A stretch of 64,000 nucleotides of DNA from Pseudomonadota bacterium (GTDB lineage: Bacteria > Pseudomonadota > Alphaproteobacteria > Rickettsiales > UBA3002), in contig JAZKJM010000003.1 of NCBI GenBank assembly GCA_040384265.1, forward strand, positions 15,919-79,918. Direction: 5' to 3'. The position numbers were made by a program, and so were the translations under genes. The notes below the pieces were generated by a model. The model was not told the origin of the DNA and ran no database searches. It saw nothing but the letters and a program-made list of their open reading frames with translations. Numbering within the stretch: position 1 is the stretch's first letter; each line of letters opens with the position of its first letter. Shown here piece by piece: positions 1 to 64,000 of this stretch.

Positions 1-3000
1 ACTTCGCGGCAGCGCCGCGGGCGAATGTTAACGAGGGTGCTGAGACGACCACGCCTGAAGAAATACCCCTGCCTGCCGCGCAAGTGGCGCCCGTGGTGAA
101 ACCGATACCGGCGTCGCTCTCGACCATGATCGCGCAAGGCGCGCTGGTGAGTGCGGATGCGACCGAATCCGGCGATGGCGGCAAAGTAAGCGTGTGGGCG
201 GATGAGCGCACCACCATCGGCGGCCGCATCAGCGCCGATGCGAACAACGAAACCGGCAATGGTGGGTTCATCGAAACCTCCGGCGGCCGCGTCGCCATCG
301 AAGTGAACGCCGGCGTCACCGCCAGCTCGCGCCGCCGCCGCGCCGGCACCTGGCTGCTCGATCCGGCCGATATCATCATCACCAACGCCGACAGCGCCAT
401 CAGCGGCGGCCCCAACTACACCCCCACCAACACCGCCAGCACCATCGATGTCGCCACCATCGTCACCGCCCTGCTCACCACCGACGTCACCATCACCACC
501 ACCAACGATGGCTTCGCCGGCAACGGCGACATCACGGTGAGCTCCGCCATCACCTCCGGCACCAACCATGCGCTGACGCTGAGCGCGTATCGCAATATCG
601 CGGTGGATGCCGCCATCACCACCCAAGGGGGAGCGGTCACGCTACGGGCGAATAATGCAGGTGTAGGGGCGGGCACAGTATCCATTACGCAAGCCATCAC
701 GACTAACGGCGGCAATATCACCATCGGCGGCGGCGCGGGCGCAATCACGGCCGGTGCGGGTTATGCCGAAGGCGGCGTTGTCACCAGCGCGGCGGTGGAT
801 GCGGCGGGCGGCAACATCCTCATCAATGGCCGCACGGCGGCGGCAGCATCCGGCGTGCGCATCGGCGCGGCGCTGGGGACCAGCGGCACCGGCACCATCA
901 CCCTCAACGGCATCAGCGGCACCGGCGTCGATAGCCTTGCCGGGGTCGATATTCGCGGCAATATCACAAGCGTCGATGGCGCGATTTCCATCACCGGCCT
1001 CGCCAATGCCGCCAGCACTTCCAGCACCCAATATGGTGTCTGGGTCGGCAGCGGCAAAACCGTGCAGGCCACCGGCACCGGCGCAGTGACCGTCACCGGC
1101 ACAGGCGGCGGCGCGGCAGGCAGCGGGCTAGGCAATAACGGCGTGTTCGTCGATCAGGGCTTCATTCGCGGCCATGGCGGCGCGGTGAATGTCACCGGCA
1201 CCGCAGGCGCCAGCAGCGGGGGCAATGATCGCGGTGTTGTCGTGCAAAACGGCACCATCAGCAACACCGGTAGCGGCACGCTGAACGTCACCGGCCATGG
1301 CGCGGGTGTCGGCAACGGCAATAGTAATCAGGGGGTCTTTGTTTTCTCCGGCGGTAGGTTAACCACGGTCGATGGCGCGTTGACCGTCGTTGGCACCGGC
1401 GCGAACACCAATGGCGGCGGCGCGGATTCGCTCAATCACGGCGTCTACTTGCTGGGCGGCACCAGTGCAATCACCACCACCGGCACCGGCACGATCAACG
1501 TGACGGGCACCGGTGGTAATGGCGTGGGCGGCACCAATCATGGTATCACCGTCGAGAATGGCAGCATTCTCGGCAATGGCGGCGCGATGACGATCGATGG
1601 CACCGGCGCTGCCTCCGATGGCGCGGATAATTATGGCGTCTATGTCGTCAACAGCAGCGGCAACGGCATCTCCAATATCGGCACCGGCACGCTGAGCGTC
1701 ACCGGCCATGGCGGCGCAGGCGTCAGCAGCCGCAATTACGGTGTGCTGGCCGAAAGCGGTGGCAAAATCATAACCGCCGATGGCGCACTCACCGTCAACG
1801 GCTTCGGTGGCGGCTCCGGCGGCGCGTTTGGGTTTAACTCCGGCGTCTATGTCACCGGCGCAGGCAGCACCATCAAAACCACCGGCAGCGGCAACCTTGC
1901 CGTCAACGGCACGGGCGGCGTGGGCACCAGCAACGACCACGGTATTTTCAGTGAAGTAAGCGGCGGCCTCACCACCAGCGGTGCGGGCTCGATGACGCTT
2001 TCAGGCACCGCGGGCGGCGGCGCGAACTCGGTGGGCCTGCTCGCCAACACGGTCGGCAGCGTCACCACCACTGGCACCGGCGATATTACCGTGCTCGCCA
2101 ATTCCGTACTGCTTGGCGCGGCGGGCAACATCAGCTCCGCACGCAACCTCGCCATCGCCCCGCTAACGGCGGCTGCCACCATGTCCATCGGCACCACCGG
2201 CAGCACGCTGAACCTCAGCAACAACGACCTGAACTACATCACCGCCGCGTCCTACAGCTTCGGGGCCGCCAACACGGGTGACATGACCATCAACACCACC
2301 AAGGATTTTGGTGATGCCAACGTCACCTTCCGCTCCGGCCGCGACATCACCCTCGCCGGCACGCTGACCAAAGCGGCGGGCACCACCACCAACATCACGC
2401 TTGCCGCCGCGCGCAACTTCATCAACACCGCGACCACTGCTTTCAACGTCACCGCCGGGCGCTGGCTGGCCTATTCCACCACCCCGGCCAATAGCCCACT
2501 CAACGGCCTGACCAGCAATTTCGTGCGCTACGGCTGCACCTATGGCGGCAGCTGCCCAACCGGCGTCACCATTCCCACCAGCGGCAACGGCGTGATCTAT
2601 AGCGCCCGCCCAACCCTCACCATCACACCGACCGCCAGCATTTCCTATTACGATGCGGCCCCCACGCTGGTGGGCTACAGCTACGGCATCGCGGGCTACC
2701 TCACCAGCGCCGCAGGCAATGACAGCACTGCCGATGCCCTCACCGGCGCGCTCACCGGCACCACCACCTACACGCAAGGCAACAACGCGGGCAGCTACAG
2801 CATCAATTATGCCAGCGGCACCCTTGCTTCCACGCTGGGCTATGATTTCACCTATGCCAATAACGCCACCGGCCTCACGGTCAACAAGGTGCTGCTGACT
2901 GGCACGGTGGCCAGCCAAACCATCGTGGGCGGCACCGCCATTCCCGCCAGCACCGTGAGCTATAGCGGCTTGCGCAACAACGAAACCGCCGCAGTGATCG

Positions 3001-3419
3001 ATACCCCGGCCACCGTCCTGTCCGCACGCAACGGCGCGGGCGTAGCGGGCAGCTATGCCGGCAACTACACCGCCAGCGGCGCGGTAGATAATAACTACAG
3101 CTTCACCTACATTGCGGGCGACCTGCTGGTGACAGCAGCCCCTGCTGCCACCACCACCACCACACGGGTGCCATCCAGCGTCGAGCATCTCTCGCAGCCG
3201 CAGTTCTACAGCATCATCATGCCCACGCTGGTTTTCTCCCCGCAAGGCGACTCCCCGCTGGTGATGACAGTCACCGACACTCCTGGCCGCACCCCCACCG
3301 GCAGCAATACCAGCTACCGCCATAACGTGCAGAACGATACGCTCGAAATCGAAATCACCCGCCCCCTCGCCGACATACTCGGCATGCCCCACGCACGGCC
3401 GGAGCAGCAAAGCATCTAG
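1..3419 (+). CDS. Large secreted adhesin: filamentous-haemagglutinin-like beta-helix repeats plus C-terminal MBG-like repeats (5' end lies outside the window)
   Basis: The frame is open from nt 3 to the window edge, with no stop upstream of the listed start at 84. GGKVSVWAD...GNGGFIETSGGRV motif typical of haemagglutinin/TpsA-family passengers. About 700 aa of Gly/Thr/Asn-rich VTGTGG/TTTGTG-type repeats. Two C-terminal units of about 80 aa with the MBG-like pattern (..YDAAPTL.GYSY...AGSYSINYASGTL...Y.FTY..G.L.V). Stop at 3417-3419. Confidence 0.75.
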   Translation, partial: FAAAPRANVNEGAETTTPEEIPLPAAQVAPVVKPIPASLSTMIAQGALVSADATESGDGGKVSVWADERTTIGGRISADANNETGNGGFIETSGGRVAIEVNAGVTASSRRRRAGTWLLDPADIIITNADSAISGGPNYTPTNTASTIDVATIVTALLTTDVTITTTNDGFAGNGDITVSSAITSGTNHALTLSAYRNIAVDAAITTQGGAVTLRANNAGVGAGTVSITQAITTNGGNITIGGGAGAITAGAGYAEGGVVTSAAVDAAGGNILINGRTAAAASGVRIGAALGTSGTGTITLNGISGTGVDSLAGVDIRGNITSVDGAISITGLANAASTSSTQYGVWVGSGKTVQATGTGAVTVTGTGGGAAGSGLGNNGVFVDQGFIRGHGGAVNVTGTAGASSGGNDRGVVVQNGTISNTGSGTLNVTGHGAGVGNGNSNQGVFVFSGGRLTTVDGALTVVGTGANTNGGGADSLNHGVYLLGGTSAITTTGTGTINVTGTGGNGVGGTNHGITVENGSILGNGGAMTIDGTGAASDGADNYGVYVVNSSGNGISNIGTGTLSVTGHGGAGVSSRNYGVLAESGGKIITADGALTVNGFGGGSGGAFGFNSGVYVTGAGSTIKTTGSGNLAVNGTGGVGTSNDHGIFSEVSGGLTTSGAGSMTLSGTAGGGANSVGLLANTVGSVTTTGTGDITVLANSVLLGAAGNISSARNLAIAPLTAAATMSIGTTGSTLNLSNNDLNYITAASYSFGAANTGDMTINTTKDFGDANVTFRSGRDITLAGTLTKAAGTTTNITLAAARNFINTATTAFNVTAGRWLAYSTTPANSPLNGLTSNFVRYGCTYGGSCPTGVTIPTSGNGVIYSARPTLTITPTASISYYDAAPTLVGYSYGIAGYLTSAAGNDSTADALTGALTGTTTYTQGNNAGSYSINYASGTLASTLGYDFTYANNATGLTVNKVLLTGTVASQTIVGGTAIPASTVSYSGLRNNETAAVIDTPATVLSARNGAGVAGSYAGNYTASGAVDNNYSFTYIAGDLLVTAAPAATTTTTRVPSSVEHLSQPQFYSIIMPTLVFSPQGDSPLVMTVTDTPGRTPTGSNTSYRHNVQNDTLEIEITRPLADILGMPHARPEQQSI

Positions 3420-3608
3420 CGGCGCCACACCCGCAAGGGTGGGATAAATGGGAGAGCCTTAAGCACTCACGCCCGGCGTCGTCCCTCGGGTGATCATGAC
3501 CTTCCTCACCCGCCCCCTTACTTTATATTCGACATCTATTTTGCAGTTCTTTATACATGTGAGCGGCTGCCAACTCGGTGTAAATGCTTGGCAGTATACG
3601 GGGGCAAA

Positions 3609-6600
3609 ATGCGGGCATGGGGAGCAACGGCGCTGGCATGGATGCTTCTGGCATCGCCGCTTCATGCCGCGGCGCCAACTCCCCCACCCCCTGTGACGGC
3701 GAACAAAGTGGACGGCCCGGTGACGGGAACCCTGCCGGATAAAATCACGCTCTCGATCGATCCGCATAGCAGCAATTCGCCCAATTTGCAGGATAGGGCG
3801 CCGCTTTCCGTCTCGTTCTGCACAGAAACATCGAACATGGAAAAAGTGCTGCTCGATGGCAAATATGTGCTGCAGCCACGGGTCTATTGCAACACACCGG
3901 ATCGCAAGCTGCATTTGTCCGGAAGGCGGCAAAGCACCGGCATCGCCATGGTGCCGGAAATGCCCGGTGAATGGCGGTGGCGCAGCGACTATACGCTGAT
4001 GTTCAAGCCGAAAAAAGCCTGGCCCACGGGCCAGCATTACCAGCTGACTTTCAAACAGGAAATATTCCCCGATCAGGTAAAGCTCAATAACGGAAGCTAC
4101 AGCCTCGATACCGAGCCCCTGGTTGCACAGATTCCGCAAATGGAATTTTTCCAGGACCATGAGAATGTCGAGAAAAAAGCCGTCACCACCACGATTCGTT
4201 TCAATTCACCGGTCGATACAGAATCGCTGAAGCAGCATCTCGAATTTACCCTCGAGGAGTTGACGGACGACTCCAAACCCAACCAGCGCAAGGTCATTGC
4301 CAAAGCGGAGAACGTGCCGTTCGAGATCAACATGAACGAGCGCGCAACGGAAGCGGTTATCAGCACACCGCTAACGTCATTGCCCGATAAAGAGCGCTTT
4401 CTCAAGGTGGTGATTAAGCCCGGGCTGGTGGCCAAATCCGGAGGCAAGCCGCTCACTTATGTCGCCAATGGCCCGGGCCGGTTCGAGCAACGCGTCGCAG
4501 TACCGAGCCGGTTCAGCTATGCGAAAATCGACAAAATCGACCTGCGTGTCGTGAAGAACGATCGTTACGTGCCCGAGCAGATGCTCATCATCACTACCAA
4601 CGTTCCGGTGACGAGCGAAGAACTCGTCAAGCATCTGAAAATTCGCCTGCTACCGAAAGATAAGGCTGCCGAGTCCAGCGCCTATTCCGCGAAAAAGGAT
4701 TATGCCTGGACCAGTGCAAACGAGGTGACCGATGCATTGTTCGACAAAGCACCGGAAGTGAAATTCACCCCACTTCCAACCGCCGAACCCTACGCGACGC
4801 TGCATAGCGTGAAACTCGATACCGAAGCGGGCCGCTGGATTTACGCACGCATTACCGGGGGGCTGAACGCCAAGGGCGATTACGTGCTGGAGCATGACCA
4901 TAACGATACGCTGCGCGTACCGGAATATGAGAAAGAAGTGCAATTGCTCAGCGATGGCGCGCTGCTCAGCTTAAACGGCGAACGTAAAGTTTCGGTCTTT
5001 TCGCTCGGCGCCCGCAAGCTGAAATTCGATGTGAAGCGTGTGATTACGAGCGATATTGGCCATTTCATCAGCCAGACACGCGGCGATTTCGAGAAGCCTG
5101 AATTCGAAAATTATCAGTTTTCGGAAAACAATGTCAGCGAATCATTCAGTGAAGAAATCAGCTTGCCTCAAAGCGGCCCACGCACGCCGCAATTCAGCGC
5201 GTTCGACTTTACGCCCTACCTGAAGAAGAATCCCGATGCCAAGGGCCTGTTCAAGGGCGAGCCACATGGCAAAGGGCTGTTCTTCCTCACGATCAACGCC
5301 ATCGATCGGGATAAGGACGGCAAGGAGACGGTTGTCAGCAACGATAAGCGATTCGTGCTGGTGTCCGATCTGGGGTTGATCGTGAAAACCAATCGCGACG
5401 GATCGCACGATGCGTTCGTGCAATCCGTGCAGACCGGCAAACCCGTCTCGGGCGCCACGATCGAGGTGCTTGGCACCAACGGCCTGGCCGTGCTGAAGCT
5501 GGAAACCGATAGCGATGGGCATGCGAACATCCCCAATCTATCGGGCTTCATTAACGAGAAAGCGCCCGTGGCGTATGTGGTGCGCAATGACGATGATTTA
5601 GCGTTCATGCCCTACAGCCGCAGCGACCGCTCACTGAATTATTCGAAGTTCGAAACCGACGGCATCCATACCAGTGAGGAAGGGTTGAAAGCATTCCTGT
5701 TCTCCGAACGCGGCATCTACCGGCCGGGCGATGCGGTGCATATCGGTATCGTCGTCAAACAAGGCAACTGGGCGCAGAATCTGGAAGGCCTGCCACTGCG
5801 GCTTGAAATCACCAACCCGCGCGGCCAGGTGATCGACAAGCCACTGCTAAAAATGAACGCGGTGGGCTTTGTCGAATATCATTTCTCGACCAAGGATATT
5901 TCCCCTACCGGTGTTTATAATGTTCGGCTCTACATTACCAAGGATGGTGCGCAGGGCAATGCGCTGGGCAGCACCTCCGTTCGCGTCGAGGAGTTCCTGC
6001 CCGATACGATGAAGATTACGTCGGAATTCAACAAGCCCGTACCGAAGGGATGGATTACGCCCGAAGGGCTAAAAACAACCGTGACGCTGCAGCATCTGTA
6101 CGGTGCACCAGCCGTCGACTACCGGGTCAAGGCGGGGATCAATCTCTCGCCCGGCAGTTTTGCCTTCCCTGACTACGCCGATTACAGCTTCTTCGATGCG
6201 CTGAAGGCAGAAAAAAGCTTCGACCAGCCCATCGGCAGCAATCAAACCGATGCCGAAGGAAAAACAACCTTCGACCTGAATCTTAGCCAGTTTGGGGATT
6301 CCACCTACCGGCTGACCTTCTCCGGCGAAGGATTCGCGGCGGATTCCGGCCGTAGCGTCAAGACGGCGCGCAGCGTGCTGGTCTCGCCATTACCCTACGT
6401 CGTCGGGGTGAAAGCCAACAATCTGGGCTATATCAGCAAGGGCGACGCGCGCAAACTATCGCTGATCGCACTCGATCCGGATCTGAAGGCGATTGCGGCG
6501 AGCGGCCTCACCACCAAGCTGCTGCAAATCACCTATGTCTCGACCCTGGTGAAAGATGAGCGCGGGGCGTATGCGTACCGGTCTATTCCCAAAGAATCCG

Positions 6601-9491
6601 TCGTCGCCAACGGCACCATGAATATCGCCGCCAAGGGCCTTGCTTACCCGCTGGCGACCGACAAACCCGGCAGCTATGCGCTGGTCGTCTCCAATGCCAA
6701 GGGGCTGGTGCTGAACCGCATCCCCTATACCGTGGTGGGCACAGGAAGCATGATGGGCCAGGTGCGCAAGGACGCCCCCATCACCATTAAGCTCGATAAG
6801 CCGGAATACAATGCGGGCGATAAGATCGAAATGAATATCGTGTCGCCCTATACCGGCGCCGGGCTCATCACGATCGAAACGGATAAGGTGCTCAGCTATA
6901 AATGGTTCAGCACCGACAGCACCAGTTCGGTGCAGACCATCGCCATCCCCAAACGCTTTACCGGCAAAGGCTTCGTCAATGTCCAGTTCCTGCGGGCGAT
7001 TGATTCCAAAGAAATATACACCAAGCCGCTCGCATTCGCGGTAGTGCCATTCATGGTCAGCACCGCCTCGGTCGATAGCGCCATTGCGCTTGAGGTGCCG
7101 GAAAAAGCGAAACCCGGCGATAAACTCACCATCCACTACAGCATGGAAACCCCGGGCAAAATTATCATTTACGCGGTGGATGAAGGTATTTTGCAGTATG
7201 GCCATTACGTAACGCCCAACCCGTTGGAATATTTCATCGGCAAACGGGCACTACAGGTAGCGACGGCGCAAATCCTCGACCTGTTGATGCCGGAATATTC
7301 CATCATGCAGCAGCTTGCGGCACCCGGTGGCGACCGATCGCTGACGGAAGGGAAAAACCTTAACCCCTTCAAGCGCAAAACCCTGCCCCCGGTGGTGTTC
7401 TGGTCGGGGGTGATCGATGCGGATGAAAAACCGCGGCAGGTCACCTATCAGATTCCCGAATATTTCAATGGCGGCCTGAAGGTCATGGCAGTCGCCGTCT
7501 CCGAGCGCACCATTGGCGCAGCAGAAGCCAAGACGGCCGTGAAAGGCGACCTCATTGTTACGCCAAACGTACCCACATTCGCCGCACCGGGGGATGAATT
7601 TGTGGTGGGCGTCAGCGTCGCCAACAATATTGTGGGATCGGGCAAAAATGCGAAGCTGAAGCTGGCCGTTGCACCTTCCGAACATCTGGAGATTCTGGAG
7701 GGCAAGGAAACCACCCTGAGCGTCCCTGAAGGCACCGAAGCAAAAATGACATTACGCGTCAAACCGAAGGATGTGCTGGGTGGTGCAAGCCTGAAATTTA
7801 TTGCGACCGCTGCTGGCAAATCATCGAAATATGAAGCGACACTGAGTGTGCGGCCACCGCTACCGAGCATGACCGCACTAAGCAGCGGCTATGCCGACAA
7901 AGGCGAGAAAACCGTCGCTCAGGAGCGGGACCTTTACAAGGAATTCGGCACCGGCAGTGCGGCTGTTTCAACCCTCCCGGTCAGCCTCATTCCCGGCCTA
8001 TCGGCATATCTCGAGCGCTTCCCCTACGGTTGCACCGAGCAAACGATCAGCAAAGCGATGCCCGCGGTGATTCTCGCCGGACAGAAGGATCTGGGCGGCG
8101 ATTCCAAGCTGGTGGAGCAGGGCGTGGTGAATGCCATGAACCGCTTGCGCGAATTGCAGCAGCCGGGTGGCGGGTTCGGTTATTGGTGGCGCGGCGGCTC
8201 GGAAGATGAGTTCATCAGCACCTATGCCTTGCATTACATGACGCTGGCGAAGGAAAAACATTTGCCCGTGCCGGATGAAACCTTCCGCCAGACGCAGCAA
8301 TATGTAAAAGAACTGGTCAATCGCAGCCCGTCCTCGCTCGATCAGGCACGTGTGCAAGCGTATGGGATTTACCTGCTGACACGCAATGGGGAAGTGACCG
8401 CCAATTACCTGCCCAACCTGCTGCAGTATCTCAATACCAAGCAGAAAGACGCATGGAAGCAGGATCTGACGGCGGTCTATATCGCGGCTTCCTACAAACT
8501 GATGCAGTTGGCGCCGGAAGCGAACAAGCTGATGGATGAATTTGCCCTGGGCGATCCGGTCTCCTGGGCAAAAAACCCGCGTTTCTGGTGGAGCGAAAGC
8601 CCATACTATAACAGCATGAACCGCTACGCGCAGTATCTCACCGTCATCTCCAACCATTTCCCCGAGCGCTTGCCGCAGCTCGATCGCAATATCCTGTTTC
8701 GCATCGCGAACTTTATTGGGGAAGGAAGCTACAACACGCTCTCCTCTTCTTACGCCATCATGGCGTTCAGCAGCTACGGCCAGGCATCCAGCCAGCAAAC
8801 CCAAGCGCAGCTTTCCATCGCCCAAGCCGATGCCGCCGGTAAACTCACCGCGCTTGCGCTCACGGGCACCCAGGTGAAACGGGCCGCGCTGAGTGTGGAC
8901 AAGAACCCGGTGACATTTGCCGGTGGTGGAAAATACGGGCTGTTCTACCAGATCACTACCGACGGCTACGACCGCGCGCGTCCCACCCATCCGATTCAGG
9001 ATGGCCTGGAAATCAATCATCACTATCTCGATGCCGACCAGAAGCCGGTGAAAGAAGTTGCGATCGGCGACACCGTATTCGTCGTCGTCACCATGCGTGC
9101 GCATGATGATAAAACCCTGACCAACATGGCGGTCGTCGACCTGTTGCCCGCCGGGTTCGAAGTGGTGCCCGAAAGCATCGCCCGCCCGGTTGAAACCCGC
9201 CGCCCGTCGCGTGACGAGGACGATGAAGAAGCAGAAGACGACAGCGCCACGATGACCCCCGCAAATGATGATGCATCGTTCGATGGCCAGCCATGGGAGC
9301 CCGAAATGGTCGATGCCCGCGAGGACCGGGTAATCGCGTTCGGTACCGTGCCGTCGGAATTGGTGACCTGGCATTACAAAATAAAAGCGGTCAATGCCGG
9401 GTCGTTCGTTACCCCGCCGCCGTATGTGGAATCGATGTATGAGCGCGCCGTGAAAGCCAGGGGAGTGGTCGGGACGATCACGGTGAAATAA
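3609..9491 (+). CDS. yfhM: Bacterial alpha-2-macroglobulin family protein (YfhM/ECAM-like) with thioester motif
   Basis: 1960-aa ORF. CxEQ thioester motif RFPYG-CTEQ-T at nt 8031-8042. N-terminal signal peptide MRAWGATALAWMLLASPLHAAAP (ATG 3609 preferred over TTG 3588; GGGGG 7 nt upstream). Followed 3 nt later by pbpC, the classic A2M-PBP1C gene pair. Confidence 0.85.
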   Translation: MRAWGATALAWMLLASPLHAAAPTPPPPVTANKVDGPVTGTLPDKITLSIDPHSSNSPNLQDRAPLSVSFCTETSNMEKVLLDGKYVLQPRVYCNTPDRKLHLSGRRQSTGIAMVPEMPGEWRWRSDYTLMFKPKKAWPTGQHYQLTFKQEIFPDQVKLNNGSYSLDTEPLVAQIPQMEFFQDHENVEKKAVTTTIRFNSPVDTESLKQHLEFTLEELTDDSKPNQRKVIAKAENVPFEINMNERATEAVISTPLTSLPDKERFLKVVIKPGLVAKSGGKPLTYVANGPGRFEQRVAVPSRFSYAKIDKIDLRVVKNDRYVPEQMLIITTNVPVTSEELVKHLKIRLLPKDKAAESSAYSAKKDYAWTSANEVTDALFDKAPEVKFTPLPTAEPYATLHSVKLDTEAGRWIYARITGGLNAKGDYVLEHDHNDTLRVPEYEKEVQLLSDGALLSLNGERKVSVFSLGARKLKFDVKRVITSDIGHFISQTRGDFEKPEFENYQFSENNVSESFSEEISLPQSGPRTPQFSAFDFTPYLKKNPDAKGLFKGEPHGKGLFFLTINAIDRDKDGKETVVSNDKRFVLVSDLGLIVKTNRDGSHDAFVQSVQTGKPVSGATIEVLGTNGLAVLKLETDSDGHANIPNLSGFINEKAPVAYVVRNDDDLAFMPYSRSDRSLNYSKFETDGIHTSEEGLKAFLFSERGIYRPGDAVHIGIVVKQGNWAQNLEGLPLRLEITNPRGQVIDKPLLKMNAVGFVEYHFSTKDISPTGVYNVRLYITKDGAQGNALGSTSVRVEEFLPDTMKITSEFNKPVPKGWITPEGLKTTVTLQHLYGAPAVDYRVKAGINLSPGSFAFPDYADYSFFDALKAEKSFDQPIGSNQTDAEGKTTFDLNLSQFGDSTYRLTFSGEGFAADSGRSVKTARSVLVSPLPYVVGVKANNLGYISKGDARKLSLIALDPDLKAIAASGLTTKLLQITYVSTLVKDERGAYAYRSIPKESVVANGTMNIAAKGLAYPLATDKPGSYALVVSNAKGLVLNRIPYTVVGTGSMMGQVRKDAPITIKLDKPEYNAGDKIEMNIVSPYTGAGLITIETDKVLSYKWFSTDSTSSVQTIAIPKRFTGKGFVNVQFLRAIDSKEIYTKPLAFAVVPFMVSTASVDSAIALEVPEKAKPGDKLTIHYSMETPGKIIIYAVDEGILQYGHYVTPNPLEYFIGKRALQVATAQILDLLMPEYSIMQQLAAPGGDRSLTEGKNLNPFKRKTLPPVVFWSGVIDADEKPRQVTYQIPEYFNGGLKVMAVAVSERTIGAAEAKTAVKGDLIVTPNVPTFAAPGDEFVVGVSVANNIVGSGKNAKLKLAVAPSEHLEILEGKETTLSVPEGTEAKMTLRVKPKDVLGGASLKFIATAAGKSSKYEATLSVRPPLPSMTALSSGYADKGEKTVAQERDLYKEFGTGSAAVSTLPVSLIPGLSAYLERFPYGCTEQTISKAMPAVILAGQKDLGGDSKLVEQGVVNAMNRLRELQQPGGGFGYWWRGGSEDEFISTYALHYMTLAKEKHLPVPDETFRQTQQYVKELVNRSPSSLDQARVQAYGIYLLTRNGEVTANYLPNLLQYLNTKQKDAWKQDLTAVYIAASYKLMQLAPEANKLMDEFALGDPVSWAKNPRFWWSESPYYNSMNRYAQYLTVISNHFPERLPQLDRNILFRIANFIGEGSYNTLSSSYAIMAFSSYGQASSQQTQAQLSIAQADAAGKLTALALTGTQVKRAALSVDKNPVTFAGGGKYGLFYQITTDGYDRARPTHPIQDGLEINHHYLDADQKPVKEVAIGDTVFVVVTMRAHDDKTLTNMAVVDLLPAGFEVVPESIARPVETRRPSRDEDDEEAEDDSATMTPANDDASFDGQPWEPEMVDAREDRVIAFGTVPSELVTWHYKIKAVNAGSFVTPPPYVESMYERAVKARGVVGTITVK

Positions 9492-9494
9492 CCG

Positions 9495-11834
9495 TTGCTA
9501 CGGGCCCTACACATCACCCGGCGTCAGTGGATCAAGGCCGCCAAAATAAGTGCGGCGAGCGTCGCCTTTGCCTTCGTTGTCTTTCTCGCGTTTAAGCCGC
9601 CACTGCTCGACACTGTCAGCTTCTCCCATGCGGTGTTCGATCGGCACGGCGCGCTGCTGCGGCTTACCTTATCGCGCGATGAGAAATACCGTCTCTTCGT
9701 GCCGCTTAACGATATCGCGCCGCATTTGCGCGAAGGGGTGCTGCTGCATGAAGACCAGTATTTCTATCGCCATGCGGGCGTGAATCCCGTCGCGCTTGGC
9801 CGTGCATTTGTCCAATCCTATCTCTTACGCAACCGCAAGATCGGCGCCTCCACCATCACCATGCAGCTGGCGCGCATCCAATACGGCATCAACAGCCACC
9901 GCATCACCGGAAAGCTCTGGCAGATCGCGCGCGCCGTGCAGCTTGACCTGCATTACAGCAAGGATGCATTGCTCGAAGCCTACCTGAACCTCGTGCCGTA
10001 TGGCTATAATGTCGAAGGCGTAGGCGCGGCGAGCTTTATCTATTTGCACAAGAAGCCGATCGACCTCACCTTGCCCGAATCGCTGACCCTCGCCGTCATT
10101 CCGCAGAACCCCAATAAGCGCAGGCCGGAGCACGCCAATCCCGCCAAACCGGCACTTATCCAAGCACGCAACCGGTTGTTTGAGCGGTGGCTCGAAACCC
10201 ACCCGGAAAGTGCCGACCAGAAACCTTTCTTCACCTTGCCCCTTGCAACCTATGGCGTGGAGAATCTCCCGTTTCGGGCACCGCATCTGGTCGTCAACCT
10301 TCTGGCCAAATATAAAACCATCGGGCAAATCCATAGCACGGTCGATCTCGATATGCAGACGATGCTCGAAAATATTCTGCGCCGCTACGTTACCGACCGG
10401 CGCGATATCGGCATCAACAATGCCAGCGCCTTGCTGGTCGATACACAGACCATGCAGGTCATCGCCAGCATCGGTTCCGCCGATTTCTTCAACAAACCGA
10501 TCAGCGGACAAGTCGATGGCACGAACGCCAAACGCTCGCCGGGCTCGGCGCTGAAACCCTTTGTCTACGCGCTGGCGTTCGATCAGGGGCTCATCCACCC
10601 GATGAGCGTGCTGGGCGATGCGCCGACCAATTTCGGCAGCTACAGCCCCGATAATTTCGACCGCGATTTCCGCGGGCCCATCCCGGCGCACGATGCGCTG
10701 CGCTTAAGCCGCAATGTGCCCGCCATCACGCTCGCTTCGCAACTGAAAGCACCCGATCTCTATCAGTTCTTTACCCAGGCCGGCATCGCCAAGCTGCGCA
10801 CAAAGGACGATTATGGCCTGTCGCTGGTGCTCGGCGCCGCCGAAGTAACCATGCGCGAACTTGCCGGATTGTACGCCATGCTCGCCAATGATGGCATGCT
10901 GCAACCCCTCGTGTTTCGCATGGACGACACGCAGACGCCAAAACGCGAACCGCTCCTCACGGGCGAGGCAAGTTTCATGACGCTCGATGCCCTGCGCGAT
11001 ACGCCCCGGCCCTATAGCGTCAGTGAAGCGCACCGCGTCTATTGGAAAACCGGCACGTCCAACGGCTACCGCGATGCCTGGACTGCGGGCGTGTTCGGCC
11101 ATTATGTGCTGGTGGTGTGGGTAGGGAATTTTAACGGTAAAAATAACCCGGCGCTGGTCGGGGTGCGCACCGCCGCGCCGCTGTTCTTTGCAATGGTCGA
11201 TGCCATCGATGAAAAAGAGCCCCACCCCGAACGCATTGCGTCCAAGCCCAACCACTTGCGGCTGCGTAAACTGGATGTGTGCGCTACCACCGGCGATCTA
11301 TCCTCCGAGGGCTGCCCGGCTTTGGCCAGCACCTGGTTCATTCCGGGCGTGTCGCCCATTCATCGGCACGATGTCTACCGTAAAATCCTGGTGAATATCG
11401 CGACCGGCAAACGCGCCTGCCATTTCGAACCCGGCCTCACCGAATACCGCACCTTTGAGGTATGGCCGAGCGATCTGCGGCAAACCCTGCAAAAAGCCGG
11501 TATTCGCAAACCCTCCCTGCCACCGCGCGAGCAAAACTGCGATAACACAACCGCGCCATCAAGCGGGCGGGCGCCGGTCATCACGTCACCCCAGGCCAGC
11601 GTTGAATACCATGCCCGCCTGACGGATAGCGCATCGGAGGCGATTCCCCTGAACGCTACCGCAGACGGCGATGCCACCAGCTTGCATTGGTTCATTGATA
11701 ACGATTATTTCGGAAAATCTGTTCCCGGCGAATCCCTTTCCTGGCATCCCAAACCCGGCCGCTACCAAGTGCGCGTTGTCGATGAACATGGGCGCTCCGC
11801 GGCGACAACCATGCTGGTTTCCCTTGCGCAATAG
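9495..11834 (+). CDS. pbpC: Penicillin-binding protein 1C (bifunctional transglycosylase/transpeptidase)
   Basis: GT51 motifs EDQYFYRHAGVNP and GASTITMQLAR. Transpeptidase SxxK (GSALKPF) and KTG (YWKTGTS). N-terminal TM anchor. Located directly downstream of the A2M gene. Confidence 0.85.
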   Translation: MLRALHITRRQWIKAAKISAASVAFAFVVFLAFKPPLLDTVSFSHAVFDRHGALLRLTLSRDEKYRLFVPLNDIAPHLREGVLLHEDQYFYRHAGVNPVALGRAFVQSYLLRNRKIGASTITMQLARIQYGINSHRITGKLWQIARAVQLDLHYSKDALLEAYLNLVPYGYNVEGVGAASFIYLHKKPIDLTLPESLTLAVIPQNPNKRRPEHANPAKPALIQARNRLFERWLETHPESADQKPFFTLPLATYGVENLPFRAPHLVVNLLAKYKTIGQIHSTVDLDMQTMLENILRRYVTDRRDIGINNASALLVDTQTMQVIASIGSADFFNKPISGQVDGTNAKRSPGSALKPFVYALAFDQGLIHPMSVLGDAPTNFGSYSPDNFDRDFRGPIPAHDALRLSRNVPAITLASQLKAPDLYQFFTQAGIAKLRTKDDYGLSLVLGAAEVTMRELAGLYAMLANDGMLQPLVFRMDDTQTPKREPLLTGEASFMTLDALRDTPRPYSVSEAHRVYWKTGTSNGYRDAWTAGVFGHYVLVVWVGNFNGKNNPALVGVRTAAPLFFAMVDAIDEKEPHPERIASKPNHLRLRKLDVCATTGDLSSEGCPALASTWFIPGVSPIHRHDVYRKILVNIATGKRACHFEPGLTEYRTFEVWPSDLRQTLQKAGIRKPSLPPREQNCDNTTAPSSGRAPVITSPQASVEYHARLTDSASEAIPLNATADGDATSLHWFIDNDYFGKSVPGESLSWHPKPGRYQVRVVDEHGRSAATTMLVSLAQ

Positions 11835-12035
11835 GACCGCTGCATCCAACAGCACACCCGCTCAGCTTGCTGATGATGTATATCAAAGACAACAAATGGT
11901 GGGGGCGGGTGATATATTCAGAACCTATGGCACCCGCCCTCCTACGCTCCAAGAGGAGCTACGAAGGGCACTCCTTCGCCGAAGCGCCTTCGCGCGGCTT
12001 ACTAGCGTAAGCCACCCGAAGCCGCAGGCGAAGGA

Positions 12036-12111
12036 TGGTGGGGGGAGAGGGATTTGAACCCCCGACCAAGGCGTTATGAGCGCCCTGCTCTAACCGCTGA
12101 GCTATCCCCCC
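12036..12111 (-). tRNA. tRNA with CAU anticodon (elongator tRNA-Met type; tRNA-Ile2 not excluded)
   Basis: The reverse complement reads GGGGGGATAGCTCAGCGGTTAGAGCAGGGCGCTCATAACGCCTTGGTCGGGGGTTCAAATCCCTCTCCCCCCACCA. It has a 7-bp acceptor stem, D arm GCTC/GAGC, anticodon stem GGGCG/CGCCT with loop CTCATAA, a T arm with TTCAAAT loop, and encoded CCA. G1:C72 and the lack of a GGG/CCC anticodon stem argue against initiator tRNA. Confidence 0.85.
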
Positions 12112-12313
12112 CGGCAGTGGTTTCCATGCGCCCCTGGCCCACCGAAACCGCTGAAAAACATATGCCCTTCACTTCGTAGCAAAAAAACCTCACTGCTCAA
12201 CTAATAAAGCGCCTGCCCGGCATTTGCGCATTCATTAATCCCCTCTTAATCATTTTGCGTTATGCTGTGGCATGGCCTTTCGTTTCTCCTTCCTGAAGCT
12301 CCGCAGCCGCGCC

Positions 12314-13162
12314 ATGAAGCGCGGCTTCAGCCTTGTCGAGCTTTCGGTCGTGGTTTCCATCATGAGCGTCGTCTCGGTGATGGGGCTCGAAGGGGCCGCT
12401 AACTTCATCAACCGCACCTCGGGTGCCGTCACTAAGGACCGCCTCGCCGTCGTCGACACCGCCATCGCCCGGTTTTTCCGCATTTATGGCCGCCTGCCCT
12501 GCCCGGCCGCGCGCACTGCCGCACCGCTCGGCTCCACCAGCTACGGGCTGGAGGATTGCTCCATCGGCACCTTCGCCACCGGCACCAACTACGCCAGCCT
12601 CATCGGTGGCGGGCTGATGAGCGGCGCGGTGCCCTTTCGCACCCTCAACCTGCCCATGAGCACCTCGCTCGATGGTTTCAGTAGCAAAATCAACTATGTC
12701 GTGACCAAAAACATGACCCTCGCCGGCACCACTACCGGCCGTTTCGGATTTTATGATGGCACCAACGCCACCACCATCGCCGCCAGCGGCGTCGGCGGCA
12801 TCCAGATTCGCACCGGCGTGCTGGCCCAGCCCTGCAACACCGGCAGCTGCAACACCGTCGCCGACCCCACTACCACTCCGCCCGATGGCGCCGCCTACAT
12901 CGTCTTTAGCTCCGGCTCGGATAAGCGCGGGGCCTATTCGGCAAACGGGGTGGCCACCACCGCCTGCATCCCCACCCCCACCGCCGCGCATAACTCGCGG
13001 GTGGATTCGCAAAACTGCGTGCAGGGCCTGCCCGGCACCAACACCGTCTCGGTCAGCAACATTCCCAACAATGTGTTCTACGATAACCGCTACAATGCCG
13101 GGCTCAACCTCACGAACTATTTCGACGATTACGTGATCTGGCGCAAACGGAGCCAGCTATGA
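12314..13162 (+). CDS. Prepilin-type (GspG/type IV pilin-like) protein, paralogue 1 of 5
   Basis: Class III signal MKRG|FSLVELSVVVSIMSVV (short basic leader, G-1, F+1, E+5, hydrophobic helix). Shares blocks YGRLPCPA, GAVPFRTLNLP, YIVFSSGSDKRGAY and C-terminal YFDDYVIW with the four downstream genes. ATG 12314 is preferred to the listed 12272 because prepilin leaders are short. Confidence 0.7.
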   Translation: MKRGFSLVELSVVVSIMSVVSVMGLEGAANFINRTSGAVTKDRLAVVDTAIARFFRIYGRLPCPAARTAAPLGSTSYGLEDCSIGTFATGTNYASLIGGGLMSGAVPFRTLNLPMSTSLDGFSSKINYVVTKNMTLAGTTTGRFGFYDGTNATTIAASGVGGIQIRTGVLAQPCNTGSCNTVADPTTTPPDGAAYIVFSSGSDKRGAYSANGVATTACIPTPTAAHNSRVDSQNCVQGLPGTNTVSVSNIPNNVFYDNRYNAGLNLTNYFDDYVIWRKRSQL

Positions 13163-14445
13163 TGCGCGCCCGCCATGGTTTCAGCCTGCTCGAACTGTCG
13201 GTGGTGCTGGCCATCATCTCGCTGGTGGCTGCGGCGGGCATTTCGCTTGCCAGCGGCGCGCTCAAAGCCGCCGACCGCGTGACCACGCAGGAGCGCCTCA
13301 ACACCATCAAGCTCGCCCTCGATAGCTACACGAAGCTCTACGGCTACCTGCCCTGCCCGGCCGACCGCGCCAAGGTCACGACCGATACCGACTTTGGCGT
13401 CGAAAAGCGCACTGGCCCGCCCGGCACCACCTGCACCGTCAGCAGCCCGGGCATTGTCTCGGTGACCGGGGCCTATTACGGCGGCGTCCCCACCCGCACC
13501 CTCGGCCTGCCCGATAACTATGCGGGCGATGCATGGGGCAACAAACTGACCTACGCCGTGTCCAGCAACCAGGTCACCAATAGCGCCAGCGCCGCGGGCT
13601 CTGACGGTGCCCTTAACGTTCGCTATGGCGAGCGCACCGGCACGTTCTACACGGTGACTACGCAGCGCGTTCAGGTGAACTTTACCGGCGTCACCAACCC
13701 TGCCGGTAACACGGCTCGTTTTGCTGTCGCCAGCACCAGCGGCATTGCGGTAGGCACCATTGTCACCCCGGTCAGCACCAACTTCGGCAAAGGCTCCTTT
13801 GCCGTCACCGCATTCAGCAACAATGCATGGATCGAAGTGAATCTCGGCGTTGCCGTTCCGGCCACTGAAGCAGGCACGCTCACCTGGCAAACCCCCGGCC
13901 CGGCCGCGTCGTATGTCGTGGTCAGCCACGGGCCGGATGGGCGGGGCGCATTCCCCACCGCGGGCACGGCCGTGCCTGCCGTGAAACTCTGCATTGCCGT
14001 TGCCGCCAACAGCTCGCCGCTGCCATGCAGCGTCGCCGCCGATGCCACCAAATGTAACGACATCGAGAACTGCAACGAGGTCAACGGCGGCAGCGACGTC
14101 ACCTTCTACGATACCTCCTACAATGACGGCCCCAACGCAGCGCAGTATTTCGACGATTATGTCGTCTGGGGCAGCAATGCGAGCGCACGCGTCGCCGTCA
14201 ACAACACCGCCTATACCAGCTGCACCAGCGGCTGCGAAAGCTGGTGCGCGCCCTGCACCGGCAGTTATAATTACCCCGGCGCCTTCGCCGTACCCGCTGG
14301 CCTTACTACCAACCTGACCAACCCCGTATTGTGCAACAAAGTACTCTATAGCAGCTCCACCAACTGCTTTGCCTCCTGCTTCTGGAGCGGCACCGCACTG
14401 ACTGCCGCCGCAGGTGGTGTCGGTGCATACAGCAGGTGCCCATGA
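13159..14445 (+). CDS. Prepilin-type (GspG-like) protein, paralogue 2 of 5, with Cys-rich C-terminal extension
   Basis: MMRARHG|FSLLELSVVLAIISLV. Blocks YGYLPCPA, GGVPTRTLGLP, DAWGNKLTYAVS (GspG-like DPWGN block), YVVVSHGPDGRGAF and YFDDYVVWG. Start overlaps the upstream stop by 4 nt (ATGA). GGAG 8 nt upstream. Confidence 0.7.
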   Translation: MMRARHGFSLLELSVVLAIISLVAAAGISLASGALKAADRVTTQERLNTIKLALDSYTKLYGYLPCPADRAKVTTDTDFGVEKRTGPPGTTCTVSSPGIVSVTGAYYGGVPTRTLGLPDNYAGDAWGNKLTYAVSSNQVTNSASAAGSDGALNVRYGERTGTFYTVTTQRVQVNFTGVTNPAGNTARFAVASTSGIAVGTIVTPVSTNFGKGSFAVTAFSNNAWIEVNLGVAVPATEAGTLTWQTPGPAASYVVVSHGPDGRGAFPTAGTAVPAVKLCIAVAANSSPLPCSVAADATKCNDIENCNEVNGGSDVTFYDTSYNDGPNAAQYFDDYVVWGSNASARVAVNNTAYTSCTSGCESWCAPCTGSYNYPGAFAVPAGLTTNLTNPVLCNKVLYSSSTNCFASCFWSGTALTAAAGGVGAYSRCP

Positions 14446-15200
14446 TGCATGCACCCCGCACCCGCAACCCGCGCGAACAGGGCTTCACCCTCGTCGTCAT
14501 TGCTGCGCTATTCATCGCCTTCGCGGTGATTGGCGCGGCGGCGGTCGAGCGCAACACCACCGCCCAGCAGATCACCCGCCGCACCGCCACTGCCGAGCAG
14601 CTCACCCGCCTGTCCAACGCCATCATTGAATATTCGGTGTTCAACCGCAGCGGCACCACCAATATCTACCCCTGCCCGGCGCGCTACGACCTTGACCCCA
14701 GCAACGCAAGCTTCGGCATCAGTTACACCGGTTGCTACAACACCGCCCCAACGGCAAGCGGCGGTGTAGTGCTCACCGCAGGATCAACCGATATCCTTCG
14801 CGGCATGGTGCCGGTGCAGACCCTCTCCCAATATGGTGGCATCAACGTGAACGACGCGTTCGACCCGTGGAACAACCGCATCATGTATATCGTCAACCGC
14901 CAGATGACATCGGCCCTCGGCACCCCGGTCAAGGCCAATAACCCCACCGTCACCGAGGTCACCACCAGCCAGACCATCGCCGCGCCGGACTTCATCCTCG
15001 TCAGCTATGGCCGCGACGGGGTGGGTGCCTATAAACGCGTCGATACCACGGTCGCCATTGGCTGCGCCGCCGCCAGCACCGAGCGCCGCCTCGAAAACTG
15101 CGACAACGATATCGCTTTCAACCAGGGACCGACCTACACCGCCACCAACGCCACTACGACCACCTATTTCGACGACATCCTCAGCTATTACCGCCAGTAA
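14442..15200 (+). CDS. Prepilin-type protein, paralogue 3 of 5, lacking Glu+5 (minor-pseudopilin-like)
   Basis: Longer leader MMHAPRTRNPREQG|FTLVVIAALFIAF with Val instead of Glu at +5. Retains blocks IYPCPA, GMVPVQTL, DPWNNRIMYIVN, FILVSYGRDGVGAY and YFDDILSYY. ATGATG overlaps the upstream TGA; the exact start (14436/14442/14445) is uncertain. Confidence 0.6.
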   Translation: MMHAPRTRNPREQGFTLVVIAALFIAFAVIGAAAVERNTTAQQITRRTATAEQLTRLSNAIIEYSVFNRSGTTNIYPCPARYDLDPSNASFGISYTGCYNTAPTASGGVVLTAGSTDILRGMVPVQTLSQYGGINVNDAFDPWNNRIMYIVNRQMTSALGTPVKANNPTVTEVTTSQTIAAPDFILVSYGRDGVGAYKRVDTTVAIGCAAASTERRLENCDNDIAFNQGPTYTATNATTTTYFDDILSYYRQ

Positions 15201-15262
15201 GCCCACAAATGTCACAGCCGCCCAAACTTTGCAGCGCACCGCCGCCACAGACGCAAAACCTA

Positions 15263-15291
15263 TTGATACAGGGCGGTACTCATGCTAGATT
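15263..15291 (+). promoter_or_regulatory. Possible sigma-70-type promoter for the paralogue 4-5 sub-operon
   Basis: TTGATA-N17-TAGATT in the 139-nt gap between paralogues 3 and 4, about 48 nt upstream of ATG 15340. Sequence match only. Confidence 0.3.
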
Positions 15292-15339
15292 CGTTAACGC
15301 CTAAATAGCTCAATTCACTTACATTTTTGGACTGTTTCC

Positions 15340-16032
15340 ATGAACCGCGGCTTTACCATGCTCGAACTGACCATCGTCATCGCCATTAGTGGGCTGATGC
15401 TGGGCTTCGTGCTGCAAGCCACCAAAAGCAACCAAAGCTCGGAATGCTACGCCACCACCAAAGTCCAGCTTGCGACAGTGCAGACCGCCATCACCAGTTT
15501 CGTTCGCAAGAACGACCGCTACCCCATGCCCGCCCGCCGCGATATTGGCGTGAGCGATGCCAATTACGGGCGCGAAGCCGTCGCCGCCAACCTGACCGTT
15601 TCGGGCACCACCACCTGGGGCGCGTTGCCGTTTCAGGCGCTTGGCCTGCCCACTTCCTTTGCGGGTGACTGCTGGGGCAATAAATTCACCTATGTCGTGA
15701 CCACCGCCCTCACCACCAACGCCGCCAGCGGTGGTTATCTGGATGCTGCGGTGGTTGGTACCATCACCGTAAAAAGCGGTGCCAGCACCACCTCAAGCAC
15801 CGCTGCCGCCTACGCCGTCATCAGCCAGGGCGAGGACATGCTCAACGCCGCCGCCCTCAACGCCACCAGCGTCAGCTGGTGCGGCACCGGCACCACCCTT
15901 GCCACCTACAACTGCTACCCCGCCAACTCGCCCGCCACCGTCGCCAACGCCCTGTTCAACAACGGCAAGAATGCTGGCGCGGCCTATTTCGATGACCTTG
16001 TCATCGCCGCCGACCGCGCGAGGGTCATCTAG
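15340..16032 (+). CDS. Prepilin-type (GspG-like) protein, paralogue 4 of 5
   Basis: MNRG|FTMLELTIVIAISGLML. Blocks RYPMPA, GALPFQALGLPTSFAGDCWGNKFTYVVT, YAVISQGED and YFDDLVIA. Closely related to the N-terminal about 230 aa of the next gene. Confidence 0.7.
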   Translation: MNRGFTMLELTIVIAISGLMLGFVLQATKSNQSSECYATTKVQLATVQTAITSFVRKNDRYPMPARRDIGVSDANYGREAVAANLTVSGTTTWGALPFQALGLPTSFAGDCWGNKFTYVVTTALTTNAASGGYLDAAVVGTITVKSGASTTSSTAAAYAVISQGEDMLNAAALNATSVSWCGTGTTLATYNCYPANSPATVANALFNNGKNAGAAYFDDLVIAADRARVI

Positions 16033-16118
16033 CGTGATAAACTGCGTGCAGCGCGGCGGTGATTATGCTATGCTTTAACCATGCCACTAAATGGCACCAC
16101 GCCTCTCTCAGGACATGC

Positions 16119-18350
16119 ATGAAGCGTCGCGGATTTTCACTAGTCGAAATGTCGATTGCGCTTGTGGGAGCGGGCCTATTAGCGGGTGTGGTGCTGACGA
16201 TGACCTCGGCCAGCACCCGTTCGGGTTGCTACGAAACCACCCAGGCTCAGCTCACCACCATCAAGGATTCCCTGCAGAAATACGCCCAGCAGAACGACCG
16301 CTACCCGCTACCCGCCAACCGCCGCCTCGGTGTCAGCGATCCGAACTTTGGCCGCGAAGCGACCGTCCCCACCGACATCGACACCGATGCCACCACCGGC
16401 ATCTCCTATGGTGCGCTGCCGTTCCAGGCGCTCGGCCTGCCGACCTCCTTTGCCGCCGATTGCTGGGACAATAAATTCACCTACGCCGTGACCACCGCCT
16501 ACACCACCAGCGCCGGCTTCCTCGACCATGCCAAAACCGGCGCCATCGCCATCAACAGCACCGCCGCCGCTGCGCTGCTGCCCGAAGCGGCCTATGCTGT
16601 CATCAGCCACGGGCAGGACGGTATCGGCGCGGTGAAACGCAACTATGCCGGTGCCAGTAAGGAATGGTGCCTGACCGCCGCCACCGCCGCGCTCGCCCCA
16701 CTGCAGACCAAAAACTGCGGGCTGCTGCCCACCCTGATCGCCAGCCAGTTCAACGATGGCAAAAACAGCGGCGACCAGTATTACGACGACCTCGTCGCCT
16801 ATAACGGTCGCCCGCAAGTCCTGCCCTGCACCCTGCCCGCGCGTGTCGACTGGACCGTCAGCGGCAACGCATGCGCGGCCAAGCCCGACAACACCAGCCA
16901 CCAGATGACGAACTTCGACACCATCGCCAACGTGCTCAATGATGTCACCCTCGCCGCAGGCTATAGCGGCAAGGTCTCCGTACTGTGCAAAAATGGCGTC
17001 GTCGACCCCGTGCTTGACGGCAGCGAGACATGCATACCGCTACCATGCACGGTTAGCACCACCCTGACATGGCTAACTGGTGGCAACGAATGTAGCGCCA
17101 CGGCCACCGCCAGCAGCACTGCCCCCGTTGATAATGGCGCCACCGTCGCACTCACCACCACCGGTGGCACCACCAGCAACAGCGGCACCGCAACCGCCAC
17201 CTGCGATCACGGCACGTTTAAACTGGATCCAAGCGTTGTTCAAACCTGCAACCTGCCCGCCTGCAAACCCTTCTTCGCACCCTCCATGGAAACCAAGAGC
17301 GAAGGCAGCGGATTTGCCTTGGTCAGCACCGACGGAATCCGAGTGTGGCATGGGTCTGGAACCAATAACTATAGCATGCTTCCCCTCAAAACGACGCACA
17401 TATCCTCAGGCGGCATCCCGACCACCAATGCCCTTGTGCAGCTTGTGTTTGGCCCATGGGCCGGGGGCTATAACGATACTGAGGGGCGCCTCACCCCCAC
17501 CAGCAGTGGCAAATGGGAACTAACCGCCCCCTTGCCGGGCAACTGGCGCAATGACGGCGGCGTCGGTGTCTATGATACCCTCTATACGCTTACCGTCTAC
17601 GACATGGAAACCCTGACAAGCGCCCAGATGGACTCCGCCCATTACGATGACCATGTGTCGGTCGAGGTCAATGGTGTGCAGGTTTTCAATAGCGAAGGCG
17701 GCTCTATGCTCGAGGTCCCTGCATCGTTGGGAGGGGCGTATATGAAGCCCTCCCCTGGCGGTTTGGTCCAAACCTGCTCGGATGCCACCTATGACCAATC
17801 GCCTCCCGTGGAATCGGGCGATAGCAGCCCCACGTATCCCGCCCCCACCATCTCATGCCTGACCGGCGGAGAAACAGGTAGTGCACGTTCCAGTTACAAC
17901 GCTGTGAATATTAAGCCCTACCTGCATGCTGGCGCAAACATCATCAAGGTGCGCACCATCATTGGCGGGCTTGGCCATGGTGTTGTGTATATGAGCGCCA
18001 GTTCCCGCGCCCCGGCCACCCCTGCGACATCCTGCGCAACGGGTAACTGGGCGCTCGGCCCCTACAGCGCCTGCTCCGCCTCGTGCGGTGGCGGCACCAT
18101 AACGGCGAGCTATTACTGCACCGGCGGCACGGGCGAATGCACCAGCCCACAACCCGCCACTCTAACGCAGGCCTGCAACACGCAAGCATGCGGCCAGTGC
18201 AACACCTGCAGCAATGGCGCAGTTCCCTTAGTGCGGGTGGGCGGCAACAAAGAGAACAAAACCTACACCACCTATTGCGCGGATGGCAGCCCCTACACCT
18301 CCTGCGCCCCGCCACCCGTAGAATACCAAAACAGCAGCGGCGACCGCTAG
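16119..18350 (+). CDS. Large prepilin-type protein (paralogue 5): pilin module fused to Cys-rich repeats, a jelly-roll-like domain and a thrombospondin type-1-like repeat
   Basis: MKRRG|FSLVEMSIALVGAGLLAG at ATG 16119. Blocks RYPLPA, GALPFQALGLPTSFAADCWDNKFTYAVT, YAVISHGQDGIGAV and YYDDLVAY. Then two tandem units of about 70 aa (nt 16821-17264). Then a segment with HYDDHVSVEVNGVQVF...NIIKVRTIIGG. Then WALGPYSACSASCGGGTITASYYCTGGTGECTSPQPATLTQACNTQAC (nt 18033-18191), with six Cys spaced x3/x10/x6/x11/x4 as in TSP1 repeats. Confidence 0.7.
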   Translation: MKRRGFSLVEMSIALVGAGLLAGVVLTMTSASTRSGCYETTQAQLTTIKDSLQKYAQQNDRYPLPANRRLGVSDPNFGREATVPTDIDTDATTGISYGALPFQALGLPTSFAADCWDNKFTYAVTTAYTTSAGFLDHAKTGAIAINSTAAAALLPEAAYAVISHGQDGIGAVKRNYAGASKEWCLTAATAALAPLQTKNCGLLPTLIASQFNDGKNSGDQYYDDLVAYNGRPQVLPCTLPARVDWTVSGNACAAKPDNTSHQMTNFDTIANVLNDVTLAAGYSGKVSVLCKNGVVDPVLDGSETCIPLPCTVSTTLTWLTGGNECSATATASSTAPVDNGATVALTTTGGTTSNSGTATATCDHGTFKLDPSVVQTCNLPACKPFFAPSMETKSEGSGFALVSTDGIRVWHGSGTNNYSMLPLKTTHISSGGIPTTNALVQLVFGPWAGGYNDTEGRLTPTSSGKWELTAPLPGNWRNDGGVGVYDTLYTLTVYDMETLTSAQMDSAHYDDHVSVEVNGVQVFNSEGGSMLEVPASLGGAYMKPSPGGLVQTCSDATYDQSPPVESGDSSPTYPAPTISCLTGGETGSARSSYNAVNIKPYLHAGANIIKVRTIIGGLGHGVVYMSASSRAPATPATSCATGNWALGPYSACSASCGGGTITASYYCTGGTGECTSPQPATLTQACNTQACGQCNTCSNGAVPLVRVGGNKENKTYTTYCADGSPYTSCAPPPVEYQNSSGDR

Positions 18351-18386
18351 CCCCTCCCCCAACCTGACATTTTCGTAATCTAGCCC

Positions 18387-18414
18387 CTTGCATCTGGCGC
18401 GGGCTGCCTTATTT
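18387..18414 (+). promoter_or_regulatory. Putative RpoH (sigma-32)-type heat-shock promoter of dnaKJ
   Basis: CTTG (18387-18390), a 17-nt spacer, then CTTATTT (18408-18414). This matches the alphaproteobacterial heat-shock consensus CTTG-N17/18-CYTATNT as I recall it. It lies about 83 nt upstream of the dnaK ATG. Confidence 0.45.
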
Positions 18415-18496
18415 AGTCCCTCGTAGCCGGTATGGCTCATGGACTTAACCGCTCGCGGCACTGCCGCAGCACCAATAAAAAAAGGGATGAAAGACA

Positions 18497-20422
18497 ATGG
18501 CAAAAGTAATCGGCATCGATTTAGGCACCACCAACTCCTGCGTCGCCATCATGGAAGGCGGCAGCGCCAAAGTGCTTGAAAACGCGGAAGGCGCCCGCAC
18601 CACCCCGTCGATCGTGGCCTTCACCGGCGACGGCGAGCGCCTCGTCGGCCAGAGCGCCAAGCGCCAGGCCGTCACCAACCCGGAGAACACCATCTTCGCC
18701 GTCAAGCGCCTGATCGGCCGCACGTTCGACGATCCGACGACGCAAAAAGACGCCAAGCTCGTGCCGTATAAAATCTCGCGTTCCGAGAACGGTGACGCCT
18801 GGGTGGAATCGCGCGGCGAAAAATACAGCCCGTCGCAAATCTCCGCCTTTACGCTGGGCAAAATGAAAGAAACCGCCGAGAATTATCTCGGTGAAAAAGT
18901 GACGGATGCAGTTATCACCGTTCCCGCCTACTTCAACGACGCCCAGCGTCAGGCCACCAAGGATGCCGGCAAAATCGCCGGTCTCAACGTGCTGCGCATT
19001 ATCAACGAACCGACCGCTGCGGCGTTGGCCTATGGCTTCGAGAAAAAAGACGGCCAGACCATCGCGGTCTACGATTTGGGCGGCGGCACGTTCGACGTGT
19101 CCGTGCTCGAAATCGGGGATGGCGTGTTCGAAGTGAAATCCACCAACGGCGACACGTTCCTCGGCGGTGAAGATTTCGATATGCGCATCGTCGATTTCCT
19201 CGCCGATGAGTTCAAGCGCGAGCAAGGCATCGACCTGCGCAAGGACACGATGGCGCTGCAACGCCTGAAAAGCGCAGCCGAAAAAGCGAAAATCGAGCTG
19301 TCGAGCACCCAGCAGACCGACATCAACGAGCCGTTCATCACCGCCGATGCCTCGGGCCCGAAACATTTGACCATCAAACTCACCCGCGCCAAGCTCGAAT
19401 CGCTGGTCGATGACCTGATCCAACGCACCATGGAGCCTTGCAAAAAGGCCCTCAAGGATGCGGGCGTGGATGCCAGCGCCATCGACGAAGTGGTGCTGGT
19501 CGGCGGCATGAGCCGCATGCCCAAAGTCATCGAAATGGTGAAAAACTTCTTCGGCAAAGACCCGCATCGCGGCGTGAACCCAGATGAAGTCGTCGCCATC
19601 GGCGCGGCCATTCAGGGCGGCGTGCTCAAAGGCGAAGTCAAAGATGTGCTGCTGCTGGACGTAACCCCGCTCAGCCTCGGCATCGAAACCCTCGGCGGCG
19701 TGTTCACCCGCCTGATCGACCGCAACACCACCATCCCGACCAAGAAGTCGCAAACCTTCTCGACGGCGGATGACAACCAGACCGCCGTTACCATCCGCGT
19801 CTTCCAGGGTGAGCGCGAAATGGCGGCGGATAACAAAGTGCTCGGCCAGTTCGACCTCGTCGGCCTGCCTGCCGCCCCGCGTGGTATGCCGCAGATCGAA
19901 GTCACCTTCGACATCGATGCCAACGGTATCGTCAATGTTTCGGCGAAGGATAAAGCCACCGGCAAGGAGCAACAGATCCGCATCCAGGCCTCCGGCGGCC
20001 TGAGCGACGCCGACATCGACAAAATGGTAAAAGAAGCGGAAGCCAACGCCTCCGCCGATAAGGAAAAACGCGCCCTCATCGAAGCCAGGAACAAGGCCGA
20101 AGCCCTTGCCCATGAAGCCGAGAAGAACGTGCGTGAGCATGGCAGCCTGGTTGGCGATTCGGAGAAAAACCAGATCGAAGCCGACATCAAAGCCGTGCGC
20201 GATGTGCTGGAATCCTCCGACAAAGCCGACATCGAGGCCAAGGCGCAAGCCCTCAGCCAGTCGATGATGAAGCTCGGCGAAGCCATCTACAAAGCCCAGT
20301 CCTCGGCCGCACCGACCGGCGACACCAGCCACACCGAAGCCCCGACAGGCAATGCCGGCCCGGATGGCGACGTGGTCGATGCCCAGTTCGAAGACGTGTC
20401 CGACGACAAGAAATCGAACTAG
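18497..20422 (+). CDS. dnaK: Molecular chaperone DnaK (Hsp70)
   Basis: [58 protein letters not shown]. Full-length 641 aa. Confidence 0.98.
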
Positions 20423-20426
20423 TGAC

Positions 20427-20460
20427 ATTCCCTCCCCTGTAACGGGGGAGGGAATTTACT
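20427..20460 (+). terminator. Stem-loop after dnaK (possible attenuating or intrinsic terminator)
   Basis: ATTCCCTCCCC (20427-20437), loop TGTAACG, GGGGAGGGAAT (20445-20455), followed by TTTACT. The 11-bp stem is perfect but the U-tract is weak. Confidence 0.45.
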
Positions 20461-20500
20461 CCCTTGACCATCCACCCCTAAATCCCTAAGAACCCGCCCT

Positions 20501-21661
20501 ATGGCCGATGATTTTTACACCACCCTGGGCGTCGCCAAAGGGGCAAGCGAGGATGAGCTTAAGAAAGCCTACCGCAAGCTCGCCATGCAATTCCATCCGG
20601 ATCGCAACGCTGGCAACGCCGAGGCCGAGAAGAAATTCAAAGCTGTCAGCGAAGCCTATGACGTGCTCAAAGACCCGCAAAAACGCGCCGCCTACGACCG
20701 TTTCGGCCACGATGCGTTTGCCGGTGGCATGGGCGGCGGCGGTCAGGGCGGCGGGTTCTCCGGCTTCTCCGGCGGCGGCAGTTTCTCCGATATTTTCGAG
20801 GATCTGTTCAGCGAATTCACCGGCAGCCGCGGCGGCCGTGGCAATGCCAACGCCCAGGCCCAAGCCAGCGCCACCCGTGGTTCCGACCTGCGCTACAACC
20901 TCGATATCGAGCTGGAAGATGCCTTCAAAGGCAAGCAGCAGAACATCAAAATCACCACCAGCGCCAGCTGCGACACCTGCAACGGCAACGGCTCGGAAAA
21001 AGGCACCAGCGCCGAAACCTGCGCCACCTGTTCCGGCCGCGGCACCGTGCGCGCCCAGCAAGGCTTCTTCACGGTCGAGCGCGGCTGCTCCACCTGCCAG
21101 GGCACCGGCAAAGTCATCAAAAATCCGTGCAAAACCTGCGCCGGTTCCGGCCGCGTGCGGAAAGAAAAAACCCTCAGCGTCACCATCCCGGCCGGGGTCG
21201 AGGAAGGCACCCGCATCCGCCTTGCGGGCGAGGGCGAAGCCGGTTTCCGCGGCGGCCCGGCGGGCGATCTCTATATTTTCCTGTCGATCAAGCCGCACCG
21301 CATCTTCAAGCGCGACGGCGCCAATATCTATTGCGGCGTGCCGCTCAAGCTCTCCACCGCCACCCTGGGCGGTCATATCGAAGTGCCGACCATCGATGGC
21401 GGGCGCGTCAAAGTCACCATTCCTGAAGGCACCCAGACCGGCCACCAGTTCCGCCTCAAAGGCAAGGGCATGAGCGTGCTGCGCAGCCAGGCCAAAGGCG
21501 ACATGTATATCGAGGTCGCGGTCGAAACGCCGGTCAACCTCAACAAAAAACAAAAAGAATTGCTGCGCGAATTCGATACCACCAGCGGCAAGGAAACCAG
21601 CCCGGAATCCGAAGGCTTCTTCTCACGCGTCAAAGAATTCTGGGAAGATTTGAAGGAATAG
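20501..21661 (+). CDS. dnaJ: Molecular chaperone DnaJ (Hsp40)
   Basis: J domain with HPD ([13 protein letters not shown]), a Gly-rich linker, four CxxCxGxG zinc-finger repeats ([32 protein letters not shown]) and a C-terminal substrate-binding domain. Confidence 0.97.
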
Positions 21662-21664
21662 CGT

Positions 21665-22177
21665 TTAGCGCTGCTGGCCTTGCGAGGGCGCGGTGGCCAG
21701 CGCTGCCGCAAAGCTTTCCAGCGCATCATGCTGCTTCAGATAGCTGGTCTCAGGCATCCAGACACTCACCAGTTTATTGCTAATATCAAACGTCGCATCC
21801 TGCAGCCCCAGCCGCAACAGGGCATTCTCCATCCGCTGCTCAGCCTGCCGCTCATCCTTAAACCCGACATCAATAAAGGGGAACCGGCGAATACGCATCG
21901 GCGTGCCCGTTCCCACGCGCAGACTCCATGGCTTCGGACTAAAAAGAGTGGTGCATATCTCATGGTCAATTGCATCCAGCGGCCAGGACGGCGTCGCCTG
22001 CGCATGATCGGGCACACTTGCCAACGCCCGCCACCTCTCCAAATCATCGCTATGCTTTACAAAATTGACGCGCCTCACCTTACCTTCCGTCTCCATGACG
22101 TAACTGGCGCAATGCCGCCTTGGGCCAGTAGATGGCTTTACGCCCGCCGCATACGATGCTGGTTTTTCATCGCTCAT
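21665..22177 (-). CDS. Hypothetical protein (170 aa), no recognisable motif
   Basis: Intact ORF with GGAGG about 10 nt upstream of the ATG. Its stop lies 3 nt from the dnaJ stop (convergent). Lower GC than flanking genes. Confidence 0.45.
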   Translation of the reverse strand: MSDEKPASYAAGVKPSTGPRRHCASYVMETEGKVRRVNFVKHSDDLERWRALASVPDHAQATPSWPLDAIDHEICTTLFSPKPWSLRVGTGTPMRIRRFPFIDVGFKDERQAEQRMENALLRLGLQDATFDISNKLVSVWMPETSYLKQHDALESFAAALATAPSQGQQR

Positions 22178-22259
22178 CGTTGCCTGCCTCCCGCCTCAAC
22201 CCCATCACCGCCTCCGTTGTCTATCCATCGTGCCCGCAAACCATGGCCCGCGCATACCG

Positions 22260-22730
22260 CTACGGCCCTGACCTCTCATTGAGCAAAAACTGTCGGCTGA
22301 CCTTATTGTATTGATCGACTGGCACCTGCAACTCGATGGCCGCATGGTGCGGTTTGCCCACAGCATTCACGCGCACGCGGCCACCATCGGCCACCCCCAC
22401 CCCCTTCAGCACACGCTCCATGCTCTTGGCGATAGTAATAAGATCCTGCGTCGGAAGCTGCCTAAACTCCGAACGATCAATCGCTTGCTCATAATACTCC
22501 CTGCCAAGAATCGGGCCATTCCAACGCTCACGTTGAAACACGAGTTTCTTCACTGCCTCGTCCAGTTGGTGCTGCACACGCTGCGCACCCAGCGGTGCGG
22601 GAGCATCCGCCACATGCCCACGCCCTTGGGAAATCAGCCGCTGGGGCTGAAAGTTTACTTGGACAACGTTATTACCTGATTTGCCTGACATAAATTCACA
22701 GCCTTTAAAAAATATCACGCGTGTGTTCAC
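22260..22730 (-). CDS. Hypothetical protein (about 143-156 aa), no recognisable motif
   Basis: Intact ORF co-oriented with 21665-22177. Start ambiguous (GTG 22730 or ATG 22691). A sampled 60-nt line gives about 50% G+C. Confidence 0.4.
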   Translation of the reverse strand: MNTRVIFFKGCEFMSGKSGNNVVQVNFQPQRLISQGRGHVADAPAPLGAQRVQHQLDEAVKKLVFQRERWNGPILGREYYEQAIDRSEFRQLPTQDLITIAKSMERVLKGVGVADGGRVRVNAVGKPHHAAIELQVPVDQYNKVSRQFLLNERSGP

Positions 22731-22785
22731 GCTTTGCTTTTGTCGGATTGATGGCTAATCATAGCAGCAACCAGCAAGGATATGT

Positions 22786-23595
22786 ATGACAGTTCCGTTA
22801 AAAATCGCCCTTTCGGGCGCCAGTGGCCGCATGGGCATTGCCCTCATCAAGGCGCTGTCCACCCACCCGACACTGGAGCTGGTCGCCGCCGGTATCCGCC
22901 CGGGCACGCAGGCGCTCACCCACAGCCAGTTCGAGAATGCCGGTGTCAGCTTCGCCGCCACCCTCACGGTGGAAGCCACCGCCGCCCTGTTCGAGCAGGC
23001 GGATGCGATCATCGATTTTTCCACCCCCGAACACACGGTCGGCCTTGCGGCGCTGGCCGCCATGCACCGTAAAATCCTCGTTTCGGGCACCACTGGCCTT
23101 AACAGCACGCAAAAAGAGGCGCTTATCCGCGCCGGGGAGCAAACCCGCGTGGTCTGGTCGGCCAACATGTCGGTCGGGGTCAATGTGCTAATGGCGCTGG
23201 TCGAGCGCACCGCCCACACGCTCGGGCCGGATGCGGATATCGAAATCGTCGAAATGCATCACCGCCACAAGGTGGATGCGCCGTCGGGCACCGCGCTCGC
23301 GCTGGGTGAAGCCGCCGCCCAGGGCCGTGGCATTTCCTTAAACGACCATGCCATAAAATCCCGCGACGGCCATACCGGCGCACGCGCGCAGGGCAGCATC
23401 GGTTTTGCAACCTTGCGCGGGGGCGATGTGATCGGCGACCACAGCGTCATTTTCGCCAGTCAGGGAGAGCGGCTGGAACTGTCGCACAAAGCCTCCAACC
23501 GCGACATTTTCGCCAAAGGCGCCCTCGTCGCCGCCGAATGGGCCGCCGCCAAACCCAACGGGTTTTACACCATGCGGGATGTGGTGAAGCTGTAG
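22786..23595 (+). CDS. dapB: 4-hydroxy-tetrahydrodipicolinate reductase
   Basis: N-terminal Rossmann motif KIALSGASGRMG. Catalytic signature EIVEMHHRHKVDAPSGTAL. 269 aa. Confidence 0.95.
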   Translation: MTVPLKIALSGASGRMGIALIKALSTHPTLELVAAGIRPGTQALTHSQFENAGVSFAATLTVEATAALFEQADAIIDFSTPEHTVGLAALAAMHRKILVSGTTGLNSTQKEALIRAGEQTRVVWSANMSVGVNVLMALVERTAHTLGPDADIEIVEMHHRHKVDAPSGTALALGEAAAQGRGISLNDHAIKSRDGHTGARAQGSIGFATLRGGDVIGDHSVIFASQGERLELSHKASNRDIFAKGALVAAEWAAAKPNGFYTMRDVVKL

Positions 23596-23599
23596 CGCG

Positions 23600-23893
23600 C
23601 TAAAGGCGCGTCAAAATCTGGTCGACAAACGCCGCTTCCACATCCGCATAGCGCGATTGTTTGACGCCTTCGAGCGCCACAAACTCGCGCCCCTGCTCGC
23701 GGAAGAACTTGGGAATAAACCCCAGCTCATCAAACCGATTGGCAATGCACGCCTTCATGTGCACATCGCTCACTGCGATCGGCTTCACAAACGTCGCCTG
23801 CCCGCCGATTTCATGTTTTTCCCACTCGCTACGCGCGCCAAACACCTGCGCATCCACCAGCGATTTCAACTGTATCTCACCGATCGGTGCCAT
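23600..23893 (-). CDS. Hypothetical protein (97 aa)
   Basis: Intact ORF with GGGAG 7 nt upstream of the ATG. Ends 4 nt from the dapB stop (convergent). No motif recognised. Confidence 0.5.
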   Translation of the reverse strand: MAPIGEIQLKSLVDAQVFGARSEWEKHEIGGQATFVKPIAVSDVHMKACIANRFDELGFIPKFFREQGREFVALEGVKQSRYADVEAAFVDQILTRL

Positions 23894-23989
23894 AACCGTC
23901 TCCCATGTCTAAACCCCGACCCTAACCCATGGGTGGTAAAGATTTAGTTAAGACGCGTGGGAACACTAAAAAATGAATAGCGTCAGGCG

Positions 23990-24049
23990 AGCCGTGCGCA
24001 GCGCGACTGCGCGAAGCCGGAGCGAACGAGGGCGGGGGCTGGACGCCCC
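23990..24049 (-). repeat. GC-rich REP-like intergenic repeat, copy A
   Basis: The reverse complement GGGGCGTCCAGCCCCCGCCCTCGTTCGCTCCGGCTTCGCGCAGTCGCGCTGCGCACGGCT aligns with 43315-43415 (copy B). It contains two internal hairpins: GGGGC/GCCCC and GCGCAG/CTGCGC. Confidence 0.6.
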
Positions 24050-24076
24050 TTGCGGCAACGCCGCCAACCAATACTA

Positions 24077-24121
24077 AAGCTATGGGATGACTAGCGGATA
24101 GCGCTAGTCATCCCATAGCTT
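24077..24121. terminator. Perfect 20-bp-stem hairpin overlapping the stop of the 120-aa ORF (bidirectional terminator or protein-binding palindrome)
   Basis: AAGCTATGGGATGACTAGCG (24077-24096), loop GATAG, CGCTAGTCATCCCATAGCTT (24102-24121). No U-tract. The right arm encodes the last 5 codons and stop of the 24104-24466 ORF. Confidence 0.5.
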
Positions 24122-24466
24122 CGGTTGCGGCACCGCATAGGTTGGCGGGGGGGCGGTTTTGGGGCGGGGGACGTCGATCATGTTGTGGGTGACGGCCATT
24201 TCGGAACGCATCTCGGCGGTGGGTTCGCCTTTGCCGGCGGCCAGCACCGTGCCATATTCGGCGGGCATGAAATCCTCGGTCTTGCGCATTTTGTCGCGCA
24301 GCTGCTGCAGCGAGCGCAGGCTTAATTCGAGATAGGTAAATATCTGATCATTATAGACATTTTTGCCTTGAAGCAGGATCACCACTTTTTCATCGAGCAA
24401 GGCCTCATCCAACTCGACCGGAGTTGAATTTTTGCTGAATGCGCTTGTTTTCCAAGTGGTGTTCAT
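24104..24466 (-). CDS. Hypothetical protein (120 aa), Pro-rich C-terminus
   Basis: Intact ORF in a lower-GC islet, co-oriented with the ORFs on either side. No motif recognised. Confidence 0.5.
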   Translation of the reverse strand: MNTTWKTSAFSKNSTPVELDEALLDEKVVILLQGKNVYNDQIFTYLELSLRSLQQLRDKMRKTEDFMPAEYGTVLAAGKGEPTAEMRSEMAVTHNMIDVPRPKTAPPPTYAVPQPKLWDD

Positions 24467-24555
24467 GGCCTGTCACTATCCTGCATAGGCCGCAAACTAT
24501 AAAGTTTGAAATGTCGAAAGGGAAGATTTTTCGCGCGATTTAGCGCAAACGTGGC

Positions 24556-24792
24556 TTATGCGACGCTTTGGCCATTACCCGACTCACGGGTTTTGGCACG
24601 ATTCTCGAGGCCGGAAGCAATGTCAGTCACTGCTTGGGTGTATTTAGGAACCTCATTCATGCTGCCGCGCGTTTGGATAACGAGCTGAGCCATTTTTGCA
24701 TCTTCGTGATTGTCCGTAAGAATTGCGTTTACCAGCATAGCCGTGATCTTATCACCCGACGCCGACGAAACCTGTTGCAGTTGGACAGTCAT
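24556..24792 (-). CDS. Hypothetical small protein (78 aa)
   Basis: Strong Shine-Dalgarno: on the minus strand, TAGGAGCACAGGT-ATG. First gene of a three-ORF minus-strand string. About 46% G+C by eye. Confidence 0.5.
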   Translation of the reverse strand: MTVQLQQVSSASGDKITAMLVNAILTDNHEDAKMAQLVIQTRGSMNEVPKYTQAVTDIASGLENRAKTRESGNGQSVA

Positions 24793-24864
24793 ACCTGTGC
24801 TCCTAAAAACCGATGCGTTTCCCGCTTATTCTTAACTTTACCGAAACTTCACTAAAAATTCGTT

Positions 24865-24915
24865 AACAAATTAACTATTTTTATGACAGTTTGATGACAA
24901 TTAAGTTAATTTGTT
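24865..24915. promoter_or_regulatory. Operator-like inverted repeat in the AT-rich region upstream of the 78-aa ORF
   Basis: AACAAATTAACT (24865-24876) and AGTTAATTTGTT (24904-24915) are perfect reverse complements. They flank TATGACAGTT/GATGACAATT direct half-repeats. The minus strand reads TTGTCA-N17-TAGTTA between the arms. Confidence 0.35.
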
Positions 24916-25141
24916 CACACATCTTCCTTACCCTCACTTTACGCAAATGGCCCCAAGGGCGCAATGGAAACCGCATAAAACGGCGCAATCTTCACGGAAC
25001 TGTCACAATTGCGGTGGGCTGCCCCGCCACCACCCCTTAAGCGAAATTACGCCGGGCAACGGCGGCGCGCGCTGAACCGTTGGCATTGCCAGCGCCCGCC
25101 GCCCGTGCTATGAAGCAATACCTTACCCAACCGGAGATACT

Positions 25142-25597
25142 ATGCGCTTCCTGACCACCCTACTCGCCATCTCCACCATGGCCAGCGCCGCCATGGCCCA
25201 ATCCGCCGCCATCGAGACCATCGGTATGGATGGGCGCGGCAAACCGGCCGCAGCAGCCGTCGCGCCGGCACCGGCCATCGGCGTGTTCATCAACCAGCAG
25301 GCCCCCCACGGCATCGTCGGCACCCCGGCCTACAGCTACGACCCCGTTACCCCGAAGAATGAAATCGGTTTCGACGCCAAAGTGAAGCGCGACCCAAGCG
25401 GTAAAATTATCGAGGACGGTAAAGCCGCCGCCGTGGCCGCGCCAAAAACCCAACTGCAGCGCAACGACAGCAAACTGCGCGGCGACGGGGCGTTGTTCAA
25501 GCCACCAGCAGCGCCCGCCGCACCGGCGAAGCCCGCCACCATCACCAACGCCGATTTGATGAAGCAGCTCAAGGCGCTCGAAAAGAATAAAGAGTAA
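25142..25597 (+). CDS. Secreted Ala/Pro-rich hypothetical protein (151 aa)
   Basis: GGAGA 6 nt upstream of the ATG. Signal peptide MRFLTTLLAISTMASAAMA|QS. Low-complexity AAPAAPAKP tracts. Confidence 0.55.
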   Translation: MRFLTTLLAISTMASAAMAQSAAIETIGMDGRGKPAAAAVAPAPAIGVFINQQAPHGIVGTPAYSYDPVTPKNEIGFDAKVKRDPSGKIIEDGKAAAVAAPKTQLQRNDSKLRGDGALFKPPAAPAAPAKPATITNADLMKQLKALEKNKE

Positions 25598-25609
25598 GCG
25601 CGCGAGCTT

Positions 25610-25755
25610 TAGACACTGTTAACAAAGTGGTTTATATGCGGCAGGTGCTAGGAGTTTTTGCACGCAAGGAGGGAGTGTAGCAGCGCTACATGACCGACTG
25701 AGTACAAAAAGGACAACGCAACTGACCATAGAAACCACTTTGTTAACAGTGTCTA
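25610..25755. repeat. 146-bp element with perfect 24-bp terminal inverted repeats (MITE-like or long structured RNA/terminator)
   Basis: TAGACACTGTTAACAAAGTGGTTT (25610-25633) and its exact reverse complement (25732-25755) flank a 98-bp core. The core contains the small hairpin TGTAGC-AGC-GCTACA. The element fills the gap between two convergent genes, and its right arm overlaps the tldD stop codon. Confidence 0.7.
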
Positions 25756-27189
25756 GGACGCCAACTCCGTCCCGCCCACTGTCATGCCGGAAATGAGCAG
25801 GCTCGGCTGACCCACGCCCACCGGCACGGATTGCCCCGCTTTACCGCAAGTGCCAATGCCCGGATCAAGCGCCATATCATTGCCAATCGCGGTGATGCGC
25901 CCCATGATCTCGGGCCCCGAGCCAATCAGCGTTGCACCCTTAATGGGATAGGAAATCTTACCATCCTCGATCATGTAGGCCTCGGTGGCGTTGAACACGA
26001 ATTTGCCGGATGTGATATCCACCTGCCCACCACCGAGATAGGCCGCGTAAATCCCGCGTTTCACGCCCGCGATCATCTCCGCCTTGGAGCTAGTGCCGCC
26101 AAGCATGAAGGTATTCGTCATCCGCGGCATCGGCGCATGGGCGTAGCTTTCGCGCCGCCCGCTGCCGGTGGCCGCCACCCCCATCAGCCGCGCATTCATG
26201 CGGTCCTGCAGGTAGCCTTTGAGGATGCCGTCCTCGATCAGCACGTTGCGCTGGGTGGGGGTGCCTTCGTCATCAATGCTCAGCGAGCCGCGCCGATCCT
26301 GGAAGGTGCCGTCATCCACCACCGTCACGCCGCGCGCCGCCACCTGCTCCCCAATGCGGCCAGCGAAGGTGCTGCTGCCCTTGCGGTTGAAATCACCCTC
26401 CAGCCCGTGGCCCACGGCTTCGTGCAGTAACACGCCGCACCAGCCCGCGCCCAGCACCACCGGCAGCTCACCCGCCGGGGCGGGACGCGCTTCAAGGTTC
26501 ACCAGCGCCTGCCGCAACGCCTCATCCGCCACCGGCTGCCAGCCGGCGGGGTTGGTGAGGGCATCATACATAAACCGGCCACCCGCGCCCGAGGAGCCGG
26601 ATTCCATTTTGCCGTCCTTGCCGACCACTACCTGAATGCTCAGCCGCACTAAGGGCCGCACATCCGTCGCCGCGCGGCCATCCGCACGCAGGATATGCAC
26701 CATCTGCCAGGTCGCCGCCAACGTCGCCGAGACCTGTTTGACCAGCGGATTCTTCCCCCGGCAATAGGCGTCGATTTCCTGAAGCACCGCCAGTTTCGCT
26801 TCAAACGGCACCGCCGCCAGCGGGTTATCGCCGGTATAGAACTGGTGGTTCGCGCCGAAGGCCGGTTCCAGCTTCGCATGCACGCCCGGTTGCCCGGCAT
26901 CCACCGCGCGCACCGTCTGCGCTGCCCGCTGCAGCGCTGCATCGGAAAGCTCGGCGCTATGCGCATAAGCAGTGGTTTCGCCCTTCACCGCGCGCAGGCC
27001 GAAGCCCTGCGACGTGTCGCCGCTGGCCTGTTTCAGCCGCCCGTCATCGAACAGATACGACTCGCTCGCCCGCTGTTCGAGATACAGCTCGCCATCATCC
27101 GCGCCATGCAGCGCGTCCTCCAGCACCCGAATGCTGCGGGCGCGGTCAAGCAAGCCGGTGGAGAAAAACGGGTCGGGGGTCGCGGTCAT
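25753..27189 (-). CDS. tldD: Metalloprotease TldD
   Basis: 478 aa. HEAVGHGLEGD zinc-binding motif. Family-typical C-terminus (GMTVGG). Confidence 0.93.
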   Translation of the reverse strand: MTATPDPFFSTGLLDRARSIRVLEDALHGADDGELYLEQRASESYLFDDGRLKQASGDTSQGFGLRAVKGETTAYAHSAELSDAALQRAAQTVRAVDAGQPGVHAKLEPAFGANHQFYTGDNPLAAVPFEAKLAVLQEIDAYCRGKNPLVKQVSATLAATWQMVHILRADGRAATDVRPLVRLSIQVVVGKDGKMESGSSGAGGRFMYDALTNPAGWQPVADEALRQALVNLEARPAPAGELPVVLGAGWCGVLLHEAVGHGLEGDFNRKGSSTFAGRIGEQVAARGVTVVDDGTFQDRRGSLSIDDEGTPTQRNVLIEDGILKGYLQDRMNARLMGVAATGSGRRESYAHAPMPRMTNTFMLGGTSSKAEMIAGVKRGIYAAYLGGGQVDITSGKFVFNATEAYMIEDGKISYPIKGATLIGSGPEIMGRITAIGNDMALDPGIGTCGKAGQSVPVGVGQPSLLISGMTVGGTELAS

Positions 27190-27263
27190 GGGATATTCCT
27201 AAAGGGTGATGATTTTTTCGATCCTGTCATAATTCTGTCATGAAGTCGCGTTAATCTATCGTC

Positions 27264-27794
27264 ATGGAAAAGCGCCCACCCGAAGCCAATGCCCCCCACG
27301 AGCAGCTGCTGCGCACCAGCGTCTTTGGTGTCGCGCTGGTTGCAGGCGTCGGCTCGGCAGTCGTCAAAGTGTGGGACATGTTCTACGACAACATGAAAGA
27401 GCGCGGCCCTATCGCCGAGCTACGCACCGCGCGTAAGAACGAAATGAACGACGTGCTCGTCAAGGCCCAAACCACGCCCCTTAGCCGCAGCGGCTTTGTC
27501 GAGAAAACCGCCGCCATCGAGCGTCGCTTCGGAACAAAATTTAATAGCTTCGTGAAAGACACCCTTGGCATCGAGAGCGAAGGCCTTGGCATGATCAAAG
27601 GCACCGCCCAACGTTTCAGCGCGCTGGGGCCCTACACTCAAAGAAAGATTGTCTTTGGCACCGTGTTCTCCACGGCCGTCACCGTTGGCGGCTATATGCT
27701 GCTCAACCAGAATGCCGACATGAAACAGGCCCTGCGCCGCAACCATGAAGCCCTGGCCAAACAAACCGCCGCCCAGGATACTGGGCGCGCTTAG
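27264..27794 (+). CDS. Hypothetical membrane protein (176 aa), apparent paralogue of 60319-60870
   Basis: Two predicted TM segments (VFGVALVAGVGSAVV; VFGTVFSTAVTVGGYMLL). The segment FVKDTLGIESEGLGMIKGTAQRFSALGPYTQRKIVFGTVFSTAVTVGGYMLLNQN aligns with LLKDFDIPTHGIAGWTIGTVKRVKELGINGRIQSVVGFATVGAITLGSVNVLRNS. Confidence 0.55.
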   Translation: MEKRPPEANAPHEQLLRTSVFGVALVAGVGSAVVKVWDMFYDNMKERGPIAELRTARKNEMNDVLVKAQTTPLSRSGFVEKTAAIERRFGTKFNSFVKDTLGIESEGLGMIKGTAQRFSALGPYTQRKIVFGTVFSTAVTVGGYMLLNQNADMKQALRRNHEALAKQTAAQDTGRA

Positions 27795-27903
27795 CGCAGC
27801 AACCTGTCGCCATCGGCCCCAATCTTTCCGTTCATCATGAATCACTTGCATCGGCGCGGTCAATCCGCTACGCGAAACCAAACCACCTAGGCAATGTTGG
27901 ATC

Positions 27904-28896
27904 ATGACACACACCCCCTCTTCGTTCCTGCGCACTCTTTGCTTCACCCTGCTGGCCGCCATCGTGCTGAGCCTGCCGCTGCACGCGACCGCGCAGGAAG
28001 CCGCCCCTGCTGACGCCCCGGCCGCCACCGCCACCACGCAAGCCAAGCCCGCTGAAAAGCCGCTGACCGACAGCGAGAAAAAAGAGGCGATCGACGCCGC
28101 GGATGCCATCACCACCTTCGACCCGGCCAAACAAGTGGGTTACGCCAAACCATGGCAGATGTATTACCAGCCCGCCTCTTCGCCCGTCATGAAACAGGTG
28201 GAGCCGCTGCATGATGCGGTGCTTTATATTATCACCGCGATCGTCCTTCTCGTGCTGGGGCTGCTGATTTACATCTGCCTCAAATTCAACAAGCGCGCCA
28301 ATCCCAAGCCGCAGACCTTCACCCACAACAAAACCATCGAGATCATCTGGACGGTGGTGCCGATCCTGATCCTCGTCGGCATCGCCATCCCGTCGCTGCG
28401 CATCCACTACAAGGCGTACAATAACGAGACCATCATCAGCAACCCGGACCTGACGATCAAGGTCGTCGGCCATCAATGGTACTGGTCGTATGAATATCCC
28501 GAGCAGGGCATCGCGTTTGATTCCAACCTCACCGCCGACAAAGACCTGCGCCAGGACGAGCCGCGCCTGCTGAGCGTCGATAACGCGGTCGTGGTGCCGG
28601 TCAACAAGGTCGTGCGCGTCCAGCTCACCGCGGCGGATGTGATGCATGCCTGGGCACTGCCTGCCTTTGGCGTCAAAAAAGGCGCCATCCCCGGCCGCCT
28701 GAACGAGACCTGGTTCAAGGCCGAAAAAGAAGGCATCTATTACGGCCAATGCTCGATCCTGTGTGGCAAGCAGCACGGCTTCATGCCCATCAAAATCATC
28801 GTCGTCAATGACGAGCAATTCGCCGCCTGGGTCAAGGGCGCCAAGTTGAAATTCGCTTCCAATGACGCGCTGCAATTCGCCGCGCTCACCCACTAA
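27904..28896 (+). CDS. ctaC: Cytochrome c oxidase (aa3-type) subunit II
   Basis: Signal peptide plus two TM helices. [10 protein letters not shown]. CuA site HAWALPAFG...[13 protein letters not shown]. Confidence 0.95.
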
Positions 28897-28910
28897 AACG
28901 AGAGACTCCC

Positions 28911-30554
28911 ATGGCCCACGCAGCAGCCCACGACACCCACCACGACGATCACGGCACCCCGAAAGGCTGGCGCCGCTGGGTCTATTCGACCAACCACAAG
29001 GATATCGGTATCCTGTACCTGTTTTACGCCTGCTTCGCGGGCCTGCTCGGTGCGGCCGCCTCCATCGTCATGCGCATGGAACTGCAATATCCGGGCGATC
29101 AAATCTTTGGCGGCAACTACCAGCTCTATAACGTATTCCTGACCGCGCACGCCTTCCTGATGGTGTTCTTCCTCATCATGCCGGCGCTCATCGGCGGTTT
29201 CGGCAATTATTTCGTGCCCCTCATGATCGGCGCGCCCGACATGGCCTTCCCGCGCATGAACAACATCTCCTTCTGGCTGCTGATTCCGTCGATCGGCCTG
29301 CTGGTCGCCAGCTCGTTGGTCGGCACCGGGGAAGCCCGCGGCGTCGGGTTAGGGTGGACCGTGCAAACACCGCTTTCCGTGGTCGATGGCCTGCATAAAG
29401 GCATGGCGGTGGATCTGGCGATCTTCTCGCTCCACCTTGCCGGTATCAGCTCAATCCTCGGCGCAATCAACTTCATCGTCACCATTTTCAACATGCGCGC
29501 ACCGGGGATGACCCTGTTCAAAATGCCGCTGTTTGCGTGGTCGATCCTTATCACCGCTTTCCTGCTGCTGCTGTCGCTGCCGGTGCTTGGCGGCGCCATC
29601 ACCATGCTGCTGACCGACCGCAATCTCGGCACCAACTTCTTCAACCCGGCCGGCGGCGGCGATCCGCTGCTGTTCGACCACCTGTTCTGGTTCTTCGGCC
29701 ATCCGGAAGTCTATGTGCTCATCCTGCCCGCCTTCGGCATCGTGTCCGAAGTCGTCGCCACCTTCTCGCGCAAGCCGATCTTCGGTTATCTCGGCATGGT
29801 CGCGGCGATGAGCTGCATCGGCGTGCTCGGCTTCGTCGTCTGGGCACACCATATGTTCATCGTCGGCCTATCGCCCGATACCGAGGCGTATTTCATGATC
29901 GCCACCATGGTCATCGCGGTGCCGACCGGCATCAAGGTCTTCTCGTGGATCGCCACCATGTGGGGCGGCTCGCTCACCTTTGAAACGCCGATGGTGTTTG
30001 CGCTGGGCTTCATCTTCCTGTTCACCATGGGTGGCGTCACCGGCGTCATGCTCGCCAACTCGGCGATCGATCTGACTTTCAACAACACCTATTACGTCAT
30101 CGCCCACTTCCATTATGCGATGAGCCTGGGCGCGCTGTTTGGCGTGTTCACCGCCTTCTATTACTGGGTGCCGAAAATGTCGGGCTACATGTATAGCGAG
30201 TGGATGGGCAAGGCGCATTTCTGGCTGTTCTTCGTCGGCACCAACCTGACCTTCTTCCCGCAGCATTTCCTCGGCATGGCCGGCATGCCGCGCCGCATTC
30301 CGGATTATCCAGCCGTGTATGCGGGCTGGAATTACTGGTCGTCCATCGGCTCGTATATCGGCTTTGGCGCGGCGCTGTGGTTCCTCGTCGTGGTTGCTGA
30401 AATGTTCATCCGCAAGCGCCCGGCGAAAGCCAACCCATGGGGTGAAGGCGCGACCACGCTGGAATGGACGCTGAGCTCCCCGCCACCGTTCCACACCTTC
30501 GAAACCCAGCCGGACTACACCAAGGTAACGAGCGCCTATCCGAGCCATCACTAA
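28911..30554 (+). CDS. ctaD: Cytochrome c oxidase subunit I
   Basis: 547 aa, 12-TM haem-copper oxidase core. [21 protein letters not shown], and YYVIAHFHY. Confidence 0.97.
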
Positions 30555-30772
30555 TGGCCGGTTGGCTGGCACTCCTACTGATGCTCTTTGTATTTGTCGG
30601 TCTGCCAATCTTGCTTACCCTGCTGTTAGCCCGCATCCGCTGGAAGCGGAAGCTTGTTGCGGCAAAAGTCTTCGGCCACCAACTGGATACGCCCGCGCGG
30701 GAATATTTTAAGAGTCTGTTCTGGTGTATCGCCGGTTTGGCCTTGGTACTTTTTTACATATATAGCCGTTAG
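30554..30772 (+). CDS. Small two-TM membrane protein (72 aa), apparently translationally coupled to ctaD
   Basis: The ATG overlaps the ctaD stop (TAATG). [26 protein letters not shown] plus a second hydrophobic helix (FWCIAGLALVLFYIY). No family recognised. Confidence 0.4.
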   Translation: MAGWLALLLMLFVFVGLPILLTLLLARIRWKRKLVAAKVFGHQLDTPAREYFKSLFWCIAGLALVLFYIYSR

Positions 30773-30834
30773 CATAGCCGCAAGAGCACCCCACATCACT
30801 TGCACTGCGTGCATGAACGGTCTAAACACGCCCT

Positions 30835-31740
30835 ATGAGCCAAACTACCACCCTCCCGGGCGACCGCCCCGAATCCTCCTTGCACGACTACTGGACGCTG
30901 CTTAAGCCCGGCGTCATGTCGCTGGTCGTCTTCACCGGTGCGGCGGGGTTGTGGATGGCGCCGGGCCACCTGCACCCCTTCCTGCAGCTCATCACCATCC
31001 TATGCATCGCACTGGGTTCGGGCGCGGGTGCCGCGCTCAACATGTGGTATGACCGCGACATCGACGCCATCATGACCCGCACGCAAAAACGCCCCATCCC
31101 CGCCGGGCGCATCGCGGCGGATGATGTGCTGGCGCTCGGCCTCATGCTTGCGGTCGCCGCCGTTGCCATGCTCGGCCTTGCCGTCAGCGTCGCCGCCGCC
31201 TGCTGGCTGGCCTTCGCCATCTTCTTCTATGCCGTCATCTACACCATGCTACTCAAGCGCCACACACCGCAGAACATCGTCATCGGCGGGCTGGCGGGGG
31301 CATTTCCCGCCCTCATCGGCTGGGTGGCTGCGTCGCCGGAGCCTGCGGTCATGCCGTGGCTGATGGTTGCCATCGTGTTTTTCTGGACGCCGCCACATTT
31401 TTGGGCACTGGCACTTTATCGCCACAGTGACTATGCGCTCGCCAACATCCCCATGCTGCCCGTCACCGCCGGAATCCCAGCAACCAAGCGGCATATCCTT
31501 GTTTATACGCTGATCCTCATCGCCGTTTCGCTGACCCCCCTCTTGGTCGGCGCGGGCGCACTTTACGGCATCGGCACGGGCCTGCTCGGGGCCAACTTCC
31601 TGCGCCTTGCCATCGTCGTGCTGCGCTCGCAAAACCCGCGCGATGCCATGCGTTTGTTCGGTTTTTCGATCCTTTACCTGTTCATCCTGTTCGCCCTGCT
31701 GCTGCTCGACCGTGCAACTCAAGGCTTTTCAATCATTTAA
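30835..31740 (+). CDS. ctaB: Protohaem IX farnesyltransferase (haem O synthase)
   Basis: UbiA-type motif NMWYDRDIDAIMTRTQKRPIPAG. Multi-TM. Located in the cta cluster. Confidence 0.93.
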   Translation: MSQTTTLPGDRPESSLHDYWTLLKPGVMSLVVFTGAAGLWMAPGHLHPFLQLITILCIALGSGAGAALNMWYDRDIDAIMTRTQKRPIPAGRIAADDVLALGLMLAVAAVAMLGLAVSVAAACWLAFAIFFYAVIYTMLLKRHTPQNIVIGGLAGAFPALIGWVAASPEPAVMPWLMVAIVFFWTPPHFWALALYRHSDYALANIPMLPVTAGIPATKRHILVYTLILIAVSLTPLLVGAGALYGIGTGLLGANFLRLAIVVLRSQNPRDAMRLFGFSILYLFILFALLLLDRATQGFSII

Positions 31741-31788
31741 AACTATTATAACTTCCCTTCCATCAACTTTATTACAAGGAGCTTTCGC

Positions 31789-31971
31789 ATGGATTCCAAG
31801 ACCGCAACCGCCGCCCACCAAGCCACCGAACTTGCCACCACCGCGCAGGCTGAGGCCATTTTCGCTAGCGAAAACATCATCTACCTGATGGGCCTGAGCT
31901 TCATTCTGGGCAGCCTGTTCACGATCTTCGTGCTCATCGTGCTCGACTTCATGCGCCGCAACAAACAATAA
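31789..31971 (+). CDS. Small single-TM protein (60 aa) between ctaB and ctaG
   Basis: C-terminal TM IIYLMGLSFILGSLFTIFVLIVL followed by RRNKQ. Position is analogous to small ORFs in other alphaproteobacterial cta/cox clusters. Confidence 0.4.
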   Translation: MDSKTATAAHQATELATTAQAEAIFASENIIYLMGLSFILGSLFTIFVLIVLDFMRRNKQ

Positions 31972-31973
31972 GC

Positions 31974-32093
31974 ATGGCCCGCAGCGAAACACACACACGC
32001 AAACGCAGCAAAAACCTGTTCGCGTTCATCGTGCTGATGCTGTTCGTGATGGGCCTCTACTATCTGACGATGATAAAAATGGGTGGAGCCTAG
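31974..32093 (+). CDS. Very small single-TM protein (39 aa), not in the supplied ORF track
   Basis: ATG 2 nt after the previous stop. MARSETHTRKRSKNLFAFIVLMLFVMGLYYLTMIKMGGA (basic N-terminus plus one TM). The stop is embedded in the terminator hairpin that follows. Confidence 0.35.
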   Translation: MARSETHTRKRSKNLFAFIVLMLFVMGLYYLTMIKMGGA

Positions 32094-32116
32094 CGCATAG
32101 CGCTAGGCTTTTCTCG
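32087..32116 (+). terminator. Rho-independent terminator closing the ctaCDB-small-ORF unit
   Basis: AGCCTAGCG (32087-32095), loop CATAG, CGCTAGGCT (32101-32109), then TTTTCTCGTT. Confidence 0.55.
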
Positions 32117-32192
32117 TTGGCCACCATGCCATCCGCTGCCGATGGCCACCGCAGACTTCCTGCAGACGGTTACAAACCAAGGAACACGGCTA

Positions 32193-33392
32193 TTAAAGAT
32201 CACGCTGCTTCGGTATCGTGGCGGCCACCGATGGGGTGCTCTGTGCGACGATTTCTTCGAGTACAACCAGTTGACCGGGTTGGCGTGCCTTCAGATCCTC
32301 CCGTTTGACAAAATCCAACGCCCGCCTATACACCGCTTTGTCTGAAAAATGCTCCACCAAAGCCGGTGCTGCAGGCACGGGCGGTGCTGCAGGCACAGGC
32401 GCGGGCACCGCTGCTGCGACCACTGCAAGCGGGGTTGGCGTCACCGCCTCAATCGTTATCCCCTTGGTTTTCTCGTCGCTGATGAATTTATCCAACGTGA
32501 TCGCCGGTTCGGTTTTGATCGCCGCTTTCAAGTGGCCATACTGCTCCTGGGTGAGCTGGGCATACTTCCCTTGATTAAATTTCACAAAATCTTCCGGTTT
32601 GTCCCAGCTGCTCGCCTGCATGTCCCTGAATTCATTCACATTGGCCGCAAAGCCGACTTTAAGCTCGTCGTTTTTGCCTTTATCCATCTGCTGCATCACC
32701 AAGACGGGACCGCTATAGGCCGTACCGCTTTTGATCGACTCGTAAATTTTGGGCGTCAGATAAATATCCAGCTTGTCACCATCACCGACCGTCACCCCAT
32801 CCACACCGCCATAGGCCGCTTTTAGCGGCTTGGTGATCACCCCGTTGCTCACCACGCGCGTTTGGCCGGGGAGCGTTTCAACGGCAATCTTCTCGGCACC
32901 GTTCTGAATGGTTTGCTGATCGGCAAACCCGGTGAGCCCCACTTTTTTGGCTGCCACCCACTCTTCGATGGGCTTCAACGTCTTGATTCCGCCCGCTGTT
33001 TCAACGCTTTGCAAATACCCCGATAATTCCTTGGGTTCGAGCGGATATCCTATCGTTTTCTCCCCAGACTTACCCGTAATGACCACATCCGGGCGCGCCA
33101 TAACGAGCTTTTCCTTTTCTGCAATTTTTTCGTACATGATAAGCACGGCCCCAAGCTTCTTGGCCTGGCCCTGATCCAACGGATCCACCCCATGTTTCGG
33201 CACATCCTTGCGCTGCCCATCCGTCGCGTAATAAATAAGCGCCTCTTGCGCGCTCATGCCATTATAAGGCGCTTTGTAAGCCTCTAATGTGGGCGCATCC
33301 GGCTTTCTCCCCTTGAATTCCGTCTCAAACGCCGCCCGCACGACCAGCTCTTGATTCAGTGGTTCCTTAAAACCAAACAACGCATTAGCCAT
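32193..33392 (-). CDS. Hypothetical protein (399 aa) with a family-I inorganic-pyrophosphatase-like segment and a Pro/Ala linker
   Basis: GGAG 5 nt upstream of ATG 33392. YGGVDGVTVGDGDKLDIYLTPK...GPVLVMQQMDKGKNDELKVGF aligns by eye with the E. coli PPase segment [22 protein letters not shown]...RPVGVLKMTDEAGEDAKLVAV. DGDKLDI is at nt 32763-32783. The PAPVPAAPPVPAAP linker is followed by a tail of about 55 aa. Sampled lines give 48-53% G+C. Confidence 0.6.
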   Translation of the reverse strand: MANALFGFKEPLNQELVVRAAFETEFKGRKPDAPTLEAYKAPYNGMSAQEALIYYATDGQRKDVPKHGVDPLDQGQAKKLGAVLIMYEKIAEKEKLVMARPDVVITGKSGEKTIGYPLEPKELSGYLQSVETAGGIKTLKPIEEWVAAKKVGLTGFADQQTIQNGAEKIAVETLPGQTRVVSNGVITKPLKAAYGGVDGVTVGDGDKLDIYLTPKIYESIKSGTAYSGPVLVMQQMDKGKNDELKVGFAANVNEFRDMQASSWDKPEDFVKFNQGKYAQLTQEQYGHLKAAIKTEPAITLDKFISDEKTKGITIEAVTPTPLAVVAAAVPAPVPAAPPVPAAPALVEHFSDKAVYRRALDFVKREDLKARQPGQLVVLEEIVAQSTPSVAATIPKQRDL

Positions 33393-33522
33393 AAACACTC
33401 CCCGTACGATGCTCTTGTTGATGGGCCATCATACTATCGCATGCGTTAATAATGTATGAATGTTTCGTGACAATGATGTACTTACTGTTTGCGTTTTGCT
33501 GCGTCCCCTCTAGGTTCGCGCC

Positions 33523-34098
33523 ATGATCAGCAACCGCACCGTCGCGCTTCAGCTTACCGGCATTGTGCTGGGCATGCTCATGTTGGCCTATGCCTCTGTG
33601 CCGCTTTACCGCCTGTTCTGCCAGGTCACGGGCTTTGGTGGCACCAGTCAGCGCGTTGCCGTCAACCGCACCACGCCTAACGCCCGCACCATCACCGTCA
33701 GCTTCGATGCCAACACCGACCAGCGGTTGCCATGGAAATTCGTGCCGGTGGAGAAATCCGTCACCGTGCATCTGGGTGAAAACCGCCTCGTCGCCTTCCG
33801 CGCCACTAACGAATCCGGCGTCGCCACCAAAGGCAGCGCCACCTACAACGTGACCCCCTTCGCGGCAGGCCGCTATTTCAACAAAATCCAGTGCTTCTGC
33901 TTTCAGGAGCAGCATCTCGCGCCGCATGCCAGCGCCAACCTACCTGTGTCATTTTTCATCGACCCCGCCATCCTCGACGACCCCGACCTGCGCGATGTGG
34001 CAAATATTACTTTATCTTACACGTTTTTTAGCTATGAAAGTGCTAACAAATCGAAGTTTACGGCGGAAACTCCGCCTTCTAACGAGGTATCAAAATGA
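33523..34098 (+). CDS. ctaG: Cytochrome c oxidase assembly protein CtaG/Cox11
   Basis: N-terminal TM, VPLYRLFCQVTGFGGT, and the copper motif KIQCFCFQEQ. Confidence 0.93.
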   Translation: MISNRTVALQLTGIVLGMLMLAYASVPLYRLFCQVTGFGGTSQRVAVNRTTPNARTITVSFDANTDQRLPWKFVPVEKSVTVHLGENRLVAFRATNESGVATKGSATYNVTPFAAGRYFNKIQCFCFQEQHLAPHASANLPVSFFIDPAILDDPDLRDVANITLSYTFFSYESANKSKFTAETPPSNEVSK

Positions 34099-34910
34099 GC
34101 GCAAAAGTCACCCATCCATACCATCTCGTGAACCCAAGCCCATGGCCGATCCTGATGGCGTTTTCCATCCTGGCATTCGTGCTTGGTGGCGCGTTTTCGC
34201 TGCATCATGAGCCGATCGGGCCGTTCCTTGCCTTTGCCGGGTTTGCCGCCATCGTCGCCGTCTGCTTCTTCTGGTGGCGCGATGTGATCCGCGAGGGCCT
34301 GCACGACCACGCCCACACCGAAAAAGTCCGCCTCGGCCTGCGCTACGGCATGGTGCTGTTCATCTGCTCGGAGGTGATGTTCTTCGTTGCCTTCTTCTGG
34401 GCCTATTTCGATGCGGCCTTCTTCCCCAAGCTGCCGCTGACCGACCTGTGGGCGATCAAAGAAGGCGTCTGGCCACCGGCGAACATCATCCCCTTCAACC
34501 CGTTCGACCTGCCGCTGCTGAACACGCTGCTGCTGCTACTGTCGGGCACCACCGTCACCTGGGCGCACCATTCCCTGCTCGAAGGCAACACCCGCGATGT
34601 GATCCGCGGCCTTGCCTGCACCGTGGTGCTGGGCGTGCTGTTCACCTGCTGCCAGGCGCTGGAATACAGCCACGCCGCCTTCGGCCTGAAAGACGGCAAA
34701 TACGCCGCCACCTTCTTCCTCGCCACCGGCTTCCACGGGCTGCATGTGATGATCGGCACCGCCTTCCTCGCCGTCTGCCTGGTGCGCGCCCGCCGTGGTA
34801 CGCTGACCGTCAAAGGCCATCTGGGCTTCGAGTTCGCCGCCTGGTATTGGCACTTTGTCGATGTGGTCTGGCTGTTCCTCTTCGTCGGCATTTACTGGGT
34901 GACGTCATAG
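34095..34910 (+). CDS. ctaE: Cytochrome c oxidase subunit III
   Basis: HPYHLVNPSPWP N-terminus. 7-TM profile. FYWHFVDVVWLFLF C-terminal signature. Overlaps the ctaG stop by 4 nt. Confidence 0.95.
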   Translation: MSAKVTHPYHLVNPSPWPILMAFSILAFVLGGAFSLHHEPIGPFLAFAGFAAIVAVCFFWWRDVIREGLHDHAHTEKVRLGLRYGMVLFICSEVMFFVAFFWAYFDAAFFPKLPLTDLWAIKEGVWPPANIIPFNPFDLPLLNTLLLLLSGTTVTWAHHSLLEGNTRDVIRGLACTVVLGVLFTCCQALEYSHAAFGLKDGKYAATFFLATGFHGLHVMIGTAFLAVCLVRARRGTLTVKGHLGFEFAAWYWHFVDVVWLFLFVGIYWVTS

Positions 34911-34915
34911 GCCCC

Positions 34916-35272
34916 GTGCGCAGCCTGTTCACGCAGCTGCGGCAGCCCCGCTGCCCGCGTTGCGGCGAAGGCAAACTCTATAAAGACATGCTCGGCATTG
35001 TGGATGCCTGCAGCCACTGCCAGCTGACCCTTAAACACCACGACGCGGCCGATGGGCCGACCTTTTTCGCACTCATCATCGTCGGGCTGCTGGTCATCCT
35101 CGCCGCCGCGTTTGTCGAAAACCATTACGAGCCCGCCTTGTGGATCCATGCTGCGCTTTGGATCCCCTTTACCTTCATCGCCAGCGTTGTGGTCTTGCGC
35201 TTGTTCAAAACCGGGCTTATCACCATCGAGTACCGCCTCGCGCTTTTGAAAGAGAACACGCCCCATGAGTAA
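34916..35272 (+). CDS. DUF983-like small membrane zinc-ribbon protein
   Basis: CPRCGEGKL...CSHCQL zinc ribbon followed by two TM helices. This is the usual neighbour of ctaE in alphaproteobacteria. Only the 3' third of the listed ORF 34274-35272 is taken, with a GTG start at 34916. Confidence 0.7.
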   Translation: MRSLFTQLRQPRCPRCGEGKLYKDMLGIVDACSHCQLTLKHHDAADGPTFFALIIVGLLVILAAAFVENHYEPALWIHAALWIPFTFIASVVVLRLFKTGLITIEYRLALLKENTPHE

Positions 35273-35981
35273 CCTCGCCGCCCACTTCAACCGCCCGCGC
35301 CCTGTGCCGCTGCTGATGTCCATCGTCTTTTTTGGCGTCTGCGTGGCGGCGGGCAGCTGGCAGCTCGATCGCCTGCGCTGGAAAGAGCAGCTGATCGCCG
35401 ATGTCGCGAGCGCCCACGAAAAACCACCGCTGACCGCGCTACCGGCGGATGACGCCGCCCTTAGCACCATGCAATTCGCCAATGTCACCCTGCGCGGCAC
35501 CTGGGTGCCGGGGGTCGAGTTCCACCTCGCCCCGCGCTATTGGCGCGACCAGTTCGGCTACGCCCTCATCAGCCCCTTCAAACTGGCCGATGGCCGCCTG
35601 CTGCTGGTCAATCGCGGCTGGGTGCCCGGCACCATGAAACTCGCCGAAAAACGCCCTACCACCGCCGTCAAAGGCCCGGCCACCATCCGCGGCATGGTCC
35701 GCGTCGGCCCCGAGCGCGGCACCTTCACCCCCGTCAGCCAACCGGAAAAAAACATCTGGTTCGGCCGCGACATCGCCGATATGGCCGCACACGCCAACCT
35801 CAAAAACGTGATGCCAGTCATGGTCGACCTCGTCGGCACCCAGGACATCAAGCACCTGCCCATCCCGTCGGACGGCACCATCCGCCTGCGCAACGACCAT
35901 CTGGGCTACGTCTTCACCTGGTGGGGCATCGCCCTCGGAATTCTCGTGATTTTTGTGACGTATCATCATAAAAAGCGCTGA
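35265..35981 (+). CDS. SURF1-family cytochrome oxidase biogenesis protein
   Basis: N-terminal TM plus GSWQLDRLRWKEQLI, LLVNRGWVP, and a C-terminal TM (GYVFTWWGIALGILVIF). Overlaps neighbouring genes at both ends. Confidence 0.85.
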   Translation: MSNLAAHFNRPRPVPLLMSIVFFGVCVAAGSWQLDRLRWKEQLIADVASAHEKPPLTALPADDAALSTMQFANVTLRGTWVPGVEFHLAPRYWRDQFGYALISPFKLADGRLLLVNRGWVPGTMKLAEKRPTTAVKGPATIRGMVRVGPERGTFTPVSQPEKNIWFGRDIADMAAHANLKNVMPVMVDLVGTQDIKHLPIPSDGTIRLRNDHLGYVFTWWGIALGILVIFVTYHHKKR

Positions 35982-37372
35982 TGCATTACATCTCCACACG
36001 CGGCACGGCCGCACCGGTTGATTTCAAAGGCGCACTGCTGGCGGGGCTGGCGAGCGATGGCGGGCTGTATGTGCCCGAGTCCATCCCCCAATTCTCGCCC
36101 GCCAAAATCGCCAGCCTCGCCGGGCTGAGCTACCCCGACCTCGCGCTTGAAATCATGATGCCGTTTGTCGAAAGCAGCTTCGCGCGCGCTGACATGAAGC
36201 GCATGATCGACGCCGCCTATAGCAGCTTCCGCCACAGCGCCATCGCCCCGCTGACCCAGCTCGCGCCGGATCATTTCGTGCTCGAGCTGTTCCACGGCCC
36301 AACGCTTGCCTTCAAGGATTTCGCCCTCCAGCTGCTCGGCCACCTGCTCGAAGCGGCGCTGGCGGATGCGGGCGAAAAAGCGGTCGTGCTCGGCGCCACC
36401 TCGGGCGATACCGGCTCTGCCGCCATCGCCGGCTGCATGGGCCGCAGCAATATCGATATCGTCATCCTCTACCCGCATGGCCGCACCTCGGATGTGCAGC
36501 GCCGCCAGATGACCACCCTCAACGCCCGCAACATCCACGCCCTCGCAGTGGATGGCACGTTCGACGATTGCCAGGACATGGTGAAAACCCTGTTCACGGA
36601 TGCCGCGTTCCGCCAGAGCCACAAGCTGTTGGCGGTCAATTCCATCAATTTCGCGCGGGTGCTGGCGCAGGTGGTCTATTATTTCTATGCCGCGCTCAAC
36701 CTCGGCAGCCCGGCCCGCCGCCTCAATTTCAGCGTGCCCACCGGCAATTTCGGCGATATTTATGCGGGCTACCTTGCCCGCGCCATGGGCCTGCCCATCG
36801 GCACGCTGCTCATCGCCACCAATAGCAACGACATCCTCGCCCGCGCGCTGGCCACCGGCACCTACCGGATGAACGGCGTGCAGCCCACCCATTCGCCGAG
36901 CATGGACATCGAAATATCCAGCAATTTCGAGCGCTTGCTGTTCGACCTGTTCGCCCGCGACGGCGCCGCCCTTGGCACGGCGATGACCGCCTTCCGCACC
37001 ACGCGGCAACTGGCCCTCACCGCCAGCCAGCACGCAGATTTTAACGCCATCTTCGCCGCCCACGCGGTGAGCGATGCGGCCACCATTGCCACCATCCGCA
37101 CTACTTATGCCGCCACCGGCTACCTGCTCGACCCGCACACCGCCGTCGGCGTCGCCGCCACGCAGGCAAAAAAGCTGCCCGGCACCACCGTCACCCTGGC
37201 CACCGCCCACCCCGCCAAATTCCCCGAATCCGTGCGCGAAGCCACCGGCCTCACCCCGCCGCTGCCCCCCCATCTGGCCGATCTCTACGAGCGTCCGGAA
37301 GTCATCACCCCCCTTGCGCACGACGTGGATGCCCTAAAAACCTTCATCGGCAATGTCACAAAAGCTTCATAA
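35981..37372 (+). CDS. thrC: Threonine synthase
   Basis: MHYISTRG start. FHGPTLAFKDFA PLP-lysine motif. 463 aa. The start overlaps the SURF1 stop (TGATG). Confidence 0.95.
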   Translation: MHYISTRGTAAPVDFKGALLAGLASDGGLYVPESIPQFSPAKIASLAGLSYPDLALEIMMPFVESSFARADMKRMIDAAYSSFRHSAIAPLTQLAPDHFVLELFHGPTLAFKDFALQLLGHLLEAALADAGEKAVVLGATSGDTGSAAIAGCMGRSNIDIVILYPHGRTSDVQRRQMTTLNARNIHALAVDGTFDDCQDMVKTLFTDAAFRQSHKLLAVNSINFARVLAQVVYYFYAALNLGSPARRLNFSVPTGNFGDIYAGYLARAMGLPIGTLLIATNSNDILARALATGTYRMNGVQPTHSPSMDIEISSNFERLLFDLFARDGAALGTAMTAFRTTRQLALTASQHADFNAIFAAHAVSDAATIATIRTTYAATGYLLDPHTAVGVAATQAKKLPGTTVTLATAHPAKFPESVREATGLTPPLPPHLADLYERPEVITPLAHDVDALKTFIGNVTKAS

Positions 37373-37429
37373 AACTTGCATGATTAGCTGTTAGAAGCCC
37401 TCCATCACATTTCTTTTATGGAGACTCGC

Positions 37430-38143
37430 ATGACTGACACGAAAATCTATTCTGTTCCCGGCAGCACCCAACGCGTTATCGTCCATCCCGGCGGCAAAGT
37501 GGGCGGCGACATCATCATCAACGGACAACGAGCAACGCTTCAGGGTCAAGACACGCCTGCTGCGCCGCGCCCTTCATTCGCACCAGCGGATGCAGACTGC
37601 CCAAATAATTACGGGAACAGCGTCAAATCTCAGAGCATTGAGTCGAGATTCCCAAGCTTTGCATCTAAGTCGCAGAACCCCATCTTCAATCAGACGCCCC
37701 TAGCGAATCCGCCATTGGGCAGCGTCATGCTGGGCCGCGGGAAGCCAGATTGCAACACCGCGCCATCCGGGTCTGCTCCATTTACGTACACGCCCCCTGC
37801 GGCACCGCAACCCGCGCCGGCACAAAAAGCGGCGCCTGCAGCACCCGTGGTGGCCAAACCATCGGCACCCAGCAAAGAAGAGATGTGCATAAAGGCCACG
37901 GCCGTCCATATTGATGCTCCTCTTGGTGACCGCATGGTATTGGAGAATCGCTTCACTGCCTGCATGAACCTCTCCGCGGATGCCATTATGGCGTTGCACA
38001 ACCAGTGCAAAGCAGAGTCCACCGCAGCAACCAGCGAAACCGTTTTGGCTGACATTGCGGGTAACAGTCGGTCGCTTTTCTCTTCACCATACGTGCACTG
38101 CATGCGGGATAAGGGGAAACTGAGCGAGCCCCGCACCCGTTAA
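37430..38143 (+). CDS. Hypothetical protein (237 aa): Pro/Ala-rich centre and a four-Cys C-terminal region
   Basis: GGAGA 7 nt upstream of ATG 37430 (ATG 37418 is also possible). No signal peptide or motif recognised. A sampled line gives about 48% G+C. Confidence 0.5.
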   Translation: MTDTKIYSVPGSTQRVIVHPGGKVGGDIIINGQRATLQGQDTPAAPRPSFAPADADCPNNYGNSVKSQSIESRFPSFASKSQNPIFNQTPLANPPLGSVMLGRGKPDCNTAPSGSAPFTYTPPAAPQPAPAQKAAPAAPVVAKPSAPSKEEMCIKATAVHIDAPLGDRMVLENRFTACMNLSADAIMALHNQCKAESTAATSETVLADIAGNSRSLFSSPYVHCMRDKGKLSEPRTR

Positions 38144-38186
38144 TTCAACGTGACGCGCCCGGTTGCATAGGATACAAGCCTTTCCC

Positions 38187-39449
38187 ATGACCTACACGCT
38201 CGATACCCTCCCCAACGGCCTGCGCGTCGCCAGCGAAGTGCTTGCCGATTCGCACAGCGCCGCTTTTGCCATCGCGGTGGATGTCGGCGCGCGCCACGAG
38301 GAGCTGGACGAGGGCGGCCTGTCGCACATGCTCGAACATATGGCATTCAAGGGCACCAGCAAACTCAACGCCCGCGAGATTGCCGAGGCGTTCGATCTGA
38401 TGGGCGGCAACGTCAACGCCTATACCAGCCACGAGCACACGGTCTATTACGCCAAAGTGCTCAAGGAATATGCGCCCGACGCCCTGCGCCTGCTGTGCGA
38501 AATCGTCTCCGACTTCGCCTTCGACCAGAGCGAGCTGGAGCGCGAACGGCAGGTGATTTTGCAGGAAATCGCCATGCACCACGATACGCCCGATGACCTG
38601 GTCTTCGACCTCGCGCAGGAAATGGCCTATAGCGACCAGCCGCTTGGCCGCAGCATCCTCGGCCTGCCCGAGCGCGTCGCCAGCTTCAGCCGCGAGGATC
38701 TGATCGCCTACACGCGCAAACATTACCAGCCCGCCCGCCTCGTACTCAGCGGCGCCGGCGCGGTGGATCATGCGGTGATGCTCGCCACCGCCACCGAATT
38801 TTTCGGCGCGCAGGAAAACACCATCGCCAAGCCCAAAACCCCGCAAGCCACCTACGAAGGCGGCGAAAAAACGCTGGAGAAAGAGCTGGAGCAAGTGCAG
38901 CTCGTGCTTAGTTTCCCTGGCCTCTCCACCAGCCATGACGACTATTACGCGCTGCAAATCTTCGCCACCATCCTTGGCGGCGGCATGTCGTCGCGCCTGT
39001 TCCAGGAAATCCGCGAGAAGCGCGGCCTCGCCTATTCCGTCTCCGCCTATGCTTCGGGCTATCAGGATACCGGCGTGCTCGGCATTTATGCGGGCACCAC
39101 GGTCGAGCATCTGGCCGAGCTGACGGTGGGGCTGAAGCAGGTGCTTGCCGCCATGCGCGACGGCGTCAGCGACGCCGAGCTGCTGCGCGCCAAAAACCAG
39201 ATGAAAGCGGGCGTGGTGATGACCCGCGAAAACTGCAGCTCCATCGCCGAATGGATCGCCCGCCACCTGCATATCTACGGCTATTACCGCACTGCCCAGA
39301 CCCTGCTCGACCAGATCGACGGCGTCACCGCTGCCGACATGGTGCGCATGGCCGAGCTGTGCCTGTCCACCACCCGCCCGACCGTCGCCGCGCTCGGCCC
39401 CATCGGCAGCGTGAACGATGCCGGGCTCAGCAGCAAGCTTGCGGCGTGA
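38187..39449 (+). CDS. M16-family zinc peptidase (pitrilysin/processing-peptidase-like)
   Basis: Inverted zinc motif HMLEHMAFKGT (HxxEH) plus a downstream Glu. About 420 aa. ATG 38187 is preferred to TTG 38163. Confidence 0.9.
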   Translation: MTYTLDTLPNGLRVASEVLADSHSAAFAIAVDVGARHEELDEGGLSHMLEHMAFKGTSKLNAREIAEAFDLMGGNVNAYTSHEHTVYYAKVLKEYAPDALRLLCEIVSDFAFDQSELERERQVILQEIAMHHDTPDDLVFDLAQEMAYSDQPLGRSILGLPERVASFSREDLIAYTRKHYQPARLVLSGAGAVDHAVMLATATEFFGAQENTIAKPKTPQATYEGGEKTLEKELEQVQLVLSFPGLSTSHDDYYALQIFATILGGGMSSRLFQEIREKRGLAYSVSAYASGYQDTGVLGIYAGTTVEHLAELTVGLKQVLAAMRDGVSDAELLRAKNQMKAGVVMTRENCSSIAEWIARHLHIYGYYRTAQTLLDQIDGVTAADMVRMAELCLSTTRPTVAALGPIGSVNDAGLSSKLAA

Positions 39450-40459
39450 GCGATTCCCACACCGTCACTATCGACGAGGCCGAACTCGGCCAGCGCCTCG
39501 ATAAAACCCTCGCCCGCGCCCTGCCGGATGTGAGCCGCGCCCGGCTGCAAGCCCTCATCGAAGGCGGCGCGGTGATGCGCGACGGCGCGCCCTGCACCAA
39601 CTCCGCCACCAAGGTCAAACCCGGCGAGACCTACGCGCTGCGCATCCCCACCGTCACCGCGCTCGACCTCACCCCGTCGGCCATCGCCCTCAACGTGGTG
39701 TATGAGGACGACGACATCATCATCATCAACAAACCCGCGGGCATGACCGTCCACCCCGCTGCGGGCACCCGTGGTGACACGCTGGTGCATGCGCTGCTTG
39801 GCCATTGCGGCGGCACCTTGTCGGGCATTGGCGGCGTCGCCCGTCCCGGCATCGTCCACCGTATCGATAAGGAAACCTCGGGCCTGCTCGCCGTCGCCAA
39901 GCATGATTTCGCGCATGCCCATTTGTCGGCGCAGCTCAAGGCGCGCACCCTCAAGCGCACCTACATTGCCTATCTCTGGGGCGCGCTCACCCCGCGCAAC
40001 GGCACGATCGACGCGCCGATCGCCCGCAACACCCGCCACCGCCGCCAGATGGGCGTATTCGAAGGCGGGCGCGATTCCGTCACCCATTACGACACCATCG
40101 CCACCTACCATGCGGCGGGCAACATCACCCCGCTGGCAACCAAAGTCATGGTAGAACTCGAAACCGGCCGCACCCACCAGATCCGCGTCCATATGACCCA
40201 CGCCAAATGCCCGCTCATCGGCGACCCTATTTACGGCATGTCCACCGCCGCCAAACTGAACCGCGTGCGCTCGGGTGGGTTGACCCTGCCGGAGCCCGTG
40301 ATTGCCACATTAAATCTTCTTCATCGTCAGGCGTTGCATGCGCAGGAGCTGGTACTAACCCACCCAAAAACCAACGAATCCATGCATTTCACCTGCCCCC
40401 TGCCGGATGACCTGACGGCCCTTGAAACCGCCCTCGATTCCTTGACAATTCGGGCATAA
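39446..40459 (+). CDS. rluD: RluA/RluD-family 23S rRNA pseudouridine synthase
   Basis: S4-like N-terminal domain (RLDKTLARAL). Catalytic HRIDKETSGLLAVAK. HQIRVH. GTG 39446 overlaps the upstream TGA; the 195-nt upstream extension of the listed ORF is rejected. Confidence 0.88.
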   Translation: MSDSHTVTIDEAELGQRLDKTLARALPDVSRARLQALIEGGAVMRDGAPCTNSATKVKPGETYALRIPTVTALDLTPSAIALNVVYEDDDIIIINKPAGMTVHPAAGTRGDTLVHALLGHCGGTLSGIGGVARPGIVHRIDKETSGLLAVAKHDFAHAHLSAQLKARTLKRTYIAYLWGALTPRNGTIDAPIARNTRHRRQMGVFEGGRDSVTHYDTIATYHAAGNITPLATKVMVELETGRTHQIRVHMTHAKCPLIGDPIYGMSTAAKLNRVRSGGLTLPEPVIATLNLLHRQALHAQELVLTHPKTNESMHFTCPLPDDLTALETALDSLTIRA

Positions 40460-40550
40460 TCGACTACCAATGTGGCAAGAAAACGGTGTGCTGAATCACC
40501 GAAATGGCAAGCCCACACGCGGCCCTTAATGCCGCCCCCAAGGTAGACTT

Positions 40551-41450
40551 ATGGCAGTTTCGAAGCAACGCGCGTTACCGGTGATTTCACCCGATGGTGG
40601 TCTGCGCCGCTACATGCAGGAAATCCAGAAATTCCCCATCCTCGCCCCCGAGGAAGAATACATGCTCGCCAAACGCTGGAGCGAATATGGCGATTACGAC
40701 GCAGCCCACAAGCTCGTCACCAGCCATTTGCGCCTTGTCGCCAAAATCGCCTCGGGTTTCCGTGGCTACGGGCTACCGATGGCCGAACTCATCGCCGAAG
40801 GCAATATCGGGCTGATGCAGGCCGTCAAGAAATTCGAGCCCGAGCGCGGCTTCCGCCTCTCCACCTATGCCATGTGGTGGATCCGCGCCTCGATGCAGGA
40901 ATTCGTGCTGCGTAGCTGGAGCCTTGTCAAAATGGGTACCAGCGCCGCGCAGAAGCGCCTGTTCTTTAACCTGAAAAAAATGCGCAAGCGACTCAAGACG
41001 GTCGATGACGGCAAGACCCTGACGCCCGATGAAATCCGCATTATCGCCACCGAGCTCAACGTCAACGAGCAGGACGTGATCGACATGGACCAGCGCATGG
41101 GCGCGACGGATAAGCACCTCAACGCCCGCGTCGGCAGCGATGGTGAAACCGAGTGGATGGACATGCTCGCCGACACTGCCGACAATCAGGAAACCACCCT
41201 CGCCGAGAGCGAAGACTTCCTGCAGAAACGCGCGCTGATGAATCAGGCGATGGACAGCCTCAACGAACGCGAGCGCGAGATCATCGTCCAGCGCCGCCTC
41301 AACGAGGACGCCATCACCCTCGAAGACCTGTCGAAACGCTACGGCATCAGCCGCGAGCGCGTCCGCCAGATCGAATCGCGGGCGCTGGAGAAGATGACCC
41401 TCTTCGTCATGGAAGCCGCCAAAGCAGCCGCCTTGCCGAAAGCAGCGTAG
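40551..41450 (+). CDS. rpoH: RNA polymerase sigma-32 (heat-shock sigma factor)
   Basis: RpoH box AQKRLFFNLKKMRKRL. Region 2 (GNIGLMQAVKKFEP). Region 4 (YGISRERVRQIESRALEKM). Confidence 0.93.
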   Translation: MAVSKQRALPVISPDGGLRRYMQEIQKFPILAPEEEYMLAKRWSEYGDYDAAHKLVTSHLRLVAKIASGFRGYGLPMAELIAEGNIGLMQAVKKFEPERGFRLSTYAMWWIRASMQEFVLRSWSLVKMGTSAAQKRLFFNLKKMRKRLKTVDDGKTLTPDEIRIIATELNVNEQDVIDMDQRMGATDKHLNARVGSDGETEWMDMLADTADNQETTLAESEDFLQKRALMNQAMDSLNEREREIIVQRRLNEDAITLEDLSKRYGISRERVRQIESRALEKMTLFVMEAAKAAALPKAA

Positions 41451-41516
41451 CCTATCCACTCTTGCTTTCTTGCGCCATAGCCGCATAGTAGTCGCTCATC
41501 CGTACGGAGAGCACGA

Positions 41517-41846
41517 ATGCGACATTTCCTGCGTCTAATCGCCGCCTGCTGCGTGGCCTGCACCGCTACCGCTGCGAGCGCCTGCATGATGTCCGAATCC
41601 GACCGTCAGGAGCTTTTCGCCCGCTATGACAGCGACCATGATGGAAAGCTAACCGCCGCCGAATACAATGCGGGCGAGACGTCGGATATAGCGGACTGGC
41701 TCGCCAAATTTTATCCCTCCATACGCCAGCGCGCGCAGGATAAACGCCAGCACGCGCAGGATAATTTCAAACAGGCCGATGCCGCCGGTCGCGGCTATAT
41801 CACCGTGGAACAATTCCCCCCAGGCCCACCCCAAAAATGTAGCTGA
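41517..41846 (+). CDS. Secreted EF-hand calcium-binding protein (109 aa)
   Basis: GGAGA upstream. Signal peptide. Canonical loop DSDHDGKLTAAE and a second loop-like DAAGRGYITVEQ. Confidence 0.6.
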   Translation: MRHFLRLIAACCVACTATAASACMMSESDRQELFARYDSDHDGKLTAAEYNAGETSDIADWLAKFYPSIRQRAQDKRQHAQDNFKQADAAGRGYITVEQFPPGPPQKCS

Positions 41847-41866
41847 TAACGCAGGCCGCCTAGCCG

Positions 41867-42724
41867 CTACTCAATGAAAATTTCCACCCGCCGGTTCTTC
41901 GGCTCCGGCACGCCATCTGCGGTGGGGATGGCCGGGTCCGTCTCACCGAACGCGAAATATTTCATGATCGTGGCAGGCACCCCGGCTTTGGCGAGTGCCT
42001 CCATCACAAACCGCGCGCGGCGCTCGGAGAGGCTCATGTTATATTCCTCCGTCCCCACCCGGTCGGCATGGCCGTTGATGGCGATGCTGGTGGTTTTATT
42101 GGCTTTCACATAACGCTCCAACTCGGCCACCGCCGCTTGCGCGGAATCCCCCAGCCGGTCGCTATCGAGCGGGAAATAGATGGTGGTGGCGCTGCTATCG
42201 AGCGCATCCGGCGCAGCAACGGGCGGCACCAGCGGGGGCGGTGGTGGCGGGCTGCTATCCACATGCGCTTCCGAAAGCTTGGTCAGCAGGGCGAGAAACA
42301 CTTCGCGCTGCTCGCTGCGCGCGCCCGGCGGCTGGGCTTCCACCCAACGATCATAGGCAACCACGGCAGAGGCGGTCAGTTCCGGCTGGGTGGTTTTATT
42401 GGCTTCAACCGCCGCCAGCAGCTTGGCGCGCAGCTCGGTCAGTTCGCTCAGCGCATCGGCGGGCACATCCCAAAGGGCCGGGTCCTCCGGCACAACAGCC
42501 TGGCCATAGGCAGCCATCAGCCCCTTATCGGCGAAATAGCGCGAATCGCCCCAGTCATAGGCGGTGGCTTTGCTCTCGGCGAATTCCTTGTAATTGGCGG
42601 CAAGGGCGGCCTGATAGGCGTCGCCCGCGGGTTCGGCGGTGCGCAGTTCCTTGAGCGAGCTGGTCGAGTCGCAGCCCACCAGCAACCCACCGATAACAAG
42701 CATTGCGAGCGCAGATTTAAGCAT
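41867..42724 (-). CDS. OmpA/MotB-domain lipoprotein
   Basis: Lipobox LLVGC|DS. C-terminal OmpA-like domain (INGHADRVGTEEYNMSLSERRA...NRRVEIFIE). Confidence 0.85.
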   Translation of the reverse strand: MLKSALAMLVIGGLLVGCDSTSSLKELRTAEPAGDAYQAALAANYKEFAESKATAYDWGDSRYFADKGLMAAYGQAVVPEDPALWDVPADALSELTELRAKLLAAVEANKTTQPELTASAVVAYDRWVEAQPPGARSEQREVFLALLTKLSEAHVDSSPPPPPPLVPPVAAPDALDSSATTIYFPLDSDRLGDSAQAAVAELERYVKANKTTSIAINGHADRVGTEEYNMSLSERRARFVMEALAKAGVPATIMKYFAFGETDPAIPTADGVPEPKNRRVEIFIE

Positions 42725-42868
42725 GGCGACGACCCCCTGAGGCTGATCCCAAACCCATAGCCGATGGGCGACGGGCTTTCAACTGATTCCCCATGCCCCA
42801 TAAAAAACTTGCGCATCCGGGCGGCATCGCTTAATAGCCCCCCAGCTTACAATCCTATGGAGATAATT

Positions 42869-43291
42869 ATGACCGTTCAACGCACGCTCTCGATCCTCAA
42901 ACCCGACGCTACCGAGCGCAACCTGACCGGCGCGATTAACGCGATGTTCGAGGCTGCGGGCCTGCGCATCGTTGCGCAAAAACGCATCCAGCTGAGCCGC
43001 GCACAAGCCGAACAATTCTACATCGTCCATAAAGAGCGCCCCTTCTACGGCGAGCTGGTCGATTACATGATCACTGCACCCGTCGTGGTGCAGGTGCTGG
43101 AACATGAAGACGCCGTCGCCAAAAACCGCGAGCTGATGGGCGCCACCAACCCAGCCAACGCCGAAGCCGGCACCATCCGCAAAACCTTCGCGGAATCCAT
43201 CGAGCGCAACTCGGTGCACGGTTCGGATAGCCTCGAGAACGCCGCTGCCGAGATTGCCTACTTCTTCGCGGGCAGCGAGATCGTTGGCTAG
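42869..43291 (+). CDS. ndk: Nucleoside diphosphate kinase
   Basis: [33 protein letters not shown] (active-site His). 140 aa. GGAGA 8 nt upstream. Confidence 0.95.
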
Positions 43292-43314
43292 ATTATTTAG
43301 CGCCTTCGGCGCGT

Positions 43315-43415
43315 GGGGGCGTCCCGCCCCCGCTACCGCATAAACAGTCCACTGGACTGTTTATGCCCGTCGTTCGCTAACGCTCCGGCTCCGCGCCGTC
43401 GCGCTGCGCACGGCT
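43315..43415 (+). repeat. GC-rich REP-like intergenic repeat, copy B, carrying a nested hairpin insertion
   Basis: GGGGCGTCCCGCCCCCGC ... CGTTCGCT(AACGCT)CCGGCTCCGCGCCGTCGCGCTGCGCACGGCT matches the reverse complement of 23990-24049. Relative to copy A, an extra segment holds the perfect hairpin CATAAACAGTCC-ACT-GGACTGTTTATG (43339-43365). Confidence 0.6.
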
Positions 43416-43567
43416 AAATGGGGACTATGCATTTTCTCACCTGCCCCCGTGTGTCCCCACTCCCTCCCTTGTCATCCCGGCCTTGTGCCGGACCCGGAGC
43501 GTAGCGGAGAGAGGCGAAGCCAATCCGGCGCGCATGAGCGCAGGCAATACTACTCGCGGGAAACCAG

Positions 43568-43614
43568 ACCCCGTCATACGACGGGGTGACAGCGGAAAAT
43601 GCTGCCCGCTGTCA
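43568..43614 (+). other. Two adjacent perfect stem-loops in a 393-nt intergenic region
   Basis: ACCCCGTC-ATAC-GACGGGGT (43568-43587), then GTGACAGCGG-loop-CCGCTGTCAC (43586-43614). Function unknown (sRNA 3' end, terminator or repeat). Confidence 0.4.
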
Positions 43615-43684
43615 CACAATTGTCATTTTACAATGCATGCGCGCGGGCTTATGATTGGGGAAACACCAATAAAGTAAGCAACCC

Positions 43685-44062
43685 ATGGCACTCACCAACG
43701 ATTGTAAACACGCCGCGCTGGAGGAGCTGGCCCATGCTGGCCATCCCGAGACGCATGGCGATCATGGTATCATGCATGGCGCGGCCGCCAATGATGCCCT
43801 GTATAGCCCTCCGGCCGCTAACGACCCACATATGGGAGAGCCAAAGCCCCAGAAGTTTGTCGACCTTGTCGGGAAAAAGATGAAATACGCCGATCTTGTC
43901 GGGTCAAAGCGGCATCATCATCGGAAGACGGCAGAGCTAAAAACCTCAGACCCCAAATGGCTACAGTACTTGCGAGCTTCAACCCTCGGCTCGCCTTACA
44001 CCCAACAGGTCGCCGAATCTCTGCTAATAAAAGACGCCGCGAACGACCCGTCTATCCGCTAG
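43685..44062 (+). CDS. Hypothetical His-rich protein (125 aa)
   Basis: Intact ORF with no clear SD. Contains an internal short repeat (FVDLVGKK / YADLVGSK). Its 3' end overlaps the purN 3' end by 11 nt (convergent). Confidence 0.4.
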   Translation: MALTNDCKHAALEELAHAGHPETHGDHGIMHGAAANDALYSPPAANDPHMGEPKPQKFVDLVGKKMKYADLVGSKRHHHRKTAELKTSDPKWLQYLRASTLGSPYTQQVAESLLIKDAANDPSIR

Positions 44063-44627
44063 CCGCCACTTTCGCCAGCGCGGCCGGGTAGATCCGGTGC
44101 TCCAGCGCATGCACGCGGGCTTGCAGGGTTTCAGCGGTGTCACCGGGCAGAATGGCGAGCGCTTCCTGCAGGATAATCGGCCCGGCATCCAGCTCGGGAA
44201 TCACCCAATGCACCGTCGCGCCGTGTTGGGCATCGCCCGCATCCAGCGCGCGCTGGTGGGTGTTGAGGCCCTTATATTTCGGCAGCAGGCTGGGATGGAT
44301 GTTGATGAGCCGGTTTTCCCACTGCTGTACAAACCCATCCGAGAGAATCCGCATAAACCCGGCGAGGCAGATGAGCTGAATGCCCTGCGCAACAAGCACG
44401 TCGCTCATCGCACTATCGAACGCGTCGCGGGTGGGGTAGTCGCGGTGGGCAATCACATGGGTGGCGATGCCTGCATGGGTGGCGCGGGTGAGGCCATAGG
44501 CATCGGGTTTATTGCTGATGACGAGGGCAATTTCCGCCGGGAAGCCGGGCGCGGCGGCGGCATCGATCAAGGCCTGCAGGTTACTGCCGTTGCCGGAAAT
44601 GAGAACCGCGGTCTTTACGCGCAGCAC
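44052..44627 (-). CDS. purN: Phosphoribosylglycinamide formyltransferase
   Basis: [34 protein letters not shown], and [16 protein letters not shown] 44627 is chosen and overlaps the purM 3' end; the Arg-rich upstream extension is rejected. Confidence 0.9.
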
Positions 44628-45682
44628 AAGGTCTCGGCGTAAGTGACGCGGCCTTTCTCGCACGCGGGAATCAGCTCGCCGATGATATGCACCGTCTCGC
44701 CCGCTTTTTCGAGCGCGGCGCGCACGGTCAGCGCATCCGCCGGGGCGACGACGAGGATCATGCCGATGCCGCAATTGAAGGTGCGCAGCATTTCGCTTTG
44801 CGGAATGTCGCCCACCGTCTGCATCCAGTCGAACACTGGCGGCAGGTGCCAGGCGGTGAGGTCGATCGCCGCGCTCAGCGTTTCGGGCAGCACGCGCGGC
44901 AGGTTCTCGGTGAGGCCGCCGCCGGTGATGTGGGCGAGCGCCTTCACTTGCCCATGGGCAAGGATCGGCAGCAGGGATTTCACGTAAATGCGGGTCGGTG
45001 CGAGCAGCGCATCGCCAAGCGTCGCATAGGGCGTGATGAACGGCGCCGGCGCATGCACATCCGCCTTGCTTTCGGCCAGCAGTTTGCGCACCAGCGAGTA
45101 GCCATTGCTATGGACACCCGAGGAGGACAGGCCGAGCAGAATATCACCTTTAGCAACCGTCGGCTTGGGCAGCAATTGCGTGCGCGCGACCGCGCCCACC
45201 GAAAAACCCGCGAGATCGTAATCCTCGCCTTCATACATGCCCGGCATCTCGGCGGTTTCACCGCCGACAAGGGCGCAACCGGCTTGTTTGCAGCCCACCG
45301 CAATGCCCGCCACCACATCCGCCGCGACATCGACATTCAGTTTGCCGGTGGCGTAATAATCCAGAAAGAACAGCGGCGTCGCGCCCTGCACGATGAGGTC
45401 GTTGACGCACATCGCCACCAGGTCGATCCCGATCGTGTCGTGCTTGTTGAGGTCCCCGGCGAGTTTGAGCTTGGTGCCCACGCCATCGGTGGTGGAAACC
45501 AGCAGCGCATCATGAAAGCCCGCGGCCTTGAGGTCGAACACCGCGCCGAAGCCGCCCAGCCCGCCCAGCGCACCGGCGCGCGCGGTAGATTTGGCATGCG
45601 GTTTAATGCGCTCGACCAGCGCGTTACCGGCCTCGATATCGACCCCGGCTTCTTTATATCGTGCGTTGCTTGGATGACTCAT
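44615..45682 (-). CDS. purM: Phosphoribosylformylglycinamidine cyclo-ligase (AIR synthetase)
   Basis: [22 protein letters not shown], and [11 protein letters not shown]. 355 aa. Confidence 0.96.
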
Positions 45683-45694
45683 TTGCGTTAGCCT

Positions 45695-46813
45695 ATGACA
45701 ATGATGATGTGCATCCTACGACAAACGCCCCGCCTTTGGCAATGGTTCGCTGTGGCTTTTTTCGCAGGCCTGCTTGGTTTTGCCGCCCCCGCGACCGCCA
45801 GCGTGCAGGATATCCGCGTGATCGCCGCCGGGGTGGATGAGAGCAGCCACGCTGCCGACGAAAAAGCGCTGGATTACGCCAAAAAACGCGCCGTTTACAT
45901 CGCCGCCCGCAAAATAGGTGGCCCCAGCACCACCGCCAAGCTCGAAAAATTCACCGATGCCGATTACCGCACCATCATCCGCGGCTACTCGGTGGTGCAA
46001 ACCCGCCGCGAGGCCCAGATCACCTATGCCGAGGTGATCGTCAGCATTGTCGATGAGGCCCTCGCCAAAGCCCTCAAACTGCCCGCCAGTGTGGCTGAAC
46101 AGGCCCCCATCATGCGCGCCGTCATGCTGCTGCCGGTCTATGTCACGCCCAAACGCGCCTTCGTGTGGGAGAAGGAAAATATGCTGCGTGTACCGCTGGC
46201 CGATGAGCTGCGCCGCAAAGCCCATGGCGGGGTGCTGCTGCCCGGCGGCGGCTTCGAGGATATGCGCCTGATCGATCACCAGAACGCGCTGACCGTCACG
46301 CCCGATGAAATGGGGCCGATGTTCACCCGCTACGGCGTGGATGAGATTATTGTCGCGGTGCTCACCCCCGGTGCCGTCGGCACGCTCGATGGCTCCAGCG
46401 TACTGCTGCGCCGCCTGAAGCCGGATGGCACCCATAACGAAATCCTCGAAATTCCCGCTGAAACGGTCGATGACACCTCCCTCACCCGCGTTAATCGGGC
46501 GGTGGTCGCCATCGCCTCGGCCGTGACGCAGATCGCCAGCTCCACCGCCGAAGCCGAGCAGGCCGCCCGCGCCAAGGCCAAAACCATTGCCGTCCACTTC
46601 GCCTACCGCACCCCGCGGGATCTGGCCACCATGCAAAAAGCCGTGCGCGCCGCGCCCGAAGTGCTGGATCTGGCCCTGCCTGCCATCGCCCTATCGCAGG
46701 TCATGGGTACTATTTATTTACAGGGCGACGCGAACACGCTACGTCAGGGGCTGGTGAAACAAGGCGTCCTCGTCACCGATACGGCAGATGGCTGGCGCCT
46801 TTCCACACGATAG
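45695..46813 (+). CDS. Secreted conserved hypothetical protein, DUF2066-like by position
   Basis: Signal peptide ([14 protein letters not shown]|SV). Sits between purM and the AI-2E permease/hda genes, where DUF2066 proteins are found in many proteobacteria (recalled synteny, not a search result). The start codon among the MTMMM run is uncertain. Confidence 0.55.
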
Positions 46814-46824
46814 GAATAGAAGCG

Positions 46825-47928
46825 ATGATGGAGACGATCAAACATACAGGCAATGGCTGGCAGGCGCGGTGGTTCCATTTCGCGATGTGGCTGGCCATCC
46901 TCACCGCGTTCATCCTCTTCCTGCGCGCGGTCGAGCCGATCCTGCTGCCGTTCGTGCTCGGCCTGTTCGTCGCCTATTTGATGGACCCGCTCGCCCACCG
47001 GCTGCAACGGCTGGGCCTCAGCCGCAGCCTGTCCACCGCCATCATCACGCTGACGCTGTTCACCCTGCTCACCGCGCTCATCATCTGGCTGGCGCCGATC
47101 CTGTATGACCAGGTTTCCAAGCTGCTCGCCAAAGCACCCGGCATGCTGCACCAGATGGAGCGTAGCGCCCGCAGCTGGGCGGAGCCGCTGCTGCAGAACC
47201 TCAACCAGCTGACCGGCGGCAGCGACACCGGCACCCTCCCGGCCGATACCAACGAAATCGTGCAAAACGCGGTCGATGCATCGTCGGGCTTCGTGCAGCG
47301 CATGGTCGCCTCGGGCGCCGCACTCATCAATGTCGCCGCGCTGCTGCTCATCACGCCGATCGTCTGCTTCTACCTGATCCGCGACTGGCCGTCGATGATC
47401 CGCAAGGTCGATAGCATGCTGCCGCTGGCCTATGCGCCGACCATCCGCGAGCAACTTTACCAGATCAACCGCACGCTGGCCGCCTATCTGCGCGGGCAGA
47501 TCACGGTGATGATTTTCATGTCGATATTCTATATCGCCGGGCTGGTGCTGGTCGGGCTTAATTTCGGACTGGTGCTGGGGTTGCTGGCGGGCTGCATCAT
47601 CATCGTGCCCTATCTGGGATCGGTGATTTCGGTCGGGCTGGGCTTGCTGATCGCCTATGGCCAGTTTGACGGCTCAGCCGGATTCTGGATGGTGGTGGCG
47701 GTGTATGGCGCCGGGCAGATCCTCGAATCGCAGATCCTCACGCCCAAAATCATCGGCGACCGCGTCGGCCTGCACCCGTTATGGATGCTGTTTGGCATGC
47801 TCGCCGGGGCGGTGCTGCTCGGGTTTGTCGGGGTGCTGCTGGCCGTGCCGCTCACTGCCGTCATCGGCGTGCTCGTAAAATTTGCCGTCGGGCGTTACCT
47901 GCAATCGGGCCTCTATCTCGATTTATAA
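46825..47928 (+). CDS. AI-2E family transporter (PerM/YhhT-like permease)
   Basis: 367 aa, about 8 TM. Family-typical C-terminal region (GLHPLWMLFGMLAGAVLLGFVGVLLAVPL). Confidence 0.85.
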   Translation: MMETIKHTGNGWQARWFHFAMWLAILTAFILFLRAVEPILLPFVLGLFVAYLMDPLAHRLQRLGLSRSLSTAIITLTLFTLLTALIIWLAPILYDQVSKLLAKAPGMLHQMERSARSWAEPLLQNLNQLTGGSDTGTLPADTNEIVQNAVDASSGFVQRMVASGAALINVAALLLITPIVCFYLIRDWPSMIRKVDSMLPLAYAPTIREQLYQINRTLAAYLRGQITVMIFMSIFYIAGLVLVGLNFGLVLGLLAGCIIIVPYLGSVISVGLGLLIAYGQFDGSAGFWMVVAVYGAGQILESQILTPKIIGDRVGLHPLWMLFGMLAGAVLLGFVGVLLAVPLTAVIGVLVKFAVGRYLQSGLYLDL

Positions 47929-47946
47929 CCGCAAGGATGTCACCCC

Positions 47947-48606
47947 ATGCAACTGGTCATGCCATTTGCGCGCAGCACAAGTTACGACGCCGCGGATTAT
48001 ATCCGTGGTTCCAGCAATGCCGACGCGCTTGACCTCATCGAGCGCTGGCCGGACTGGCCCTATTCGCTGATGCTCGTCCACGGCCCACGCAGCGCCGGAA
48101 AAACCCATCTCGCCCATGTGTTCGCCCGCCGCGCGCAGGCGCATTTCATCGACACCGCGCGCATCGGCACCGTTCCGGCCGACCTGCTGCTCACCGGCAA
48201 TCACTGCTGGGTGCTCGATGGCGTCGAGACCGTCGCCGATGCGGCGGCCCTTGCCCAGCTCATCAACCATCTGCGCGCCCGCGGCGACTACCTGCTGATG
48301 ACCGCCGCCACCCCCGCCGCCCAGCTGCCCTTCACCCTGCCCGACCTGCGCTCGCGGCTGAACGCCCTGCCCGCCGTCGCCCTGCATGCGCCCGACGATG
48401 CCTTGCTGATGGGTGTCCTCGCCAAACATTTCGCCGACCGCCAGCTGCGCGTCGCACCCGAGGTGCTGCACTACGCCGCCAGCCATCTCGAACGCAGCTA
48501 CGACGCCGTCCAAACCCTCGCCCGCATCCTCGACAAACTCTCCCTGACCCGCAACAAGCCAGTGACTATCGTATTGGTGAAAGAAGCAATTGCGAGCAGT
48601 AGTTAA
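47947..48606 (+). CDS. hdaA: DnaA-regulatory inactivator HdaA/Hda
   Basis: N-terminal clamp-binding-like MQLVMPF. Walker A GPRSAGKTHLAH. DnaA-AAA+-like core of about 220 aa. Confidence 0.8.
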   Translation: MQLVMPFARSTSYDAADYIRGSSNADALDLIERWPDWPYSLMLVHGPRSAGKTHLAHVFARRAQAHFIDTARIGTVPADLLLTGNHCWVLDGVETVADAAALAQLINHLRARGDYLLMTAATPAAQLPFTLPDLRSRLNALPAVALHAPDDALLMGVLAKHFADRQLRVAPEVLHYAASHLERSYDAVQTLARILDKLSLTRNKPVTIVLVKEAIASSS

Positions 48607-48638
48607 GCGCCTTTGGCGCGTGGGAGCGAATGCGCGCG

Positions 48639-49355
48639 CTACGCGCGCTCGCGCTCTTCTATCGCCCGTTCCAATTTGCGCAGCACAGCGTGCATCCAGT
48701 CCCACCCGGCCTGTTTGGCTGATAGGGCGCGTAGCATCAGCTCATTGATCGGCGAGTTGAGCATCATGCGGTAGCCGCCCGCATAGGTATCCGCCGCCCG
48801 CTCGACTTCGCGTAGCGCATAATCCATTTCGCTTTGCGGGGTCGTCACATCCGCCGCCATTTGCCCAAGCAGCAGCTGGGCTTCCAGCTTCAGCAGCGCC
48901 GCAAGGTCGCCCTGCTGGTAGGCCGCGTTCAGCGTATGCATGTGATTGGCTTGCGCCCCGGCCCCATCGACCACCATCGCGCGGTCGGGGTGAATTTCCT
49001 TGGCAAGGCTGCGGTAACGCGTTTTCAGCTCCACCCGCCGGGCATCGCGCGTATCGCGCTGGGCGTGCACCGCCGGCATGGCCAGCGGGTCGTCCAATGG
49101 TTGCGCTTCAAGCTGCGCCAACCGCTCGGTCGCCGCGCCCACCACATCGTAATACTGGTTGGCAAAGGCGCTGAGTTCTTCCTCCAGCTGCAGCATGCGG
49201 CGGGCTTCGCGCTCCAGCCGGTCGAGGGTCGTTCCCATGCGCGCGCGCAGCGTCATCCCAAAGCGGTCGGCGCCCTGTTCAGGCAAGGGAAAGCCTGGAT
49301 TTTTGAATGTTGCTTGCTGAAGCACCGAACCACCATCTGTAGTCTTTGACTGCAC
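48639..49355 (-). CDS. J-domain-containing protein
   Basis: YRSLAKEIHPDRA (HPD motif) in a 238-aa helical protein. Confidence 0.6.
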   Translation of the reverse strand: MQSKTTDGGSVLQQATFKNPGFPLPEQGADRFGMTLRARMGTTLDRLEREARRMLQLEEELSAFANQYYDVVGAATERLAQLEAQPLDDPLAMPAVHAQRDTRDARRVELKTRYRSLAKEIHPDRAMVVDGAGAQANHMHTLNAAYQQGDLAALLKLEAQLLLGQMAADVTTPQSEMDYALREVERAADTYAGGYRMMLNSPINELMLRALSAKQAGWDWMHAVLRKLERAIEERERA

Positions 49356-49434
49356 AACTACATACTAAATACTGTGGTCGATGGAAAGCGAAAAGGCCCT
49401 ACCCAAACCGCAAAAATCATTCTAGCTTCCACCC

Positions 49435-50364
49435 ATGACCCTGCTCGCGCCCTACCTTCATCTGCTCGCCGCCCGTGCTGAATGGCTGGTGCTGGTGGTG
49501 CCCGCCGCCGCCCTCCTTGGCGATGCGCTCGGACGCCGCGACATGCAGGCAATTGGCGCACGCGGCCAGCGTTTCCTCGCCACGCTTCAACGCAAGCTCG
49601 ACCGCCCGGCCCGCGGCATCGCGACGCTGGTATACCGCGGCATCATCGCCCTCACGCTGCTGCTGATCCCGGCGGTCATCGCCGGCATCCTGCTGGAGCG
49701 GCCACTGCCATGGGTGCAGGGCGCCAAAGCGCTGCTGCTGATTCTCTGGTTTGGCCATGGCTTTGCCACCTACCGGGTGCTGAACCTCTGGCAACGCGCC
49801 CGGCGCGGCACCTTGCCGCTCGAACTGCCCGGCCTCCATTTCCTGTTTGCCGATACCCATGCGGTGCTTCGCCATCTCGTCCTCACCCAGACCGAGCGCT
49901 TTGCCACCGCCATCGTCGGCGCCAGCGTCTGGTACCTCATCGGCGGGATGCCCACCATGCTGGTTTACCTCACCGCCGCTACCGCCGCCCGCCACTACCG
50001 CACCCCGGCATTTGGCTGGGCGGCGCGCGCGCTGTTCGGCCTGCTCGATGCGCTGCCGCGCGCGCTCACGCTGCTGGTGATGCTGCTCGCCGCCCTTTTT
50101 ACGCCGCAGACCCACCCCATCGCCGCCTGCCGCGCCCGCAGCTGGCCTGCCTTCACCGCGCGGCTGCTGGGTGTCTCGCTGGGTGGCCGCACACCCGCTG
50201 GCGACCAGCCATGGGTGGGCACCGGCACCCCCAAATTGACCGCCCTCCACCTGCGCCGCCTGCTGCAACTGCTGCTGGTGGCGACCATCCTGCTGACCTT
50301 GCTTTATGCCGCGCCGCATATCCATGAGCTGCTGATTTCCCAACCGAAAACAGGCTTCGCCTGA
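49435..50364 (+). CDS. CobD/CbiB-family membrane protein
   Basis: By-eye alignment with CbiB: ERFATAIVGASVWYLIGGMP.., DALPRALT (compare NYLPARLS), LGVSLGGRTPAGDQPWVG (compare LGIQLGG...DKPWIG). Confidence 0.55.
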   Translation: MTLLAPYLHLLAARAEWLVLVVPAAALLGDALGRRDMQAIGARGQRFLATLQRKLDRPARGIATLVYRGIIALTLLLIPAVIAGILLERPLPWVQGAKALLLILWFGHGFATYRVLNLWQRARRGTLPLELPGLHFLFADTHAVLRHLVLTQTERFATAIVGASVWYLIGGMPTMLVYLTAATAARHYRTPAFGWAARALFGLLDALPRALTLLVMLLAALFTPQTHPIAACRARSWPAFTARLLGVSLGGRTPAGDQPWVGTGTPKLTALHLRRLLQLLLVATILLTLLYAAPHIHELLISQPKTGFA

Positions 50365-50500
50365 CCGGCAGCGTGCCATGCGCCTGCTGCATGGCCCCGC
50401 CCGTAGCCCTGCGACTGTCACACAATCTTCACGAAACGCTGCGTGTTTCAACGCCTTAATCGGCGTATAATGCGAGGATAAGAAGAGGAGTGCGTTCTCA

Positions 50501-51811
50501 ATGGAGAACCTCACGGCAGAGCAACCCAACACCGACGCCAGCGCGGCCAACCCGTCTGCGCGCGTTCTCGGGCCGCTCAGCCATGTCGGCACCGCCCCTT
50601 CCGCGCCCCCCAGCGCCCCGCAACACACCCGCACCGAATCGACCCTCGCCCCCACCTCGGAATTTGTGCGCTACCTGCTGCTCGCACTGCCTGCCCGTTA
50701 CATCGCCCGCTCCGGCATCGAATCGGCGCTGAACGACAAAGCCCCCGGCATCGTCAAACGCGTGGTCGAGCGCATTGCCAGCCTCTTCAAACACACCGGC
50801 ATTGACCGCGCCAAAGGCAGCGACATCGCTTATGACTACGCGCTGGGCGCGGGCAGTCTTGCCCTCACCACCACCTACACGCGGCTGGTCTACAAGGACA
50901 TCCAGAACATGTTCTGCGAGACCGTCGGGCTCGAACTGGGCAAACCGGCCGACCAGGTGACCTTCAGCGACATCACCCACAGCGATAACAAAATCGTCGC
51001 CAAAACCCTGCATAACTTCAAAGTAAAAACGGCCGAGCGCTTCGGCACTGATTTGCTGTTCTTCAGCCGCGCCATTCCCGCCCTGCGCTGGCTGAATGTC
51101 GGTGACCTGATGATCGGCGTCAAAGCCGCTCTTGCGCTGGGCGACACCTGGAAACGCAAAACCACCATGTTCGAGGATCTCGTCACCTTCGTGAACAACA
51201 AGATCAACCCACGCAACGGGCTTGGCCAGCCGATTGGCGTCGGCGAGGTGTTCGATCTCTACCAGCATTACGAGCAGGCCTATCACCCCACCAACGCCTT
51301 CAAAGACGTGCTGGAGCGCGGCACCGACGAGGGCGCGCGCTGGGCGCAAAGCCAACCGATTTTCCAGCGTATCACCGAGCTGATGAACCTCACCTATGCC
51401 TATAAACACAGCACCGTGCTCGATCCGCAAACCGGCCAGGCGGTGCATCAGGCCGAGTTCACCCTGCCGGTGTTCGTCTACCTGCTCGGCCACGACCTGA
51501 TCGATGTAAATAAGCCCGAGCGCACCCTCGCCACCATCGAGATCGCCAACCGCTACGGCATCGCCGCGGTGAAGGATATGCAGGCCCAGCTCGCTTCCGG
51601 TGCGTCGCTCGCCGACATCACCACGCGCTACCCCGTGCCCGCCCACAAAGCGACCGACAAAAAAACCGATGAGAACGAGAAAAACAGCGTAATCGCCAAA
51701 GGCTCGACTATGCAGTTGGAGCGCGCCGAACCAGCCAGCCGGATCGATGTGGACAGCATCCACCACCACCAGACCGTCACCGGCACCGCCGTCACCCCCG
51801 CCCTCGCCTAA
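50501..51811 (+). CDS. Hypothetical protein (436 aa)
   Basis: GAGGAG about 11 nt upstream. Pro/Ala/Ser-rich N-terminus, then a region of about 330 aa with no motif I recognise. Confidence 0.55.
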   Translation: MENLTAEQPNTDASAANPSARVLGPLSHVGTAPSAPPSAPQHTRTESTLAPTSEFVRYLLLALPARYIARSGIESALNDKAPGIVKRVVERIASLFKHTGIDRAKGSDIAYDYALGAGSLALTTTYTRLVYKDIQNMFCETVGLELGKPADQVTFSDITHSDNKIVAKTLHNFKVKTAERFGTDLLFFSRAIPALRWLNVGDLMIGVKAALALGDTWKRKTTMFEDLVTFVNNKINPRNGLGQPIGVGEVFDLYQHYEQAYHPTNAFKDVLERGTDEGARWAQSQPIFQRITELMNLTYAYKHSTVLDPQTGQAVHQAEFTLPVFVYLLGHDLIDVNKPERTLATIEIANRYGIAAVKDMQAQLASGASLADITTRYPVPAHKATDKKTDENEKNSVIAKGSTMQLERAEPASRIDVDSIHHHQTVTGTAVTPALA

Positions 51812-51836
51812 GCGAGCGCAGGCAGCGTAACGACGC

Positions 51837-53213
51837 TTACTTCGTCACCCGCACTTTTTGCAGGCTGGTGACAATCCCACCAAAGACCAATGACAGCTTG
51901 GCTGCATCCGGAGCGATGAAGAAGAACTGATCCTTATTCGTCGCCGGATTGCCGCTCGCACATTTCGACAGGAAGTCTGCCACTGTCGCATCATTTTCCA
52001 CCTCTTTACCAAAGGCGACGGTATAGATGAGAACGTCCTTCTCTTCTTTCAACTTTTTGCACACCGCAAGGCTGGCCGGGTTGACCGTCGCATTAACAGC
52101 AGCATTACGACTCACTTCGTTCTTACCATCTGTCAATAACACCACAGCACGGCTGGTCGAGGAAGCTGGGCGCATCGATGATGTCCGACTGAATGCGGCG
52201 TTCAAGCCAAGCGTACTGTTTGTTGCGCCATAGGCAAACATACGGTCGAGATGCCGGCTCACGATTGTATACTGATCGCTGAACGGCTCGTCGGTAAGCA
52301 GCATCTCGCTCCAGCGAACCACTGCAATCCGGTTGGTGCGCGGGTTGGGGTCGAGGAAGGCGCTGGCAAGATAATTCGCAGAGTAGCGCAATGCATTCAG
52401 GCGGTTCGCCCCCCGCAAACCATAGTTTTCGCACCCGGCAACACCTGGCACCCAAGGGCATGTCTCAGCATCGGTATAGGCTGAACATTTTGCCACTTCA
52501 CCAGGCGACCGTGTTACGGCAAGCGACATGGCCGCTGCTTGTGCTGCAGATTGAGTGTACCCCAGGCCAGTATAGTGAGCGTAATAGTCCTCATATGCGA
52601 GGTTGAAATTAACACCATTGGGGCTGTTGGATGTGCTGCACGCCGCCACGGCTGCAGTACGGGTTTCCGTCGCCAATCCAGATGGCACGTTGCGGGTCGA
52701 ACCCGACCCCACATCAACACTGCTCATCGACAAGGAGTTATCCATCACCAGCACCATATCAATCGGCGGGATAGAACTAAGGCCCAACTCGGCCGTACTG
52801 TCACCTTTGGCGGGCAGGTTCTCAGGCCCGGCGGGCAGGTTGCGTACAAAGGCTGTCTCAATCGACGTATCGAACGTATGCACGCGGATCGTCGTGCCTG
52901 CAATCTCCACCGTCGGCGTCGGCGCGGGTGAAACACCGAAATAGCCGTCCGGGAAATTCAGTAGGAAATAGCGGCGGGCGGTCGCCTTACGCTCCTCGTC
53001 CGTTGCCGGATCGGCCATACTGGCGCCGGCCAGCACTGCGGCATCGGTCGCCTGCTGCAGCTTCTGGCGCACCAGCTGCTGGTGGCCAAGGTCATAACCC
53101 GCCCCACCGATGCCCACCAGAATCAGGAATGAGATGCCGAAAATCATCAGGACCGAGCCCGACTGATCGGCCATAAACCGTTGATAGATGCGCCTGATCA
53201 TAAAATTCCTCAT
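51837..53213 (-). CDS. TadG-like pseudopilin with von Willebrand factor A domain
   Basis: TadE/G-like N-terminus (DQSGSVLMIFGISFLILVGIGGAGYDLG...ATDAAVLAGA). vWA MIDAS motif DMVLVMDNSLSMS. Overlaps the upstream gene by 4 nt. Confidence 0.75.
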   Translation of the reverse strand: MRNFMIRRIYQRFMADQSGSVLMIFGISFLILVGIGGAGYDLGHQQLVRQKLQQATDAAVLAGASMADPATDEERKATARRYFLLNFPDGYFGVSPAPTPTVEIAGTTIRVHTFDTSIETAFVRNLPAGPENLPAKGDSTAELGLSSIPPIDMVLVMDNSLSMSSVDVGSGSTRNVPSGLATETRTAAVAACSTSNSPNGVNFNLAYEDYYAHYTGLGYTQSAAQAAAMSLAVTRSPGEVAKCSAYTDAETCPWVPGVAGCENYGLRGANRLNALRYSANYLASAFLDPNPRTNRIAVVRWSEMLLTDEPFSDQYTIVSRHLDRMFAYGATNSTLGLNAAFSRTSSMRPASSTSRAVVLLTDGKNEVSRNAAVNATVNPASLAVCKKLKEEKDVLIYTVAFGKEVENDATVADFLSKCASGNPATNKDQFFFIAPDAAKLSLVFGGIVTSLQKVRVTK

Positions 53214-53908
53214 TGGACCGGGAAGGTAGGGGGCAGGTAAATCAGCTCACCGTGACGCGGCATGAAATACGTACGTTTTGTATAAACCCTGGGCTCAAGA
53301 AAGAAGGTGAACCCAAGATTGCCACCTGCCGCACCGACCCCTTGCAAAAGATCCTGAATCAGCGGCTGGTAACGGTAACACACTTCGCTCACCAGCATGT
53401 TTTCATTGTCGGGCATGGTGGCCAGCAACCCGGCTGCAGGGGCACCGAAAGCCGCGGTGGTTCCCGCAACGGCCGCGTCTGGCGGTTGCTGCGGGGTAGC
53501 CCCGTTCACAATGCTTGTGCAGTCGTCGCCGAGCGTGCCGCCGCCCGATATCTGCCACTGTATCTTAATAGAGCCATTGATCTTTTTCACCGAGGTCAGG
53601 ATAATCGCCTGCGCGTCCTCCCTCTCGTAGGGACTCATAATGCGGTTAAAAATGGGAAACACATCCGTGCGCAGCACCGATTCCTTGAGCTCGCCAGCAA
53701 AATTACCAGGGGTCGCTGGGTTATACTGGCTAACAATATCGGCCACCACATAGCCCGTTTTTTCCAGCTTCTGGTGAATCAGCATCAGCCGCACCACCTC
53801 GACCCCGCCAAACAGCAGCAGGAAAAGGAACGGAAAAATAAACGCGAACTCGATCAGCGCAACCCCGCGCTCATTTCGTATCCATGATTTCAATCGCACA
53901 AAAAACAT
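53210..53908 (-). CDS. TadE/TadF-like pseudopilin
   Basis: ERG|VALIEFAFIFPFLFLLLFGGVEV: a Flp-type G/xxxxEF processing motif plus a hydrophobic helix. Confidence 0.75.
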   Translation of the reverse strand: MFFVRLKSWIRNERGVALIEFAFIFPFLFLLLFGGVEVVRLMLIHQKLEKTGYVVADIVSQYNPATPGNFAGELKESVLRTDVFPIFNRIMSPYEREDAQAIILTSVKKINGSIKIQWQISGGGTLGDDCTSIVNGATPQQPPDAAVAGTTAAFGAPAAGLLATMPDNENMLVSEVCYRYQPLIQDLLQGVGAAGGNLGFTFFLEPRVYTKRTYFMPRHGELIYLPPTFPVQ

Positions 53909-53933
53909 TCAGGAAACCTTGCTTGCCGTTGGG

Positions 53934-54641
53934 TTAGTTGGATGGTGGCGGTGGGAGCGTAAAGGGTTCGTTCATGATGACGGTTGCCGAGCTGATCGTC
54001 ACCACGTCCGTCGCGCCACCGCCCTCATTCGTGTAAAGCTTGGATTTCCCATCCGCACCAAAGATGCTTTGGCGGAACAGCGGGAAAATGATCCGCCAGG
54101 GGTAGGAAACGCGTATCTCTACCAACTCACCAGCCACACCAAACGAGGCATCGGTCACATCGTTGGGCTTTTGGTAACCTGGCGCACCATTATTTTCCTG
54201 CCATGGGCCATTGCATGTGGCGGGCGGGGTAGGCGGCGTTGGCTGGTCGAGGCACATATCGGGAATGGGTGGTGATTGCACCCCGGCCCCGCCACTGACA
54301 ACGGTAGAATCGACCACCACCGCATTGGAGTTGACGAGTCCGAAGGTTTTTTCTTGTACCATCTTCTTGATCGAGCAGGCGCGCGGATTCTTATCGCCAG
54401 CACAGCTAGCATCGATGGAACCAAGGCCCACCGTGCGCGACACTTGCTGGGTGGCGCTTTCAATCGCCACTTTGGTCATCATGATGAGGCCGTATTCCAT
54501 CGCCCCGCACAGCATGATGAAAAAAACCATCGCCACGATGGCGAATTCCACAATGGTTCCACCCTGCTGGTTGCGTAAAAAGCGGCGGGCGACTGCTCGT
54601 CCGATGATCGAGTTTTCTGATTTCATACTGCATTCTACCAT
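53934..54641 (-). CDS. TadE/TadF-like pseudopilin
   Basis: NQQG|GTIVEFAIVAMVFFIMLCGAMEYG (E at +5, F at +6). Start ambiguous (ATG 54641 or 54626). Begins about 20 nt after the rodA stop. Confidence 0.7.
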   Translation of the reverse strand: MVECSMKSENSIIGRAVARRFLRNQQGGTIVEFAIVAMVFFIMLCGAMEYGLIMMTKVAIESATQQVSRTVGLGSIDASCAGDKNPRACSIKKMVQEKTFGLVNSNAVVVDSTVVSGGAGVQSPPIPDMCLDQPTPPTPPATCNGPWQENNGAPGYQKPNDVTDASFGVAGELVEIRVSYPWRIIFPLFRQSIFGADGKSKLYTNEGGGATDVVTISSATVIMNEPFTLPPPPSN

Positions 54642-54660
54642 TATTTGAGCTAATCATCTA

Positions 54661-55788
54661 TTAGTTTATGCGGCGGCGCGGCAGGGTTTGCTCGCGGTTG
54701 ATATAGACATGCTGAAGCAATCCGCAGGCCATCAGCGACGCCAGCAGGAACGAGCCGCCATAGCTGAGGAACGGCAGCGGCACGCCCACCACCGGAATCA
54801 TCCCCATCACCATCGCCATATTGATGAAAATATGGATGAACATCATCGCCGCCACCCCGGCCGCCAGCGACCGGCCAAAGCCGCTTTTCGCCCGCACCGC
54901 CAGCACCATCGCAAAGGCAATGAGCAGCACATACAGCGCCAGCAGCACCAGCGCACCGATGAAGCCCAGCTCCTCGGCCATCATCGTGAAAATGAAATCC
55001 GTCTGCTTTTCCGGCAAAAAATCCAGCTGGCCCTGGCTGCCATTGAGCAGCCCCTTGCCCGCAAACCCGCCCGAGCCAATGGCGATTTTCGACTGGATAA
55101 TGTTATACCCCGCCCCCAGCGGGTCGCTATCGGGGTTGAGGAAGGTCAGCACCCGCCGCTTCTGGTAATCATGCAGGAAATGGTAGGCGACCGGCACCGC
55201 GCCCGCCACCGCCGCCAGCGCCCCGGCGAAGAAATACCAGCGGATCCCCGCCATATAGCACATCGAAAACGCAATCACCGCCACAATGGTCGCCGTGCCG
55301 AGGTTGGGTTGTTTGAGGATCAGCCCGACCGGAATCAGCGTCAGAATCACCGGCACCATCAGCAGCACCAGATGGTTGGAACGATCGAGCTGCACATGCT
55401 GGAAATAGCGCGCCAACGCCAGGATAATGCCGATTTTCATCAGCTCCGAGGGCTGCAGGTTGAAAAACCCAATCCCCACCCAGCGCTGCGCCCCCAGCCC
55501 CATGATACCGACCGCCGCCACCATCACCAGCAGCAGCACGCAGCCGATATAGACCAGATACGACAACCGCATCAAATGGCCCGGCGGCATCACCGCCAGT
55601 GTCACCATCAGCAGCAGGCCCAGCATCATCCGCAACGCCTGCGGCAGGGCGAACACATGCAAATCACCGCCCGCGGCGGAATATTGCATGACCAGCCCGA
55701 GCAGGCTCAGCGCCATCGTCACCAGCAAGATGCCCATATGCATCGACTGCAGGCGTTTCATCACGCGTTTAACCATCGCCGAGCTCAT
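54661..55788 (-). CDS. rodA: Rod-shape-determining SEDS glycosyltransferase RodA
   Basis: 10-TM FtsW/RodA family. QPSELMK, GAGYNIIQSKIAIGSGGFAGKG, and PVVGVPLPFLSYGGS. ATG 55788 is chosen and abuts the mrdA stop. Confidence 0.92.
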   Translation of the reverse strand: MSSAMVKRVMKRLQSMHMGILLVTMALSLLGLVMQYSAAGGDLHVFALPQALRMMLGLLLMVTLAVMPPGHLMRLSYLVYIGCVLLLVMVAAVGIMGLGAQRWVGIGFFNLQPSELMKIGIILALARYFQHVQLDRSNHLVLLMVPVILTLIPVGLILKQPNLGTATIVAVIAFSMCYMAGIRWYFFAGALAAVAGAVPVAYHFLHDYQKRRVLTFLNPDSDPLGAGYNIIQSKIAIGSGGFAGKGLLNGSQGQLDFLPEKQTDFIFTMMAEELGFIGALVLLALYVLLIAFAMVLAVRAKSGFGRSLAAGVAAMMFIHIFINMAMVMGMIPVVGVPLPFLSYGGSFLLASLMACGLLQHVYINREQTLPRRRIN

Positions 55789-55789
55789 C

Positions 55790-57607
55790 TCATGCCCCCG
55801 CTTTCGATGGGTTGAGTGGCGGATTCGCCATGCATTCCTGCGCTTTTTGCAGCACATCGCGCGCCACCGGTGCTGCGGCGGATGCCCCGCCGCCGCCATG
55901 TTCGATAATCACCGAGCAGCAGATTTCCGGCGCATGCACCGGCGCATAGCCGACAAACCACGCATGGTGGCGGAACTCCCACGGAATCAAATTCTGGTTC
56001 TGCCCATGCACCAGCAATTTACGCACCTGCGAGGTGCCCGTTTTACCGCCAAACGCCAGCGCCTCGTCCTTGATCGCCGAGCCATGCGCGGTGCCGCGGT
56101 CGCTGTTGACCACCCGGTTCATCCCCTCGAGAATCACCGCGAGATGCTCCTCGCTCACATCCACTTTGCCTTGCAGCTTATCCTTCTCGCGCATCAGCAG
56201 GCGCGGCGTGATTTTCTTGCCGCCATTGACCATGCGCGCCGTCATCGTCGCCAGCTGGATCGGTGTCGTCAGCGTGTCGCCCTGTCCGATGGAGCTGTTG
56301 ATGGTTTCACCCGGATTCCACGGCTGGCCACGCGCTTTCAGCTTCCAGGCCGGGCTTGGCACAATGCCCGGCTGCTCGCCGCGCAAGCCCAGTCCGGATT
56401 TCTGGCCCAGCCCAAAGTCCGTGCTCATCGCCGCCACGGCTTCGATGCCGATATCGCGCGCCACCGTGTAGAAATACACATCGCAGGATTGCTCCAGCGC
56501 CTCGGCCATCGACATGCTGCCATGGCCCTCGGTTTTCCAGCAGCTGAACGGGTGGTTGCCCAAATAAAACGTGCCGTTGCAATAGACACGGCTGTTGGCG
56601 GTGTATTTCCCGGATTTCAGCCCCGCCAGCCCGGTCACCATTTTAAAGGTCGAGCCCGGCGGGTATTGCCCGGCAATCGCCTTGTTCATCAGCGGCGCTT
56701 TTTTGTTGGCCTTCAGCGCGTTGTAATAATCCGCGCGGATGCCTTTGCTGAATTCGTTGGGGTCATACGACGGCACCGACACCAGCGCCATCACCTCGCC
56801 GGTATGGACCTTCATCACCACCACGGCGCCCGATTCCTCGCCCAGGCGCTGCACGCAGAATTCCTGCAGGCGCGAGTCAATCGTCAGTGGCAGCGCATCG
56901 CCCGCAGTTGCGGGCTGATGGCTCAGCTCGCGCACCGGCGAGCCGGTGGCGTTCACTTCCATCTGGCGCGCGCCCGCCTTGCCCTGCAGCGACGCCTCAT
57001 ACAGCGCCTCAATCCCGTTCTTGCCGATCTTCATATCGGGATGGCCGAGCAGCGGCTCGCTCTTATCCACCTCATCTTCCGACACTTTGCCGACATACCC
57101 GATCAAATGGCTCGCATGGTCCGAGAACGGGTAATGCCGCCACTGGCCTTCATCAATCGTCGCCGCGCTCAGCTCGGGCATGTGGTATTGAATCCGCGCC
57201 ACCTCGTTCCAATCCAGATGCTCGCGCACGAGGATCGGAATCCCCACCTTGCGACGACGGATGGCGTCGGTGATGGTTTTCACCTCGCCGTCGCTCAGCT
57301 TCATCAGCGGTTGCAGTTGCTTCAGGCAGGTGCGCGCTTCGGTGCGGTTATCCGCTTCCAGCACCAGCCGGTAATTCACATGGTTCATCGCCAGCGCGAC
57401 GCCGTAGCGATCCGAAATAATTCCACGCGGCGGGATGATGAGCTGCATTTTAACGCGGTTGCCTTCCGCCTGCGTCGCAAACTCCGCCCCATGCACAAAC
57501 TGCAGGTAATAGAGCCGCGACAGCAGCGCAAAACCCGCCGCCGCCTGCACGCCGCCAAACACCACCGCGCGGCGGCTAAGCATCTTTTGCAGTTCATGTG
57601 GGCGCAT
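55790..57607 (-). CDS. mrdA: Penicillin-binding protein 2 (elongasome transpeptidase)
   Basis: N-terminal TM. Transpeptidase motifs SxxK (GSTFKMVT), SxN (SCD region) and KTG (GGKTGTSQV). 605 aa, between mreD and rodA. Confidence 0.93.
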   Translation of the reverse strand: MRPHELQKMLSRRAVVFGGVQAAAGFALLSRLYYLQFVHGAEFATQAEGNRVKMQLIIPPRGIISDRYGVALAMNHVNYRLVLEADNRTEARTCLKQLQPLMKLSDGEVKTITDAIRRRKVGIPILVREHLDWNEVARIQYHMPELSAATIDEGQWRHYPFSDHASHLIGYVGKVSEDEVDKSEPLLGHPDMKIGKNGIEALYEASLQGKAGARQMEVNATGSPVRELSHQPATAGDALPLTIDSRLQEFCVQRLGEESGAVVVMKVHTGEVMALVSVPSYDPNEFSKGIRADYYNALKANKKAPLMNKAIAGQYPPGSTFKMVTGLAGLKSGKYTANSRVYCNGTFYLGNHPFSCWKTEGHGSMSMAEALEQSCDVYFYTVARDIGIEAVAAMSTDFGLGQKSGLGLRGEQPGIVPSPAWKLKARGQPWNPGETINSSIGQGDTLTTPIQLATMTARMVNGGKKITPRLLMREKDKLQGKVDVSEEHLAVILEGMNRVVNSDRGTAHGSAIKDEALAFGGKTGTSQVRKLLVHGQNQNLIPWEFRHHAWFVGYAPVHAPEICCSVIIEHGGGGASAAAPVARDVLQKAQECMANPPLNPSKAGA

Positions 57608-57685
57608 AAGGCAGTGCGATTTGGGGGGTGAAATTCAACGAAAGCATAGAGGAAGAAGCCGCGCGATGAACAGCGATTTTTTGCC

Positions 57686-58168
57686 CTAATCCCGAATCCC
57701 TAAAGCGCGCACCATGCCGTAGATTAGCGGATACCACAGCGCGCTCACCAGCCCGGCGCGAATCAGCGCGGGCAACGAGGCCGCATCGGGCATCACCGCA
57801 TAGAGCAGCGCCCACAGCAGCACATGCCAGACCACCAGCACCCCGGCCGCTTCCAGCCAGCGCATGCGGAATGGCTGGGCCTGCTGCCGCTGCGCCTGCG
57901 CCAGCACCAGCTGGGCGAGCAGCACACTCAGCACCGCCTGGCTGCCCAGCGGCGTGCCAAACAGCACGTCCTGCAGCAGCCCAATCACAAACGCAAACCC
58001 GCGCGGCCATGCGGGCGGATACAGCCCGACCACCACCAGCGTCATCAGCCAGGCCACATTGGGCGCCAGCGAAAAACTCGAATTCAGTGGCGCCGCCGCC
58101 AACGCTACCAACACCAGCGCCACCAGCGCTGGAACCGCCACCACGATATTATGTGAAACAGAACGCAT
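57686..58168 (-). CDS. mreD: Rod-shape protein MreD
   Basis: 160-aa polytopic membrane protein located between mreC and mrdA. Confidence 0.8.
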   Translation of the reverse strand: MRSVSHNIVVAVPALVALVLVALAAAPLNSSFSLAPNVAWLMTLVVVGLYPPAWPRGFAFVIGLLQDVLFGTPLGSQAVLSVLLAQLVLAQAQRQQAQPFRMRWLEAAGVLVVWHVLLWALLYAVMPDAASLPALIRAGLVSALWYPLIYGMVRALGIRD

Positions 58169-58305
58169 GACAAACTCGTAGCGGGCACGCAGCTATTGGC
58201 CAAGTATTCTTTTAGCAGTGAATGCGTAGCGCTGCGCGCGAGCCGCGAAGCGGAGGGGGTCAGCGGCATCGCCGCGTAGGGGGCTGATGCCCCCTTCAAT
58301 CATCT

Positions 58306-59139
58306 CTATTTCGCGATCATCACGCGCACATATTCCGACTGCGCCAACGGCCGCAGCGGCTTGACCAGCAGCCCGGTCGCGTCGCGCCGGAACACCGTAC
58401 CCACCATAATACTATCGGGAATCAGCCCGCCTTCGGCGGTGGTCATCACCGGCTCGCCCAGCGCAATCGCGTTCACATCACCGCCCACAAAGGTCAGGTG
58501 CAGCAACGCCTCGCCCGCGCCTGCCAGAATCGCGTGCTGGCGCGAATTGCCGCTAATCACCGGCACCCGGCTCGACGTATCCGACAGCAGCAGCACCCGC
58601 GCCGTATGCTCGCCCACCTCGACCACGCGGCCAACCAACCCGTGCGCATCAATCACCGGCTGCAGCGATTTCAGACCATCCGCCGCGCCGGCATTAATCA
58701 TCAGCGTGCCGGCATAGGCATCCGGGCTCTGCGCAATCACATGCGCGGTCACATAGCTCACCTGCTCCACCGGCCGGTACGCCGCCAGCGCCCGCAGCGA
58801 TTCGTTCTCGACTTTCAGCGCTTGTGCGACCGCCTGCCAGTGGCGCAGCGTGTCGTTTTCCTCGCGCATTTGCTTGTTTTCTTCGTAGGCTTTGAACAGC
58901 GCGTCCTTGTTGGCCATCAGGTTGCGGATGCCCGAAACCGGCACCGTCACTGCCTCCAGCACCGGGCTGAGCATATCGCCCGCCGCCATCCGCGCCCGCA
59001 CGATCAGCGGGCTATGCAGCCGCGTCATCACCAGCAACGACACCCCAATCAGCAGCAGCACCGCCACCAGCACCCGCGATTTCAGCGATTTTGCCGAACC
59101 CCGGCTTGCATAGCCATAGGAATACCGCTCCGGGCGCAT
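58306..59139 (-). CDS. mreC: Rod-shape protein MreC
   Basis: N-terminal TM, coiled coil (ENKQMREENDTLRHW), and beta-barrel domains (GLVGRVVEVGEHTARVLLLSD). Confidence 0.9.
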   Translation of the reverse strand: MRPERYSYGYASRGSAKSLKSRVLVAVLLLIGVSLLVMTRLHSPLIVRARMAAGDMLSPVLEAVTVPVSGIRNLMANKDALFKAYEENKQMREENDTLRHWQAVAQALKVENESLRALAAYRPVEQVSYVTAHVIAQSPDAYAGTLMINAGAADGLKSLQPVIDAHGLVGRVVEVGEHTARVLLLSDTSSRVPVISGNSRQHAILAGAGEALLHLTFVGGDVNAIALGEPVMTTAEGGLIPDSIMVGTVFRRDATGLLVKPLRPLAQSEYVRVMIAK

Positions 59140-59142
59140 GGC

Positions 59143-60228
<1,086 letters not shown>

Positions 60229-60318
60229 TTAGCGAGGCCTCCCCCGCTGGCAAGGAAAATTCATGGAAATCTGCCAGACTGTCATCAAGCGGTCATAAAT
60301 GTCTGTTAGATTTTGCTT

Positions 60319-60870
60319 ATGGCTGAAAAAGAAACACTCGCACAAACACCCGTTGCGCCGAAAAAACACGGCGTGCAAAACCTCGATACGGCCTCGACCA
60401 TCTCCTTCGTCGCAGCGTCGACGCTGGGTGCCATTGGTGTCGCCAACAATGTGCGCAATAATTTCTGGCATAATTTTATTCAGGGCTTCCGCGAAATCAA
60501 TACGCCCTTCGCGCCCTTGCGCGATAAGTTCACCGCGCAGTTCCAAAAAACCGCGCGCGATTTTTCTGCCGGGGCGCTCGGCTCGCGCGAATACCGCGAC
60601 ACGATGCGCAGCATCTCCAACAATTACCGCAACGAAGTAGCCGATAAACTGCTCAAGGATTTCGACATCCCAACCCATGGCATCGCCGGTTGGACCATTG
60701 GCACCGTCAAACGCGTGAAGGAATTGGGCATCAACGGCCGCATCCAGAGTGTAGTCGGCTTCGCCACCGTCGGCGCCATCACGCTTGGTTCCGTGAATGT
60801 TCTGCGCAACAGCAAAAACACCATCGACCGCGTCGAAGACAAAATCGATGCGGGTGGGCATAGCCGCTAG
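60319..60870 (+). CDS. Hypothetical membrane protein (183 aa), apparent paralogue of 27264-27794
   Basis: Two hydrophobic segments. The C-terminal half aligns with the 27264 ORF (see that entry). A sampled line gives about 43% G+C. ATG 60319 is preferred to TTG 60313. Confidence 0.5.
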   Translation: MAEKETLAQTPVAPKKHGVQNLDTASTISFVAASTLGAIGVANNVRNNFWHNFIQGFREINTPFAPLRDKFTAQFQKTARDFSAGALGSREYRDTMRSISNNYRNEVADKLLKDFDIPTHGIAGWTIGTVKRVKELGINGRIQSVVGFATVGAITLGSVNVLRNSKNTIDRVEDKIDAGGHSR

Positions 60871-60889
60871 GTAATAGAATGGATTTCTC

Positions 60890-61315
60890 ATGACCACAGA
60901 TCCGGATAAAAAACCAACGGCAATGCAAGCCTACCTGCGGGCGAATGCGTCGTTTGTCGATTCACACGCCCCTTTGCATGTTGCAGACAAACACCCGCAC
61001 CCCAGATGCGCGCGCGTCCAGCCTGACAAATGGCATAAGCTGGCTACCGCCAGCGCAAATCCTCATCTCACTACCCTGTGGGAACACTACAGTAGTGACT
61101 GCCAGAGACGCCACGCAGCAGCGATGCCGTATGCAGCATTTATTGATGTCGCGCGTGAACTGACGCACCCGGAACTGCCCTTTTACTGGACTATGTATAG
61201 CGCGAACTGCAAACAAAATGAGCGCGAACCCGATCCCTTTTTGCTCTTTGTGTCCGACATGCAAAAGGCACTGACCTCCGAGAGCCATCGCTCGGGAAAT
61301 CAGGCGATGCGCTAA
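60890..61315 (+). CDS. Hypothetical protein (141 aa)
   Basis: Intact ORF with lower GC and no motif recognised. Weak SD. Confidence 0.4.
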   Translation: MTTDPDKKPTAMQAYLRANASFVDSHAPLHVADKHPHPRCARVQPDKWHKLATASANPHLTTLWEHYSSDCQRRHAAAMPYAAFIDVARELTHPELPFYWTMYSANCKQNEREPDPFLLFVSDMQKALTSESHRSGNQAMR

Positions 61316-61325
61316 GAACTATGAA

Positions 61326-62915
61326 TTACGCCGCATCCGTCGCGCCCGGTTTCACCGGCGCTTTGGCGGCCGCCGTTTCTTCCTGATCGGTCAGCAGCAG
61401 GCGCGCGCTCAGGCGATCCAGCTTGTTGAAGGCGTTGATATAAGCCTTGGCACTGGCCACCAGCGTATCCACATCCGCGCCGTGGCCCATCACTAGTTTG
61501 CCTTCACGCTCGAGGCGCACGGTCACTTCCGCTTGCGCGTCCGTTCCGCCCGTCACCGCATGCACCTGATAGAGCTTCAGCTCCGCCTCACCGGCATCCA
61601 AAATCAGCGACTTGATCGCCTTGAACATCGCATCGACCGGGCCGTTGCCCTCTTTCTTCGCGGTGCGCAGATGGCCGTCGATCATCAGCCCCAGCCGCGC
61701 CATTTGCGGGCCTTCGCTGCCGCACTCCACCTGCAGCGCAGCGAACGCATAACGCTCATCCGCCGCATCCGTATCGAGCAGGGCGAGGATATCCTCGTCG
61801 AAAATTTCTTTCTTCTTATCGGCCAGCGTTTTGAAGCGCACGAACGCATCTTCCAGCTGGTTGTCGCCCAGGCGCATGCCCATATCCGCCAGCTTATCCT
61901 TGAACGCGGCGCGGCCCGAATGCTTGCCCATGACAAGGTTGGTCTTGGTCACACCCACCGATTCGGGCGTCATGATCTCATAGGTATCGCGGTTTTTCAG
62001 CATGCCATCCTGGTGGATGCCCGACTCATGCGCAAAGGCGTTTGCGCCCACAATCGCCTTGTTCACCTGCACCGCCTGCCCCGTCACCTGCGTGACCAAG
62101 CGCGATGCCCGCATCAAATGCTCCGTGCGGATGCCGCACTCCACACCGAACACATCCTTGCGCACTTTCAGCGCCATCACCACTTCTTCCAGCGACGTAT
62201 TGCCCGCCCGCTCGCCGATGCCGTTGATGGTGCATTCAATCTGGCGCGCCCCGGCCTGTACGGCCGCCAGCGAGTTCGCCGTGGCGAGGCCAAGGTCATT
62301 CTGCCCATGGAAGCTGAACACGGCTTTATCCGCGTTTTTCACGCTGCCCATCACGGTTTTGAACATTTTCGCAATCGTCTCGGGCGTGCCGTAGCCCACC
62401 GTATCGGGCAGGTTGATCGTCGTCGCCCCGGCGGCAATCGCCACCTCGACCGCTTTGCACAAATAATCAAGCTCGGTGCGCGTCGCATCCATCGCCGACC
62501 ATTCGACATTATCGGTAAACCCGCGTGCCAGCGCCACGGCGTTCTTGATCACCACCAGCGCGTCGTCCTGCGAAATCTTGAACTGGTGCGTCAGGTGGAT
62601 TTCCGACGTGCTCATAAACGTATGGATGCGGCAGCGCTTGGCAGGCTTCAACGCCTCCGCCGCGCGGCGGATATCGGCTTCCTTGGCGCGCGCTAACGAG
62701 CAGATCACCGCATTTTTCGCCACCGTCGCAATCGCCTTCACGGATTCAAAATCACCGTCCGACGCCATCGCAAACCCGGCCTCGATCACATCGACGCCCA
62801 TGCCATCGAGCACCTCGGCGACCAGCAGTTTCTCCTCGCGCGTCATCGACATGCCCGGCGACTGCTCGCCATCGCGCAACGTGGTATCGAAAATGGTGAT
62901 GCGGTTCATGGTCAT
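61326..62915 (-). CDS. leuA: 2-isopropylmalate synthase
   Basis: ITIFDTTLRDGEQSPG, HGQNDLGLATANSLAAV, and HESGIHQDG, plus a C-terminal LeuA dimerisation/regulatory domain. ATG 62915 (MTMNR) is preferred to 62987. Confidence 0.95.
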   Translation of the reverse strand: MTMNRITIFDTTLRDGEQSPGMSMTREEKLLVAEVLDGMGVDVIEAGFAMASDGDFESVKAIATVAKNAVICSLARAKEADIRRAAEALKPAKRCRIHTFMSTSEIHLTHQFKISQDDALVVIKNAVALARGFTDNVEWSAMDATRTELDYLCKAVEVAIAAGATTINLPDTVGYGTPETIAKMFKTVMGSVKNADKAVFSFHGQNDLGLATANSLAAVQAGARQIECTINGIGERAGNTSLEEVVMALKVRKDVFGVECGIRTEHLMRASRLVTQVTGQAVQVNKAIVGANAFAHESGIHQDGMLKNRDTYEIMTPESVGVTKTNLVMGKHSGRAAFKDKLADMGMRLGDNQLEDAFVRFKTLADKKKEIFDEDILALLDTDAADERYAFAALQVECGSEGPQMARLGLMIDGHLRTAKKEGNGPVDAMFKAIKSLILDAGEAELKLYQVHAVTGGTDAQAEVTVRLEREGKLVMGHGADVDTLVASAKAYINAFNKLDRLSARLLLTDQEETAAAKAPVKPGATDAA

Positions 62916-62938
62916 AGGGTGCTCATAATAAATGCGTT

Positions 62939-64000
62939 TCAAATCAAAGTAGGCTGGGCCGTCTGACCCGGCAATAATCCACCCCATTTATAGCGTATCC
63001 AAAGCTTAAATAAAGGATCATCAAACGAGACACGCCCTCTACCCGCTGCTTCCTGATCGAGGATATTTTTGCGTTTCAGCGCATTGATGGCATTGGTAAC
63101 GTGCGCCGTGCTGTTTATTTCATAGCGCTTCAGTAACGGTTCGCTGTAGTAGCCCTCATCTTCGAGCGCCAGCATGCGCAACACACGCTGTTGTGCCGGA
63201 GATAAGTTGTGCAAATGCGTTTCATAGCTATAGGCATTTTGGGTAACGATATTGGCAAGCACCGTATCAATCAGCGTTTTGTCCACTGTACCGCAATCCA
63301 TCGCGACAAGGTGGAAACACACCATTTGCACATAGTTCGTACTGTCATTCACCTGCTGGCGCAGATAGCTTACAACTTCCATGCTGGCGTTAACGTTGGC
63401 CACATTAAATCGCTCAATAATCCACGCCGAGAAATCACTTTCAAGCGCTGGAAAATCGATCACATGAAAGGCACGGTAGAGAGGCCGCTGGTTGTCATTC
63501 ACCATCGCATGCACCACATCACGGCGTGACCCAGTAAGCAAATAAGACACCTTCCCAGCCTGCGTTTGCAGCATTTGCCGCAAGGTTGCCTCAAGCCAAC
63601 CCTCATCGCCCAACGTATCTTTCGATAATTGCTGACATTCGTCAATGACCACACAGACGTGACCATCCAATGTCGCTAACGATTCAAGTGTTTCGATGAT
63701 ATAGAGCTTTTTCTCTTGTGCCCCTTCTTCGGCAAGCCACGAGAGTGTTAACTTTCCGATATCATCATTACCTACCGATAGATTCGCTGGCTTGAGCCTT
63801 TCCGGCAGGCGCTTCGTCCAATCACATACCTTTTCCCAAAGACTTCTTTTCGACTGCAGGGCATTGAGCAATTGTAACAAGAAGTCCTGATGACTGGATA
63901 CGTTGTAAACATCCAGTATAAGCGCATCGCCCAATCTCTTGGTCTCCCACATCTTACAAAAATTCTTTGCAAACGAGGTCTTACCCAAGCGCCGTGGACC
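62939..64000 (-). CDS. AAA-type ATPase of the archaeal-ATPase/DUF234-like class with a C-terminal winged helix (5' end outside the window)
   Basis: The frame is open to the window edge. Walker A GPRRLGKTSF. Walker B VCVVIDECQ. C-terminal wHTH-like LSPAQQRVLRMLA...AINALKRKNIL. A sampled line gives about 48% G+C. The stop lies 23 nt upstream of the leuA start. Confidence 0.75.
   Translation of the reverse strand, partial: GPRRLGKTSFAKNFCKMWETKRLGDALILDVYNVSSHQDFLLQLLNALQSKRSLWEKVCDWTKRLPERLKPANLSVGNDDIGKLTLSWLAEEGAQEKKLYIIETLESLATLDGHVCVVIDECQQLSKDTLGDEGWLEATLRQMLQTQAGKVSYLLTGSRRDVVHAMVNDNQRPLYRAFHVIDFPALESDFSAWIIERFNVANVNASMEVVSYLRQQVNDSTNYVQMVCFHLVAMDCGTVDKTLIDTVLANIVTQNAYSYETHLHNLSPAQQRVLRMLALEDEGYYSEPLLKRYEINSTAHVTNAINALKRKNILDQEAAGRGRVSFDDPLFKLWIRYKWGGLLPGQTAQPTLI

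Follow-up and report, generated by a model that had tools for sequence, protein, structure and literature searches.

Five paralogous prepilin-type genes between tRNA-Met and dnaK as a candidate tip and cargo set of a type IV filament in uncultured Alphaproteobacteria

Five consecutive genes, P1 to P5, lie between tRNA-Met and dnaK in the 64,000-nucleotide stretch of alphaproteobacterial DNA analysed here (the window). On balance, we favour the view that they encode a tip (priming) set and cargo pilins that belong to a type IV filament driven by a motor from another part of the genome. The locus is most likely an uncharacterised form of a known theme and not a new kind of system. Type IV filaments acquire new functions mainly via minor and modular pilins, and to our knowledge few sets of such pilins have been described outside model organisms. 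The features of the window that bear on this view are as follows.

12036..12111, minus strand: tRNA-Met (CAT), found by ARAGORN and Rfam; conserved upstream boundary of the cluster
12272..13162, plus strand: P1, pilin-like protein of 296 aa; opens the translationally coupled unit P1-P2-P3
13159..14445, plus strand: P2, pilin-like protein of 428 aa
14436..15200, plus strand: P3, pilin-like protein of 252-254 aa; translation more likely begins at the ATG at 14442
15201..15339, plus strand: P3-P4 intergenic gap of 139 nt, parting the P1-P3 unit from the P4/P5 genes
15340..16032, plus strand: P4, P4/P5-type protein of 230 aa that consists of the head alone
16059..18350, plus strand: P5, modular pilin, 763-aa ORF; probable start at 16119
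18048..18191, plus strand: TSP1-like (thrombospondin type 1 repeat-like) motif in the P5 cargo
18497-20422: dnaK, downstream of P5
51837..54641, minus strand: TadE / TadE-F / TadG(VWA) minor-pilin trio (PF07811, PF16964, PF13400, VWA)

A first-pass annotation of the window had proposed five plus-strand prepilin-like ORFs at 12272-18350. All five were found there, and a prepilin signal was confirmed at the N-terminus of each protein. P1 (N_methyl, PF07963, 23.9 bits; TIGR02532, 26.7 bits), P2 (N_methyl, 28.3 bits) and P4 score above the curated cut-offs of PF07963 and TIGR02532. P5 falls just under them (16.2 vs 21.2 bits and 15.5 vs 16.3 bits, respectively), and P3 matches neither model, though its leader and helix are present, with Val at position +5. 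The long leader of P1 ends in MKRG/FSLVEL (the slash marks the predicted cleavage site), and the other N-termini read MMRARHG/FSLLEL in P2, REQG/FTLVV at the end of the P3 leader, MNRG/FTMLEL in P4 and MKRRG/FSLVEM in P5, the last beginning at 16119. P1 and P2 carry Glu at position +5 (Glu5), and P3 carries Val instead. The proposal that the five are mutual paralogues was borne out across the whole head domain (BLASTP E-values from 1e-9 to 8e-54). The resemblance reaches past the N-terminal helix and is far beyond chance: P4 and P5 are 47% identical over 238 aa (8e-54), and other pairs include P1-P2 (1e-28), P1-P4 (6e-21), P2-P4 (1.5e-18) and P3-P5 (1.5e-12). When all five are aligned, 26 columns are invariant, among them P-x-P-A, G..P...L, D....Y.V, S.G.D, N-C and Y.DD. 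The number of Cys residues is even in all five proteins, as expected for exported, disulphide-bonded proteins; P2 has a large insertion in its head and a Cys-rich tail (14 Cys).

The head domain is covered by no Pfam or NCBIfam family model, and the five proteins match no curated, characterised family with known machinery, a match that would have spoken against the first-pass annotation. The family comprises 3,676 representatives at 50% identity (E<=1e-30), which bear only generic names; JGI calls some members PulG. All of its carriers are Alphaproteobacteria that have not been cultured, their genomes measuring ~2.2-2.4 Mb, and Micavibrio is the label of some distant relatives.

Both boundaries of the cluster, described earlier as wedged between tRNA-Met and dnaK, were confirmed. 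As the cluster adjoins a tRNA gene, and the genes upstream of this tRNA vary from genome to genome, it could be a recently acquired island, or the decaying remnant of a lost pilus system, inserted at this tRNA gene and without current function. We consider this very improbable. The five ORFs are intact, their GC content is native as had been suggested (0.60-0.64 vs ~0.60 for the window), and their GC3 of 0.74-0.84 is like that of housekeeping genes. The site between tRNA-Met and dnaK-dnaJ-dapB is kept between genomes that share no more than 87-89% DnaK identity, and the conserved placement beside dnaK indicates that the locus is native. Among the related loci (given L numbers here), the gene immediately before the cluster is tRNA-Met in L001, L004, L007 and L013, where both share a strand, and in L005, where their strands differ. 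Moreover, orthologues are 41-63% identical and retain the conserved motifs, which argues for long-term purifying selection. Within the cluster, the stop/start overlaps noted previously at P1/P2 and P2/P3 are real. The 139-nt gap between P3 and P4 also stood, and a gap of 139-245 nt without conserved sequence is found at this position in 8/8 loci, with a hairpin after P3 in L007 and L013. The sequence TTGATA-N17-TAGATT reported in this gap is present at 15263-15291, but such sigma-70-like matches are no commoner than chance (3 found vs 2.1 +/- 1.7 in shuffles).

The order P1-P2-P3, followed by at least one P4/P5-type gene, is kept in nine complete loci, namely the window, L001, L004, L005, L007, L013, L018, L025 and L017, the last being a short Logan contig from the window's own organism. 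Partial copies of the cluster are found in L026-L028. Each of P1, P2 and P3 is 41-63% identical to its own orthologues (54-63% outside L013) and at most 42% identical to the other types. For P1 the values are 41% in L013 and 54-57% in L001, L004, L005 and L007, with a gene of P1 length at the P1 position in L018 and L025; for P2 they are 46-58% in five loci. By sequence comparison, P1, P2 and P3 are old, separate orthogroups. Hence the description of the cluster as an expanded single family stands in so far as all members belong to one paralogous prepilin-type family (the family HMM matches P3 at E 2.9e-64), but not as a loose expansion. Val5 is found in 7/7 P3 orthologues (seven genomes checked), whereas the P1, P2 and P4/P5-type sequences all have Glu5 wherever the motif could be located. 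GspK of E. coli K-12, which caps the pseudopilus, also lacks Glu5, unlike GspG, GspH, GspI and GspJ. By this analogy, P3 is a candidate cap subunit, GspK/PilX-like. The earlier view that this is not an ordinary minor-pilin set was not upheld as worded, since a fixed order and a Glu5-less P3 are the behaviour of a minor-pilin tip set. Like GspH-I-J-K and FimU-PilV-W-X, the cluster has differing pilin-fold subunits side by side in a fixed order, encoded by small, translationally coupled genes, and, as in GspH-I-J-K, exactly one subunit lacks Glu5. Unlike in these sets, paralogy among the subunits can be recognised across the entire globular domain, the genes are located apart from the machine, and no PilY1-like partner was seen.

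Large families of prepilin-tagged proteins exist in Planctomycetes and Verrucomicrobia. In a similar way, the five proteins might not be filament subunits at all, the prepilin-like N-terminus serving as an anchor or export signal for membrane-tethered periplasmic or surface adhesins or enzymes. The absence of a nearby machine in the window lineage, the very large size of the family, the huge C-terminal domains, which seem awkward to pass through a secretin, and the lack of an obvious small, abundant major pilin in the locus would all fit. We nevertheless regard such an anchor role as improbable. Three of the four orthogroups keep Gly-1, Phe+1 and Glu+5 strictly, and in the remaining one the absence of Glu5 is just as strict; a mere anchor would hardly account for such a pattern. 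Also against it are the translational coupling of the three small paralogues in an unchanging order and the co-orientation of distant-branch family genes with tad accessory genes.

P4/P5-type proteins consist of a 230-aa head and, in the loci read, from 0 to ~2,270 aa of cargo. The top 150 representatives include 138 P4/P5-type proteins, of which 106 have at least 500 aa, and one family member among the representatives has 2,854 aa. In the AF2 model of P4 (pLDDT 91.3, pTM 0.83), a helix (residues 7-58) is followed by a beta domain, so that the predicted structure is the lollipop fold of pilins, with a long N-terminal helix on an antiparallel beta-sheet. Foldseek returned type IV pilins as top matches of this model, weakly (best E 0.058; TM 0.40-0.44 to CofA in 9iuf), and found no close solved relative. 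P5, which the family HMM matches at E 1.7e-100 over ORF residues 21-351, has a ~240-aa head, modelled with pLDDT >90 in the same fold as P4, and a ~500-aa Cys-rich cargo; it contains 28 Cys, and pLDDT is <50 outside the head. The TSP1-like motif in this cargo lies just below the cut-off of PF19030 (E 1.3e-4, 22.6 vs 23.8 bits) and matches PF00090 at E 4e-3; phmmer gave weak matches of the cargo to thrombospondin-1 and ADAMTS13 chains (E 0.007-0.016). In relatives, RCC1/WD40_RLD repeats scoring far above cut-off are the cargo in L001, L003, L004 (2,500 aa), L005 and L018, and in L013 they are on the P3 orthologue itself; RCC1-propeller cargo reaches ~2,270 aa. Lone extra P4/P5-type genes are scattered in the same genomes (L002, L006, L008, L010, L012).

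P5 and its relatives fit the definition of modular pilins, that is, a pilin module joined to a domain that is not pilus-specific. Modular pilins treated in the part of the literature source drawn on here (PMC8179133) include PilB and PilC of S. sanguinis, CofB, TcpB, GspK and ComZ. As in that part of the source, a pilin module with a class III signal is joined to a bulky module, probably displayed at the tip, and architectures are very diverse. In contrast to those examples, one specific 230-aa head without a Pfam model is reused thousands of times here, and neither RCC1-propeller nor TSP1-like cargo is among the architectures described there.

The machine assembling these proteins would lie outside the cluster. 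The first-pass annotation reported no ATPase, platform protein, secretin or peptidase in the window, which we confirmed by Pfam searches of 20 further ORFs and by phmmer and tblastn, using GspC-O of E. coli K-12 and Tad proteins from L015 as queries. None of the four was found in the window, nor in any of 18 closely related loci, and E. coli GspC-O (phmmer, tblastn) had no match in the window, L001-L014, L017-L019 or L025-L028.

It is possible, though in our judgement rather doubtful, that the five are divergent GspG-type pseudopilins or T4a minor pilins, with a type II secretion (T2SS) or T4a machine and a PilD/GspO-type bifunctional peptidase elsewhere. The leader and the +1 to +5 motif (G/F[ST]LxE) match PF07963 and TIGR02532, and JGI's use of PulG for some members points the same way. 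Three C-terminal blocks, D.WGN..Y, S.G.DG and DD, follow by eye the same order as in E. coli GspG (DPWGN..Y / S.G.DG / DDI). The likeness to GspG proposed earlier therefore holds weakly, but the cut-offs of the GspG models are missed by a wide margin: sub-threshold matches recur, with a best of 31.2 bits vs 88.85 for TIGR01710, which places the proteins outside GspG, and 13.2 bits vs 21 for PF08334 (T2SSG), the latter matching 11/31 family members only at E 0.0085-1. The hhalign match to E. coli GspG (probability 96.5%) covers the first 66 residues only. Scores for GspH (at most 29.9 bits vs 80) and GspI (17.7 vs 44.35) come from the N-terminus only and fall outside membership, and no GspJ or GspK model is among the matches listed for the five. 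E. coli GspG has 145 aa, as opposed to 230-763 aa here, and unlike GspG the present family is never in a gsp operon in the loci examined. Micavibrio ARL-13 has been annotated with a type II system lacking GspC, G, H and K, and with eight prepilin-type proteins in three operons (PMC3189940). This annotation could be taken in favour of a T2SS/T4a assignment; no relation of those proteins to the present family is implied. Against it, homologues of GspD, GspE, GspF and GspO are absent from the surroundings of all 25 family loci that were examined, and Tad/Cpa is the only type IV filament machine seen beside the family in these loci.

The link to Tad comes from a distant branch, whose proteins are ~26-30% identical to those of the window. 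A tandem trio of family genes, all three with Glu5, lies directly beside a Tad/Cpa locus in 4/6 loci of this branch (L015, L020, L023 and L024, but not L021 and L022). The trio is co-directional with, and 130 nt upstream of, genes for a pil_N protein and a TadD-like TPR protein. In L020 and L023, trio and accessory genes converge on TadC-TadB-CpaF-CpaE-CpaD-CpaC-RcpC-CpaA(A24); L024 was read as far as RcpC, and L015 begins alike and is truncated at CpaF. L015, L023 and L024 are not independent events because they share upstream synteny. This adjacency suggests a Tad-type machine for the family, and in the window lineage loci no linkage of the P1-P5 cluster to a tad/cpa locus was seen. That the machine serving P1-P5 is a Tad/Cpa (type IVc) system is our tentative assignment, held less firmly than the tip and cargo roles. 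The TadE/TadF/TadG genes in the window favour it. Speaking against it, the N-termini match the T4a/T2SS-type N_methyl motif (G/F[ST]LxE) and not TadE or Flp models. In Myxococcus, scattered minor-pilin 'Tip' clusters serve a Tad pilus (PMC12075869). The present genes resemble KilL/M/N of these tips in forming three-gene minor-pilin clusters, several per genome, away from the machine; as in the Tip complexes, one large protein presents a C-terminal domain that varies, and many disulphides are predicted (PMC12075869).

We argue that the class III signal would insert all five proteins in the inner membrane, where an A24-family prepilin peptidase would cut after the conserved Gly. A small complex of P1, P2 and P3, joined through their N-terminal helices, could then initiate the filament. 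P3 would be on top, by analogy with GspK in type II secretion, because as the sole subunit without Glu5 it would need no partner above. Evolution may have grafted differing C-terminal modules on the shared 230-aa head, and P4/P5-type subunits would present exchangeable modules for adhesion or contact at the tip or close to it. We infer assembly of the five into a fibre; if the machine is not Tad/Cpa, it would be a T4a/T2SS-like system elsewhere in the genome.

The head domain would serve universally to carry adhesion modules that are very large and eukaryote-like (RCC1, TSP1-like), and the carrier family comes with a dedicated three-gene set in which the Glu5-less member would mark the tip or priming complex. 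If Tad pili serve the family, Tad machines accept T4a-type pilins, and the 'adaptable tip' idea from Myxococcus extends to another phylum. The locus also offers concrete candidates for genes of cell contact in this lineage. More speculatively, and with some doubt, Micavibrio-like Alphaproteobacteria with small genomes may use a Tad (type IVc) machine and its short A24 peptidase to process and assemble N_methyl-type, T4a/GspG-like pilins, P1-P2-P3 forming an alternative tip, capped by the Glu5-less P3, on which interchangeable giant cargo pilins (RCC1 propellers, TSP1-like modules) are displayed for prey or host contact. If true, pilin types would be used across classes, and the adaptable tip would have evolved independently of the Myxococcus Kil tips.

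We would like to point out that a genuine TadE/TadF/TadG trio exists separately in the window. Its N-termini carry G/xxxxEF motifs, as distinct from the N_methyl (T4a/T2SS-type) N-terminus of P1-P5, none of which matches TadE (PF07811), TadF (PF16964) or Tad (PF13400). The trio is evidence that the genome uses a Tad-type filament, and is possibly a second tip set. Together with the ~500-aa C-terminal extension of P5 and the Glu5-less P3, it is absent from the first-pass annotation.

The five pilin-like genes of the window, P1-P5, belong to a conserved gene module with the same order in other genomes. The first-pass annotation had reported five forward-strand reading frames at 12112-18350, running from tRNA-Met to dnaK, and all five are present as placed:

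12272-13162, + strand, P1, 296 aa
13159-14445, + strand, P2, 428 aa
14436-15200, + strand, P3, 254 aa (252 aa from the ATG at 14442)
15340-16032, + strand, P4, 230 aa
16059-18350, + strand, P5, 763-aa reading frame with a prepilin-type start, MKRRG↓FSLVEM (arrow, predicted cleavage point), at 16119
12036-12111, - strand, tRNA-Met, upstream boundary of P1-P5
18497-21661, dnaK-dnaJ, downstream boundary of P1-P5

P1-P4 are called as the same four genes in a public 4-kb Logan contig of the same organism (L017). The GC content of the five genes (0.60-0.64; GC3 0.74-0.84) is like that of the rest of the window, in agreement with their native appearance. P1, P2 and P4 exceed the cut-offs of the prepilin signal models PF07963 and TIGR02532, P5 falls just under both, and P3 matches neither. 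That the five are mutual paralogues is borne out by all-against-all BLASTP, in which homology extends beyond the helix alone and spans the whole head, the ~230-aa pilin-like domain common to the family (P4-P5, 8e-54; P1-P2, 1e-28; P1-P4, 6e-21; P2-P4, 1.5e-18; P3-P5, 1.5e-12). In their alignment 26 columns are invariant, matching the shared blocks first recognized by eye.

Family loci from GTDB genomes, metagenomes and assemblies were compared by a family HMM and reciprocal BLAST. The gene order is P1-like (~285 aa), P2-like (~420 aa), P3-like (~250-320 aa) and, after these, one to three P4/P5-type genes; this order is seen in the window, L001, L004, L005, L007, L013, L018, L025 and L017, and in fragments in L026-L028, while a metagenome scan with P3 gave at least four loci. 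Identity of P1, P2 and P3 to their respective orthologues is 41-63% (54-63% when L013 is set aside), whereas between types it does not exceed 42%, so the duplications that gave rise to them are old. With its fixed order and old duplications, the locus is a conserved module and not the product of a recent expansion. The boundaries, tRNA-Met and dnaK-dnaJ-dapB, are kept in L001, L004, L007 and L013, and in L018 the cluster is directly upstream of dnaK-dnaJ-dapB. DnaK of these relatives is 87-89% identical to that of the window. The carriers are without exception uncultured MAGs, with the labels Alphaproteobacteria, Rickettsiales or 'Azospirillum', and no cultured relative is among the 120 best DnaK matches. 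The GTDB representatives do not include the species of the window, and the best match among them is 58% identical.

What could be the role of P1-P2-P3 is suggested by the residue at +5 of the mature pilin. Across the seven genomes checked, every P3 orthologue has the motif G↓F[TS][LM]VV, in which the +5 residue is Val, and glutamate (Glu5) stands at that place in each P1, P2 and P4/P5-type sequence where the motif was found. In E. coli K-12, GspG, GspH, GspI and GspJ have Glu5, whereas GspK lacks it (RG↓VALLI), as does P3. For both type II secretion and the T4a pilus, the established view is that the filament is capped by the subunit without Glu5. The overlaps of P1 with P2 and of P2 with P3 are real, as is the 139-nt gap before P4, and a gap of 139-245 nt ahead of the P4/P5-type genes is kept across loci. 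Val5 of P3, the coupling of P1-P2-P3 and the conserved gap are more readily reconciled with a tip or priming complex than with redundant major subunits. We consider it somewhat probable that P1-P2-P3 form a minor-pilin-like tip set with P3 as its cap, accompanied by P4 and P5 as modular pilins that carry cargo (C-terminal modules fused to the head), in a type IV filament that would be driven by a motor encoded at another locus. Of the earlier interpretation, the prepilin-type paralogous family is retained, but the expansion gives way to this proposed tip set with cargo pilins. The system varies a known theme and is not a class of its own.

The gap itself shows no sequence conserved among loci and no Rfam match, and promoter matches in it are at chance level. 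The promoter-like TTGATA-N17-TAGATT reported at 15263-15291 exists, but it does not rise above chance (three matches versus 2.1 +/- 1.7 in shuffled sequences). In L007 a strong hairpin (GGGGACACAAAAAATCATTGTGTCCCC) is located just after the P3 stop codon, with a related sequence in L013, which suggests that P1-P3 are a transcription unit of their own; the 139-nt gap of the window has no equivalent hairpin.

The P4/P5-type proteins differ in what follows the head. P4 is a bare head, and P5 is a head followed by ~500 Cys-rich residues containing a TSP1-like motif (PF19030, 22.6 bits, just under the 23.8-bit cut-off). A PDB sequence search with the P5 cargo returned only weak TSP1 (thrombospondin) matches, and the AlphaFold2 model of P5 has pLDDT below 50 past residue 245. 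In relatives, RCC1/WD40_RLD propellers are found at orthologous positions: a family member of 2,500 aa in L004 (9923-17425) has at least 19 RCC1 repeats, and in L013 (7845-9674) the Glu5-less P3 orthologue itself bears RCC1 repeats. Among the top 150 representatives, 106 of the 138 P4/P5-type proteins are 500 aa or longer. This architecture matches the concept of modular pilins (PMC8179133). The same genomes also contain lone P4/P5-type genes at other, scattered positions. A family member with faint Hint-domain matches is found at 4385-7765 of L019. Near scattered family members there are also lone prepilin-type genes of ~260-300 aa whose match to the family HMM is confined to the N-terminal part (L002, 3019-3807, -; L010, 1173-1952, -; L009, 5615-6457, +; L018, 1-392, -), so that the genomes of the relatives hold many orphan proteins with a class III signal.

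The AlphaFold2 model of P4 is a confident pilin lollipop (pLDDT 91.3, pTM 0.83, helix 7-58). Its top Foldseek matches in the PDB are type IV pilins and pseudopilins, but weak (E 0.058; TM 0.40-0.44 to CofA). Neither a search of PDB sequences with a profile nor hhalign against E. coli GspG gives an alignment past the N-terminal ~66 residues, and scores against the GspG models fall far short of their cut-offs; the label 'GspG-like' is therefore a weak one, and the likeness of the head blocks to those of GspG is suggestive only. Taken together, these results assign the head a pilin fold but no curated family: neither Pfam nor NCBIfam has a family model that covers it. A word-indexed search with P4 gave 32 matches, and the idea of a rare family was rejected when an exhaustive profile search found 3,676 representatives at E<=1e-30. 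Members carry generic names in their sources ('prepilin-type...', 'PulG', 'RCC1 family').

Which machine would assemble these proteins? By phmmer and tblastn with GspC-O of E. coli K-12 (NC_000913.3) and the Tad proteins of L015, the window has no ATPase, platform protein, secretin or prepilin peptidase, as first reported. Since tblastn with E. coli GspE overlooked the CpaF of L015, which was found by blastp and phmmer, the machinery checks include phmmer and Tad queries. None of the 18 close loci has an assembly machine. The distant branch of the family (L015, L020-L024; HMM E 1e-32 to 1e-49, ~26-30% identity) consists of three tandem genes, all with Glu5. In L015, L020, L023 and L024 this trio is co-directional with, and directly upstream of, genes for a pil_N-domain protein and a TadD-like TPR protein, and faces a Tad/Cpa locus, which reads TadC-TadB-CpaF-CpaE-CpaD-CpaC-RcpC-CpaA in L020 and L023, was read to RcpC in L024 and is cut at CpaF in L015. 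The upstream synteny common to L015, L023 and L024 means that the linkage represents few independent events, and in two loci, L021 (from a MAG labelled Micavibrio) and L022, the trio is elsewhere, away from Tad/Cpa.

As Tad/Cpa is the sole type IV filament machine ever found beside the family, and the window carries Tad minor pilins, we tentatively propose that the machine might be Tad-type. A T4a/T2SS-type machine encoded elsewhere is considered somewhat less likely. Micavibrio ARL-13 is reported to have three operons with eight prepilin-type proteins and an annotated type II system without GspC, G, H and K (PMC3189940), a gene content compatible with either reading.

Pfam searches of 20 other reading frames of the window gave housekeeping genes and a Tad trio:

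53934-54641, - strand, TadE
53210-53908, - strand, TadE/TadF
51837-53213, - strand, TadG-like VWA protein

This trio (51837-54641) has no Tad machine gene with it in the window and resembles a canonical 'Tip-like' minor-pilin cluster of the Tad type; Tad-like pili of Myxococcus were reported in 2025 to be served by several minor-pilin 'Tip' clusters of three genes each, scattered in position and variable in their distal domains (PMC12075869).

Directly upstream of tRNA-Met, 3588-11834 (+) encodes a giant protein resembling alpha-2-macroglobulin (1,967 aa) and, after it, a PBP1C-type transglycosylase/transpeptidase; this pair recurs in the same place in L001, at only 22-28% identity versus 87% for DnaK. 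Further upstream, the product of 84-3419 (+) is 1,111 aa long, has an MBG_2 (YGX-type) domain and might be another surface adhesin; its gene shares with P1-P5 an unusual GC pattern by codon position (high GC2, 0.59 versus ~0.4-0.5 in the majority of other genes). Against a window mean of ~0.60, GC dips to 0.51 at 24001-25000 and to 0.48 at 63001-64000.

Follow-up and report, generated by a model that had tools for sequence, protein, structure and literature searches.

A modular prepilin with a TraN-tip-like domain and a putative thrombospondin type-1 repeat in an uncultured alphaproteobacterium

Described tip complexes of minor pilins include FimU/PilVWX with PilY1 in type IV pili (T4P), GspHIJK in the type II secretion system (T2SS) and CofB/TcpB. 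Interchangeable minor-pilin 'Tips' recognise prey in the Kil Tad-pilus of Myxococcus (PMC12075869). Modular pilins are thought to give simple filaments new binding specificities, and few of their cargos have been identified. The S. sanguinis modular pilins PilB, which has a vWA module, and PilC, which has a lectin module, bind ligands and have been proposed to be located at the tip (PMC8179133). A survey by Raynaud et al. (2021) found more than 1,200 modular pilin proteins with 264 architectures, and its Dataset S1 includes one pilin with two thrombospondin type-1 repeats (TSRs; IPR012902-IPR000884-IPR000884) as well as pilins with PA14 and S74 cargos (PMC8179133).

TraN proteins are the mating-pair-stabilisation proteins of MPF_F conjugative plasmids, and include TraN-M (IncA/C) and TraN-L/TrhN (IncH) (PMC13104618, PMC9246713). 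Their tip is a distal variable domain that chooses the recipient via outer-membrane proteins (He et al. 2026, PMC13104618; Low et al. 2022, PMC9246713). In the 1058-aa TraN-L of R27, the tip that sets recipient specificity comprises residues 305-457 (PMC13104618).

The gene examined here, which encodes the modular prepilin E, is a single unbroken ORF of 743 aa plus a stop (16119-18350, + strand) in the window, the whole 64-kb stretch of DNA that was analysed. The enclosing ORF spans 16059-18350, and the ATG at 16119, which has AGGA 5 bases upstream, was chosen as the start. From this ATG the protein begins with MKRRG followed by FSLVEMSIALVG. The start equals that of the closest homologue, P0002 (MRHRGFSLVEMSIALVG), and the conserved leader backs the choice of ATG. 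The coordinates and motifs previously assigned to 16119-18350 in a sequence-only reading were recovered when the DNA was read directly.

The predicted class III (prepilin) leader MKRRG (16119-16133, +) is short, basic and Gly-ending, with cleavage expected before F6 in a G/FSLVE motif. It precedes a hydrophobic helix of approximately 20 aa with Glu at +5 (MKRRG/FSLVEMSIALVGAGLLAGVVL), and the same leader motif was found in homologues whose N termini are intact. The mature pilin module (aa 6-235; 16134-16823, +), delimited by alignment to homologue modules and to the neighbouring pilin D, includes a hydrophobic alpha1-N helix, a globular head with four conserved Cys and a C-terminal [FY]DD motif. 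E scored under the cut-offs of Pfam N_methyl (PF07963; E=0.015, 15.3 bits vs 21.2) and TIGR02532 (E=0.011, 15.5 bits vs 16.3). Its paralogues A, B and D exceed these cut-offs, and E aligns with the paralogues across the whole module. Residues 1-235 align end to end with the 230-aa pilin D at 48% identity, and the module aligns with those of about 30 homologues as far as the common [FY]DD motif at 41-69% identity, with GALPFQALGL and DCWxNKFTYAVT conserved. In total, the module is common to about 35 proteins. These alignments bear out the earlier proposal that a complete pilin module is followed by approximately 510 aa of cargo. The accompanying proposal that a TSR ends the protein did not hold, since a 52-aa tail with four Cys comes after it.

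Two tandem Cys-framed units, also predicted previously, begin the cargo and were recovered with a family unit HMM that has 74 copies in 15 related proteins. Unit 1 (aa 237-305; 16827-17033, +) includes C237, C252, C290 and C305 (E=1.7e-9), and unit 2 (aa 309-378; 17043-17252, +) includes C310, C325, C362 and C377 (E=1.1e-9). At E<=0.01, Pfam gave no match to the units across 32 family proteins. When the unit profile was used to query the PDB, mostly CCP proteins were returned (E=1e-4 to about 1), and the CCP matches were confined to the C-terminal G..C..G.W...C half. The Cys spacing of the units is about 14/37/14, compared with about 30/13/14 (C1-C3/C2-C4 pairing) in Sushi/CCP domains. With weak and partial profile matches, the wrong Cys spacing and no Pfam match, a Sushi/CCP identity was rejected. 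The following segment (aa 379-439; 17253-17435, +), which includes an odd Cys, C382, is an unassigned linker or an N-terminal extension of the next domain. It had a pLDDT below 50 in the model, and no homologues of it were found.

The next domain is a beta-sandwich (aa ~440-638; 17436-18032, +), delimited by its sequence relatives and local HMM boundaries, that holds a variable Cys-containing loop (C553 and C580). Two stretches within it, HYDDHVSVEVNGVQVF and NIIKVRTIIGG, are the best-conserved motifs of a real domain family. This part of E had been likened, as a weak call, to PA14/CBM-type jelly rolls. However, the PA14 HMM (PF07691) did not match E at E<=1 or ten sandwich relatives at E<=0.01, and a sequence-level PA14 assignment was rejected. 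The detectable sequence relatives are the tip beta-sandwiches of the TraN family. The ten relatives examined are unnamed secreted proteins, and the unnamed relatives match NCBIfam TraN models at tip positions. When the E sandwich was used in a tblastn search, seven plasmid records were returned, six of them conjugative and one annotated as TraN. Pairwise BLASTP aligned it with residues 282-418 of a Nitrosophilus TraN (E=2e-10), and hhalign with residues 322-384 of IncHI TrhN (probability 97.6%, E=3.6e-12). The TrhN alignment spans only the first half of the sandwich, whereas the Nitrosophilus TraN aligns with both halves. Identity to TraN tips is low, about 25%. As residues 322-384 fall inside the 305-457 tip, the match is to the specificity-setting part of TraN. 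On the basis of these sequence comparisons, we conclude that the E sandwich and the tip region of TraN are homologous.

E was also considered as a TraN in its own right. In profile searches TraN models did not match the E protein itself, a Cys-rich base domain is absent, and the neighbouring genes are pilins and dnaK rather than a tra/trh operon. Thus, E is not a TraN and only the tip-type domain is in common. None of the other family members that were sampled contains a TraN-tip-like domain, and close relatives of the E cargo were not found in JGI metagenomes.

AlphaFold models were built separately for this mid-domain and for the TSR plus tail. The sandwich model is of low confidence overall (pLDDT 55.9), with an all-beta core at pLDDT 78-90. 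Foldseek matched this model, at E>=3e-3 and TM of about 0.25, almost exclusively to enzymes active on carbohydrates and to modules that bind sugars (CBM6, GH2 family, PA14), which weakly suggests a CBM6/GH2/PA14-like fold.

The TSR (aa 639-691; 18033-18191, +) was found with Pfam, PDB sequence, exhaustive and Foldseek searches. Pfam TSP1_ADAMTS (PF19030) matched at E=1.2e-4 with 22.7 bits vs 23.8, i.e. 1.1 bits short, and PF00090 matched at E=0.004 with 17.8 bits vs 21.6. Both matches are significant by E-value, yet under the curated cut-offs. The six Cys (C652, C656, C667, C674, C686 and C691) have the x3/x10/x6/x11/x4 spacing that had been described, and align with those of TSP-1, ADAMTS13 and 41 TSRs from a library search. 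An extra Cys, C639, lies upstream of the six. All of the PDB sequence matches in aa 639-691 were TSRs. An exhaustive search of 1.84 billion proteins returned 48 matches, genuine multi-TSR proteins among them, with single-stretch matches down to E=8.7e-5 (50% identity). The TSR proteins that are named are bacterial, the closest being from Myxococcota and one alphaproteobacterial MAG. The AlphaFold2 model has three strands (pLDDT 85-95), but is no independent test, as the input alignment was made of TSRs. Each of the top 50 PDB matches listed by Foldseek was a TSR, and the highest TM, 0.71, was for BAI1 TSR3. The identity of aa 639-691 as a TSR is supported by these searches, and among the checks proposed with the sequence-only reading it fell short at the curated Pfam cut-off alone.

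Eukaryotic TSRs bind ligands through a Trp/Arg ladder, in which the Trp of WxxW[xxW] alternate with Arg of strand B. The canonical ladder is absent from the TSR of E, where a single Trp is kept (W643), Y649 is found at the last Trp position and the ladder Arg is replaced by Ala ('TITASYYC' vs 'TQTRxVxC'). The same A...Y variant is present in P0039, P0034, P0047 and P0054. A literature search on bacterial TSRs found nothing relevant. The C-terminal tail (52 aa; 18192-18347, +; C694, C697, C720 and C729) is predicted with low confidence to form a beta-hairpin, and relatives of it were not found.

The sub-threshold Pfam scores, together with a T-, S-, G- and A-rich sequence and a source that is probably a metagenome-assembled contig, might indicate that the architecture is due to chance or artefact, either because Cys/Gly/Thr-rich low complexity mimics a TSR or because two genes were joined by mis-assembly or a frameshift in a MAG contig. 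Word-index searches with the C-terminal part (aa 383-743; mid-domain alignment) were empty, even of E itself, but we take this as a limit of the method as the exhaustive search gave 48 matches. The E-value and identity of the single-stretch matches in so large a protein set, the convergence of independent PDB and Pfam matches on TSRs, and the recurrence of TSRs in relatives, one of which exceeds the Pfam cut-off, all argue against chance mimicry. A fusion artefact had been raised as a possibility when the sequence was first read. The module-to-cargo junction is kept in P0002 (DDLIIYNGRPEVLSC vs DDLVAYNGRPQVLPC), more than 30 homologous ORFs run unbroken over the same junction, and GC3 is coding-like from end to end of the gene. 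We conclude that the E gene is a genuine fusion, and that chance or artefact is largely refuted and extremely improbable.

Five paralogous prepilin genes are clustered here, and E comes last. Prepilin A (12314-13162, +; N_methyl 22.8 bits) has orthologues that are placed likewise in related loci, and prepilin B (13159-14445, +; 428 aa, N_methyl 28.3 bits), identified also by alignment and orthologues, has its own Cys-rich tail. Glu5 is present in A, B, D and E. Prepilin C (14445-15200, +), for which alignment and orthologues were used, lacks it (G/FTLVV), and +5 is Val in the window copy and in 13/13 orthologues (14 copies). Prepilin D (15340-16032, +) is a bare E-type module that ends at the point where the cargo of E starts. 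Past the N-terminal helix, nothing detectable linked pilins A-C to GspH-K or FimU/PilVWX, and PDB sequence searches with B and C matched the N-terminal helix alone and did not serve to class these pilins.

The order A-B-C-[cargo pilin]-dnaK-dnaJ was found in at least eight related loci of uncultured alphaproteobacterial MAGs, and dapB is next in those loci that are long enough to show it. Several of the related MAGs are labelled Rickettsiales. In the syntenic locus L022, an RCC1 cargo occupies the exact position of the E gene. Among the relatives, the cargo is RCC1 in seven and TSR in three, while others have an S74 domain, a Hint-like autoprocessing domain (P0008) or none; they include 0-10 Cys units and range in length from 348 to 2862 aa. 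From these comparisons, we conclude that the cargo at the syntenic position is exchangeable. Filament-assembly genes (ATPase, platform, secretin and prepilin peptidase) were not found in the 64-kb window, which contains a Tad-type pseudopilin set at 51.8-54.6 kb that is unrelated to A-E. Also present in the window are genes for cytochrome oxidase, MreB/RodA/PBP2 and alpha-2-macroglobulin.

Five clustered pilin genes, one of them without Glu5, resemble GspG-K, and the best-scoring models for the N terminus of E were GspG and GspH. E might then belong, as a pseudopilin, to a type II secretion-like filament or to another type IV filament that is not a pilus, with a periplasmic or outer-membrane cargo serving for example as a plug, a substrate adaptor or a cleaved-off domain, and the Hint-like domain of P0008 does suggest cargo release. 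However, the Gsp matches are limited to the generic first 60 residues and are far under the family cut-offs (25 bits vs 88.9), and there are no T2SS genes nearby in the 64-kb window. A cargo with as many as 2600 aa of adhesin-type repeats is easier to reconcile with display at the surface than with a piston in the periplasm, and the TSR, TraN tip and RCC1 are extracellular or binding modules. We regard this explanation as improbable.

Our main reading, which we consider to have a probability of approximately 0.7, is that E is a modular minor pilin through which a type IV filament presents an adhesin, a stalked, ligand-binding cargo. Prepilin peptidase would cut E after Gly5, and the alpha1-N helix would place the mature protein in the filament. 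E is probably located at the fibre tip because of the bulk of its cargo, and pilins A, B and C, which are encoded alongside it, would join it there. The conserved gene order and the Glu5-less pilin C point to such a tip complex, in which C could be the capping subunit, the role that GspK and PilX have in tip complexes already described. A stalk formed by the two Cys units would keep the TraN-tip-like sandwich and the TSR clear of the fibre, and these two domains would bind a ligand on another surface. The bare pilin D may take the position of E in the filament as an alternative without cargo.

The sequence relationship to TraN tips suggests a ligand in the outer membrane of another Gram-negative cell, which could be prey, partner or kin, and provides the concrete hypothesis that E binds outer-membrane proteins of other Gram-negative bacteria. 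A eukaryotic or glycan ligand is also conceivable. E might be a host-directed adhesin of an organism associated with a eukaryote (protist or animal), in which the TSR, the sushi-like units and the RCC1 propellers of relatives, all of them eukaryote-like modules, bind host matrix, glycosaminoglycans or receptors in the way of TRAP and MIC2, two parasite adhesins. TSP-1, properdin, ADAMTS13 and TRAP share the fold and Cys framework of the TSR, the unit profile draws CCP/Sushi proteins from the PDB, though weakly, and both the seven RCC1 cargos and the Rickettsiales labels would fit. In addition, S. sanguinis PilB binds host proteins via its eukaryote-like vWA module (PMC8179133). Nevertheless, we find a host-directed role doubtful: the named nearest TSR relatives are bacterial, the Trp/Arg ladder is not kept, and the largest cargo domain is akin to TraN tips, whose ligands are outer-membrane proteins of bacteria (PMC13104618). 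Taxonomy labels of MAGs are unreliable, and the gene content of the window resembles that of a free-living aerobic alphaproteobacterium. As the named relatives are bacterial and the TraN-tip link leans, if to any side, towards bacterial outer-membrane targets, the earlier argument that a mainly eukaryotic repeat implies a eukaryotic target is weakened. Our results add to the evidence that TSRs are a sizeable bacterial family that recurs on pilins, and a bacterial TSR is thus not automatically a host-directed, eukaryote-derived module.

The modular minor pilin reading can be extended, tentatively and with the chances against it, to the clade as a whole. It would hold a fixed cassette, A-B-C-[X]-dnaK, in which the tip pilin swaps RCC1, TSR, sushi-like and Hint cargo, and here a TraN tip would have been captured that chooses a bacterial target, prey or partner, by recognition of outer-membrane proteins, as conjugative plasmids do in mating-pair stabilisation. 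If so, pilus tip adhesins and TraN would share an evolutionary link that has not been recognised before. With one pilin scaffold and very different cargos at one syntenic locus, the family is suited to the study of how pilus specificity evolves.

With TSP-1, properdin, ADAMTS13, TRAP and the Myxococcota TSRs, the TSR of E shares the six-Cys framework CSxxCGGG...C...C...CNTQAC and a predicted three-stranded fold, and known TSRs are its best sequence and fold matches. It differs in being a single copy, in its short C3-C4 loop and in a ladder cut to W643 and Y649 with Ala for Arg, a variant common to a subset of the closest TSRs. Unlike TraN, E lacks the base domain and is not accompanied by conjugation genes, and its tip domain is carried on a pilin rather than on an outer-membrane anchor. 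The TraN tip sandwich may therefore be a mobile adhesion module that also occurs outside conjugation. As in minor-pilin tip complexes, several minor-type pilins are clustered, Glu5 is missing from one of them, a single large subunit would present a variable domain that differs between paralogues and strains, and recognition of a target cell is proposed. The sequence similarity of the E cluster to those families is, in contrast, limited to the alpha1-N helix. Unlike that of the Kil Tad-pilus, the leader of E is of the T4a/T2SS type and not Flp/Tad, and the tip arrangement of E is a predicted one.

The closest match in design is to the modular pilins. E has a module (aa 1-235) followed by the Cys units, sandwich and TSR, and conforms to the published definition, in which one polypeptide combines a pilin module with at least one further module that is not peculiar to pilus biology (PMC8179133); its previously noted likeness to the large minor pilins CofB, TcpB and ComZ fits the same concept (PMC8179133). 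The pilin-TSR fusion has precedents in Dataset S1 and in the TSR-bearing relatives. Pilin-TSR fusions are already catalogued, and the TraN-tip cargo is the new element here. Neither the sandwich nor the 4-Cys units matched Pfam models at the thresholds used, and a signature-based survey would probably miss both. Unlike the surveyed modular pilins, E has a large module (about 230 aa) from a family specific to an uncultured alphaproteobacterial clade, and its cargo is a four-part chain. Like them, it has a class III signal peptide and a pilin module onto which C-terminal modules are grafted via a short linker, and a predicted adhesion role with predicted exposure at the tip. E is one more case of the modular pilin design already known, and not a new kind of system.

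The fifth prepilin gene, here E, lies within an uninterrupted open reading frame at 16059–18350 on the forward strand of the window. We took the ATG at 16119 as the sensible start because it yields a prepilin leader, is preceded by an AGGA motif 5 bases upstream and gives an N terminus (MKRRG|FSLVEMSIALVGAGLL) that matches that of P0002, the closest homologue. The product (16119–18350) is 743 aa. In the public call of this protein, P0001, translation begins at Met11 (MSIALVG...), so that 16119–16148, and with it the leader, is lost, which probably explains why the E protein carries no pilin annotation. The features quoted from E by an earlier sequence-only reading were all found where it had placed them.

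Residues 1–235 of E align full-length with four upstream prepilin-like genes, A (12314–13162), B (13159–14445), C (14445–15200) and D (15340–16032), and with the N-terminal portions of 15 proteins from databases, among which a close set shares 41–69% identity. D consists of the E-type module alone, is 48% identical to it and stops exactly where the E cargo starts. N_methyl HMMs score A, B and D above their cut-offs and E slightly below, and the E leader motif, G|FSLVE, is unambiguous. The last ~75 codons of B (forward strand) encode a short Cys-rich extension beyond the [FY]DD motif, making B a mini modular pilin as well. In type IV filaments, a subunit lacking Glu5 (GspK, PilX/PilK) caps the minor-pilin tip complex that primes assembly. 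In C, Val replaces Glu at +5, both in the window copy and in 13/13 orthologues examined.

When the module alignment was used to scan one genome per GTDB species, 20 loci were returned, all in uncultured alphaproteobacterial MAGs. The cluster is conserved: in these loci, as in the metagenome contig L022, the genes run A, B, C, one or two D/E-type pilins, dnaK and dnaJ, with dapB next in loci that extend far enough. The exception, L019, has no D/E-type gene at this position. At the exact syntenic position of E, L022 encodes a fusion of the pilin module to an RCC1 propeller, and we conclude that fusion is a family trait and not an assembly artefact. Retention of the module-cargo junction in P0002 and coding-like GC3 along the whole of E also argue against the artefactual fusion that the sequence-only reading had considered.

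No gene for an assembly ATPase, platform, secretin or peptidase was found within the 64 kb window, whose remaining content is housekeeping in nature (alpha-2-macroglobulin with PBP1C, dnaK/dnaJ/dapB, cytochrome oxidase and mreB/mreC/PBP2/rodA). The bacterial alpha-2-macroglobulin (about 1967 aa) and the PBP1C-type penicillin-binding protein immediately following it (3588–11834, forward strand) are a usual gene pair, here directly upstream of the pilin cluster. Before them, a 1111 aa ORF (84–3419, forward strand), whose sole Pfam match is MBG_2 near the C terminus, is possibly another surface or adhesin-like protein. A Tad-type pilin-like set on the reverse strand (51837–54641) is a second filament system of the window. 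It comprises a TadG-like, vWA-containing protein (51837–53213) and two TadE-like proteins (53210–53908 and 53934–54641); here too the large subunit bears a module of adhesin type.

A pair of Cys-framed units opens the E cargo. When a local HMM was built from the window sequence together with four homologues, it converged on a unit with four Cys and some 60 aa (C-x6-8-W-x3-8-C ... G-x5-C-x2-G-x-[WV]-x6-10-C), with 74 copies across 15 family proteins, up to 10 per protein, and two in E (E of about 1e-9 each). No Pfam family matches these units in the family proteins scanned. A PDB profile search with the units returned mostly CCP/Sushi proteins (HpARI, E=1e-4; factor XIII-B; factor H), with the match limited to the C-terminal half of the unit and the Cys spacing unlike that of Sushi. 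We treat the units as a family-specific repeat that probably forms a stalk and bears a tentative, distant likeness to Sushi modules.

The following segment (17436–18032) had been likened, as a weak call, to PA14/CBM-type jelly rolls. HMMs found no PA14 match in the E protein, and the weak jelly-roll impression may be a reasonable one at the level of fold. An AlphaFold2 (AF2) model of the segment has low overall confidence (pLDDT 55.9) with a confident all-beta core, and most of its Foldseek matches (E>=3e-3) are enzymes acting on carbohydrates or modules that bind sugars (CBM6, GH2 family, PA14). An exhaustive search of 1.84 billion representatives matched the segment to unnamed Cys-rich proteins bearing signal peptides, to which no Pfam model matches. 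The ten relatives examined share two motif blocks, G.Y.L..G..GDNYW.GG..YDR.LTF.I.D....F.L....[FY]DD[WYH]..V.VNG..VYNGP.GGD.LE and IDLRPYL..G.N.I..RT.V.G.GE. NCBIfam models for TraN, the conjugative mating-pair-stabilisation protein, match 7/9 scanned relatives, at positions 110–392 of a 931 aa model and 192–447 of a 1062 aa model. With one relative as the query, tblastn returned 405 plasmid records (377 conjugative); the window domain itself returned seven (six conjugative), one being an annotated TraN within a traV-traC-traH-traN operon, to which both domain halves align by BLASTP (E=2e-10). By hhalign, the domain alignment matches residues 322–384 of IncHI TrhN with 97.6% probability, and a local HMM picks out the same regions. 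In the 1058 aa IncH TraN, residues 305–457 form the tip, a beta-sandwich with loops on its flanks that sets recipient specificity, and TraN-L works with OmpA (He et al. 2026, PMC13104618). On these sequence comparisons, the demonstrable evolutionary relationship of the segment is with TraN tips.

The TraN-tip-like domain is absent from the other pilins of the family sampled. Its GC3 is 0.67 versus 0.76–0.79 for the neighbouring genes and the remaining parts of E, a difference that may reflect its more recent acquisition. With four Cys assigned to each unit, two to the sandwich loop, six to the thrombospondin type-1 repeat (TSR) and four to the tail, Cys382 (17262–17264) and Cys639 (18033–18035) are surplus and flank this mid-protein domain. 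The TraN-like relatives likewise have Cys on both sides, and the two residues may form a disulfide clasp. Two MPF_F plasmids, from Burkholderia (L021:11992–13215) and Pseudomonas (L024:7245–8432), encode ~400 aa 'hypothetical' proteins with a TraN-tip-type beta-sandwich. The next gene is annotated TraN in the Pseudomonas plasmid and 'hypothetical' in the Burkholderia plasmid, and both have DsbA and a GspE-like ATPase nearby. They are possibly either a split form of TraN or accessory adhesins for mating.

The TSR proposed by the sequence-only reading was recovered by Pfam, PDB sequence and exhaustive searches, with the Pfam score under the cut-off (TSP1_ADAMTS, E=1.2e-4, 22.7 bits versus 23.8; TSP_1, E=0.004). 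All PDB sequence matches in the segment are TSRs (TSP-1, ADAMTS13, semaphorin-5A). Most of the 48 significant matches in the exhaustive search fall at aa ~633–700, with single-stretch matches as good as E=8.7e-5, and all of those scanned with Pfam contain TSRs (scores up to E=1e-165) except P0047. An AF2 prediction for aa 639–691, given 41 such repeats as input, has three strands at pLDDT 85–95, and all top 50 Foldseek matches listed are TSRs; the predicted structure is consistent with a TSR but depends on the TSR input alignment. The six-Cys framework is canonical, as had been described, but the region also holds a seventh Cys, C639, and the protein does not end with the TSR: a 52 aa tail with four Cys follows. 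The Trp/Arg ladder is non-canonical (W643, Y649 and Ala in the Arg position), a variant also seen in some of the closest matching TSRs.

The named matches come from bacteria: they are 'thrombospondin type-1 domain-containing protein' of Myxococcota MAGs and one alphaproteobacterial MAG protein. Hence TSR taxonomy, from which a eukaryotic target had been argued, no longer favours one, though such a target is possible. Pilin-TSR fusions recur, as they are found in family members P0007, P0008 and P0012, in a prepilin unrelated to them, P0059 (N_methyl 23.9 bits, TSP1 56.9 bits), and in one IPR012902-IPR000884-IPR000884 protein catalogued by Raynaud et al. 2021 (Dataset S1; PMC8179133).

Cargo varies at the syntenic position, and D/E-type proteins are between 348 and 2862 aa long. 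Pfam identified RCC1 propellers in 7/32 and TSRs in 3/32, as well as an S74 chaperone domain and an ALK/LTK glycine-rich domain. P0008, a 760 aa metagenome protein, combines the family pilin module and a TSR above the Pfam cut-off with weak C-terminal Hint/PT-HINT matches, which hint that its cargo may be released by autoproteolysis or processed in a toxin-like manner. The 2862 aa member, with 96 Cys, is encoded immediately upstream of dnaK in an alphaproteobacterial MAG (L017:9030–17615) and represents an extreme cargo expansion.

We infer that E is processed and built into a type IV filament, where it would sit at the tip together with A–C and present an adhesive cargo. The relationship with TraN tips suggests that the ligand may be a bacterial outer-membrane component. 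E is a real, well-delimited member of the modular-pilin class, and its cargo combination, in particular a TraN-tip-like domain on a pilin, is absent from the one published survey of modular-pilin architectures consulted (PMC8179133) and from the family members sampled. Its nearest counterparts are two modular pilins, PilB and PilC (PMC8179133), and the Myxococcus Kil pilus, with its interchangeable, prey-specific minor-pilin tips (PMC12075869). The principle is known; this locus offers a clear, testable hypothesis for a predicted function and a series of naturally occurring cargo swaps.
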